Source: Macrostomum hystrix
Lineage: Eukaryota; Animalia; Platyhelminthes
NCBI GenBank assembly: GCA_950097015.1
Contig: CATNEN010000003.1
Coordinates: 14,632,001 to 14,696,000, forward strand
DNA: 64,000 bases
Direction: 5' to 3'
Below, piece after piece: positions 1 to 64,000 of this stretch; position 1 is the first letter of the stretch; the number at the start of each line of letters is the position of its first letter. The notes below the pieces were generated by a model. It worked only from the letters and a program-made list of their open reading frames with translations. It was not told the DNA's origin and did not search any database. The position numbers and the translations under genes are program-made.

Positions 1-199
1 ATTATGAATCAATTAATAACGAAGACGCTTATTACTTATTTCTTGCTGTTCAAGGTTGCAAAATAAAAATACCGTCAGTAATTGACAAACTTGGATCAAA
101 AATAAAAGTTTGTGCATTATTACACGCCTATTTGAATTTAGTGAATTAAAACTGGTCAATATTGAGTGCAGCTTTTAAAGTACAAAAATGGCATTCCAG

Positions 200-1055
200 C
201 CTGAAAGCTAAGCAAGTCCCTGAAGCTTGAAGACACTCCCTGAAGCTTAAAGACAGTATCCGAAGCTCGAAAATGCTCCCAAAAGCTTGAGGATACACCC
301 TGAAGCTTGAAGACACTCCCTGAAGCTTAAAGACAGTATCCGAAGCTCGAAAATGCTCCCAAAAGCTTGAGGATACACCCTGAAGCTTGAAGACACTCAC
401 TGAAGCTCTTCGACACTTTCTGAAGCTTTTTGACACTTCCTGAAGCTTGAGGATACTCCCTGAAGCTTGTATACACTCCCTGAAGCTTAAAGACACTCCC
501 TGAAGCTTAAAGACACTCCCTGAAGCTTTTAGACAAACCTGAAGCTTGAAGACACTCCCTGAAGCTTGAAGACACTCCCTGAAGCTCTTCGACACTTTCT
601 GAAGCTTTTTGACACTTCCTGAAGCTTGAGGATACTCCCTGAAGCTTGTATACACTCCCTGAAGCTTAAAGACACTCCCTGAAGCTTTTAGACAAACCTG
701 AAGCTTGAAGACACTCACTGAAGCTTTTCGACACTCCCTGAAGCTTGAAGACGCTAACTGAAGCCTAAAGACACTCCCTGAAGCTTAAAGACACTCCCTG
801 AAGCTTTTAGACAAACCTGAAGCTTGAAGACACTCACTGAAAATTTTCGACACTCCCTGAAGCTTAAATACACTTCCTGAAGCTTGAGGATACTCCCTGA
901 GGCACGAAGACACCCCCTGAATCTTGAAGACACTATTTGAAGCTCGAAAACACTCCCTGAAGCTTAAAGATACTATCTGAAGCTCGAAAGCTTGCTGCTC
1001 AAAATCCGGTCCGAAGCTCGTCACATTAGCCCTGAAGCTTTGAAGCATCCGAAGT
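200..1055. repeat. ~20-bp minisatellite (TGAAGCTTGAAGACACTCCC)n
   Basis: Tandem units read directly; within a TMEM135 intron. Confidence 0.95.
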
Positions 1056-1171
1056 TCTGAAGATTTTCAACTAACAATTGCCATCGCCCTTTGCAAAATA
1101 AAAGCAAACAGAAGCAATGGTTAAGTTACGCATGTGCCTGCAGACCTACTAATTATTTTTATTTCATTTAC

Positions 1172-1267
1172 CGCTGTTTCCGTTCAAATGACACGGAGAC
1201 TAACGAGCAAGTTAAAGTTGGCAGGAAGCCAGTATTGGCTAGCGTGAAGGTGTCAGTCAATGTCCGT
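1172..1267 (-). CDS. TMEM135: TMEM135 exon 3b (paralogous alternative to 3a); the gene continues beyond position 1
   Basis: TTTTTTAG|...CG|GTAAAT, 96 nt, phase 2-2; RTLTDTFTLANTGFLPTLTCSLVSVSFERKQR has the GF and ERKxR motifs of TMEM135. Confidence 0.75.
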
Positions 1268-1440
1268 CTAAAAAAACAGTATAGCGGCACAAGAAAAATT
1301 CAAGTTTTGAGTTTAAATGGGATTATGAGTAACTATTGAGCAAACTAATCAAAGAAACTTGTTTTTTTCGTGAACTATAAATTAACTTGTCGTGTGTCAT
1401 AACCAGGAATATGAATAGGAATAGGAATAGATATAACGAA

Positions 1441-1915
1441 ACTGAGCAGATTCCAATCCACTCACTAAGCAGATTCCAATCCACTCACTGAGCAGATTCC
1501 AATCCACTCACTAAGCAGATTCCAATCCACTCACTGAGCAGATTCCAATCCACTCACTAAGCAGATTCCAATCCACTCACTAAGCAGATTCCAATCTACT
1601 CACTAAGCAGATTCCAATCTACTCACTAAGCAGATTCCAATCCACTCACTAAGCAGATTCCAATCCACTTATTGAGCAGATTCCAATCCACTTACTAAGC
1701 ATATTCCAATCCACTCACTAAGCAGATTCCAATCCACTTATTGAGCAGATTCCAATCCACTTATTGAGCAGATTCCAATAAAAACATTGGGCAGATTCCA
1801 AGAAACACATTGAGCAGATTCCAGTAAAAACATTGGGCAGATTCCAATAAACACATTGAGCAGATTCAAATAAACTCACTGAGCAGATTCCAATAAACTC
1901 ATTGAGCAGATTCCA
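1441..1915. repeat. 23-bp minisatellite (ACTGAGCAGATTCCAATCCACTC)n
   Basis: Tandem units read directly. Confidence 0.95.
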
Positions 1916-2351
1916 AATGCTTTATTAAGCCAATACCTACTCAATCAATTACAGGGCCAATACCAAATCCTTAATTAACTTTTTACTGACTGATATATAA
2001 TCCTAATTCAATCCTTCACTAGCTTGATAAAACAATCATTAGCAGTTTTGGAAATCAATATCTACAAGCTCATATATCCTGTTTATGACACAAATATTAA
2101 ACAGAAACTGTATGCAACATTTTACTGAAGTATGCATAATGAAGGAGGAATGTTTAACTTTTGTCACTTATGTTATTACCTATAGATCTTTTATTTAAGC
2201 AACTGCTTGCATTTCACTTTCAGAACAGAACTCATTCAAAATATCAGCATTTTTTATAACCTGATGGCCAATTTGATGAAGTAAATAATTTGTGATAGGC
2301 CTTGCTATACTTAAATATTAAGCATGGATAATATATATTAGCTTATAATAA

Positions 2352-2675
2352 TAATTAATAATAATAATTAATTATAATAATTGATTACACCTGCCCCAAT
2401 CGGGCCAGATGTGCAGCCGACAGCACAGCCGCAGCTAATGCGCAGCGCATCTGAAGGCTGCGTACAGCTGTTCAGTCCACGGACTGGGGGGTTGCCACAC
2501 CCACCTTCAATTATCCCAGCTGATGCTGGTTCCCATTTAACAGCTGGGTGAACTGAAGCAATGCAGAGTTAAGTGTCTTGCTAAAGGACACAAATTGTTC
2601 CAGTGGAGTCGGGAATCGAACCCCCGACCTTCAAGTCGTGAGTCCGATGCACTAACCACTAGGCTACAACCTCTG
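2352..2675 (-). mobile_element. Full-length tRNA-derived SINE with a CORE-like central domain
   Basis: A box TAGCCTAGTGG, B box GGTTCGATTCC, then GTGTCCTTTAGCAAGACACTTAACTC...CAGCTGTTAAATGGG resembling the MIR/CORE domain; ATT-rich tail; TSD GCTTATAATAA at 2341-2351 and 2676-2686. Confidence 0.9.
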
Positions 2676-3051
2676 GCTTATAATAAAAAACAATTAAAAA
2701 CAGAGTACATATTTTAATTCACCACACATCTAAGTGAATATGAAAAGCAAATATTCATTAAAATGAAAATAACACAATAACACAATGATTAGTAACTTCA
2801 GTGAAATATAACTACAAAGAAGTATCTATAGAATTGCAAAAAGGAATGCTTTAAATGGTTAGAATCTCAGAAGAGTAATGAGGCTAAAATCTCAGTAGAG
2901 TGGGATATGAAGTTAAGAAAGGATTTAAAAATAGTATGAAATTGAGAAAACATAGATCTAGCTAGTGAATATTAATTATGGCAAACAGTAAACAATTAAA
3001 CTTAGAAAGTAAAACAAAAACTAAATCAAACACAATATTTCAAATCATTAC

Positions 3052-3141
3052 CGATCTGGTCTTTCTACACACAAGGCTAAAGCTGAGCAAGCTGGGGCAG
3101 TGGTAATCACTTGAAACAAATAGTAGAATGAAAAGCACTTC
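3052..3141 (-). CDS. TMEM135: TMEM135 exon 3a
   Basis: TTTTCAG|...CG|GTAATG, 90 nt, phase 2-2; KCFSFYYLFQVITTAPACSALALCVERPDR ends in the conserved ERxxR motif. Confidence 0.75.
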
Positions 3142-3287
3142 CTGAAAATATTGGATAAAGAAAAAAGGCTTTCAAGACTTTAACGTGTTATTCATGAAAA
3201 GCTTGGTTTACATTTTCATCCAGTATGCTTTAACACAATTTGACTACACATTTACAGTTAAAGAAATAGGGCTTACACAAGAATAAA

Positions 3288-3567
3288 CATACATGCGCAA
3301 CCTCCCAAATCTTAGCCGGCTTGTGCGACTTAGTTTTTGCTCTCATTTGCAACTTAGTTCGTTTCAATGCTATACTTACGACTTAGTTTGCTCTCATTTG
3401 CTCTCTTTTCTCTCCCCTTTTTCCTTTTCTTCACGCCTTCCTTCTTTGTCCCTTGGTCCCCCTTTGATTTTTTTGCGCTTGGTCAATTGATTTTTGCCAC
3501 TTACCTTGCTTGGCCCTCGTTTCACCTGGCCAGTTCAGCCGGGTCGGCCAGGTGTTGCGCATGTATG
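3288..3567. mobile_element. hAT-like MITE (280 bp)
   Basis: Perfect 14-bp TIR CATACATGCGCAAC (3288-3301 / 3554-3567); flanks AGAATAAA / AGAATACA form a 7/8 match to an 8-bp TSD. Confidence 0.8.
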
Positions 3568-3928
3568 AGAATACATAAAGGCTAACTTCAATTTGAACCA
3601 AAGATTTTAGGGAAAAAAAATTTGAAGAATGTCAAGAGTATGTTATCTGATGCTATCAGTAGTCTTTTATAATATACTTATTAAACTGATGCCAAATACA
3701 CAAATAGTAACAATTAAGAGGTTTACACTAAAAATGATTTTTTTACATTCTGGGGAATTTATGTGAAATGCAAGCAGTGTACATATTAAAGTACCAACTA
3801 GGCGTATCTATATTTTTTATGTTTTAAAACTTTATGAAGGCCAGAAACTTCTATATTTTATTTTTAGAATACAATATTATTAAGCAATCTATAAATGCAG
3901 TATTAGCTAGAAAAATATTCAAACTTAC

Positions 3929-4074
3929 CTCCATAAACAGAAAGTCATAATGAATGACAAACCATTTGAGCCAAGAAAGAATGTTGATCTTAATAATTCT
4001 GGAAACATCTTCAATAGGTCCTGAGTGATGCTTGTCTTTTTCTGCTGGTTACGCTTTTTCAGAAAAAGTGCCAA
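3929..4074 (-). CDS. TMEM135: TMEM135 coding exon 2
   Basis: TTTTAG|...AG|GTAAGT, 146 nt, phase 0 to 2; LALFLKKR...PELLRSTFFLGSNGLSFIMTFCLWR matches PEILQSASFLTANG...FCILR. Confidence 0.9.
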
Positions 4075-4709
4075 CTAAAATTTCAGACCAAATGGGTTGA
4101 CATGACATTAAAATATAACTATCAAAGACATAACTATAACCTAGGCTAGCCTAGGGGTGAAATATTTAAAACTTAAAACTTGCTTAAAGGCTCATTTTTG
4201 TCTATATCTACATTTACTAAATATATTTTGTTACCTTATCAAAGCCCTTCCATTTTGAAAATGAATCATTTATGCCTATTTTCCTTTAAAAAATCAAATT
4301 TAATTGGATAGCCTAATATGAACAAAGTTTCATTAAATTAGTATAAAAATGAAAATTAATGGTAGTAAACTAAATTGCTATGCCCTGGCTTAAGTGGCTT
4401 GTTTGCTCAAATGTATGCCTAAATGCCTAGGTTTGTATGCCCAAAAGTAGATTGTTTGAAATTATTACTAGTTCAAAAAAGTTATGTAGGAAAGCTATTA
4501 GTACATTCTGTATAGATTTGCCTTAAATTTTAGAGTATAGAAAAATTAATTTACACTGTCAAATGGGCCAAGATAGGTCTAATCTAAATTATTATTCAAA
4601 AAACTATTTTGTTAAAAAAACCTTCACCAATGAGAAATATTGTCACTTGGCTATTTTCTATTACAAATACTTAACTAAAGTTGAAGGGCGCGAGTACAAC
4701 AATACTTAC

Positions 4710-4868
4710 AAGGTACAGTGGTAGATAAATCTTAAATGCTGTTTTGTAACTAGAGAGCCCAACATCTTTCCATGCTTGCAGGCAGCTAGAAGTCCAAGTG
4801 TGGCCAACCTCATAGCAAGTAAAGCCCCGAAGGACGTATTCATCTGAGCATTTGCTCAAGACAACCAT
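4710..4868 (-). CDS. TMEM135: TMEM135 coding exon 1
   Basis: MVVLSK...CYEVGHTWTSSC...KIYLPLYL matches the TMEM135 N-terminus (CYEIGHTW..SC, KIYAPLYL); donor CTT|GTAAGT, phase 0. Confidence 0.9.
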
Positions 4869-6999
4869 TCTTTCCTGCTTAGATAGAATATGTCTAAGTT
4901 TGCCAGATCTGGGCAAATCTGCATTAATAGTGCATTACATTAGCCCCAAAAAGTTTCTTAGAAAATAGAAAGTGCATGAATTCACGATGATTCCATGGAA
5001 TCGGAGTTTTGTTCGATTCATTATCTAAAGTATAACAACTATTTTAACACACTAAAGAAAACAATATTAGGTATCCATGAAAAGCATTACGAAAAAAATC
5101 TTTTTTTTTCCAAATGACAATTTCTTGGTGGATAAAAATGTCTGCATGGAATGTTTTTTCTCTATATCAAATTTTCTCTATATCAATACTTTTCGCTCAC
5201 TGACTTCGCTTAGTCCGATGGTCAAAACAGTCGTCAACAGACAGCCATATAAGGCTGTGCGTAAAGACCTTTCTATGCGCAGTCGTAGATCCTTCTTAAA
5301 TTGGCAGTTGACATTTAGATCCATCGATGAAAGAAGAAATCAAAAGTGTTTTTGAAACTCGAAGCAAATGAAGCGGATGTCTTGAATTTTGGCAGTTTTT
5401 TCCATTCTATAGAGCAAGAGTTGTTTCCTTTCAACAGGGCAGAATGTAAGATCACAGCATGTGGATCGCACCTGACGGTTGATTTTTAATTAATACAGCA
5501 GAATAGACCGTGTGGCGCAATTATATAAGCGGATATTCATACAATTCAGAAGCTTCCTAATTCTCGCGTTACAGATATGTGTTTCCCGTATGAACATGTT
5601 TTCCCATGAAGCCTTCAAGCTCGCCAATCCGTGCGAATCCAATCAGCTTGCAGTAGCAGCAGCCTTGGTAGCATTTTTGGTGGATGGAATAAACAGCGGA
5701 AGCATGCAGTTCTAAGCCAGCATTGGCAGCAGCACCAGAGTGTTCTCGGAGAAAAGAAAAAAAGTTCTAACATGGATTTTCGGCGCACGCCCCGCTTCCC
5801 CAATTGAAATTCCAAATCTGCCCTCCCCCAACCGCTTCTGTCATCGACTATAAGCCGACAGAATCAAATAAGAGCTTGCGGCGAGATCTTCACGCGGCTA
5901 GAAAGAATTCAAATGTATATAAGCTCCGAGAGAATCCTGGCACGTCTATTTAGTTTGATTTTGAAGCGCGCGAGATTTTATAATTACTTTTTTTCTCTTT
6001 CAGCAGCAGCTAGCGGGCCGCGCTTGTCAGGACAAAATCCTGGGTCTCATTTTCCTCTTGCTTTATCGCTACCTACACACAACTCACTTAAAAAACAATA
6101 GGAATTAAGTGACATGCCAATTTTCTTAAAGAAACGAATGAGACGAGAAATCTTTTGCCTGATTGGCATTACGGAGTGAGCTGTTGCAAAGATCTACTAC
6201 ATGCACGATCTAGGGGTTGAATCCCGGCCCCTACTCTATATAGTTCTATAAAATTTGACTTTTTTTTTAAATCGTAAGAAAAATTGAACCAAGTTTTGAC
6301 CGCGCTTGGCAAGCATGCTGCTAGACAAATTGTCTTTTCTAGATTAGCTGCGCTGCCAAGCAGTGCTATAACTTTGCTCTCATCAACAATAGAAATATAT
6401 CATAGTGCTCAGATGATAAACTTATTTTTAATTCTCGAGTAAAGAGAGAAAGAGAAGCAGATAAAAAGACAGCCAACCTGTCGTTTTGTCTTCTTTTTTT
6501 GACAGCAGCTCAATGCAGATTTCTATTTATTTTTTAAGCGCTTATCTTAATTCAACAGAAAATAGAAAATATTAGAGATCGTTGCATTTTGTTTGGAAGC
6601 TGTCTAACTGTCTAAGAAGCAGCATAGTTTGATGGGTTAGCTATAGCAGATAGAGACTAGAGAAATAGCTTGAGTCCATTGCGGTAATATTATATCGTTA
6701 TTCTTTTTTTCGAGGATACCTGCATGCGCTCCTGCGCCTTTCATTTTAGCAAATGCACTGCACTGTTTGTGTGTTTGACAGCTTTCACAGCGTAGATAAG
6801 CCTTTCATTCTTTTTTTGTAGCTTTTCTGGATTTTCGGAAAATGGCTCTCTGTTTGCTTGCCATAGACTCATAGAGAGTTATAGGAGACAACAGAGAGAA
6901 AGATAGAGAGAGAGAATAAATAACTGCTGCTTTTTAGCTTGTCCCATAAGCACTATTCATCTATCTATCTATGATCGTATCCCAAAGCTCTCAAATCCC

Positions 7000-7665
7000 A
7001 CATCTCATCTCTTCCTTGTCTCATCTCTCCTGTATTGTCTCACCGCTGTCTCATCTCTCCTCTGTCTCACCGTTCCGCTGTCTCACCTCTCCCCTGTCTC
7101 ATCTCTCCGCTGTCTCATCTCTCCCCTGTCTCATCTCTCCCCTGTCTCATCTCTTCCCTGTCTCATCTCTCCCTGTCTAACCCCCCTGTCTCATCTATCC
7201 CCAGTCTCATCTCTCCGCTGTCTCATCTATCCTCTGTCTCATCTATCCCCAGTCTCATCTCTCCGCTGTCTCATCTATCCTCTGTCTCATCTCTCCGCTG
7301 TCTCATCTATCCTCTGTCTCATCTATCCCCAGTCTCATCTCTCCGCTGTCTCATCTATCCCCAGTCTCATCTCTCTGCTGTCTTATCTATCCTCTGTCTC
7401 ATCTATCCCCAGTCTCATCTCTCCGCTGTCTCATCTATCCGCTGTCTCATCTCTCCCCAGTCTCATCTCTCCGCTGTCTCATCTATCCGCTGTATCATCT
7501 CTCCCCTGTATTATCTCTCCCCTGTCTTATCTCTTCACTGTCTCATCTCTCCGTGTCTCATCTCCCCTGTCTCATCTCTCAATCTGTCTAATCTCTCCAG
7601 CTGTCTAATCTCTTTACCTGTCTAATCTGATCCTATGTCTTATCTCCCCTGTCTCGTCTCTCTAC
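7000..7665 (+). repeat. 16-bp minisatellite (CTGTCTCATCTCTCCC)n
   Basis: Tandem units; dispersed family with six arrays in the window. Confidence 0.95.
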
Positions 7666-8706
7666 ATGTGCAGTTTTAGAGGCCTACCTACGCCCTCTAG
7701 ATTCCCTCTATTTCCCGAAAAGTACACATTATACGTATAAGGTTGTCGACCCTGAACTAGGATGAAACTATAATGCATAAATTGTTCGGCACAGTGTCAC
7801 AGTTCGCATCTGGACCAAAACAGAAGACAAACAATTTTAATTGTAGTTTAAGTCAAGAATCGATTAAGTTTGGCTACAATGATACATTAGGAAATTATAT
7901 ACACTTGAAAGTAACAAATGAAAGTCTGTATAGGCTAACGCTTACATATTGTTCTAAAGAAGAGGTTAAAATTATCGGAGAGACATTTACAGGCTGTGAC
8001 TGTAACAATTTTTGTGCAGGCTCTGAATATTGCTTGAACATGCAATCACGCAAAGCGTGAGTGCTAACTGCTAACCTATCTGTCTGGCTTTCGTCTATAA
8101 TGTTTGGAGCATTCATTTTTGATTGAAAATTAACGTTCTATGAAGTCAAAGCTAGGGGCCTCACTAAAGTCACAGTGTTCCTGAGTCACAACGCAGATTT
8201 GAGTCGGATTAAAATTTATTACTAAACCATCTCTATAAGTGGATGATGCTAATGCAAATTTCTCCATATCCGCGTGAAGGAGATCAAAGATTTGTTTTGT
8301 TAGATTTTACAACACTAGAATTAGATAGTCGTAAAGGCCGTATTAATAAGCTGAGCAATATTGGTAGGGCCATTGGGATAGGATATAGCAGTCGCAGTCT
8401 TCACACTTTCTGGCTGCTGCTTTTTTGGGGAGTTAAGAAATGGCTCAGGGCATTGCAGGGGGGTCGGTGAAGGGCGGGGAGCAGTATTTGAAATATACGC
8501 CTTTTTCCTTCCTTCCATATCCATACTCATACTTAGAAGGGGGGTTGGGATATCTGGCCACCCTCAATTCCTCCTAGAAGGATCCTGATTTCTGTCAGTG
8601 ACTCACCGTTGTCTATCTGGCACATTTGGCTGTAGTTTTATTAGCTGCTGATTTTTCACAAGCTGAACAATTTAACTGACAAGAAATTATATCAATATAG
8701 ACTTTT

Positions 8707-8910
8707 TGACAGGATGGACATTATTGACAAGGTGGACATTTTTGACAAGGTGGGCATTATTGCACAAGGTGGACATTATTGCACAAGGTGGACATTATTG
8801 CACAAGGTGGACATTGTTGCACAAGGTGGACATTATTGCACAAGGTGGACATTTTTGACAATGTGGACATTTTTGACAATGTGGACATTTTTGACAAGGT
8901 GGACATTTTC
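8707..8910. repeat. 18/19-bp minisatellite (TGCACAAGGTGGACATTAT)n
   Basis: Tandem units read directly. Confidence 0.9.
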
Positions 8911-9009
8911 AAACTCAAATTTTTTCGACGACATAGACATTTTCGACCGGTTAGAAATTTTAAACCAGATGGAAATTTTTGACCGTGCAGTTACTTTGTA
9001 AAGCTTTTT

Positions 9010-9160
9010 GAGTCCATGGACTGGACTGCATGAGGAATTTCTACCCCGGCGAACGCTGTTCTGATTTTGTGCAGCTGATTAAACTGAAGCAACGGGTAAA
9101 TGCCTTGTTGTACTCAATGACACTTTTTCCTTCTGACCGAAATTCGAACTCCTGACCTCC
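9010..9160 (-). mobile_element. Degraded copy of the CORE-like SINE
   Basis: Shares AGTCCATGGACTG, CAGCTG..AACTGAAGCAA and TCGAAC..CTGACCT blocks with the 2352-2675 element. Confidence 0.55.
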
Positions 9161-10919
9161 AGAGGTCTGCTAATTTTCAGATCGTTGTGATTTTAAAGTG
9201 AAACAAGTATTTTTTAACTGACGAATATTTCTTTGTATCTAAGTTGACTACCAGTTATTTCATTATTGTTCATATAGCATTATATATTTATAAGAGCTCT
9301 TTTGCGAATCATTCGAATTAAATAGGCTCAATAATAGTCATATTTACAACTTTTTGTAAACAAAGGATTATAGAAATTCAATAATATATGTAAGCGAGAG
9401 AACAATACTAGTATTACTTTCACAATGGGTGACTAAAAATATGTTGAATTGCATTTTTGCTATTTGGTTGTTTTTTGACAAGCTCATCGAAATTCAATTA
9501 TAAAATAATGGACTTTACATTGCGAAAAAGTACTACAAAATACAAAGACTGTGCCTTTACGAGAACGCAACACTTTAAGCTTGGAGTTTCTTCGGCTTTG
9601 AAATGTACATCTACAGGTCACGTGATAGGGAGATTCCGAAACGATCGTGTTTCTAAAAATAGCAACAATTCAATGATCAATAAGTTCAGTGTCGCATCCT
9701 CTTGTCTACATAATTCTTCTTAATGCGTGCAAAATTAATTGAAACTAAATTGAAGGTTTAACAAAGATTAGCAAAACACAAGCTGTGTAAAATATGAATG
9801 ACAGTAACAGAAAGTTTCATTAAACATAAATCAAGTTAAGTTCGAATAACGCAAAGCCATGATTCGGGGCGCATTTTAAGATTTTTACGATGCTAGTCTA
9901 AGCAGTCTAAGTACAAGTATATAGACGTTTAGGTACACGATTTTGTCAGCAAATTAGGCTAACAAAAGTACATCACAACACGACCTTTATAATATGAATA
10001 AGCTCGATATTTTCGCATTTTTTTATTTATGAAAAAATAGTTACCGACGTTTGTTAAAACAGAGACAACATTAATATATGAATATGGTGAACTGTTCGTA
10101 CTAAGACTATTTGAATCGTGATCCCCATTTTTATAAGTACCACAGGGATCTAGATCCAGGTTGTTCTAGAATCATTAGGAACTAATTCGTGTTGCTTAAT
10201 CAGACGATAAATTCACATTTTGATCAAGAAAAATTCGCGATTGCACAAAAAGCTTTATTTCTGTTAAAAGCAAACGACAATAAGCAATATGATAAGCAAA
10301 AACACACTAGAAATGTATTTTTAACAAGATAAGCTCGATGAAGCCTACAGGTCTATATAAGCGTTTCGAAAGTTGAAAACAAATTTAAACAATATATCAA
10401 TGAATTTCTAAAAAATACTTTTGCAAAAAATGAAGGCTGTGGGAATTGTACTCCTAAGAAATTTTGAAACCCCGTTAGATTAAACAATTGAAATCGATAG
10501 CAAATAAAGTCGTTAAAATAGCTACAAAACAATTACTTGTCAAATTGAGATTATAACAAATTTTGACACGCTTATTAAAATAATCGGAGATATATTGTCC
10601 ATAGACAGTTTCAGTTGCGAAATCAAATCGCTTATCACTGCATACTGCGAGCCGTGTTAGTACAAAATCAATACAATAAGTGCAGTTTTATTTTACACTT
10701 GTTCAAGCTTACCAGAAGTTTCAGAGGCCTGTTAAAGACTCGGGAGAGCGCCCCAGATAGTTTATTTCGAAATCCAACTGTGGTCTGATTTTTCAATCTG
10801 AAAAAATTTACATTTTGAGACAATATATTTATAAAATATATATAAGAGTGTAATGAAAAATTATATCAATAAATTAAAACTTTTATTTTAACGAACTAAG
10901 AATGGAATATCAATTAAAC

Positions 10920-11927
10920 ATGGGATCACAAAGTCAATGGACGAGAATGGGATCTCAATGTCAATCAACAATGGGATCTCAATGTCAATCAACAATGGGA
11001 TCTCAATAAATTAAGATTGGGATCTCAATGTCAATCGAAAATGGGATCTCAAAGTCAATTGAGAATGGGATCTCAATGTCAATCAACAATGGGATCTCAA
11101 TATCGATCGAGAATGGGATCTCAATGTCAATCGAAAATGGGATCTCAAAGTCAATTGAGAATGGGATCTCAATGTCAATCAACAATGGGATCTCAATGTC
11201 AATCGAAAATGGGATCTCAAAGTCAATCGAGAATGGGATCTCAATGTCAATCAACAATGGGATCTCAATATCGATCGAGAATGGGATCTCAAAGTCAATC
11301 GAGAATGGGATCTCAATGTCAATCAACAATGGGATCTCAATATCAATCGAGAATGGGATCTCAAAGTCAATCGAGAATGGGATCTCCAAGTCAATCAACA
11401 ACGGGATCTCTATAAATTGAGAATGGGATCTCAATAAATTAAGAATGGGATCTCCAAGTCAATCAACAACGGGATCTCTATAAATTGAGAATGGGATCTC
11501 AATAAATTAAGAATGGGATCTCCAAGTCAATCAACAACGGGATCTCTATAAATTGAGAATGGGATCTCAAAGTCAATCGAGAATGGGATCTCAATGTCAA
11601 TCAACAATGGGATCTCAATATCAATCGAGAATGGGATCTCAAAGTCAATCGAGAATGGGATCTCAATGTCAATCAACAATGGGATCTCAATATCAATCGA
11701 GAATGGGATCTCAATGTCAATCGAAAATGGGATCTCAAAGTCAATCAAGAATGGGATCTCAATGTCAATCAACAATGGGATCTCAATATCAATCGAGAAT
11801 GGGATCTCAATGTCAATCGATAATGGGATCTCAAAGTCAATCGAGAATGGGATCTCAATGTCAATCGAAAATGGGATCTCAAAGTCAATCAAGAATGGGA
11901 TCTCAATATCAATCGAGAATGGGATCT
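10920..11927. repeat. 24-bp minisatellite (AATGGGATCTCAATGTCAATCGAG)n
   Basis: Tandem units read directly, about 0.8 kb downstream of the Frizzled stop. Confidence 0.95.
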
Positions 11928-12744
11928 TTGAAAATTTAATTTATAAATGAGCTAAATATCAAAACTTCTACCAGAGAGAAGGCAAATTTAGGTTTTGCTA
12001 TTGTAGTCATTTCACTAGCTTAGTCCCTTAGCAACTTAACTATAATAGTAACTCACAAAGCTTTATTGCACCTATTACAATGTGTAAAGCTAATTTCGCT
12101 ATATGAACACAAATTTTAGTGTCCAGGCATATATGCATTATATTGACGTGTGGCATTTGGTATTCGAACAAGCTAAAACCTGTGTGCTATTGCTGGACAC
12201 CAGCAAGAAATCTAGTCACTTTGATTGACAGCTATAGAACCACACTGCCATTGGTAAGCAAAAGAGGACAGGCAATATAGAATATAAACTAGCACGAACT
12301 AAATCTTTAGGCTTAAATGTTCTGAGATTTTTCTATATTGATAACGGACCTCAGTCCAAACACTGTTAGCGAAACACATAGAAATAGTCTATTATACAAT
12401 CATAGACACTTCCTTTGCGCATAGTGTCAAGCCTGCAGTTTTAATTAGCTTAGTTAGTATTATAGACTGTGATTAGCTTGCAGTCTTAATGTACGGCCGT
12501 CTAGTGTTGCTTTTTTTTATCTCTTCTACTCTACACAAATTTACTTTTCTTTTCTAAATCAACTTTGAACACAGTTGGGTATAAGCCGGGTATAATGCGC
12601 ATTGTGAAAATGATTGATTGTTTACTATCGAGTCTAAATCTATGTGTCTGTCATTGATTATTGACAGTTATTTGTGTATTTTAGGTGACAATGTAAAATA
12701 AAATAGCAGCAGCATGACAAACTTACATGATTGAGGCTCTGATC

Positions 12745-14766
12745 TCACAGGTAAGCTGTAGAGTTTTTAACAGGTCGTTGCATTTTAGGATAGCCAGTTA
12801 GCGACTTTTCTTCCATTGCATAGCGTTGCTGCTGCTGAAATAGCTGCTGCTGCTGCTGCTGCTGCTGCTGGTAGTGAAGCTGCTGCATCGGATGCTGCTT
12901 AGTCAAACTGTTTGGCGAAGCGGCACCTCCTGCAGTCATTTGCTGATGCTGCAAGCTCTGATGACTGTGCTGTAGCTGCTGCTGTAGCTGTAGCTGCTGC
13001 TGCTGAGTCGGCGGCAGCGGCAGCGGCGGCATGGCCGACTCCACGCCGGACTGACAAGCGGCCTTCTGGTACTGACCGGCGGCTCGGCCTGGCAGAATGA
13101 AGCTGCGCCATGAATTCACAGTCTTGCAGCTCCAGATCCACAGGACAGTGGTCAGGCCGATCGCCAGAGAAGCGAACACTTTCACCAGGTAGGCAGCAAC
13201 GCTAGGCCTAAACGGACTGCCAGGCAGGTGCCACAGGTCGCGATTGGCGAATTCGTAAAAGTTAAAGCCGGTAACACATGCTGTCGGTACAATGTAGAGC
13301 GCCGAGAACAAGCCGATCTTTCCCATCAGCACGTCGAATTTGTTCGTCTTCTGGCCGTCCGATTTGACGTGTCTGCGAACGCGCGACATGGCGACAAAGC
13401 CAGCGACTAGAAAAACGGCCTCCAACAGTAGGAAGACGAGGTTGGGAACGATCACGAAGCCAAGCAGCATGTCTCCGCTCTGGTTGCCAACGTTGCACAT
13501 ACCGAACAGTTCGTCAGCCTCCACTCGGCGGAGAATTAGAACGGCAACTGTCAGTCCGACTGGCAGAATCCAAGCCGGCAGGTGAAAGTAGCACGACCGT
13601 TTGGCCACCGCCTCCGGGCTCCACTTCCAACCGGCCTGGAGTAGCCAGGTGAACACCAGTATCACATACCAGACATTGGCGGCAGTGCTAAAGAAGTACT
13701 GCAGCAGGAACACAACGGCGCAGTTGGTATTGTCCAGGCCCTGACGAATCAGCACCAGCTGGCCAGTCAGAGGATCTCGATCGCAGGACGCCGCCTCTCG
13801 GCCGGCGATGAGGCGAACGAAGTAGGAGATGCTGTAGCACAGGTAGCAGAGGGCCATGAACACCACTGGTCGGACTGGGTACTTGAATCTTGGCCGGTCG
13901 ATCAGGAAGGTCAAGATTGTCGCTAGCGAGCTGAAGGCGCACAGGCTGGCTAGAACGCCAATCCAGACGTCGGCAAGGCGTTTGTCGTCCGCCGTGAACA
14001 GATCTTGGCCGTCGCAGCGAAGCGCGCAATCTCCGGTGTGGTTGATGTAGGCGTACTGGCGATTGTTGCGCATGTGCGCGCAGTCCTGTTGAAATGACTT
14101 CAAACGAACAGCGGCTCGCCAGAGGCGCAGACGCTCGTTCCAGTCGACGTTGCTCTCGGATGAACTTTTCGTTGCGCCCGACTTGTCGCCCGGTCGGACA
14201 GAGGAGCCGCCGCTGCCGCCTGGACGATAGGGCGCACCACCGGAGCCTCGGATTCCGCCGTCCGCCCAGGACGATGACGTCGACGATGACGAGGAGTCGT
14301 CCAAGTCGCTCTCCGGACTGCCCTCCATGCACATGTCGTCGCCGCGTTGATTGCTGACAGGAAAATTGCTGCAGTTCAGGAAGCTGGGCCATTTGAAACC
14401 GAATTCTTCCAGCACAGGGAAGCATCGTCTGTGTACGCGTTCGCACAATGGCCTGCATGGCCCTATGGGCTTGGGCCACTTTGCGTCGCACATTGGAGTC
14501 AGCACGCTGCACAGGAAGAATTTCAGATTACGCGAGCATTGGTACTGAATTAGCGGAGTGAACGAGTTTAGCAGAAGCTCAGCGTCGCGTTGGTCATTGT
14601 GACCAGCTAGGTTGTGCGATTTGGTTGTCCGGTTGTAGCCGATGTTCTGGCAGACTTCGATTGAAATCGGCTCACACTTGTGCTGACTGAATTCCAAAGC
14701 ATTGCTGGTCAAAGTTGACAATGTGAGCCAGAGAAATATTAAACAGCAAATTTGCTTCTGGGACAT
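12745..14766 (-). CDS. FZD4: Frizzled-4-like Wnt receptor, intronless, 673 aa
   Basis: Signal peptide; CRD (CEPISIEVCQNIGYN, FTPLIQYQCS, FFLCSV, PIGPC, VLEEFGFKWP, MCMEG) typical of the Fzd4 subfamily; 7TM region with RFKYPVRP; KTxxxW motif (KTVNSW). Confidence 0.95.
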   Translation of the reverse strand: MSQKQICCLIFLWLTLSTLTSNALEFSQHKCEPISIEVCQNIGYNRTTKSHNLAGHNDQRDAELLLNSFTPLIQYQCSRNLKFFLCSVLTPMCDAKWPKPIGPCRPLCERVHRRCFPVLEEFGFKWPSFLNCSNFPVSNQRGDDMCMEGSPESDLDDSSSSSTSSSWADGGIRGSGGAPYRPGGSGGSSVRPGDKSGATKSSSESNVDWNERLRLWRAAVRLKSFQQDCAHMRNNRQYAYINHTGDCALRCDGQDLFTADDKRLADVWIGVLASLCAFSSLATILTFLIDRPRFKYPVRPVVFMALCYLCYSISYFVRLIAGREAASCDRDPLTGQLVLIRQGLDNTNCAVVFLLQYFFSTAANVWYVILVFTWLLQAGWKWSPEAVAKRSCYFHLPAWILPVGLTVAVLILRRVEADELFGMCNVGNQSGDMLLGFVIVPNLVFLLLEAVFLVAGFVAMSRVRRHVKSDGQKTNKFDVLMGKIGLFSALYIVPTACVTGFNFYEFANRDLWHLPGSPFRPSVAAYLVKVFASLAIGLTTVLWIWSCKTVNSWRSFILPGRAAGQYQKAACQSGVESAMPPLPLPPTQQQQLQLQQQLQHSHQSLQHQQMTAGGAASPNSLTKQHPMQQLHYQQQQQQQQQLFQQQQRYAMEEKSLTGYPKMQRPVKNSTAYL

Positions 14767-15865
14767 TGTTGCAGCAATCTGATAGATGGACGGTTGAAAG
14801 CTGTCTGTCTGTCTTCTGCAATTCTATCTTTATACTGTTAAGCAGCCAAACGGCCTACACTGGCTATTGAATGCTGTGTGGAGCTAGTCCAGCCAATGAG
14901 ATCAGTTAGCGAATAGGAATTGGAGGCTAACTAAATAGGAAGCTAGCAGCCAACCCCAGCGGAGGTTGGGTGGCCGCGTTTTGAAGGGCCCTGCCTGTCA
15001 GTCAGTCAGTCCGTCAAGTCTTTCTTGGACAATTGAAGTGCCATATATAACCGAGCGAATAAGAAGGCCAATTCTTTTGAAATAAAAAATGAGGCTTTGC
15101 CACCGAAGTTTTGCGGGGCACGCGCGCTTGTGAGCTTGCTTCTATTGCTTGGGCCTGCATGAGTGTGGTGTGGTGTGTGTGGCCTTCAGTAATGTTTGTC
15201 TTTAATTTATATTTCAAACCAAAAGCAAACAGCCTATACCTTCACTAGTTAGTCAAAGCAAACAAAGACGCGGCCGGTGGGCCCCCCATATATGACCGAT
15301 ACAACCAAATCAATGCTAAGCCGCGTTTGCTTTGCTTTTACTTCCCGAAATTATATAACGAGAAAAATGAGAATAGAGTTAGTTGAGCACAGAGACATAG
15401 AGAGTCCTAGGAAAACAAAATAGCAGTTTAATCCGGAGATGAATTGTTGAGCACATATGCCGGGTTTGAGGTTGAGTTTCAGTTCTATGAACTCAATCAC
15501 TCCCTGTCTCTCTCTACTCTCTTCTGTATTTGCTCTTCTCTCACAGTCCTAGGGTCTGAAGTGACATGTGAGCACACAATCTTCATGCTCCAATTTCCCC
15601 AGAAAAATCTAGATCTACGCCAATGAATTCTGTACACTGCATGATATAGGAGGTCCCTCGTTTGCAAACAAAAAGGTCACAAATCTATTTTCGTTGCATA
15701 AAACTGTCATTTCTAGACAAGGTCAAAAACAAGTTCAATATGCATGCAATTAAACACCGTATTGTATTGTATGCACAATGGTTCGGTAACCTTTTATGAC
15801 AATAATTCATGGGCCAAAGATAGAATCTAAAACTACAGCAGTGCGACCGAGTAATGTGGTTAGGT

Positions 15866-16140
15866 CAGACAGGGGAGAGATGAGACAGGGGAGAGATGAG
15901 ACAGGGGAGAGATGAGACAGGGGAGAGATGAGACAGGGGAGAGATGAGACAGGGGAGAGATGAGACAGGGGAGAGATGAGACAGGGGAGAGAAGAGACAG
16001 GGGAGAGATCAGACAGTAGAGAGATGTGACGATATTAGAGAGATGAGACAGTAGAGAGATGAGACAGTAGAGAAATGAGACAGTAGAGAGATGAGACAGT
16101 AGAGAGATGAGACAGTAGAGAGATGAGAGAGTACAGAGAT
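15866..16140 (-). repeat. 16-bp minisatellite family, reverse orientation
   Basis: (GGGAGAGATGAGACAG)n. Confidence 0.95.
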
Positions 16141-17349
16141 TAAAATGTTATCTAATGAGACAAAGAGTCCCATTTTATTTTACAATTGTGTAACCTACAG
16201 GTTTTAACAATAGAAACTCCATCCATGCATGCAAATTGCAAACAGCTGATCATAGCTAAAGGCGAAGCCATAAAATTGCCACATAATTGCGCAATTTAAG
16301 CTTAGAACACCTCCAATTATGGAGGCCCTTCAAGCTCTAGGAAATTCGACCAAATGACGCCTATTATATAGATTTGTGCATTTGTAAGGGTTGAACTAAG
16401 TATTCAGAATGTGACAGAGTTATCGTTGCGTCATTGTTCGTATGTAATCTCAAAGCCAAAAAAAATTTTTCGACATCAAAAGCGAAACAATAGACTGTAT
16501 AAGACATCTTATACCGTCGAATAAATAAAAGATTTTAGTTTAAAATTAATACGATTACGTCAACATGTACACTTGACTTCGCTGCGACTGCTTAGTCATT
16601 GCGATGACCACACGATACAGGCCTTCTTCAAATGACTAAATACGAAATATATATAGCTAATATATGGAGCCCTGGGGCATAGTTTCAATGGCACGTTTTC
16701 TGTAAAAAGCAGACATGTCGGACAGACAGACAGACACACACATTGTTCCGATCCAAAACTTCCTCGTCAAAAGTCAACATCTTCTAGGAGGAAGAGGGGA
16801 AAAAAACTAAAAAGCATCCGAGGGAAGAGAGAGGAGGAGAAGAGATGGTTTGGGTGAGATTTTCTAGTTTAGTCTGCTGGCTGCAAGGCCATTGTGCTGC
16901 TTCTAAATGCAGTCCCTATATATACAAGCATATATGTGCCGCAGTTAAACCCGAAGAAAGGACACGTCAAGGACCTCGTGATAGCAACCCCCGCTACTGA
17001 TCTCCCACAGTGCCACAGACAGATGTGCATGTCGAACAATTTCTTTTTGGTTACATGGCCTGGTCGCTAGGAGGGGGTTGAAAGGCCAGAATAAAAAGAA
17101 AAAATGTTCAAAATTTCACAGAAGAATAATCGCTTGGAATCCTTGATGAAAACTGGGTGGCTGGTTTCCAATTATTATATAGTGGGCTAATCATTCAGTG
17201 CTTCGAATACCGTCTTCCGTATCTCGAATAGGGGTTGCAAAACTGCTGCCAGCGGCCCAGATACGGCTGAGCTAAAAAAACACGGCCATCCGGCACAATA
17301 CTAACATCTGCATGCTTGTGTCTTGGCTGCACCCTCGTATTTATATCAC

Positions 17350-17750
17350 CCCTGTCTCATCTCTCCCCTGTCTCATCTCTCCCCTGTCTCATCTCTCCCG
17401 TGTCTCATCTCTCCCCTGTCTCATCTCTCCCGAGTCTCATCTCTCCCCTGTCTCATCTCTCCCGTGTCTCATCTATCCCCTGTCTCATCTCTCCCCTTAC
17501 TTATCGCTCCCCTGTTTCATCTCTCCCGTGTCTCATCTCTGTCCTGTCTCATCTCTCCCCTGTCTCATCGCTACCCTGACTTATCTCTCCCATGTCTCAT
17601 CTCTCCCGTGTCTCATCTGTCCCGTGTCTCATCTCTCCTCTGTCTCATCTCTTCCCTGTCTCATCTATCCCCTGTCTCATCTCTCCCCTTACTTATCGCT
17701 CCCGTGTCCCATCTCTTCCATGTCTTATCTCTCCCCGTATCTCATCTCTA
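17350..17750 (+). repeat. 16-bp minisatellite family
   Basis: (CTGTCTCATCTCTCCC)n. Confidence 0.95.
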
Positions 17751-18306
17751 TTCGAGTGACTCGCGAGTTAGGTGAGGTTGTTAACCCACATGAGGTTTCT
17801 CCATCTCAGACAAGAACCCTTCAGAACCGACCCCCCTGGGGGGGCATAAGAATTTGACAGGCAGGCAAGGACTACCAGATCAGGTTTTCAAGTGGAGGAA
17901 GACAATGGAGATTCGTGCAGGATGTATATATAGAACATATACAGTGTGGGACATGCTTGCAAAACGAGATAACTTTTTGTCCGATCGGTTTAATCTTTTA
18001 CTCATAGAATACATTGTAGGGAAGAATTCGAAAACACAATAGGTTCATTGTACCATGCTACGAGTAGAATATTTCTGTTGGACAACTTAAATGAAATATG
18101 TTAGTTTATTGATGTATAATGGGCTCTAAATACTTCAAAAAATTATTTGAACCCAATTAGCAACAATCTGTCAATCAATCATAAAATTAGATTTTTAAAA
18201 AAGTTTCAACCCCTATAATAGTATCTCAGACTTTAACAGGTGTTCTACAATAATGTATAGAGGTTTTCCTTTCACAAAATACGTTTTATTAAAAGTTTAT
18301 ATTTAG

Positions 18307-19350
18307 ATAGTTTCGTCTACAACAAAGACAGTTTTGTCTACAACAAAGACAGTTTCATGTACCTCAAAGACAGTTTTGTCCACCTCAAAGACAGTTTCAT
18401 GTACCTCAAAGACAGTTTTGTCTACCTCAAAGACAGTTTTGTCCACCTCAAAGACAGGCTTGTCTACCTCAAATACAGGTTTGTCTACCTCAAAGACAGT
18501 TTTGTCTACCTCAAATGCAGGTTTGTCTTCCTCAAAGACAGTTTTGTCTACCTCAAATACAGGTTTGTCTACCTCATAGACAGTTTTGTCTACCTCAAAG
18601 ACAGTTTTGTCTACCTCATAGACAGTTTTGTCTACCTCATAGACAGTTTTGTCTACCTCAAAGACAGTTTTGTCTACCTCAAAGACAGTTTTGTCTACCT
18701 CAAAGACAGGCTTGTCTACCTCAAAAACAGTTTTGTCTACCTCAAAGACAGGCTTGTCAACCTCAAAGACAGGCTTGTCTACCTCAAAGACAGTTTTGTC
18801 TACCTCGTAGACAGTTTTGTCTACCTCAAAAACAGTTTTGTCTACCTCAAAGACAGTTTTGTCTACCTCAAAGACAGGCTTGTCTACCTCATAGACAGTT
18901 TTGTCTACCTCAAAGACACTTTTGTCCACCTCAAGGACAGGCTTGTCTACCTCAAATACAGGTTTGTCTTCCTCAAAGACAGTTTTGTCTACCTCAAATA
19001 CAGGTTTGTCTACCTCATAGACAGTTTTGTCTACCTCAAAGACAGTTTTGTCTACCTCATAGACAGTTTTGTCTACCTCAAAGACAGTTTTGTCTACCTC
19101 AAAGACAGTTTTGTCTACCTCAAAGACAGGCTTGTCTACCTCAAAAACAGTTTTGTCTACCTCAAAGACAGTTTTGTCAACCTCAAAGACAGGCTTGTCT
19201 ACCTCAAAGACAGTTTTGTCTTCCTCAAAGACAGGCTTGTCTACCTCAAAGACAGGCTTGTCTACCTCAAAGACAGTTTTGTCTACCTCGTAGACAGTTT
19301 TGTCTTCCTCAAAGACAGTTTTGTCTACCTCAAAGACAGTTTTGTCTGTC
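18307..19350. repeat. 21-bp minisatellite (TTTTGTCTACCTCAAAGACAG)n
   Basis: Tandem units read directly. Confidence 0.95.
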
Positions 19351-20104
19351 TTTTGAAAGGCAGGCCTAGTTGCAATCTCGGAAACAAAGACGGGGGTGTT
19401 TGAAATCTTGAAATTTTAAATTTTAACACAAGTGACGATGCATCGATGCATTTAAGCCTTAGTGATACTGTCACCAATATGAGTGCCAGGCTTCGAAAGA
19501 TTAAACTAAATGATAGCAATTAGCGAACACCTGTTCGGGCTTAATACAAGACCTGTTAGTTACTATCTGTCAGTTAAACCTGTCTTTTTAACTATAGATT
19601 TAGCATAGCAACACGTTTCTTTCACCATTTAGTGGCTTAAAGGATTGGGTTGAAGATTCTGTGACATCGGCTGTGTATGTTCAATTAGATTACATAATAT
19701 CTACGAGTTTAGAAAGTGATTGGGATTTTACAGAAATAAATTATACACCTAAACTATGAAAAGATCTCGAACTTGGGACCTCTCTTTAGCATCAATGAAT
19801 ATAACGAAGCATATAGGGTGTAATGCAAAGATATTAGAAGCCGATTTAGCTGAACTGAAAAACTCACTCAATTTTGAATAGGAGATCTAATAGACAAAAA
19901 AGACAATTGAGAAGAAGATGACAATCACTGTCATACCAGCATGAAGGCACTAAAAAAGAGTGTGTAGATAAAAAATTATTAACAACAAAGGATGGATCCT
20001 GCATTGATATTGGGAAACGGCATGTTACAGTCAAAGCAAGGACTTCTAAAAATAGCATGCGAGATTCACGGGTCCTCGATTCAAAGCCCCTTTATCTGGT
20101 CCTG

Positions 20105-20460
20105 ATCTCTCTCCCCTATTTATCCAGTGTCTCATCTCTCATCTCTCACCTGTCTCATCTCTCCCTGTCTCATCTCTCACCTGTCTCATCACTACCCTGT
20201 CTCATCTCTCCCCAGTTTCATCTCTTCCCTGTCTCATCTCTCCCGTGTCTCTTCTCCTCCATGTCTCATCTCTCCCCCTGTCTCATCTCTCTCGTGTCTC
20301 ATCTCTCCCCAGTTTCATCTCTCCCGTGTCTCATCACTCCTCTGTCTCATCTCTCCCGGTCTCATCTCTCTTTGTCTCATCTCACCCCTGTCTTACCTCT
20401 CCCCTGTATAACCTCTCCCCAGTGTCATCTCTCTTCTTGTGTCTCTGTCTAATCTCTTTA
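20105..20460 (+). repeat. 16-bp minisatellite family, degenerate
   Basis: (CTGTCTCATCTCTCCC)n variants. Confidence 0.9.
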
Positions 20461-20973
20461 GCTTATCTTTTCGGTCCTGTTGTTTTCTCTCAGATTCTAT
20501 CTTTGGTTTGCAAAGCATAAAATGTTTCTGTTACATATATGCGGCAGTTTTCTAAATGATTTCTATTTGGATTTTAAAAGCAAAACCCAGCACGTAGTAG
20601 TGTGTTTGCTCTTTCAAATTTGATCTAGATGATTGATCACGTGTTGATGGATCACAGTTTTAGGAATAAAAAATCGTTATGGGGAGTGTTAAATTTAAAC
20701 AAAAATTAATCTAGATTCATAGTTGGGTGCTATACTGTTGAATTAACTTTAGGCAGTTTTGTAGCGGAGGTTAAACAAGAAAATTACACTGATCCTATCC
20801 CACGGTTCTACGCCTATCAGGGATGTGGTCGGCTGGATTTGACGGCTGATTTATTATGATGATTTATTACCTGAAGATTTACCTATAGGGGTGAATCTAT
20901 ACCTTATACGTGTGGGTTACAGAACAGAACTGTCAACACACATGGCCTATAAAATAAAAACGCCTTTACAAGA

Positions 20974-22175
20974 CTCATCTCTTCCTTGTCTCATCTCTCC
21001 CCTGTCTCATCTCTCCACTGTCTCATCTCTCCCCTGTCTCATCTCTCCCCTGTCTCATATCTTCCGTGTCTCATCTCTCCCCTGTCTCATATCTCCCCTG
21101 TCTCATCTCTCCCCTGTCTCATCTCTCCCCTGTCTCATCTCTCCCCTGTCTCATCTCTCCCCTGTCTCATCTCTTCTCTGTCTCATCTCTCCCCTGTCTC
21201 ATCTCTCCCCTGTCTTATATCTCCCCTGTCTCATCTCTCCCGGTCTCATCTCTCCCCTGTCTCATCTCCCCCCTGTCTCATCTCTCCCGGTCTCATCTCT
21301 CCCATGACTAATCTCTCCCATGTCTCATCTCTCCCCTGTCTCATCTCTCCCCTGTCTCATATCTCCCCTGTCTCATCTCTCCCCTGTCTCATCTTTTCTC
21401 TGTCTCATCTCTCCCCTGTCTCATCTCTCCCCTGTCTCATCTCTCCCCTGTCTCATCTCTTCTCTGTCTCATCTCTCCCCTGTCTCATCTCTCCCCTGTC
21501 TTATATCTTCCCTGTCTCATCTCTCCCATGACTAATCTCTCCCCTGTCTCATCTCTTCCCTGTCTCATCTCTCCCCTGTCTCATATCTCCCCTGTCTCAT
21601 CTCTCCCCTGTCTCATCTTTTCTCTGTCTCATCTCTCCCCTGTCTCATCTCTTCCCTGTCTCATCTCTCCCCTGTCTCATCTCTCCCCTGTCTCATCTCT
21701 TCTCTGTCTCATCTCTCCCCTGTCTCATCTCTCCCCTGTCTTATATCTTCCCTGTCTCATCTCTCCCATGACTAATCTCTCCCCTGTCTCATCTCTCCCG
21801 GTCTCATCTCTTCCCTGTCTCATCTCTTCCCTGTCTAATCTTTTCCCTGTCTCATCTCTCCCGTGTCTCATCTCTCCCGTGTCTCATCTCTCCCCTGTCT
21901 CATCTCTCCCCTGTCTCATCTCTCCCGGTCTCATCTCTCCCATGACTAATCTCCCCCCTGTCTCATCTCTCCCGGTCTCATCTCTCCCATGACTAATCTC
22001 TCCCCTGTCTCATCTCTCCCGGTCTCATCTCTCCCATGACTAATCTCCCCCCTGTCTCATCTCTCCCGGTCTCATCTCTCCCATGACTAATCTCCCCCCT
22101 GTCTCATCTCTCCTGGTCTCATCTCTCCCATGACTAATTTCCACCCTGTCTCATCTCTCCCGGTCTCATCTCTCT
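20974..22175 (+). repeat. 16-bp minisatellite family
   Basis: (CTGTCTCATCTCTCCC)n. Confidence 0.95.
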
Positions 22176-23299
22176 TCTCTTCTTCTCTTCTCTCTTTCAA
22201 CTAAGACGCCTTAGAAGACTTGAGATACAAAACAGTTTTTCAAAGAGCAAGCAGTCAAATTTTCTAAATGACTTCATTTGTATTTGTTAAACAAATTGAA
22301 AAGCCATTTTCCCAAGATTATCGGACGAAGAATCTGTCACATGTCAACCTTTTTAAACGAAATTGACAGGGCCTTTTAGAAAACTGGAAATTCACGTTTA
22401 GATAGAAAAAATCAATGCCTTCTGAAATTCAAGAAGCAACCAAAAGTCGGGACGAAAATTCACGCGAAAATCCATTGCGACTCTGTTGAGAGCAGGGAAA
22501 AATCTAAGACTGGACCATCTGCTACCGTCGCTCTAGTTTTTGACGTATATAACGAATCGAAAGTCTTAGTTTTAGCCCTAAAAATGAATGGGTCTTTGTT
22601 CCAGACCAACGTAATAAGTCGAATATCTCCGCCTAAATGAAAGAATGGCTGATTAGAAAATTTCTGTGGGATTTTAGAGAATGGGCTTCGGGAAGGGAGG
22701 CGAAAAATGAATTCGAGACAGGAGGCTGCAGGGACAGATGACGAGGCCAGAAGGCCCTCCGTCTGACGTTTCTGGGAACGGAAAATACAGCCAGAGATTG
22801 GGGGGACTCGATATTATGAGGATTGAGGTGCAGCGGCCCATCTTCTTCCCAATCCCCCTTTCGCGCCGCGAGGTGGGGATCAGGGGTGGTTGGGTGGGTG
22901 GGGGGTAAGCGAGGCTCGAGTTTGGGATTTCGGCCGACGAGTCAGTCGAGGCGACTGGCCGAAGCAGCTGTTTATGCAAATCCCAAACACGGGGAAGGGT
23001 GGATGGGTGGGTCGATTCCTTTCTTCTCAGCTCTCCCAATGGACCAACATATCACGAAGCTGGAAAACTCCCCAGCAGCCCTCAAAAACCAAATCCCACG
23101 GGGTGCAGCCAGCAACAGTCCTTTGTTCCGTCGTCTCCCAGCGTTTTTTTTTTTGAAATTTCTGCAAAAACTCCCCAAAAATGAAATCAGGCCCGAAATC
23201 CCTGCCCCAGAAATCTGAGAAAATTATCATTTTCTTCTCTCTGCCAGGGAAAATTCCTTGCCGATGATAAAAGAGATGACGAATGCAGACCAATGGACA

Positions 23300-23390
23300 C
23301 GGCTAAAGCGTTTGTCTCTCGCACCGAGCTTCCCGAGTTCTGCTCTGGGGCGAGGCTAAATTCAGCTTTTTCTGTACATATCGGCTCATA
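23300..23390 (+). mobile_element. tRNA-derived SINE family 2 fragment
   Basis: GGCTAAAGCGTTTGTCTCTCGCACCGAG...GGGCGAGGCTAAATTCAG...TACATATCGG; homologous to 23536-23641 and 27164-27292. Confidence 0.7.
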
Positions 23391-23535
23391 GTACAATTCG
23401 CGATAATGCAATGCATTCCTCATGATACGAACAGCCAGTGGGGTACAGCCGCAGATAATATTTCGCTGGCTATTCCAAAGCCTGTGAACAACTTTTAGTC
23501 GATGGACTGGGGACTCAAGAACTATCCGTCAGGTA

Positions 23536-23641
23536 TCTAAGAAATCGTTATCTAAAACTTCTTGGGGGCTGTCTCTTGTACCGAGGTTTCCGAGTTCGAA
23601 TCCAGGGCGAGGCTAAATTCAACCTTTTCAATACATATCGG
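23536..23641 (+). mobile_element. tRNA-derived SINE family 2 fragment
   Basis: B box GAGTTCGAATCC followed by GGGCGAGGCTAAATTCAACCTTTTCAATACATATCGG. Confidence 0.7.
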
Positions 23642-25451
23642 GTAATGCAATTTAATTAAAAAAGAGGTAACTTAACGACCAAATCGAAATCGTTTTCATT
23701 TAAAGTAAGCTGTGTACAGCTGTTCAGTCCGTGGACTGTGGATTCGACAAGAACCTCTCCGACAGAAATCTACATCCGACAGGAATCCTTATAATATAAT
23801 CCAATAATATAATCCATTTCAGCATCTAGTTAATTGGTTAATAAATAGTTGAATTATAAGTTTACCATTTTGCTTGATAATCTTAAAATTTAGTACATCA
23901 AAAATGCATTTGCGTCACTATAAGTGACCTTTCAACAAAACTAATGCCTAAAACGCATTAGGGGGACATCTAAGCTTATGGGGCCAGATTTTGGTATAAA
24001 CAAATCGAAACACAGCGGATTCTAATATATATCATGCGGCAGATGGACAAGTGGTAAAGTGGGAGATCTAAAGACATGAACAATGGTACGCTAATATAAT
24101 TATATATTGTTTATCCGTCATTCATTCACTGAAGTCAGTTTGGCGACCCTAACTAGCTGACAATATTGAATTTCTTGATAAACCATTTACCTAATAATTT
24201 ACTGGTACAAGAATATATTAAGGCTTATATCTATCGCCAAACGGACACAAAAATCCTGCATAAACTGTTGGCTTTTAGTGATGGGATAAGAAAGGCTGGG
24301 CGAATAAACACAGATAATCATCTTCAATGTTGAGGTGGGCGGGTTCGATCCCTGGTAGAAAATATTTCAAGGGGCTGCATGGATTAAAACAAATCAAAGC
24401 CCATTGAACACGGGTTAGATGAATAGAGCCAAACATAGCCATTACCCCCTACTGGTCGGCCAAGTGCTGATAAAGCCAGGATAAACAACAACGCATCAAT
24501 AGACTTATACTAGATAGAAAAGGAAAGTAAAAAAATGGGACGCCTGAAACGCGCGCCTGTCTTATAACTGGTCACGATAACTGGTCACAACAATCTTTTC
24601 ATCTGTAATGATGATAATCAGCATCACGATTATAATATTCCTACAATAGGCTGCAGTTTTCTAATTAAAAGCAAACACACAGAGAAGTGTGTCTCCAGAC
24701 AGAACCGGGCAAGATGGTTCGTGATAGATAAGGGATGTCTGGTTTAACTTTCATTGGAGGTCCCAAAAATTCTTCAATAAGAGAAAAATAAACAGTTTTT
24801 TAATCATGTTTCTAGCGAATAATGCAAAGTAATATTGACATTGGTTATTTTTTTTGAAGAACACAGATTGCAAAAGACATTGATTTTAAAGATAAAAACA
24901 TTCTTTTATGCGGCGAATGACCAATATCGATGAGATTTCTAAGAAATTATAATTTCTATCATATGTTTCTAGGAAACACAGACACCAATCAACGCTAACT
25001 TAAAAAACCGGTTTCTAGGAAACATCCAACTGTCAAAACAATTTTCTCGGAAAACTAACTTAAAAATCGGTTTCTAGGAAACACCTGCTTGTTTTTCATT
25101 CAATCGGTTTCTAGAAATTACTTGAAACAGTCAAAGGTGACACAGATTAAACGCGAAGTAACACTGTTTTACTGAAAAAATAGATAAGACAAAGAAAAGA
25201 ACAAAGCCATAAATTTTCTTATTTCGATTTGTGAACAAACAAATTGATCAATCTGAGAATGATATCTGATTGATGCGTTTGTGAGCTAAAAACTGTGGCA
25301 AAATTGATAAAAGAGAACAAGAGCATATGATAGAGTGGTAGATATTTAACATTGAATAATTAATTCGAGTTTAACGCACAGAAATACTAGACGCCAGAAA
25401 AAAATGAGAATGAAGGAAACAGGGTGAAGGAGAGAAGTACGGTGGGAGATT

Positions 25452-25555
25452 AGAGAGAGAGGGAGAGAGGGAGAGGGAGGGAGATAGTGAGAGAGGGAGA
25501 GAGGGAGAGAGGGAGAGAGGGAGAGAGGGAGAGAGAGCGGGAGAGAGGAGAGAGG
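25452..25555. repeat. GA-rich polypurine microsatellite
   Basis: (GAGAGAGG)n-like tract. Confidence 0.9.
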
Positions 25556-25611
25556 ACACTGCCCATTGAATTTCAAAAATCTAATGTTGGAATCGATTCC
25601 GATATGTATCG

Positions 25612-25721
25612 AAAAAATTGAAATCAGGATTCGAACCAAGGCAACTCCAGACGCGTTTCGCTCTTTCTGGAGCTCATCAGTAAAGTCTAGCCTAGCGCTT
25701 TAGCCATTAGGCTATTGGCGC
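25612..25721 (-). ncRNA. Pol III-type tRNA-like unit containing a type I hammerhead ribozyme
   Basis: A box TAGCCTAATGG (25714-25704); GACTTTA-CTGATGA-GCTC(CAGAAA)GAGC-GAAAC-GC-GTC-TGGAGTT (25687-25643); B box GGTTCGAATCC (25637-25627); T6 terminator (25617-25612). Confidence 0.85.
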
Positions 25722-25839
25722 TTGTTCAAATCCAGCTTTCAATCTCAAAAAATCGTAATCGATTCGGCAGCACCCCGCAACTCAATCCATACTCACTTAA
25801 GTCCGTGGTACTGACTCGTACGAGACGCCGGTGCTGGCA

Positions 25840-26565
25840 TGAGAGAGAGGGAGAGAGGGAGAGGGAGGGAGAGAGTGAGAGAGGGAGAGAGTGAGAGAGG
25901 GAGAGAGGGAGAGAGGGAGAGAGGGAGAGACGGAGAAAGGGAGAGACGGAGAGAGTGAGAGAGGGAGAGAGTGAGAGAGGGAGAGAGTGAGAGAGGGAGA
26001 GAGTGAGAGAGGGAGAGAGTGAGAGAGTGAGAGAGGGAGAGAGGGAGAGAGGGAGAGAGTGAGAGAGGGAGAGAGCGAGAGAGGGAGAGAGGGAGAGAGC
26101 GAGAGAGGGAGAGAGGGAGAGAGCGAGAGAGGGAGAGAGGGAGAGAGCGAGAGAGCGAGAGAGGGAGAGAGGGAGAGAGCGAGAGAGGGAGAGAGGGAGA
26201 GAGGGAGAGAGGGAGAGAGGGAGAGAGCGAGAGAGGGAGAGAGGGAGAGAGCGAGAGAGGGAGAGAGGGAGAGAGCGAGAGAGGGAGAGAGGGAGAGAGC
26301 GAGAGAGGGAGAGAGGGAGAGAGGGAGAGAGGGAGAGAGCGAGAGAGGGAGAGAGTGAGAGAGGGAGAAAGGGAGAGAGGGAGAGAGGGAGAGGGAGAGA
26401 GGGAGAGAGGGAGAAAGGGAGAGACGGAGAGAGGGAGAGGGAGGGAGGGAGTGAGAGAGGGAGAGAGGGAGAGAGGGAGAGAGGGAGGGAGGGAGAGAGT
26501 GAGAGTTGGAGAGAGTGAGAGAGGGAGAAAGGGAGAGTGGGAGAGAGGGAGAGGGAGAGTAGAGA
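25840..26565. repeat. GA-rich 8-bp microsatellite (GAGAGAGG)n
   Basis: Polypurine tract read directly. Confidence 0.95.
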
Positions 26566-27163
26566 CAGGTGTGGCTAAGAGCAGAAAGCTAAATAGAGGA
26601 GCATAACGACTAGAGAATCAGAGAATGAGCAGCGAGCAGTAGACACATAACCAGAGAGGTAGATAGAGAGGAAAGGGAGACATGTGGATAGAGAAGGCTG
26701 GATTTAGATGGAGCGATGGACGAAAAGGCTATGCAGGCAACAGTTCCCTTTTTGAGCTGCAATCAATCGACAGATTGATAATTCCTCAAACTGTGGGATC
26801 ACGGCTCTAAAAAAAGCCTTTAGACAAGGCTTTGGCAGCGGCGGCGGGGACCCCCAGAATTTAGATTTGAGGCCGATGCTATCTCAATATATTCAGCTTC
26901 TATAAGCAGGTTGGTTGATTAATTTATGACAGAATTATATCATCAATCAGAATGTTTGGCGATATGACTAGACCAGGCAGCTATGCGGATATCAGGGCTA
27001 GGGGATGGGGCGGCATTTGCCGGGTGTTATAGTCAGACTTGTCAGATCTGGCCCATGCTAAACTCTCCAGAAATACAGAATCCTTCTTCCCCCCTTCCCA
27101 AAATAAATAAATTCCCCCGCTTTTGTTATTTTGAGGAAAAAAAGTAGCTTCAAATTCTCCAAT

Positions 27164-27292
27164 TTCTAAGAAATCGTTATCTAATACTGCTTGGGGAGAC
27201 GAGTGGCAGTCTCTCGCACCGAGGTTCCCGAGCTCGAATCCGGGGCTCTGGGGCGAGGCTAGATTAAACTATTTCTATACATATCGGCTCAT
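27164..27292 (+). mobile_element. tRNA-derived SINE family 2 fragment
   Basis: TCTAAGAAATCGTTATCTAA...GTCTCTCGCACCGAGGTTCCCGAGCTCGAATCC...ATACATATCGGCTCAT; homologous to the two 23.3-23.6 kb copies. Confidence 0.7.
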
Positions 27293-28436
27293 GAAAAAAA
27301 TGACATCAGAGAAACTTATCTGGAATACGCTCGTTGTATTCATTAAATGAAATTTAAGCTCGTATGTTGCTTAAAAAATTATATATCTGCATGCGTATTT
27401 CTAGGAATCGATGTCACCTAGTTACAACTATTTCTACACATATAGGCTAACTAATAAAATAAGCGAAACTTCTATAAAAAACAAAAAATCTTTGCACATT
27501 GAGGAACCTAATCCTATTCTAAAGGACGAGCAAAATTATTTTCCTTTCTATAGGAATCGACCCGCATTTCGATTTTATGCTCGGCTTACCAACGATATTA
27601 AACAAAAAAGCTAAGATCGCTTCAACGAATGGGAGTGAAAAATATCCTAAAGTTTCCATTTTCTGTTCACATCGGCTAAACCGATAAAATATCGATAAAA
27701 GAGCGAAAGAAAATATTTGTTTGCGAAAGCAAAGTGTCCTCAATTTCTATAAATTTACATACTTTACTTTAGTTAAAACTCTTTCTGAACTTTTGGGTTA
27801 ATCAACAAAACTCAGCAAGAAAGTCGAAGGAAAAAAAGACAACTTCTTTCTACTTTTTTATCTTCTCTCGGGAGAACATAAATTAGATCAGACAGGCCAT
27901 CTTGAGATGCAGCCCTTACGCCTTTGGTACTCTTTTGTCAATCAATCAATCAAATTATCGGAGATATAGACGCAGATTCGAACTTACGTCGAAAAGAAGA
28001 AGACTAAATTTTTCAAGCACTCTTCAGCACGCCTGGAAAGTTCTGTTCCTAATTTAGTTCCGTGTCCTGGATCGCTGTTATGGCGTTGATAACTAACTAG
28101 ATTACTTACTGAGCCTAGCGTGTCTTCAAACGAACCTATCTGTTGCATCTAATTCAACACGGCTCATGAAAGTCTGCTTCTCGAGCATGCTCTCTCAATC
28201 GTAGAGTTTCGAAATTGTTCGTAAGAAAATTTGATTAGTCAACTCTTGCTAGCAATCCATAGTTGAATTAAAAGGCGGACAAGCTGAGAGGTAAGTTGAA
28301 ACGCATCTGTTTCTTGCTCAAGAAAATATACTCGTTAGACAAATAGAAAAAGAAATTTTAACTCAAAAATATTTATTTCCACACAAGTGTTGGGGGTTTT
28401 GATATTCGAAAAGGTTGGGAGATAAGCGTGGGAGAG

Positions 28437-29428
28437 AGAGGGGAAGTGGACACAGGGGAAGTGGACACAGGGGAAGTGGACAGAGGGGAAGTGGACAGAG
28501 GGGAAGTGGACAGAGGGGAAGTGGACAGAGGGGAAGTGGACAGAGGGGAAGTGGACAGAGGGGAAGTGGACAGAGGGGAAGTGGACAGAGGGGAAGTGGA
28601 CAGAGGGGAAGTGGACAGAGGGGAAGTGGACAGAGGGGAAGTGGACAGAGGGGGAGTGGACAGAGGGGAAGTGGATAGAGGGGAAGTGGACAGAGGGGAA
28701 GTGGATAGAGGGGAAGTGGATAGAGGGGAAGTGGACAGAGGGGAAGTGGATAGAGGGGAAGTGGAAATAGGAGAAGTGGACCGAGGGGAAGTGGACAGAG
28801 GGGAAGTGGACAGAGGGGAAGTGGACAGAGGGGGAGTGGACAGAGGGGAAGTGGATAGAGGGGAAGTGGATAGAGGGGAGGTGGATAGAGGGGAAGTGGA
28901 CAGAGGGGAAGTGGATAGAGGGGAAGTGGAAATAGGAGAAGTGGACCGAGGGGAAGTGGACAGAGGGGAAGTGGACAGAGGGGAAGTGGACAGAGGGGAA
29001 GTGGATAGAGGGGAAGTGGACAGAGGGGAAGTGGATAGAGGGGAAGTGGATGGAGGGGAAGTGGACAGAGGGGAAGTGGACAGAGGGGGAGTGGACAGAG
29101 GGGAAGTGGATAGAGGGGAAGTGGATAGAGGGGAGGTGGATAGAGGGGAAGTGGACAGAGGGGAAGTGGATAGAGGGGAAGTGGAAATAGGAGAAGTGGA
29201 CCGAGGGGAAGTGGACAGAGGGGAAGTGGACAGAGGGGAAGTGGACAGAGGGGAAGTGGATAGAGGGGAAGTGGACAGAGGGGAAGTGGATAGAGGGGAA
29301 GTGGATGGAGGGGAAGTGGACAGAGGGGAAGTGGATAGAGGGGAAGTGGATAGAGGGGAAGTGGACAGAGGGGAAGTGGACAGAGGGGAAGTGGACAGAG
29401 GGGAAGTGGAAATAGGAGAAGTGGAGAG
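28437..29428. repeat. 15-bp G-rich minisatellite (GGGGAAGTGGACAGA)n
   Basis: Tandem units read directly. Confidence 0.95.
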
Positions 29429-29947
29429 AAGGGAAGGTGGGAGAGAAGGGAAGTGGGAGAGCGGGACATAAGAGACAGAGGCAGGTTGAGTTGAGATGTT
29501 TGAAAAAGCGAAAAAAACTATGAAAGAGGTAAGAAAAGTGGGCCGAATCGTACGGCGGGATATTTACTAGCGCGAAAACGGGAGGATCAGAGCAGAGGGA
29601 AACGGAAGCAGCCAAGTCATTGATTCGCATTGGGGATAAGATAGGAGGGCTGTTGGGAGGCAGAAATTCGACGGGACGAGAAAGGATGGGCAGCAAGTCA
29701 GATCTCGATAAGCCTCGGCTTTCCTAGAATCGTGACTCAACTCAAACTGCCACTAAACAGTAGAAACGGCTTAGCTGCCTTTACTCTTAGCTGTCTCAAT
29801 GACAGGGCTCACGTGACTTGTCTGTGAGTAAGCCCTTCGCTAGATGCGATTCAGTCAGTGAGAAGTGCTTGTGTCGAAATGCAAGTTTAATTAGTTCAAT
29901 TCACTAACTAAGGAAGCGATATAAGGCGTAGATGTGGTCAGGGAGAA

Positions 29948-30670
29948 CTGAGACAGGGGAGAGATGAGACAGGGGAGATATGAGACAGGGGAGAGATGAG
30001 ACAGGGGAGAGATGAGACAGGGGAGAGATGAGACAGGGGAGAGATGAGACAAGGTAGAGATGAGACAGGGGAGAGATGAGACAGGGGAGAGATGAGACAG
30101 GGGAGAGATGAGACAGGGGAGAGATGAGACAGGGGAGAGATGAGACAGGGGAGAGATTAGACAGGGGAGAGATGAGACAGGGGAGAGATGAGACAGGGGA
30201 GAGATGAGACAGGGGAGAGATGAGACAAGGTAGAGATGAGACAGGGGAGAGATGAGACAGGGGAGAGATGAGACAGGGGAGAGATGAGACAGGGGAGAGA
30301 TGAGACAGGGGAGAGATGAGACAGGGGAGAGATGAGACAGGGGAGAGATTAGACAGGGGAGAGATGAGACAGGGGAGAGATGAGACAGGGGAGAGATGAG
30401 ACACGGGAGAGATGAGACACGGGAGAGATGAGACAGAGGAGAGATGAGACAATAGAGAGATAAGACAGTATTAGAGAAATATGACAGAGGAGAGATGGGA
30501 CAGAGGAGAGATGGGACAGGGGAGAGATGAGACAGGGAAGAGATAAGACAGGGGAGATGAGACAGGGGAGAGATTAGAGGTGGGAGAGATGAGAGAGAGA
30601 GGAGAGATGAGACAGGGGAGAGATGAGATTAGACACGGCAGGGATCAGATGAGACAGTGGGGAAATGAGA
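29948..30670 (-). repeat. 16-bp minisatellite family, reverse orientation
   Basis: (GGGAGAGATGAGACAG)n. Confidence 0.95.
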
Positions 30671-31559
30671 CGGGTAAAGTTAAATCTCGGTTGGTACATG
30701 TCGGTGTGGAGGGCTGGAGTGCCGGATTGAGTAGCTTTGGGGCGCGGCATCCTGCCCGCAGGGATAGGAGACAGCTGAGTATTTCCCGAAGATCCAGACC
30801 GAATTAATAGATCATCACAAATAGACAAAGTGTGAGTCAATGTTTGTTTTTAGAAGACTGTCTGCTGTCATCGCTGCTTCTGCCGCTGCTGCTGCTGTTG
30901 CTCAATCCTCATCTTGATTGATCTGAACTAAACGCCCATTCTATTATCCTACACTTATCTATATCTACTTTCTTCGCAAGGCTAATAAGATGGTGGTCAG
31001 GGTGAGTCAAGTATCCCAAAATCGTCCTCTATCTTATCCCCAGCTCAAGCTATATCCTTAACTGTCGTCTCTATTTACTTGAGTAGCTCGGTAGTTCAAA
31101 TTGAGACTACATACGAGGAAGTGACTCACATGTCGGCTGTGTAAAGTCGATATAGATAAGTACGATAATATATATATATATATATCGGTATAAATTTCCA
31201 AGAATACATAAGTACTCGCTGTTAAATATAGTTGTCGGAGTACAAAAAATACTTCCTATCTTTAATTAAGTTTCACACGTGTAAAGTTCATTTGCACCAA
31301 AATGAAATTCGTCAGACAGACAGTAAGTTTCAACGACAACAGCCCGATTATTATCTGTTACTGCAATTGATTAAAAAATTATCACAAAGCGGGTCTTTTT
31401 CTCATACTTGGCAAGAAAAATATTGACGTGACATTGACAGCTGCAAGGAAGATATCACACCAGACCTTAACCCATGGCTGAAATTGTTTTTTAGGGAGTA
31501 ACAAAGTAAATTATATTTAGAATATAAACTTCATATTGACTGAATCCACTTGAAAATAG

Positions 31560-32839
31560 AAGCTGAGGTGCTGAAGGATTTGAAGCTGAGGCACTGAAGG
31601 ATTTGAAGCTGAGGCACTGAAGTATTTGAAGCTGAGTAACTGAAGGATTTGAAGCTGAGTAACTGAAGGATTTGAAACTGAGGCACTGAAGGATTTGAAG
31701 CTGAGTAACTGAAGGATTTGAAGCTGAGGAACTGAAGGATTTGAAGCTAAGTAACTGAAGGATTTGAAACTGAGGCACTGAAGGATTTGAAGCTGAGGAA
31801 CTGAAGGATTTGAAGCTGAGGCACTGAAGGATTTAAAACTGAGGCACTGAAGGATTTGAAGCTGAGTAACTGAAGGATCTGAAGCTGAGGAACTGAAGGA
31901 TTTGAAGCTGAGGCACTGAAGGATTTGAAGCTGAGTAACTGAAGGATTTGAAGCTGAGTAACTGAAGGATTTGAAGCTGAGTAACTGAGGATTTGAAACT
32001 GAGGCACTGAAGGATTTGAAGCTGAGGAACTGAAGGATTTGAAGCTGAGGAACTGAAGGATTTGAAGCTGAGGCACTGAAGGATTTGAAGCTGAGGCACT
32101 GAAGGATTTGAAGCTGAGGCACTGAAGGATTTGAAGCTGTGTAACTGAAGGATTTGAAGCTGAGGCACTGAAGGATTTGAAGCTGAGGTGCTGAAGGATT
32201 TGAAGCTGAGTAACTGAAGGATTTAAAACTGAGGCACTGAAGTATTTGAAGCTGAGGAACTGAAGGATTTGAAGCTATGGCACTGAAGGATTTGAAGCTG
32301 AGTAACTGAAGGATTTGAAGCTGAGGCACTGAAGGATTTGAAGCTGAGGGACTGAAGGATTTGAAGCTGAGGAACTGAAGGATTTGAAGCTGAGGCACTG
32401 AAGGATTTGAAGCTGAGGCACTGAAGGATTTGAAGCTGAGGCACTGAAGGATTTGAAGCTGAGTAACTGAAGGATTTGAAGCTGAGGCACTGAAGGATTT
32501 GAAGCTGAGGTGCTGAAGGATTTGAAGCTGAGTAACTGAAGGATTTAAAACTGAGGCACTGAAGTATTTGAAGCTGAGGAACTGAAGGATTTGAAGCTAT
32601 GGCACTGAAGGATTTGAAGCTGAGTAACTGAAGGATTTGAAGCTGAGTAACTGAAGGATTTGAAGCTGAGGGACTGAAGGATTTGAAGCTGAGGAACTGA
32701 AGGATTTGAAGCTGAGGCACTGAAGGATTTGAAGCTGAGGCACTGAAGGATTTGAAGCTGAGGCACTGAAGGATTTGAAGCTGAGGCACTGAAGGATTTG
32801 AAGCTGAGTAACTGAAGGATTTGAAGCTATGGCACTGAA
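31560..32839. repeat. 23-bp minisatellite (TGAAGCTGAGGCACTGAAGGATT)n
   Basis: Tandem units read directly. Confidence 0.95.
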
Positions 32840-33480
32840 TAGTTAGACGCAGCTAGTGTGAGTTCATCAAGAGGAAAAATAATGTTATGAAGCGAGACGC
32901 TGCCTACCGACCTGCGCGCTAACAAAGCATGCCGCGGCTTCTTTGTAAGATTGAGAACTGAGGAAAAAATGGGATAAAAGTAGCGGAATCTGTTGCAGCA
33001 GCCGCAGCATTGTGACACAATTAGATTTTTGTTGCAAAGCAGACAAACAGGAAACACACACACGCAGACAAGCAGACATTAGGGAAATACAATGAAAGCA
33101 CAATGTTTAGGCAGACAATTTTAATAATTTTACCTTCCCTACTCACTGAGCTATAACGAAAAAAAGAAGAACGGATCTGATGAAGACTGACAAAGAGGTC
33201 TGAGTATAAAAGGACTTGAAATCTATTGAAATTTCTACTCCTAATTCTGCTTTTTTCTAATATAAAATATTCCGACTCTACCTGTCCGTCTGTCTGTCTC
33301 ACAAATATAAAGCAGTCTCACACCAACCCCAGTGACTCATTCAATTCTTCGCGACGGAGTAAATTACAAATTATAAAAAATGCTTAATATACCTTAGGTA
33401 GATTAACTTGAATTTGAAACTAGTACTTTCAGTGACTCTAAAAATTCCGATTCAAAGCATAACTTCTGCAATTTCTGCAT

Positions 33481-35213
33481 CCCTCATCTCTGCAATCACT
33501 CTCCCTCATCTCTCCAATCACTCTCCCTCATCTCTCCGATCACTCTCCCTCATCTCTCCAATCACTCTCCCTCATCTCTCCAATCACTCTCCCTCATCTC
33601 TCCAATCACTCTCCCTCATCTCTCCAATCACTCTCCCTCATCTCTCCAATCACTCTCCGTCATCTCTCCAATCACTCTCCCTCATCTCTCCAATCACTCT
33701 CCCTCATCTCTCCAATCACTCTCCCTCATCTCTCCAATCACTCTCCCTCATCTCTCCAATCACTCTCCCTCATCTCTCCAATCATTCTCCCTCATCTCTC
33801 CGATCATTCCCCCTCATCTCTCCAATCACTCTCCCTCATCTCTCCAATCATTCTCCCTCATCTCTCCGATCATTCCCCCTCATCTCTCCGATCACTCTCC
33901 CTCATCTCTCCAATCACTCTCCGTCATCTCTCCGATCATTCCCCCTCATCTTTCCAATCACTCTCCCTCATCTCTCCGATCACTCTCCCTCATCTCTCCA
34001 ATCACTCTCCCTCATCTCTCCAATCACTCTCCCTCATCTCTCCAATCACTCTCCCTCATCTCTCCAATCACTCTCCCTCATCTCTCCAATCACTCTCCCT
34101 CATCTCTCCAATCACTCTCCCTCATCTCTCCAATCACTCTCCCTCATCTCTCCAATCACTCTCCCTCATCTCTCCAATCACTCTCCCTCATCTCTCCAAT
34201 CACTCTCCCTCATCTCTCCAATCACTCTCCCTCATCTCTCCGATCATTCCCCCTCATCTCTCCGATCACTCTCCCTCATCTCTCCAATCACTCTCCCTCA
34301 TCTCTCCAATCATTCTCCCTCATCTCTCCGATCATTCCCCCTTATCTCTCCGATCACTCTCCCTCATCTCTCCAATCACTCTCCGTCATCTCTCCGATCA
34401 TTCCCCCTCATCTTTCCAATCACTCTCCCTCATCTCTCCGATCATTCCCCCTCATCTCTCCGATCACTCTCCCTCATCTCTCCAATCACTCTCCCTCATC
34501 TCTCCAATCATTCTCCCTCATCTCTCCGATCATTCCCCCTTATCTCTCCGATCACTCTCCCTCATCTCTCCAATCACTCTCCGTCATCTCTCCGATCATT
34601 CCCCCTCATCTTTCCAATCACTCTCCCTCATCTCTCCAATCACTCTCCCTCATCTCTCCGATCATTCCCCCTCATCTCTCCGATCACTCTCCCTCATCTC
34701 TCCAATCACTCTCCCTCATCTCTCCAATCACTCTCCCTCATCTCTCCAATCACTCTCCCTCATCTCTCCAATCACTCTCCCTCATCTCTCCAATCACTCT
34801 CCCTCATCTCTCCAATCACTCTCCGTCATCTCTCCGATCATTCCCCCTCATCTTTCCAATCACTCTCCCTCATCTCTCCGATCATTCCCCCTCATCTCTC
34901 CGATCACTCTCCCTCATCTCTCCAATCACTCTCCCTCATCTCTCCAATCACTCTCCCTCATCTATCCAATCACTCTCCCTCATCTCTCCAATCACTCTCC
35001 CTCATCTCTCCAATCACTCTCCGTCATCTCTCCAATCACTCTCCCTCATCTCTCCGATCATTCCCCCTCATCTCTCCAATCACTCTCCCTCATCTCTCCA
35101 ATCACTCTCCGTCATCTCTCCGATCATTCCCCCTCATCTCTCCGATCATTCCCCCTCATCTCTCCGATCACTCTCCCTCATCTCTCTCCAATCACTCTCC
35201 CTCATTTTCTCCC
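33481..35213. repeat. 22-bp minisatellite (CCCTCATCTCTCCAATCACTCT)n
   Basis: Tandem units; shares the CTCATCTCTCC core with the 16-bp family. Confidence 0.95.
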
Positions 35214-35767
35214 TAAGCTATTTATTTTTCTTTCATATTTTCTATTTCGCGCAGATGCGAAACAGTCTTTCTAAGCTCGGACAAAAGCGAAAAAATAGAG
35301 TGAAATATAAATAATTAACAAATAAAATATGTCTCAAATAGGCATCGATTTGTCACCTTCATAAAAACAAACAAAATTGAAGGTAAAAACTTTTCAATTT
35401 TTGCCTTAATTATTTATTAAATTAAAAAACAATATCTTGGCTCAACAGAATTAACAAAAAGTGGTAGATTCATGACTCATGTTTAGCCAATCCGATTTCA
35501 AAAAGATCTTCCAGTTTTGAAAAATTTCGGCACGCAAATTTATTTCGCGCTGGCAAAACATGTGGCTAGCAGCTGTCAAATCAAGCCGTTATTCCTGACT
35601 GAACTGGGAAAATGGGGAAACTTCCTGTATATTTTTTCTGTACGGTAAATAATTCCCCGATTGATGACACATGCTTAGTTATCTACATAATAAGTTGGAA
35701 ATTTTATTTATACCGCTACACAGCGAGATATTGTCTGTCTGGGATTTGGATTATTAGATTCCGAATA

Positions 35768-36216
35768 AGGATTTCCAGGTTACGGGATTGGGGATTTCCA
35801 GGTTACGGGATTGGGGATTTCCAGGTTACGGGATTGGGGATTTCCAGGTTACGGGATTGAGGATTTCCAGGTTACGGGATTGGGGATTTCCAGGTTACGG
35901 GATTGGGGATTTCCAGGATACGGGATTGGGGATTTCCAGGATACGGGATCGGGGATTTCCAGGTTACGGGATTGGGGATTTTCAGGTTACGGGATTGGGG
36001 ATTTCCAGGTTACGGGTTTAGGGATTTCCAGGATACGGGATTGGGGATTTCCAGGTTACGGGATTGGGGATTTTCAGGTTACGGGATTGGGGATTTCTTG
36101 GTTACGGGATTGGGGATTTCCAGGTTACGGGATTGAGGCTTTCCAGGTTACGGGATTGGGGATTTCCAGGTTACGGGATTGGGATTTCCAGGTTACGGGA
36201 TTGGGGATTTCCAAGT
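35768..36216. repeat. 23-bp minisatellite (GGGGATTTCCAGGTTACGGGATT)n
   Basis: Tandem units read directly. Confidence 0.95.
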
Positions 36217-36418
36217 TCTGAATTGGTTTAAAGATTTAAGAGGGATATCCAGATTTCAAATATTCTAAACAGAATCAGAGCGTTGTTTAATCTTTTCGAT
36301 ACATATAGGCCAACTTAAGTTTTTCGATACATATCGTCAGTTTTATAAAAACTGTGTCGCAAAGGTTTATTCAAAGCACTAAAAGAGTACATTAAATGGC
36401 CTCAGCCATCCAGTGAAA

Positions 36419-36972
36419 CTATCTGAGAGTCAGACCGGGCACAAATTTCTGCAGCATAATTCTCAGCCGTGATTGCACACTGTGAGCAGTGAGCGAGTCC
36501 AATGCTGCCCAACGATTCACATAGACTAGACGATAACAGAGACCAATAGAATCTGCCTGCTGATTATAGACGTCAATTAATTGCACCGAAGCTACACTTA
36601 AGTCTGACAAAGCCAGAGCAAAGCCAACAATTTGCCGATTCAGTTTAATCAGATTATCATTCGTTGTAAAATCTTGATTTCTAATCCAAAAGCTAACATC
36701 GTGACAGTGTCGCAATGGCCAAGGAGGCGATGGTATCTGTCCATTGTCTGGCATTGGATTGGTCGGTAGCAGCAGCAGCAGCAGAGACAGTGGCGGAATC
36801 AGAACAGCTCTAGTCTTGATTGAATTGTCCAATTTTATAAGGGCAGTTTCAGCGCCTAACAAAGTTGGGTTATCAATAGGACCGCATAGCAACAGCCAGG
36901 CGATTCGTATTTGGTTGCCATGACAGCTAGGCAGAGGAAGTGTCAGTCCGCCGGCGTCAAAAATTTGTTGAG
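36419..36972 (-). CDS. FDXACB1: FDXACB1 exon 6 (ferredoxin-fold anticodon-binding domain, stop)
   Basis: ACAG| acceptor, phase 1; HDVSFW...VQLIDVY...LCYRLVY...LTLR* is an FDX-ACB domain; AATAAA at 36371-36366. Confidence 0.9.
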
Positions 36973-37045
36973 CTGTGTTGAAATGTTAAATAAAAGTAGA
37001 TAATAAAAAAATATTAATTCTCAAAAAAGAATCTACAGACTTAGA

Positions 37046-37345
37046 AAAGAAGGGAGAGAAGGGAGAGAAGGGAGAGAAGGGAGAGAAGGGAGAGAAGGGA
37101 GAGAACAGAGAGAAGGGAGAGAAGGGAGACAAGGAGAGAAGGGAGAAAAGAGAGAGAAGGGAGAGAAGGGAGACAAGGGAGACAAGGAGAGAAGGGAGAA
37201 AAGAGAGAGAAGGGAGAGAAGGGAGACAAGGGAGACAAGGGAGAGAAGGGAGAGAAGGGAGAGAACGGAGAGAAGGGAGAGAACGGAGAGAAGGGAGAGA
37301 ACGGAGAGAAGGGAGAGAAGGGAGAGTAGACTAGAAGGGAGACAA
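37046..37345. repeat. 9-bp polypurine repeat (AGAAGGGAG)n
   Basis: In FDXACB1 intron 5. Confidence 0.9.
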
Positions 37346-37933
37346 ACCAAAGATATGAGAGAGTAGAAGGGTAGAAAGGGTAGAGTGGGGGGAATGGGCA
37401 GAGGGGAGAGCAGTAGGAATAGAATGAAAAGAAGACAAAAAGAAGAGAACAGTAGATAAGCGGTTGGAAATGAGAGCGAAATAAATTTAGATGAGCAGAA
37501 GACACCATATTTAGAGTAGACAGATCAAAGGAAAGCAAATGAGACGAACACAAAAAATAAGAATGAAATATGTATCGAAATATTGACAAGATCAATCGAT
37601 AGATCATACAATTTTTAATACGTATCTCTGGGATAGGATCCCAGAAGACCTATTAAACACACAGAGACAGAAAAAAAATTTGACCCATTTAAAGGGCTTC
37701 AAGAATATAGTCACAGAGAGGAGAGAGAGACAGGCCAATAGATACATGCGGAATTATTAATTGTAGACAATATATACCGGCTGAAATAATGCGACACCAA
37801 AGCCACTGATCAGAGTGACACCTCAGGAAATCAACCGACTGCTTGAGTATGAGTCATAAACTATTGACAACTGAGCAATGTAACTCTGGTAATTATTGCT
37901 AAGCTGTAGTATCAAAAAATTATTGTATCCGGA

Positions 37934-38820
37934 CTGTGTTCTAATATTCAGATTCTGTTCTACTATCTATAGATTGTGTTATAATATCTAGATTGTGTTC
38001 TAATATCTAGATTGTGTCCTAGTATCTAGATTGTGTTATAATATCTAGATTGTGTTCTAATATCTAGATTGTGTCCTAGAATCTAGATTGTGTTCTAATA
38101 TCTAGATTGTGTTCTAATATCTAGATTGTGCTCTAATATCTAGATTGTGTCCTAGTATCTAGATTGTGTTCTAATATCTAGATTGTGTCCTAGTATCTAG
38201 ATTGTGTTCTAGTATCTAGATTGTGTTCTAATATCTAGATTGTGTCCTAGTATCTAGATTGTGTTCTAGTATCTAGATTGTGTTCTAGTATCTATAGATT
38301 GTGTTCTAATATATAGATTGTGTCCTAGTATCTAGATTGTGTTCTAATATCTAGATTGTGCTCTAATATCTAGATTGTGTCCTAGTATCTAGATTGTGTT
38401 CTAATATCTAGATTGTGTCCTAGTATCTAGATTGTGTTCTAGTATCTAGATTGTGTTCTAATATCTAGATTGTGTCCTAGTATCTAGATTGTGTTCTAGT
38501 ATCTAGATTGTGTTCTAGTATCTATAGATTGTGTTCTAATATCTAGATTGTGTCCTAGTATCTAGATTGTGTTCTAATATCTAGATTGTGTTCTAATATC
38601 TAGATTGTGTCCTAGTATCTAGATTGTGTTCTAATATCTAGATTGTGTCCTAGTATCTAGATTGTGTTCTAGTATCTAGATTGTGTTCTAGTATCTATAG
38701 ATTGTGTTCTAATATCTAGATTGTGTCCTAGTATCTAGATTGTGTCCTAGTATCTAGATTGTGTTCTAATATCTAGATTGTGTCCTAGCATCTATAGACT
38801 GTGTTCTAATATCTAGATTA
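37934..38820. repeat. 19-bp minisatellite (ATATCTAGATTGTGTTCTA)n
   Basis: In FDXACB1 intron 5. Confidence 0.95.
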
Positions 38821-38857
38821 AAGCAAAGACAAAATCACAGGACAAACACAAACCTAC

Positions 38858-39346
38858 CCTCTGGTCCAACAATTAGTCGAAGATTTGGCCATCGAATTTT
38901 AGCTATTGACTCAATTTCAGATCTGTTCAGACCATCGAGAAGACGTTTGCACAGTGACTTGCAAATATTATCGACATCTTTAAGCATCGAAACATTGCCA
39001 TCAGTGTTGGGAAATGCTACAACAGTCTGCCAGTACCAAACCGTATCGCTAGCGTCAACAACAAGTTCAAGCCTATCCTTCTGTTGATCAGCCGAGGTTA
39101 CCGACGATGATAACATCAATTGATTGCAACTAACAACGCAGTAGGCCCTACTGGACATTGTTTGACATTCTAGAAGCTCCTTAACAAGAATTGACTGAGG
39201 TCGGTGAGTGTAAGCAACTGGCAAAACTGATGGCTCATTGGTGCAATGAGACCACAGAGGATGGCCAGGAGTGCAGGTTGCTGATCGGTCAGGAGCTAGC
39301 AAGCTTGCAGACAGTTGATTAATTGAGTCACCAATGCTCGGTCGAT
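38858..39346 (-). CDS. FDXACB1: FDXACB1 exon 5
   Basis: CCCTTAG| ... G|GTAGGT, 489 nt, phase 1-1, open frame linking exons 4 and 6; sequence itself divergent. Confidence 0.75.
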
Positions 39347-39458
39347 CTAAGGGTAAAGGGAATGTTGGTAGCAAAAATAGTTGGTTCAAGACACACATGC
39401 CAAATGCAAATGGAAATAATCAATAACCAATTATTCAGTTCGAATAAAGCTCGATAAC

Positions 39459-42180
39459 GTTCGGCTAAATGATTCTCTGTTCGGTTTAATGATTCTCTGT
39501 TCGGTTTGAAGATGCTCTGTTCGGTTTGATGATGCTCTGTTCGGTTTGATGATGCTCTGTTCGGTTTGAAGATTCCCTGTTCGGTTTGATGATGCTCTGT
39601 TCGGTTTGAAGATTCCCTGTTCGGTTTGAAGATTCCCTGTTCGGTTTGATGATGCTCTGTTCGGTTTGAAGATTCCCTGTTCGGTTTGATGATGCTCTGT
39701 TCGGTTTGAAGATTCCCTGTTCGGTTTGAAGATTCCCTGTTCGGTTTGATGATGCTCTGTTCGGTTTGAAGATTCCCTGTTCGGTTTGAAGATTCCCTGT
39801 TCGGTTTGATGATGCTCTGTTCGGTTTGATGATGCTCTGTTCGGTTTGATGATGCTCTGTTCGGTTTGAAGATGCTCTGTTCGGTTTGATGATGCTCTGT
39901 TCGGTTTGATGATGCTCTGTTCGGTTTGATGATGCTCTGTTCGGTTTGATGATGCTCTGTTCGGTTTGATGATGCTCTGTTCGGTTTGATGATGCTCTGT
40001 TCGGTTTGATGATGCTCTGTTCGGTTTGATGATGCTCTGTTCGGTTTGAAGATGCTCTGTTCGGTTTAAAGGTTTGAAGGTTTGAAGGTTTGAAGATTTC
40101 CTGTTCGGTTTGAAGATTCCCTGTTCGGTTTGAAGATTCCCTGTTCGGTTTGAAGATTCCCTGTTCGGTTTGAAGATTCCCTGTTCGGTTTGAAGATTCC
40201 CTGTTCGGTTTGAAGATTCCCTGTTCGGTTTGAAGATTCCCTGTTCGGTTTGAAGATTCCCTGTTCGGTTTGAAGATTCCCTGTTCGGTTTGAAGATTCC
40301 CTGTTCGGTTTGAAGATTCCCTGTTCGGTTTGAAGATTCCCTGTTCGGTTTGAAGATTCCCTGTTCGGTTTGATGATGCTCTGTTCGGTTTGAAGATTCC
40401 CTGTTCGGTTTGATGATGCTCTGTTCGGTTTGAAGATTCCCTGTTCGGTTTGATGATGCTCTGTTCGGTTTGAAGATTCCCTGTTCGGTTTGATGATGCT
40501 CTGTTCGGTTTGATGATGCTCTGTTCGGTTTGATGATGCTCTGTTCGGTTTGAAGATGCTCTGTTCGGTTTGAAGATTCCCTGTTCGGTTTGATGATTCC
40601 CTGTTCGGTTTGAAGATTCCCTGTTCGGTTTGAAGATTCCCTGTTCGGTTTGAAGATTCCCTGTTCGGTTTGATGATGCTCTGTTCGGTTTGAAGATTCC
40701 CTGTTCGGTTTGATGATGCTCTGTTCGGTTTGAAGATGCTCTGTTCGGTTTGATGATGCTCTGTTCGGTTTGATGATGCTCTGTTCGGTTTGAAGATGCT
40801 CTGTTCGGTTTGATGATGCTCTGTTCGGTTTGAAGATTCCCTGTTCGGTTTGAAGATTCCCTGTTCGGTTTGAAGATTCCCTGTTCGGTTTGAAGATTCC
40901 CTGTTCGGTTTGAAGATTCCCTGTTCGGTTTGAAGATTCCCTGTTCGGTTTGATGATGCTCTGTTCGGTTTGAAGATTCCCTGTTCGGTTTGATGATGCT
41001 CTGTTCGGTTTGAAGATTCCCTGTTCGGTTTGAAGATTCCCTGTTCGGTTTGATGATGCTCTGTTCGGTTTGAAGATTCCCTGTTCGGTTTGATGATGCT
41101 CTGTTCGGTTTGAAGATTCCCTGTTCGGTTTGATGATGCTCTGTTCGGTTTGATGATGCTCTGTTCGGTTTGATGATGCTCTGTTCGGTTTGAAGATGCT
41201 CTGTTCGGTTTGAAGATTCCCTGTTCGGTTTGATGATTCCCTGTTCGGTTTGAAGATTCCCTGTTCGGTTTGAAGATTCCCTGTTCGGTTTGAAGATTCC
41301 CTGTTCGGTTTGATGATGCTCTGTTCGGTTTGAAGATTCCCTGTTCGGTTTGATGATGCTCTGTTCGGTTTGAAGATGCTCTGTTCGGTTTGATGATGCT
41401 CTGTTCGGTTTGAAGATTCCCTGTTCGGTTTGAAGATTCCCTGTTCGGTTTGAAGATTCCCTGTTCGGTTTGAAGATTCCCTGTTCGGTTTGAAGATTCC
41501 CTGTTCGGTTTGAAGATTCCCTGTTCGGTTTGATGATGCTCTGTTCGGTTTGAAGATTCCCTGTTCGGTTTGATGATGCTCTGTTCGGTTTGAAGATTCC
41601 CTGTTCGGTTTGAAGATTCCCTGTTCGGTTTGATGATGCTCTGTTCGGTTTGAAGATTCCCTGTTCGGTTTGATGATGCTCTGTTCGGTTTGAAGATTCC
41701 CTGTTCGGTTTGATGATGCTCTGTTCGGTTTGAAGATTCCCTGTTCGGTTTGAAGATTCCCTGTTCGGTTTGAAGATGCTCTGTTCGGTTTGATGATGCT
41801 CTGTTCGGTTTGATGATGCTCTGTTCGGTTTGATGATGCTCTGTTCGGTTTGATGATGCTCTGTTCGGTTTGATGATGCTCTGTTCGGTTTGATGATGCT
41901 CTGTTCGGTTTGATGATGCTCTGTTCGGTTTGAAGATGCTCTGTTCGGTTTGATGATGCTCTGTTCGGTTTGATGATGCTCTGTTCGGTTTGAAGATGCT
42001 CTGTTCGGTTTGAAGATTCCCTGTTCGGTTTGAAGATGCTCTGTTCGGTTTGATGATGCTCTGTTCGGTTTGAAGATGCTCTGTTCGGTTTGAAGATTCC
42101 CTGTTCGGTTTGATGATGCTCTGTTCGGTTTGAAGATTCCCTGTTCGGTTTGATGATGCTCTGTTCGGTTTGAAGATTTC
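39459..42180 (+). repeat. 20-bp satellite array A (CTGTTCGGTTTGAWGATKCY)n
   Basis: Fills nearly all of FDXACB1 intron 4. Confidence 0.97.
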
Positions 42181-42230
42181 CCCTAAAGATTGAAAGTATA
42201 TTTATTTTGAGCTGATTGGGCCGAACTCAC

Positions 42231-42487
42231 CCTGCATTATAAGATTTATCGCGGCTCGAAGCTCTCTGTCGGGAAGGTCAGTAGGTGTCAAAGCGGCATG
42301 AAGGGCTCGCGCAATCCAGGCTTCAGTTTGGAGTTGAGTTGCTTCATCAATCTGTACAGTCTCCAGCCAACCTCGATTGCCATCAATGCTCTCCGGAAGC
42401 TCCGTTGGCAGGTGCAGAATTTTCTTCGGACGAACCAGAATGTGACAAATACCAATCTCTTTGCCGTGAAAGCTGCGACATTGGCTT
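42231..42487 (-). CDS. FDXACB1: FDXACB1 exon 4
   Basis: TTACAG| ... G|GTGAGT, 257 nt, phase 2 to 1; begins RSQCRSFHGKEIGICHIL, matching RSQDKSFHVEGALNHIF (frame not shown in the ORF track). Confidence 0.88.
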
Positions 42488-42555
42488 CTGTAATAATTGA
42501 TCGAACAGGTTCTACTGCGTGTGAATTAGGGATTTTTAGTGAAAAGTTTCTGTAT

Positions 42556-44066
42556 AACAAGGAATCCTCAAACCGAGCAGAGAATATTCAAACCGAACAG
42601 AGCATCATCAAACCGAACAGAGCATCATCAAACCGAACAGAGCATCATCAAACCGAACACAGCATCATCAAACCGAACAGAGCATCATCAAACCGAACAG
42701 AGCATCATCAAACCGAACAGAGCATCATCAAACCGAACAGAGCATCATCAAACCGAACAGAGCATCATCAAACCGAACAGAGCATCATCAAACCGAACAG
42801 AGCATCATCAAACCGAACAGAGCATCATCAAACCGAACAGAGCATCATCAAACCGAACAGGGAATCTTCAAACCGAACAGGGAATCCTCAAACCGAACAA
42901 GGAATCCTCAAACCGAACAAGGAATCCTCAAACCGAACAGAGCATCATCAAACCGAACAAGGAATCCTCAAACCGAACAGAGCATCATCAAACCGAACAA
43001 GGAATCCTCAAACCGAACAGAGCATCATCAAACCGAACAAGGAATCCTCAAACCGAACAGAGCATCATCAAACCGAACAAGGAATCCTCAAACCGAACAG
43101 AGCATCTTCAAACCGAGCAGAGCATCATCAAACCGAGCAGAGCATCCTCAAACCGAACAGGGCATCATCAAACCGAACAGAGCATCATCAAACCGAACAA
43201 GGAATCCTCAAACCGAACAGAGCATCTTCAAACCGAACAGAGCATCATCAAACCGAACAGAGCATCTTCAAACCGAACAGAGCATCATCAAACCGAGCAG
43301 AGCATCCTCAAACCGAACAGAGAATCTTCAAACCGAACAGAGCATCATCAAACCGAACAGAGAATCTTCAAACCGAACAGAGCATCTTCAAACCGAACAG
43401 AGAATCTTCAAACCGAACAGAGCATCATCAAACCGAACAGAGCATCCTCAAACCGAACAGAGCATCATCAAACCGAACAGAGCATCATCAAACCGAACAG
43501 AGCATCATCAAACCGAACAGAGCATCATCAAACCGAACAGAGCATCATCAAACCGAACAGAGCATCATCAAACCGAACACAGCATCATCAAACCGAACAG
43601 GGAATATTCAAACCGAACAGAGCATCATCAAACCGAACAGAGAATCATCAAACCGAACAGGGCATCATCAAACCGAACAGAGCATCATCAAACCGAACAG
43701 AGCATCATCAAACCGAACAGAGCATCATCAAACCGAACAGGGCATCATCAAACCGAACAGAGCATCATCAAACCGAACAGGGAATATTCAAACCGAACAG
43801 AGCATCATCAAACCGAACAGAGCATCATCAAACCGAACAGAGCATCATCAAACCGAACAGAGCATCATCAAACCGAACAGAGCATCTTCAAACCGAACAG
43901 GGAATATTCAAACCGAACAGAGCATCATCAAACCGAACAGGGAATATTCAAACCGAACAGAGAATCATCAAACCGAACAGAGAATCATCAAACCGAACAG
44001 GGCATCATCAAACCGAACAGAGCATCATCAAACCGAACAGAGCATCATCAAACCGAACAGGGCATC
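42556..44066 (-). repeat. 20-bp satellite array B, inverted relative to A
   Basis: (AGCATCATCAAACCGAACAG)n is the exact reverse complement of the A unit; fills intron 3. Confidence 0.97.
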
Positions 44067-44222
44067 GTGATACCGAAATAAGTAGTGCAAATGTGGTGAC
44101 ATCATTGCAAGTTACAATAGTTTTATCAGACAAAAAGGATCAATTTAGCTGAGCAACATTGTTAATCAGAATGTTTAACAGTTAAGGTTCTACAAAAACC
44201 AATATATATATTTTTTTCTTAC

Positions 44223-44538
44223 CTAAAACCTGTGGCACTGTGATCGATGCCCAGTTGACAGAATGGAAACCAGTTGCTAACCAGCAAACCACCCTGTGCT
44301 GCCATCTCCTCAAGCTGCCAGTTGTTGTGACTCAATCTTAGCTTATCACCGTCAGCTGGTGTACCGCCCTGACCAATCAGCAGACTAATCCAAAGCTGAC
44401 TGCTCTCAGGAATCATGAAATCGAAAGCTGAGCTGCACAGATTGCGCAATAGTCTACGATTTAGTTTGATGTTAGATTTGCCGCCAGCATGAGGATAGTT
44501 GAAGATTATGCGATCGAATGTAATTGAATATTGTGCGC
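44223..44538 (-). CDS. FDXACB1: FDXACB1 exon 3 (DUF2431/BMT5-like methyltransferase-fold region)
   Basis: TTTCAG| ... AG|GTAAG; FDRIIFNYPHAGGK, NRRLL, GQGGTPAD, HNNWQLEEMAAQGGL, TGFR motifs. Confidence 0.92.
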
Positions 44539-44642
44539 CTGAAATTAAAGTTTGTGTTGAGTACGCTGCAGAATTATGTGCGTTTCTACTAGTCAATAAC
44601 AATTCCTACAAGATTTTACTAGATCCATTGGCATATAAGTCG

Positions 44643-45128
44643 TCTAGATTGATAGATTTGGAAGGATTCTAGATTGATAGATTTAGAAGGATTCTAGATT
44701 GATAGATTTGGAAGGATACTAGATTGATGGATTTGGAAGGATACTAGATTGATGGATTTGGAAGGATTCTAGATTGATAGATTTAGAAGGATTCTAGATT
44801 GATAGATTTGGAAGGATACTAGATTGATAGATTTGTAAGGATTCTAGATTGATAGACTTGAAAGGATTTCTAGATTGATAGATTTGTAAGGATTCTAGAT
44901 TGATAGATTTGTAAGGATTCTAGATTGATAGATTTGTAAGGATTCTAGATTGATAGATTTGGAAGGATACTAGATTGATAGATTTGTAAGGATTCTAGAT
45001 TGATAGATTTGTAAGGATTCTAGATTGATAGATTTGGAAGGATACTAGATTGATAGATTTGTAAGGATTCTAGATTGATAGACTTGAAAGGATTTCTAGA
45101 TTGATAGATATCGGAAGGATTTTAGATT
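44643..45128. repeat. 25-bp minisatellite (TCTAGATTGATAGATTTGGAAGGAT)n
   Basis: Fills FDXACB1 intron 2. Confidence 0.95.
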
Positions 45129-45175
45129 AAATCAACTTGATATTATACATATATTATATATATAATCCTAATTAC

Positions 45176-45271
45176 CTTTCTGACCTCTTAAAATCTCGTG
45201 GTTTGATTCTCTGAGGCGATCGAGCAGATTGTCAAGTTTCGTTGCGTCCACTTCAAATAGACAATGTCCTC
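45176..45271 (-). CDS. FDXACB1: FDXACB1 exon 2
   Basis: TTTTTAG| ... G|GTAATT, 96 nt, phase 1-1; GHCLFEVDATKL matches the FxVDxTxL motif. Confidence 0.88.
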
Positions 45272-45363
45272 CTAAAAATATCACGAAACACATTAGATGT
45301 GGAGTCGCAGATGTTACCTAAAAATTATACTATAAGAACAAAAAACGACACTAAAAAACGCGC

Positions 45364-45604
45364 CTAATAGTTCAATTTGTTGAACGTTATCTACAAAGCC
45401 GGAATATTTATTTCGACACAAGCTCTCGGGTTCGAATCCGGTGCACAGAATCAACCCATCCGCCGCGGTTGGCAAGGCGTCAACGTCGCGTAGTCGTTTT
45501 AAGAATCCGGCCGAGAAACTAAAATCCCCATCGCCTAGGATCAGAACAGTGCGAGGTCGATCTTCAACTGGACCGAACGGCCAGTGGATTGCTAGACCAT
45601 CCAT
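45364..45604 (-). CDS. FDXACB1: FDXACB1 coding exon 1 (ends at a probable GC donor)
   Basis: MDGL...VLILGDGDFSFS (LLVGEGNFSF motif)...NVQQIELLG; the only phase-compatible donor is AG|GCGCGT; joined CDS 1953 nt, 650 aa. Confidence 0.85.
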
Positions 45605-45725
45605 TGTAGGGATAGCGCCGATAGACTTTTCACACTGCAACCAAGGAGACGGAAAAACTAAGGCAAAACAGCATCTTTATCTTTTAAATCTTTTAACGAT
45701 AACAGAGCATCATTAACACATTAAA

Positions 45726-46533
45726 ACATCAAACCGAACAGAGCATCATCAAACCGAACAGAGCATCATCAAACCGAACAGGGCATCATCAAACCGAACA
45801 GAGCATCTTCAAACCGAACAGAGCATCATCAAACCGAACACAGCATCATCAAACCAATCAGAGCATCATCAAACCGAACAGAGCATCTTCAAACCGAACA
45901 GAGCATCATCAAACCGAACAGAGAATCATCAAACCGAACAGAGCATCATCAAACCGAACAGAGCATCTTCAAACCGAACAGAGCATCATCTAAACCGAAC
46001 AGAGCATCTTCAAACCGAACAGAGCATCATCAAACCGAACAGAGCATCTTCAAACCGAACAGAGCATCTTCAAACCGAACAGAGCATCATCAAACCGAAC
46101 AGAGAATCATCAAACCGAACAGAGCATCATCAAACCGAACAGAGAATCATCAAACCGAACAGAGAATCATCAAACCGAACAGAGCATCTTCAAACCGAAC
46201 AGAGCATCTTCAAACCGAACAGAGAATCATCAAACCGAACAGAGAATCATCAAACCGAACAGAGCATCATCAAACCGAACAGAGCATCTTCAAACCGAAC
46301 AGAGCATCATCAAACCGAACAGAGCATCATCAAACCGAACAGAGCATCTTCAAACCGAACAGAGCATCATCAAACCGAACAGAGCATCATCAAACCGAAC
46401 AGAGCATCATCAAACCGAACAGAGCATCTTCAAACCGAACAGAGCATCTTCAAACCGAACAGAGCATCATCAAACCGAACAGAGCATCATCAAACCGAAC
46501 AGAGCATCATCAAACCGAACAGAGCATCATCAA
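45726..46533 (-). repeat. 20-bp satellite array C (same orientation as B)
   Basis: (AGCATCATCAAACCGAACAG)n upstream of FDXACB1 coding exon 1. Confidence 0.97.
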
Positions 46534-47259
46534 ATACAACAGATTGAAGCCAATGAGTTCGCTACCGAAAGTGTCCCAATTTTTACGTAAAAGATGAAAT
46601 GGGGACAAAGCAGCTATCCAATTAGAAAATGCCACCGACATTGCATCCCTCGGCGTCAATTCTTATCTCAGCTAGTTGTGTGTGAGATTTCTCAGAATTC
46701 CTAGAACAGCATTCATGGCCGGCGCTAGATAACATAGGAGGAGGAATTGAGCGCCACGGGTTACGCAACAGCTGTCAAGGGGAGGAATGACGCTAAGGAG
46801 GGGCCAAAGATTTCTTTGGGAGATATGAAAACTTTTATCCCACAACGTAGGCTGTTGGGTAAGTAAGAATTGCGCAAGCTACTATAGCGTACATTATCTG
46901 GCAGAAAAACTGGCTATAACTCGCCCTCATCACCACAAGGGATTAAGGTCGGCTTAAGTCTTGGCAGCCACATCTAGTATAGAAATAAGCATATAGCTTG
47001 GACTTGACGTAGTATAATAAAAGATTCTAATCTGCTGGCTGGATCATTCCGTGTGGCTATCAGTCACTGTCTTATTATCATTCTCAACCATATAAGCCAA
47101 ACAATGATAATGCTTCTGTCACACGCCACAAAGGTTATTAGCCATTATTTCTTACTTTGGCAATTAACTATTTAAAAAAGCAACCGGGATAGAACTATAC
47201 AATAATTTTTAGAGGTCTGGGGTTCGAGTCCCACGAGTACTGGCCTCGTGACCTTGGCA

Positions 47260-47467
47260 CAGCACAGTCGCAGCTATTGCGTGGCGTACAGCTGTTCAGT
47301 CCATGGACTGTGTGGGGATGCCACACCCGCACTCAATTACCCCAACTAATTCTGGTACAGTGGTACAGGTGTTCCGCTAAAGGACACAGATTGTTCCAGT
47401 ATAGTCAAGAATCGAACCCCGGACCTTTAAGTCATGAAACCGACGCTCAAACTACAGACTACAACCC
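47260..47467 (-). mobile_element. Internally deleted copy of the CORE-like SINE
   Basis: Collinear with 2420-2670 (CGTACAGCTGTTCAGTCCA, GCCACACCC, CTAAAGGACACA..TTGTTCCAGT, AATCGAACCCC). Confidence 0.8.
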
Positions 47468-47864
47468 GTCACTAGGCAAGAACCCCTTAATAGGCTACTA
47501 AAGCACTAAGTTTCAAATGTTAAAAAATTAGAAGTCAAAAGAATGAAAGGCATCGTTTTTTTATAAACTATAGATTTCAGTTGAGAAATTTTTTAAGCTT
47601 TGCAAAGTGGCTAGCAATATGTATAATTATTTTCTACCTGTCTTTCACCAAAAAATTCTTTCTATCACTACTTATAGTAATGCGTAGTAAATACTCGTAT
47701 AATTTTGTTTAACAAACAAAAGGAATTTCTTTTTACAAACAAAAATTGTTTAATTTTTTCGGAGACACTAAATTGGTACTACGGTTTTAACTAGTCCTAA
47801 ATATTGTTATTAAAGATAAGTCAAAGCCAGTTCTCTTCTAAAATGTATATAAAATATAACAAGT

Positions 47865-48197
47865 TTAAACAGGCGGCAGGCCCAATTCTTCGTCGGACCA
47901 TTGACGCGGATTCGGATACATTGGATGGCCAAACACCAAATGCGGATAGTGATAAGTGTGATAAAGGACCCAGAACCACATGAATGCGCCGAAGCCCTCC
48001 ATAAATCGCATATCGCTTGGCGAAATTCGACCCGGATGACGATAATAGAAGCCTAGCTCTTCGGAATTTCCGCGCGGCAGCTTGCCAACCTGATTAGCTG
48101 GTGATGGCGACTGTGACGTCATTCGACGACGATAGACGCGAGCGGAAACTGTTTTTAATAGTCGGCTGACATTTGATAGGCGCGTCATTAGAGACAT
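47865..48197 (-). CDS. NDUFB2: NADH:ubiquinone oxidoreductase subunit B2 (AGGG), intronless CDS
   Basis: Arg-rich mitochondrial presequence; YR, MWFWVL, GHPMYPNPRQWSDEELGLPP match MWFWIL...[20 protein letters not shown]. Confidence 0.93.
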   Translation of the reverse strand: MSLMTRLSNVSRLLKTVSARVYRRRMTSQSPSPANQVGKLPRGNSEELGFYYRHPGRISPSDMRFMEGFGAFMWFWVLYHTYHYPHLVFGHPMYPNPRQWSDEELGLPPV

Positions 48198-49214
48198 GTT
48201 GATTGCTCAGCGGTGTTGGACTATTACTCAAAACACTGATTGTGTGCTTGTTATTTGAGCTGAAATGTGGGCAGGTTCAAATAAATATTACTAATAGTAG
48301 CTAATTACTAATAATCTCAGTGTTGGGTTAGAGACAAAAAGGTCTAATGCATTTGCCTCTCGTGCCAACATCCCTAAGTTCGATTCCTCAAAATAAAGTC
48401 AGGAGGAGTCAGCAAAATGGGCAAAATTGCATCCTCGCTGGCTGTGGGTCCACTGTCACTAAATATTATTAATTTTAATAATCTCAGTTATTAAGTTAAA
48501 AAAGGATTTACCTGGTCAGTTAAAATTCACCAAAAAAGCACATGACAAGGCTTAGTAGGCAGATAGCACTTAACTGGCCTAACAATGAGTTTTTTACTTC
48601 TAGGCAGCTACCACTTGTTTTGATTGCAAACCAAAATAGAACCCCTTTAAAGCCCCGAAAACATATACTTCTTTCATACATCAAACATAATTTTAGAGTC
48701 ATTATGACCAAGGCTTACAAATCAGCTAAGTACAGTGTGATAGCTAGTTGACTACAATAATTCAGTGTATATGGAGGGCCATAGGCTCAGAGCTAAGGAT
48801 CCTAGTCACTTTGTCAAATGCCATTTTATCAAATCTATGATGAAGTGACAAGAATAAAGAAATATTTGTGTTTGACAAAGTGACCATGCTTTCTTGGCTG
48901 TTTTGTCAAACTAGTTTTCAACTAGCAGTGGAATGCAATGTGCAATGTTCAACATAACTATGACATGAACATTAAATGTTGCATATTTTCTCTTAACAAC
49001 ATTTGCAAAGTAAACAGATAATTGACTACAATGACCCCAATAATGACCAATAATTGCCAACATAATTTCCACCTGATATATATCATGCAAACCTCATAAT
49101 AGCTTATATAAAAAGCTCTAAAGTTCTTAAAGTTTTTTTGAAACTTAGGCCTATTTCCTTTTTTGTGATCATGGCCACCGCATTTAGCCATAAAACTGCA
49201 ATCAACAAAGGTAG

Positions 49215-49676
49215 TTGTTATTTGTCCGGTTAACTGGACAAATAGCCGTTAGATTTTTGTCTGGTTAATTATTTTATCTTACAAATGATAGAGGTTTTTG
49301 TGGTAGCACTACAACCCCTTATAACTTAGTTAATCACTCAAGAGGAAAGCCTATCAGGAGTTGAAATTGTGGTCCTTGCTGTTGATCCAGGTATCATCCT
49401 TCGCTGGTGACCCAGTTGACTTTGTAGAAGTATTTGAATGAGTCGCTACAACTTTGTTTAGGCTTCAAAGGAACTACGTTACTCTTTAGTTGAATAAAAA
49501 TACAAATCAAACAGACATTAGTTAGATATAAGCAATTTGGCTTAAAGGGAAGATCTCTTCCAACATGCATAGTTTGGTGCCTTCCTTCTAATGCAGACAT
49601 TTGGCATGAAATCTAAAATTAACAATAAAATCACTAACCGGATGAATAATCAAACAGCTATCCGGACAAATAACAA
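49215..49676. mobile_element. MITE-like element with ~60-bp imperfect terminal inverted repeats
   Basis: TTGTTATTTGTCCGG...ATTTTAT at the left end is inverted at 49625-49676; no clear TSD. Confidence 0.55.
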
Positions 49677-50985
49677 AGATCAGCAAAACTGACTCTGACT
49701 ATAATTCTGCCATTGTTTGGTCCAAAGCCCAGAGTGAGAAAAGAGGAGGGCTACAGTACAACAAACAATACAACATAGAGTTAGGTATGTTGTTCCGACA
49801 GTTCCAACAGTTATTCTGACTTAAAAGTCAGTTTGTTTAAATGCACTCTTAGACAGTTATTCAAACTAGAAATTACATGCATACTGTTGGAATATTCAGA
49901 GGTGGACAAAGTTTCTAAGCTCCTTTTAATACAATAGCAGATTTGATAGTCATGCATCACATTCTAACAAAATCTAGAAAAATCTAGAACATATAAACTT
50001 CTGTAAATGTACATTAAAACAGCTATGACCAAAACAACAGGTTAAAGTTGTATTTGCTTAAAAGTCAGTTTATACAAAAACAGCCATGTAGGCCTACTGA
50101 AACAGATCAAACACTAGAGGATGACAAAATAATAATAGTTAGTTTTACATACTTCCAGATACAATGATATGTAGCTACACTGTATTATGCAGTGTGCCTA
50201 TAACATATTTTTAAGTATAACTATCATGCTGCTTTAAAATTCGAATTTTATGCTTAACATGTAGGCTACAGTTTTACATAAATGTACACACATGATACAT
50301 TAGTCATTACATAGCTGAACATATGTACGTCGATAGCTAAAAAACATGATATAACTAGGTCATTAAGCTCATAGCTAGCCTCGTAGATTTTTTCTTCTTA
50401 TCAGCATATGCGTATTACAAAAAGACGGACGTAAATGATCAATTTGTGTAAAAACAACAAACTATAAAAAAGCCGAAAGTTAGTTCTTCTTCATAACAAA
50501 GCCTGCTGTATAGAAACGAAAAATAATGTAGAATCGTTCAATGCAGATGCAAACAGTTTAAAATTTGTTCATGTGTATTATATTAGATTTTTATTTTTAA
50601 CTCTTTGAGCCCTTATTAAATTATTCTTTAAATAGTTTGCACGCTCGGAAACTCTAAAATGTTATTAGGCCTACGGTATTGACAACTAAGAGCACAAGGC
50701 TAATAAGGACTTGTTTAGACTGATAAAAATCATGCGATAATATAATTTCGTTTCAAAGAATTTATAGCTTTATTGTTTCTGTGTTTCTTAAAGTTAGGTC
50801 CGCCTTCGAGCATACTAATACTATCGCGCCTGCAGCCTTAAGTTCTTAAGCGCCCTCTCTGTTATCATCACGCCGTTAAACTTAGGGCGCCGCTTTCGAA
50901 GATTAGGAATAATTAACTTGTTATTATCAGTTAACCGTTATATAAACTTAACCACAATTCCTATTTTGCTAGCTAAGGTGCTAAA

Positions 50986-51189
50986 ATGAACAATGGGCAT
51001 GCACTTTTCGATCTGGAGCTTGGCGATCAGCATGGCGCATCAGAAATTTCAGAGGGAATCACTTCTATGGGACTAACATCTAATAGGCCTAGTCGTGCTC
51101 AAGGAGCTTTACTTTCAAAAGATGACAATAGTGACAATGAGGAGGATATTAGCTATGATGATGCAAATGGAAAGTTGCAGAAGACAGAA
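50986..51189 (+). CDS. RPS6KB1: p70 S6 kinase exon 1
   Basis: TOS motif FDLEL near the N-terminus; donor GAA|GTAAGT, phase 0. Confidence 0.88.

Positions 51190-64000: not shown

What the first reader, a model, noticed from the sequence alone, without database searches (positions are those of the whole stretch)
25569..25766. Hammerhead ribozyme replacing the anticodon arm of a tRNA-like Pol III unit
Seen (minus strand): GCGCCAA-TAGCCTAATGG-CTAAAGCGCTAGGCTA-GACTTTA-CTGATGA-GCTC-CAGAAA-GAGC-GAAAC-GC-GTC^TGGAGTT-GCCTT-GGTTCGAATCC-TGATTTCAA-TTTTTT. All hammerhead core nucleotides are intact (CUGAUGA, GAAA, GUC cleavage triplet, predicted cut between 25650 and 25649). Stem II is 4 bp and stem I is 7 bp (3 G-U). 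The ribozyme sits between the A and B boxes and is followed by a T6 terminator. The head (GGCTAAAGCG) and tail (TTTTC.ATACATATCGG) match the local SINE family 2, whose other copies have an ordinary anticodon arm here. Imperfect direct repeats ending AATCGATTC (25569-25601, 25741-25766) flank it at ~170 bp spacing. Established: minimal type I hammerheads with a palindromic stem III (ACGCGT) occur in Penelope-like elements and retrozymes and cleave as dimers; Schistosoma SM-alpha has a hammerhead downstream of a tRNA head, not inside it. Inference: a self-promoted ~110-nt RNA that cleaves into a 72-nt 5' piece and a ~35-nt 3' piece, i.e. a SINE/retrozyme chimera. A competing 7-bp helix CUCCAGA/UCUGGAG would sequester the cleavage site and could act as a conformational switch. 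I cannot confirm novelty without a search.
Basis: partly seen in the sequence, partly recalled or inferred. Interest (0 to 1): 0.92.

Follow-up and report, generated by a model that had tools for sequence, protein, structure and literature searches.

The report
Hammerhead ribozyme repeat, one decayed copy
This is one old, mutated copy of a roughly 336-bp protein-less jumping repeat of a Macrostomum flatworm that carries a self-cutting hammerhead RNA motif between two tRNA-gene-like promoter boxes; repeats of this general kind are known, the placement between the boxes appears undescribed, and the scan has already met this family several times.

Summary
The hammerhead motif is at the stated coordinates and the predicted cut site (25650/25649) is correct. 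It is not a stand-alone 110-nt gene. It is the core of one copy of a young dispersed repeat with at least 75 intact ribozyme copies. The unit is a 291-bp core plus a CT-rich linker of about 48 bp. Copies share a fixed 3' end, vary in 5' truncation, often form partial tandems, and lie in (CTCTCTCC)n arrays. These are the marks of Penelope-type, retrozyme-like retroelements.

Stem III is the loop-less palindrome ACGCGU, so cutting needs two ribozymes.

New evidence: the 5' ends of truncated copies pile up at the scissile bond (4 loci) and 6 nt upstream (4 loci). This fits cDNA made on cleaved RNA.

The tRNA reading is only partly supported:
- The A- and B-box motifs are real, but no cloverleaf is detected.
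- The B box pairs inside a long hairpin.
- The "T6 terminator/SINE tail" is a 17-nt motif found 872 times genome-wide.
- Similarity to "SINE family 2" is no better than shuffles.

The window copy is the most decayed of 29, and its "switch" helix is private to it. No RNA data were available. The scan found this family before on other DNA (e.g. s1-316725, s1-084958).

The parts
25841..26553 (-). Upstream (CTCTCTCC)n array, about 89 units, into or beside which the copy sits
   Evidence: TRF 25843-26553, period 8; sequence read
25554..25840 (-). Core of one repeat unit (287 nt here, 291 in the consensus). This is a full-length solo copy and the most diverged of 29 full copies: 17 differences including a 4-nt deletion, against a median of 1.7%.
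25455..25553 (-). Downstream CT-rich linker of the unit, continuing into a short (CTCTCTCC)n array. This is the constant 3' end of all copies.
   Evidence: TRF 25455-25555; the fixed linker is seen in 16 of 27 full copies between a partial and a full unit
25643..25687 (-). Minimal type I hammerhead. Stem I is 25687-25681/25649-25643; CUGAUGA 25680-25674; stem II plus loop 25673-25660; GAAA 25659-25656; palindromic stem III ACGCGU 25656-25651; C17 at 25650; predicted cut between 25650 and 25649.
   Evidence: Core intact in all 30 aligned copies apart from scattered private changes.
25704..25714 (-). A-box-like word TAGCCTAATGG, inside a small hairpin (GCGCC...GCGC, 25721-25695)
25627..25637 (-). 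Perfect B-box word GGTTCGAATCC. In the predicted RNA fold it pairs with GGATTTGAAC at about 25733-25724.
25599..25617 (-). T6 run fused to the genome-wide 17-nt motif TTTTCGATACATATCGG
25722..25771 (-).
   Evidence: Fold of the window copy z -4.66; consensus-like unit z -4.36
25558..25640 (-). 3' arm of the same hairpin (holds the B box, the 17-nt motif and the second 'AATCGATT' repeat)

Best explanation
Window 25455-26553 (minus strand) holds one solo, decayed copy of a young, ORF-less retroelement family of a Macrostomum flatworm. The unit is about 336 nt: a 291-nt core plus a CT-rich linker of about 48 nt.

Shown:
- The family is copied through RNA in the sense of the ribozyme, because copies have a fixed 3' end and variable 5' truncation.
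- More than half of the full copies are preceded, across the same linker, by a 5'-truncated unit. This partial tandem is typical of Penelope-like elements and retrozymes.
- Copies sit in (CTCTCTCC)n-type arrays.
- The unit RNA is predicted to fold into a long, very stable hairpin with the hammerhead at its tip.

Inferred:
- Long transcripts that span two units bring two hammerheads together through the palindromic ACGCGU stem III.
- Each ribozyme cuts after GUC.
- The 336-nt product, carrying a 5'-OH and a 2',3'-cyclic phosphate, is probably circularised by an RtcB-type ligase.
- That RNA, or the uncut multimer, is reverse-transcribed from the CT-rich linker annealed to a nicked CT array, by the enzyme of an autonomous Penelope-like element.

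The pile-up of copy 5' ends at the scissile bond is a fossil trace of such cutting. The tRNA-type A and B boxes are real words that flank the ribozyme, but there is no evidence here that they drive the RNA that is copied. This particular copy has a single ribozyme and two private changes that favour a misfold, so it is probably inert.
For: Family and copy number:
- 40 of 130 candidates scored at 94-100% identity over 221 nt.
- 69-77 intact ribozyme patterns against 0-2 in the control.

Unit and architecture:
- Of 48 distinct copies in hand, 46 end at core position 291; 29 of these start at positions 1-6 and 17 are 5'-truncated at scattered points.
- 16 of 27 full copies have an upstream partial unit. 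In 12 of them the spacing to the full unit could be measured; the modal spacing was 48 nt.
- CT arrays lie on both sides.

Fold: z -4.36 for the unit, -4.85 for the central 135 nt, -4.66 for the window copy.

Ribozyme:
- HH9 32.8 bits, E 1.6e-6. Hammerhead_1 31.4 bits on the AAAAA-loop copies.
- Loop 2 is the only hypervariable spot: 5.8% against 1.4%, p 2e-5.
- The consensus minimum-energy fold contains stems I and II.

Trace of cutting:
- Four independent loci begin at the scissile bond (C7:893378, C1:21164041, C26:655771, C38:31509122 = L009).
- Four begin at C15.2, 6 nt upstream.
- A control 31-nt window further 3' has one CT-joined junction.

Penelope-like elements are present in this genome. 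L091-L093 encode YVDD...GIY-YIG, are 94-96% alike and 5'-truncated, with an inverted partial copy in L092. They carry a CUGAAGA-type minimal hammerhead with the same GAAACGCGUC stem III about 200 nt after the stop codon.

Literature:
- partial tandems, microsatellite bias and hammerheads in Penelope-like elements (PMC8557442, PMC4209133)
- dimeric minimal hammerheads (PMC5785218 as cited in PMC6765202)
- metazoan retrozymes of 170-400 nt, including in platyhelminths (PMC7229834)
- retrozymes as derivatives of Penelope-like elements (bioRxiv 10.64898/2026.07.22.740005)
Against: - No RNA evidence. The runs found hold the repeat only as contigs of unknown library type.
- Both Rfam scores are below their gathering thresholds.
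- The family is too young (about 1.4% from consensus) for conservation or covariation tests. The catalytic core is not significantly less variable than the rest (5 changes in 639 cells against 98 in 7079, p 0.24), and no compensatory pair was seen.
- No sequence link to an autonomous partner beyond the 10-nt GAAACGCGTC and CT-rich DNA. The one Penelope-like family examined does not itself target CT arrays.
- Only about a tenth of loci carry two intact ribozymes.
- The 5'-end pile-up rests on 8 loci. Part of it could be microhomology between 'TC' and the CT array, and the class at C15.2 is not explained by cleavage.
Confidence: 0.72

Rival explanations
1. The A box, B box and T run form a working tRNA-type Pol III unit split by the ribozyme. 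It makes a self-promoted RNA of about 115 nt that cuts into pieces of about 75 and 35 nt, a SINE/retrozyme chimera. This could also hold as an added feature of the retroelement rather than instead of it.
For: - A perfect 11/11 B box and a good A-box word 66 nt apart, in the right order, with a T run 9 nt after the B box. All three are kept in the consensus.
- Two or three truncated copies begin at core positions 125-130, next to the tRNA-like position +1 at 124.
- There is precedent in the same phylum: Sm-alpha/Sj-alpha are ~335-bp, tRNA-Gln-derived, Pol III-type elements with a hammerhead after the promoter (PMC2770079, PMC6765202, PMC8490949).
- Pol III gene modules also occur in other non-autonomous retroelements (PMC10886601).
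Against: - No cloverleaf and no Rfam tRNA hit. There is no acceptor stem for the stated head, and the T stem has 3 of 5 pairs.
- The B box is predicted to pair with an upstream inverted copy of itself, and the antisense strand looks at least as tRNA-like.
- The T run belongs to a 17-nt motif present 872 times in unrelated places.
- The copied unit extends about 130 nt upstream of the A box and past the T run, so a Pol III transcript ending at the T run cannot be the template.
- There is no homology to 'SINE family 2'.
- A contig in run X4 carries a variant that lacks the 45 nt holding the A-box hairpin but keeps the ribozyme.
Confidence: 0.18
2. The hammerhead is a passenger. The repeat is mobilised like any short non-autonomous retroelement, and the ribozyme plays no part in making its template. 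The motif is intact only because the family is young.
For: - The core is no better conserved than its flanks.
- Most loci have one ribozyme only.
- Craig et al. note that Penelope-like clades thrive without hammerheads, which may 'simply parasitize' them (PMC8557442).
Against: - 5' ends cluster at the scissile bond and stem III.
- Variation among subfamilies is concentrated in loop 2, while both stems and the core stay intact.
- The ribozyme sits at the tip of a strongly structured RNA.
Confidence: 0.12
3. It is a DNA-level foldback or MITE-like element: a long inverted repeat moved by a transposase, with the ribozyme-like word incidental.
For: The central ~215 bp is a long imperfect inverted repeat.
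Against: - One-sided (5') truncation with a constant 3' end, and head-to-tail partial tandems with a fixed linker.
- No terminal inverted repeats at the unit ends.
- The full catalytic core is on one strand only.
Confidence: 0.02

Closest known systems
Metazoan non-LTR retrozymes (Cervera & de la Pena 2020, PMC7229834), including newt/axolotl satellite-2-type repeats
   Same: - ORF-less unit of about 300 nt carrying a type I hammerhead.
- Stem II and loop 2 (GCUC-CAAUAA-GAGC) are almost those of the HH9/amphibian type.
- A short stem III needs a dimer, as in amphibian retrozymes.
- Highly self-paired RNA.
- Coexists with Penelope-like elements in the genome.
   Different: - Mostly dispersed 1.x-mers inside CT microsatellites rather than long tandem arrays.
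- GC about 50%, against the under 45-50% reported.
- tRNA-type A and B box words flank the ribozyme.
- No circular RNA has been shown here.
Penelope-like elements and their pseudo-LTR hammerheads (PMC4209133, PMC8557442, PMC11167929; dimeric minimal variants per Lunse et al. as cited in PMC6765202)
   Same: - Minimal hammerhead with a loop-less palindromic stem III.
- Partial tandems with a 5'-truncated upstream copy.
- Bias for insertion into microsatellites.
- An EN+ Penelope-like family in this genome has the same GAAACGCGUC.
   Different: - No RT/GIY-YIG ORF.
- Stem I is 7 bp, against 3 bp in the local Penelope-like element.
- No sequence homology to that element's 3' region beyond 10 nt.
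Schistosoma Sm-alpha / Sj-alpha SINE-like hammerhead elements (Ferbeyre 1998, Laha 2000, as described in PMC2770079, PMC6765202, PMC8490949)
   Same: - Flatworm host.
- Unit of about 335 bp.
- tRNA-type Pol III boxes plus a type I hammerhead with a 4-bp stem II and a 6-nt loop 2.
- Multimer-to-monomer processing has been proposed for them.
   Different: - In Sm-alpha the tRNA-Gln part is a recognisable tRNA (tRNAscan-SE calls it) and the ribozyme follows the promoter. Here the ribozyme lies between the two boxes and no tRNA fold is detectable.
- I could not read the primary paper or compare sequences.
Cassandra / Helenus / Ajax (TRIMs with 5S- or tRNA-like Pol III modules; PMC10886601)
   Same: A small-RNA-gene promoter module embedded in a non-autonomous retroelement that is not a SINE.
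   Different: Those are LTR elements without ribozymes.

Membership tests
Hammerhead ribozyme (type I, minimal/dimeric) | Conserved core CUGANGA ... GAAA and an NUH cleavage triplet in the right order | tested here: met
   kept in the family consensus
Hammerhead ribozyme (type I, minimal/dimeric) | Three helices around the core | tested here: inconclusive
   Stem I (7 bp) and stem II (4 bp) are present. Stem III is ACGCGU with no loop, so it can only form between two ribozymes. The cofold of two copies is more stable than two monomers (-37.8 against -32.0 kcal/mol) but does not single out that helix.
Hammerhead ribozyme (type I, minimal/dimeric) | Rfam gathering score | tested here: not met
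   HH9 32.8 bits against 52; Hammerhead_1 31.4 bits against 34. These models expect a closed stem III.
Hammerhead ribozyme (type I, minimal/dimeric) | Self-cleavage | not testable with these tools
   Indirect only: 4 loci whose copies begin at the scissile bond
Non-LTR retrozyme | Short (150-450 bp) ORF-less repeats with a type I hammerhead in tandem | tested here: inconclusive
   The unit is 336 bp. It occurs mostly as a partial-plus-full unit, with few true dimers at spacings of 300-336, and not in long arrays.
Non-LTR retrozyme | Highly self-paired unit RNA | tested here: met
   z -4.36
Non-LTR retrozyme | Expressed as linear and circular RNA of unit length | not testable with these tools
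   Only contigs of unknown library type were available
Penelope-like element (non-autonomous derivative) | Partial tandem with a 5'-truncated upstream copy, and microsatellite target bias | tested here: met
   16 of 27 full copies; CT arrays on both sides
Penelope-like element (non-autonomous derivative) | Sequence shared with an autonomous RT + GIY-YIG element of the same genome | tested here: not met
   Only GAAACGCGTC and CT-rich DNA are shared with L091-L093.
tRNA-derived SINE / Sm-alpha-like Pol III element | A and B box words in tRNA order | tested here: met
   TAGCCTAATGG and GGTTCGAATCC, 66 nt apart
tRNA-derived SINE / Sm-alpha-like Pol III element | Recognisable tRNA-derived fold or homology | tested here: not met
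   ARAGORN finds none at default or -ps; at ps80 it gives conflicting models. No Rfam tRNA hit. No significant similarity to the local tRNA-like SINE copies.
tRNA-derived SINE / Sm-alpha-like Pol III element | Element 5' end at the Pol III start, and no terminator inside the copied unit | tested here: not met
   The unit starts about 130 nt before the A box. The T6-7 run lies about 65 nt before the end of the core.
tRNA-derived SINE / Sm-alpha-like Pol III element | Transcription by Pol III | not testable with these tools
   No RNA or ChIP data

The most novel reading that the evidence does not exclude
The two tRNA-type boxes are a working Pol III promoter split by the ribozyme. The resulting RNA of about 115 nt, ending at the T run, is not the transposition template. 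It is a diffusible 'half' of the dimeric hammerhead. Through the shared ACGCGU palindrome it pairs with long transcripts of solo copies, and possibly with Penelope-like element RNAs carrying the same stem III, and so allows them to be cut in trans.
Probability: 0.1. Interest if true: 0.75.

Novelty: new variant of a known kind. Interest (0 to 1): 0.42.

Why it matters
Hammerhead-bearing repeats are thought to spread as self-cut, circularised RNAs copied by Penelope-like enzymes, but direct traces of cutting in genomes are scarce. This family is young, of modest size and from a laboratory-tractable flatworm genus. It shows copy 5' ends stacked at the scissile bond, which makes the model testable.

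If the tRNA-type boxes around the ribozyme work, the family would link the Pol III-driven Sm-alpha elements of blood flukes with Penelope-type retrozymes. If they do not, this is an ordinary new member of a known class. This particular copy is a decayed one.

Tried and rejected
- Rfam at gathering thresholds and ARAGORN on the whole window: nothing.
- Stand-alone small RNA gene: rejected, because homology among copies runs far beyond the A box and the T run.
- Flanking direct repeats as target duplications: rejected, because they are internal and conserved.
- 'SINE family 2' homology: rejected. The shared tail is a ubiquitous motif.
- A larger autonomous element attached to the unit: none found. 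Longer homology in L021 is microsatellite only. The C38 cluster is a segmental duplication with a 2279-bp period carrying five identical truncated copies.
- Other hammerhead families with CUGAUGA...CGAAAC...GUC: only this family.
- Selection test on the core against the flanks: no power, p 0.24.
- A further census of 5' ends near the A box was impossible, because the 'own' searches were exhausted and the genome has no relatives in the collection.
- Ferbeyre 1998 is not held.
- A literature search for the 17-nt motif found nothing relevant.
- Papers on hammerhead ribozymes in Macrostomum: none.

Full report
**Observation.** Read on the minus strand, window 25687-25643 is a complete hammerhead core. 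Its parts are:
- stem I GACUUUA/UGGAGUU
- CUGAUGA
- stem II GCUC/GAGC with loop CAGAAA
- GAAA
- ACGCGU

An A-box-like word lies at 25714-25704. A perfect B box lies at 25637-25627 and T6 at 25617-25612. A sensitive Rfam scan gives Hammerhead_HH9 at 32.8 bits, E 1.6e-6, below the gathering score of 52. At curated thresholds nothing in the window passes, and ARAGORN finds no tRNA.

**It is a repeat, not a gene.** A 221-nt query returns 40 scored matches out of 130 candidates, at 94-100% identity over its full length, on many contigs. A strict ribozyme pattern finds 69-77 copies against 0-2 in reversed controls, all of this one family.

From 48 distinct copies I derived the following:
- The core is 291 bp, followed by a CT-rich linker of fixed sequence with a modal length of 48 nt. 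The unit is therefore about 336 bp.
- 46 of the 48 copies end at core position 291. Of these, 29 start at positions 1-6 and 17 are 5'-truncated at scattered points.
- 16 of 27 full copies are preceded, across the linker, by a 5'-truncated unit.
- CT-rich microsatellites lie on both sides.

One-sided truncation in the sense of the ribozyme means that an RNA of that sense is the template. Partial tandems and microsatellite sites are the published hallmarks of Penelope-like elements (PMC8557442). Short ORF-less hammerhead repeats are the 'non-LTR retrozymes' (PMC7229834), now argued to be derivatives of Penelope-like elements (bioRxiv 10.64898/2026.07.22.740005).

Earlier notes of this scan name the host as a Macrostomum flatworm. 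I did not test that myself.

**The ribozyme.**
- Stem III is A15.1-U16.1, C-G, G-C with no loop. A single motif therefore cannot close it; two motifs can pair through the palindrome. This is the situation described for newt, amphibian retrozyme and Penelope-type minimal hammerheads (PMC6155905, PMC6765202).
- Stem II and loop 2 are nearly the HH9 consensus.
- In the family consensus stem I has 5 Watson-Crick pairs and 2 G-U pairs, and the minimum-energy fold contains stems I and II.
- Loop 2 is the only hypervariable place (5.8% against 1.4%, p 2e-5) and it defines subfamilies: AAU, AAA, AAC.
- The catalytic positions are not significantly less variable than the rest (p 0.24). No compensatory change was seen.

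**A trace of cutting.** Pattern searches anchored just 3' of the ribozyme show where truncated copies begin.
- Four independent loci start at the scissile bond. One of them (L009) is joined to unique DNA, so the junction is exact: TTAAT|TGGAGTT.
- Four more start at C15.2, six nucleotides upstream.
- One starts elsewhere in that 31-nt window.
- A control window of the same size further 3' has a single CT-joined junction.

L009 has exactly the layout expected from a run-off cDNA on a two-unit RNA cut at its upstream ribozyme: positions 196-291, the linker, then a full unit.

The numbers are small. 'TC' microhomology with the CT array may help three of the junctions. The C15.2 class needs another cause, perhaps a polymerase stall at the three-way junction.

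**The tRNA reading.** The box words are real, and a perfect B box is unlikely by chance in 291 bp. The case against a tRNA-like unit is as follows.
- ARAGORN finds no tRNA with introns allowed at default or relaxed thresholds. At 80% it returns two incompatible models. The cleaner one is on the antisense strand, with the antisense ribozyme as a 49-nt 'intron'. Rfam tRNA gives no hit at E<=10.
- The unit RNA folds into a long imperfect hairpin: z -4.36 for the unit, -4.85 for the central 135 nt, -4.66 for the window copy. In this fold the B box pairs with an upstream inverted near-copy, GGAUUUGAAC. The AATCGATT 'repeats' are further rungs of the same stem.
- The T run belongs to TTTTC[G/A/T]ATACATATCGG. 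This near-palindromic 17-mer has 872 genome hits against 0-1 in the control. Its flanks are unrelated, and it often occurs several times about 40 bp apart.
- Three local tRNA-like SINE copies also end in that motif. With the ribozyme and the motif removed, however, the module resembles them no more than shuffles do. The 10/10 'head' match depends on a minority G>A variant.
- The copied unit begins about 130 nt before the A box and continues past the T run. A Pol III transcript ending there cannot be the template.
- Two or three copies do begin at positions 125-130, next to the tRNA-like +1. I could not extend that census.

I therefore keep a working Pol III promoter as a rival or add-on at about 0.18.

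**This copy.** It is a solo full-length unit between a 710-bp and a 100-bp CT array. It is the most diverged of 29 full copies, with 17 differences against a median of 1.7%. Two private changes, stem I C>U and loop 2 AU>GA, create the 7-bp CUCCAGA/UCUGGAG helix. Its minimum-energy fold (-15.9 kcal/mol) hides the cleavage site, and the ribozyme-competent fold scores only -7.3. In the consensus the competitor is 5 bp. The 'conformational switch' is therefore decay, not design.

**Penelope-like elements in the genome.** Four GIY-YIG loci were found. L091-L093 are 94-96% identical, 5'-truncated copies encoding ...YVDD...FLD...YRKPT...GIY-YIG. L092 has an inverted partial copy. About 200 nt after the stop codon they carry a minimal hammerhead, CUGAAGA-UGGCUA...UAGCC-GAAACGCGUC, with the same stem III palindrome. 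They share nothing else with the unit and do not sit in CT arrays, so the partner element remains unidentified.

**Expression.** No run on record as RNA holds the repeat. Four runs laid on 294 letters gave contigs only. One low-depth contig shows a variant lacking the 45 nt with the A-box hairpin.

**Comparison and novelty.** The element works like a retrozyme or non-autonomous Penelope-like element, and in part resembles Sm-alpha. I found no paper on hammerhead ribozymes in Macrostomum, and none of the papers read describes a hammerhead lying between A and B boxes. The scan itself has met this family at least eight times on other DNA and reached the same main conclusion (s1-316725, s1-084958, s1-402474 and others). 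This report adds:
- the 5'-end pile-up at the ribozyme
- the true nature of the 'tail' and the T run
- the lack of homology to the local SINE copies
- the antisense and hairpin view of the boxes
- the decayed state of this copy

Noticed in passing
window 23368-23384, 23625-23641, 27271-27287, 36293-36309, 36321-36337 (+) and 25599-25615 (-); genome-wide: A near-palindromic 17-nt motif, TTTTC[G/A/T]ATACATATCGG. It occurs 872 times in the genome at up to 2 mismatches (control 0-1). Its flanks are unrelated, and it is often found in clusters of 2-5 about 40 bp apart, some in introns. It does not appear in the paper library. Its function is unknown; it could be a binding site or the end of a very small element.
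   Followed up: partly
window 23313-23384, 23536-23641, 27165-27296 (+); L035-L056: An old tRNA-derived SINE-like family with the signature GAGTTCGAATCC.GGGCGAGGC (23 genome hits at up to 2 mismatches). The three local copies are 75-82% alike and end in the 17-nt motif. Most other copies continue into a different, longer body.
   Followed up: partly
L091:916-2090, L092:582-2089, L093:916-2082: A young EN+ Penelope-like family (YVDD...GIY-YIG). It has a CUGAAGA-type minimal hammerhead about 200 nt after the stop codon, which Rfam does not detect. The L091 copy sits inside an (AATCCACAGCAATCCAACAG)n minisatellite. L092 has an inverted partial copy.
   Followed up: partly
L090:1099-2022 and about 1990-2015: A fourth GIY-YIG ORF (307 aa), unrelated in DNA to L091-L093, is followed by two CCCTAA-like telomere-type repeats.
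   Followed up: no
L087 (G000:C38:21521500-21531000): A segmental tandem duplication with a 2279-bp period carries five identical 5'-truncated hammerhead units, all starting at core position 112. These are duplications of one insertion, not five insertions.
   Followed up: partly
L014:1548-1594 (run X4 contig): A low-depth contig from another sample joins 1548 to 1594. This variant of the repeat lacks the 45 nt that hold the A-box-like hairpin but keeps the ribozyme.
   Followed up: no
G000:C25:6463218, C28:342969, C37:1918051, C38:26707997: Four independent truncated copies all begin at CGCGTC (C15.2 of the ribozyme), six nucleotides before the scissile bond. Cleavage does not explain this second 5'-end hot spot.
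   Followed up: partly

What the first reader, a model, noticed from the sequence alone, without database searches (positions are those of the whole stretch)
39459..44066. Kilobase inverted satellite arrays clamp FDXACB1 exon 4
Seen: intron 4 is almost entirely a 2.7-kb array of a 20-mer, and intron 3 is a 1.5-kb array of its exact reverse complement. They stop ~50 nt from the donor and ~70 nt from the acceptor, leaving a ~375-nt loop holding the 257-nt exon. Array B has variants (GGAATCCTC, GGAATATTC) that I did not see in A, which argues against a simple assembly mirror artefact. Established: complementary flanking introns promote back-splicing, exon skipping and ADAR editing. Inference: the pre-mRNA forms a ~1.5-kb duplex in many registers, giving a 257-nt circRNA or a frameshifting skip, so a satellite would be playing the role inverted Alus play in mammals.
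Basis: partly seen in the sequence, partly recalled or inferred. Interest (0 to 1): 0.8.

Follow-up and report, generated by a model that had tools for sequence, protein, structure and literature searches.

The report
Facing minisatellites around a flatworm exon
Two long blocks of the same 20-base repeat face each other across one exon of a flatworm gene, likely a chance by-product of repeats spreading locally in both directions; the normally spliced message is the only form seen in assembled transcripts, and any circular RNA would likely be minor.

Summary
Arrays A (39471-42177) and B (42564-44077) are the same 20-mer in opposite orientation, 386 nt apart, around the 257-nt exon 4 of an FDXACB1-like gene in a Macrostomum flatworm. 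They could pair at about 90% over 1.5 kb. The reading that they are a special clamp is weakly supported. Tandem arrays fill 37% of the window, same-family arrays cluster locally (p = 5e-5), and 7 of 11 same-family neighbours are inverted (p = 0.55 against 50:50). Unrelated arrays stop just as close to splice sites, and A and B are not kept matched to each other. Spliced contigs join exon 3 to exon 4 in 6 of 6 runs laid and exon 4 to exon 5 in 3 of 3. No skip or back-splice joint appeared, but depth is low and contigs drop rare forms. Most likely this is neutral local spread of a minisatellite, perhaps with a minor circRNA by-product. The scan noted a similar case in another genome (e1-9982173).

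The parts
39471..42177 (+). Array A, 20-mer minisatellite, about 135 copies, fills intron 4; two dominant variants (61 and 55 of 133 units); holds a 393-nt block present three times
42564..44077 (-). Array B, same family, inverted to A, about 76 copies, fills intron 3; 14 unit variants
45727..46534 (-).
42231..42487 (-). Exon 4 of the FDXACB1-like gene, 257 nt, coding; included in spliced contigs; 49% identical to the M. lignano orthologue over 67 aa
44223..44538 (-). Exon 3 (BMT5-like domain), both ends seen in spliced contigs
38858..39346 (-). Exon 5; its start is seen joined to exon 4, its end is predicted from splice motif and frame
45176..45271 (-). Exon 2; its end is seen joined to exon 3
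45364..45657 (-). Exon 1 (ATG at 45604); GC donor and 5' end inferred from reading frame and contig lengths, not read directly
36419..36972 (-). Exon 6, coding part to the stop; weak FDX-ACB domain
44643..45128 (.). Unrelated 25-mer array in intron 2, 47 nt from its donor and 104 nt from its acceptor (control for spacing)
37935..38819 (.). Unrelated 19-mer array in intron 5, 38 nt from its donor (control for spacing)

Best explanation
Three arrays of one 20-base minisatellite sit in and just upstream of this gene, two of them facing each other across exon 4, likely because the family was copied over short distances in either orientation and then expanded; exon 4 is included in the spliced transcripts seen, and a duplex between the introns would likely yield at most a minor circular or skipped by-product. 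Shown: the arrays and their orientation, local clustering of repeat families, both orientations being common, and exon inclusion. Inferred: a few units were seeded in small neighbouring introns by local copying (template switching, ectopic repair or circle re-insertion). Each array then grew and homogenised on its own by slippage or unequal exchange. Growth was tolerated only outside the 40-145 nt that carry splice signals, which explains the apparent clamp. Intron 3 is probably committed to splicing before much of array A is transcribed (about 310 nt later), or the duplex is unwound.
For: 31 arrays cover 23,875 of 64,000 bases. 16 of 31 belong to five multi-copy families whose members cluster (mean spacing 3.1 kb against 14.6 kb in 20,000 label permutations, p = 5e-5). 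7 of 11 successive same-family pairs are inverted (binomial p = 0.55 two-sided). The other six inverted pairs do not bracket an internal coding exon that I could find. A nearby inverted duplication of unique DNA (58847-59137 against 60813-61113, z = 47; core 144 nt at 87.5%) lies beside an inverted copy of the 49-mer array, which points to a local inverting mechanism. Unrelated arrays lie 38 and 47 nt from donors and 104 nt from an acceptor. B resembles the non-complementary C (unit-frequency overlap 0.59) at least as much as its partner A (0.48), and A's commonest unit (61 of 133) occurs once in 74 B units and not in C. Exon 3-4 junction in 6 of 6 spliced runs laid, exon 4-5 junction in 3 of 3, from 5 samples and 2 studies. 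Exon 4 is conserved coding sequence in M. lignano. Simple and tandem repeats make up 15% of the M. lignano genome (PMC5730564, passages).
Against: The contigs are shallow (depth 2.6-15.6), library type is not on record, and contigs drop rare variants, so abundant circles in non-polyadenylated RNA would be invisible. In C. elegans, much shorter complementary matches drive circRNA and skipping while the linear mRNA persists (PMC8330042, passages), so inclusion does not exclude a circle. A/B is the longest same-family inverted pair in the window and the only one found bracketing an internal exon. The 7 of 11 count is small, its pairs are not independent, and it leans towards inverted. A, B and C share no flanking homology (six comparisons, z from -1.2 to 0.6), so the copying route for this family is not shown. 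No whole genome was available for a wider control.
Confidence: 0.72

Rival explanations
1. The origin is neutral, but the duplex does form often. Exon 4 then yields a readily detectable 257-nt circRNA, skipped nonsense transcripts or heavy intronic A-to-I editing, as unselected by-products.
For: Predicted duplex is long and stable, and 186 of 200 proximal B nucleotides pair with A in a local fold. Arms lie within 53-76 nt of the splice sites. Repeats of 30-40 nt can suffice (PMC4201285, passages). Planarian ADAR2 edits mRNA (PMC8797187, passages).
Against: Contigs run unbroken through both junctions in X2, X3 and X6, with no back-splice joint in 3 of 3 and no exon 3-5 loose end in 3 of 3 runs covering the donor; this is a weak hint only. 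Hairpin stability did not predict circularisation, and G-U wobbles could inhibit it; about 3% of A-B pairs are G-U.
Confidence: 0.17
2. The pair is a selected regulatory switch that tunes FDXACB1 through unproductive skipping or makes a functional circRNA, with satellites in the role of inverted Alus.
For: The geometry is ideal, and skipping gives a premature stop well upstream of the last junction (stop at nt 669, last junction at nt 1142 of the skipped model).
Against: No co-maintenance of the arms. A third copy lies in the non-pairing orientation to B. Inverted neighbours are common here. Only the included form was assembled. Conservation in other species could not be tested.
Confidence: 0.06
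3. Assembly artefact: a fold-back chimera or mis-oriented repeat block.
For: No long reads could be laid over the arrays. Array lengths in repeat-rich assemblies are uncertain. The one DNA run laid may be the source of the assembly.
Against: The variant order and content differ between arms, the loop is not a palindrome, and the arms differ in length. All four array ends fade into unique sequence through degenerate units of the matching orientation. Exon order and strand agree with spliced contigs.
Confidence: 0.03
4. A and B are the tandem-repeat arms of one Foldback-type transposon that enclose a captured loop.
For: Foldback-type elements have long inverted arms built of short tandem units (recalled, not from a call).
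Against: The loop is the gene's own exon in its proper place. The outer flanks share no inverted terminus (z = -0.3). The arms differ in length and variants, and a third lone array exists.
Confidence: 0.02

Closest known systems
Exons flanked by reverse complementary matches (human inverted Alus at ZKSCAN1, HIPK3, EPHB4, PMC4201285; C. elegans RCM loci such as zip-2, PMC8330042)
   Same: Complementary sequence in both introns next to an internal exon, close to its splice sites, predicted to pair in the pre-mRNA.
   Different: Here the arms are tandem 20-mers that can pair in many registers, not dispersed elements. No circle or skip was observed, and no deletion or conservation test exists.
Euchromatic satellite arrays spreading through gene-rich DNA (Drosophila Rsp-like and 1.688, PMC7403614; Tribolium Cast satellites, PMC11610590)
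   Same: Discrete arrays of one family seeded at new euchromatic sites, then lengthened and homogenised; proposed routes there are ectopic conversion, microhomology repair, eccDNA and transposons.
   Different: The unit here is a 20-nt minisatellite, spread appears to be over a few kb, and many families share one window. The passages read do not address orientation or introns (0 hits for 'inverted' or 'intron' in either paper).
Tandem-repeat-rich Macrostomum genomes (PMC5730564; PMC10468722)
   Same: Simple and tandem repeats are 15% of the M. lignano assembly; this window is 37% arrays.
   Different: The passages read give no family-level, intron-level or orientation analysis; PMC10468722 says a full account of the repeat content is outside its scope.

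Membership tests
RCM-driven exonic circRNA locus | Reverse-complementary sequence in both flanking introns | tested here: met
   About 90% complementary over 1514 nt
RCM-driven exonic circRNA locus | Internal exon with canonical AG and GT sites used by the spliceosome | tested here: met
   Spliced contigs end at 42231 and 42487/42489
RCM-driven exonic circRNA locus | Back-splice junction detected | tested here: inconclusive
   0 of 3 spliced runs show a joint, but depth is 5.8-15.6, library type is unknown and contigs drop rare forms
RCM-driven exonic circRNA locus | Correlated exon skipping | tested here: inconclusive
   0 of 3 runs covering the exon 3 donor join to exon 5; same limits
RCM-driven exonic circRNA locus | RNase R resistance and loss of the circle when one arm is deleted | not testable with these tools
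   Needs bench work
ADAR or siRNA substrate | A-to-G changes or 20-24 nt RNAs on the repeat | not testable with these tools
Locally dispersed minisatellite family | Several separate arrays of one unit, each with its own variants | tested here: met
   A, B, C; 2-4 shared variants per pair
Locally dispersed minisatellite family | Orientation of neighbouring arrays not biased | tested here: inconclusive
   7 of 11 inverted, p = 0.55; small, non-independent sample
Foldback-type transposon | Shared inverted outer termini beyond the tandem arms | tested here: not met
   Outer flank comparison z = -0.3
Foldback-type transposon | Target-site duplication and dispersed copies with the same ends | not tested
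   No genome held; none obvious by eye
FDXACB1 orthologues | N-terminal BMT5-like (PF10354) domain | tested here: met
   E 1.1e-6 and 1.7e-12 on exons 1 and 3, above cut-off
FDXACB1 orthologues | C-terminal FDX-ACB (PF03147) domain | tested here: inconclusive
   E 0.066, below cut-off; best relative is a M. lignano protein named FDX-ACB domain-containing, E 5e-42; another hit has FDX-ACB above cut-off

The most novel reading that the evidence does not exclude
In Macrostomum, locally spreading minisatellite families are the main source of long intronic double-stranded RNA. Inverted same-family arrays in neighbouring introns mark a genome-wide class of exons with raised circRNA, skipping or ADAR editing, the role inverted Alus play in primates, and this exon is a clear example.
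Probability: 0.2. Interest if true: 0.55.

Novelty: new member of a known kind. Interest (0 to 1): 0.22.

Why it matters
If neutral, the locus is ordinary for this genome. It still shows that an exon can be spliced in with a potential 1.5-kb duplex around it, which makes it a handy natural test of whether complementarity alone is enough for back-splicing. M. lignano, a related species, has RNAi and transgenesis. If the bolder reading holds, tandem repeats would join dispersed elements as a genome-scale source of circRNA and editing substrates. I found no paper on circRNA, editing or intronic minisatellite orientation in Macrostomum in the listings.

Tried and rejected
No whole genome is held, so the genome-wide orientation test could not be run; I used the window instead. 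Run search: no RNA holder listed by record; the spliced nature of six runs came from laying them. X6's contig stops 29 letters into exon 3, which could mark a skip branch; one search showed no X6 piece over most of exon 3, so I read it as a coverage hole and draw nothing from it. A 30-base two-unit pattern found 0 matches in metagenome contigs. Flank homology among A, B and C: none in 6 of 6 comparisons. ESM Atlas could not read the new sequence. The solved-structure search of exon 6 gave only chance hits, best E 0.4. Pfam found nothing for exons 4 and 5. The exon 3 homologue search gave 2 unnamed proteins. The 2015 M. lignano genome paper is not held. PMC7716556 and PMC4604429 (passages) had nothing on tandem arrays in introns. 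Before counting, the 56 TRF rows were collapsed to 31 arrays by dropping overlapping alternative periods and short rows under about 100 bases. Supplementary repeat tables of PMC5730564 and PMC10468722 were not read and may hold family-level data.

Full report
Observation. Tandem Repeats Finder places a 20-mer array at 39471-42177 (135.1 copies, A) and one at 42564-44077 (75.7 copies, B). They share 98% of 12-mers in inverted orientation and none in direct orientation. The gap is 386 nt. Split into units, A is mostly two variants (61 and 55 of 133 units), while B has 14 variants among 74 units; three are shared. The variant order is not mirrored, and all four ends fade into unique DNA through degenerate units of the right orientation. 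A fold-back artefact is therefore unlikely, though no independent long read could be laid.

Organism and gene. An S6-kinase exon in the window is 92% identical to a Macrostomum lignano protein, well above the other listed matches, so this is most likely a Macrostomum flatworm. The gene lies on the minus strand with six coding exons that give a 650-codon frame. Exons 1 and 3 hit the BMT5-like domain above cut-off. The last exon hits FDX-ACB weakly (E 0.066). Its best relative among 5 hits is M. lignano PAA83883.1, named FDX-ACB domain-containing, which aligns to exons 3-6, with 49% identity over 67 residues at exon 4. The FDXACB1 label is reasonable.

Transcripts. Eight runs hold the exon-4 region; none is recorded as RNA. 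I laid seven of them. X1 covers intron and exon alike in one 463-letter contig and may be the source DNA. X2, X3 and X6 cover only 42231-42489, with exon 5 letters on one side and exon 3 letters on the other. On exon 3, X4, X7 and X8 continue into exon 4, and X4, X6 and X7 continue upstream into exon 2. So the 3-4 junction is seen in 6 of 6 spliced runs and the 4-5 junction in 3 of 3 where it was read; contig lengths imply it in X4 and X7 too. No joint going backwards in exon 4 (0 of 3) and no exon 3-5 end (0 of 3 covering the donor) appeared. These are contigs of depth 2.6-15.6 from five samples and two studies. They show that inclusion happens; they cannot show that rare or non-polyadenylated forms are absent.

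Can the duplex form? On paper, yes. There are 41 full-length registers above 80% Watson-Crick pairing, the best at 92% (95% with G-U), and the longest perfect run is 179 nt. A 300 x 300 nt duplex is predicted at -522 kcal/mol, against -57 and -29 for either arm folded alone, and 186 of 200 proximal B bases pair with A in a local fold. Skipping would stop translation 16 nt into exon 5, far upstream of the last junction.

Is it special? Thirty-one arrays cover 37% of the window (56 TRF rows collapsed, overlapping and short rows dropped). Sixteen of them fall in five multi-copy families. Family members lie much closer together than permuted labels allow (3.1 against 14.6 kb, p = 5e-5), and 7 of 11 successive same-family pairs are inverted (p = 0.55; pairs are few and not independent). 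The other six inverted pairs bracket intergenic DNA, a whole frizzled gene, a last exon or nothing, as far as my ORF and homology maps show; I did not check them with RNA. Short spacing from splice sites is general: unrelated arrays end 38 and 47 nt from donors and 104 nt from an acceptor. B is at least as like C, with which it cannot pair, as like A (overlap 0.59 against 0.48), and A's commonest unit is nearly absent from B, so nothing suggests the arms are kept matched. Against this reading, A/B is the longest inverted pair and the only one found around an internal exon.

How such pairs arise. At the end of the S6-kinase gene, 58847-59137 is repeated in inverted form at 60813-61113 (z = 47, core 87.5% identical). 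The 49-mer array that precedes the original is matched by an inverted 49-mer array beside the copy (61182-61446). This points to short-range inverted copying that can carry arrays in this window. For A, B and C no flank homology remains (6 of 6 comparisons at chance level), so the route for this family is inferred, not shown. Within A, a 393-nt block is present three times, at steps of 640 and 580 nt, which indicates recent internal expansion.

Known systems. Complementary flanking introns promote back-splicing and skipping in C. elegans, and deleting one arm removes the circle (PMC8330042, passages). In human minigenes 30-40 nt can suffice, but stability does not predict the outcome and wobbles can inhibit it (PMC4201285, passages). 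Satellite arrays spread through gene-rich euchromatin in Drosophila and Tribolium (PMC7403614, passages and section 8; PMC11610590, passages). Simple and tandem repeats are 15% of the M. lignano assembly (PMC5730564, passages); repeat content of three Macrostomum assemblies is 23-32% and not yet analysed in detail (PMC10468722, passages). Planarian ADAR2 edits mRNA (PMC8797187, passages). About 30% of M. lignano genes are trans-spliced (PMC8629364, passages). The locus meets the anatomical features of an RCM-flanked exon; the defining product is undetected and not excluded.

Verdict. The feature is real and most likely a neutral result of local minisatellite spread (0.72). A sizeable unselected by-product is possible (0.17); a selected switch is unlikely (0.06); artefact or transposon are remote (0.05 together). 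It is a new member of a known kind, interest 0.22. The bolder reading, minisatellites as the Alu-like source of intronic duplexes across this genus, remains open at about 0.2.

Noticed in passing
window 58847-59137 and 60813-61113, with arrays 57662-58791, 60299-60811, 61182-61446, 61451-61875, 61908-62014: Inverted duplication of the end of the last intron and start of the last exon of the S6-kinase gene, next to an inverted 49-mer array that abuts a direct one (4-nt gap), all nested between inverted 23/15-mer arrays. It looks like a template-switch or fold-back product.
   Followed up: partly
window 45657 (minus strand): Contigs of X2 and X3 both extend exactly 704 letters upstream of 42489. 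By arithmetic that ends at the first base after an AG acceptor at 45658, if exon 1 uses the GC donor at 45364. This may be a trans-splice or 5'-UTR acceptor, which would put array C in an outron or 5' intron. Letters were not read.
   Followed up: partly
window 45272-45363 (minus strand): Intron 1 of the FDXACB1-like gene appears to begin with GC rather than GT; inferred from frame and contig length. A GT 12 nt further on would also keep the frame.
   Followed up: partly
window 7003-7662, 15867-16128, 17349-17749, 20137-20433, 20974-22174, 29941-30628: Six arrays of one 16-mer family in both orientations around and upstream of the frizzled gene; the 22-mer array at 33480-35205 shares some words with them.
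   Followed up: partly
window 12745-14823 (minus strand): Single open frame of about 690 aa for a frizzled receptor (Fz and Frizzled domains), GC-rich relative to its surroundings.
   Followed up: no
window 50986-59316 (plus strand): S6-kinase gene matching M. lignano P0007; three of its introns carry their own arrays (31-, 30- and 49-mer).
   Followed up: partly
window 36184-36217: By length, the X3 contig runs through the 3' UTR to about 36184, inside the 23-mer array at 35769-36217, so the UTR may extend into a tandem array.
   Followed up: no
window 2460-2671 / 47284-47466; 53195-53315 / 54848-54983; 23313-23650 / 27165-27296: Short dispersed repeats at 71-82% identity, possibly SINE- or MITE-like fragments.
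   Followed up: no
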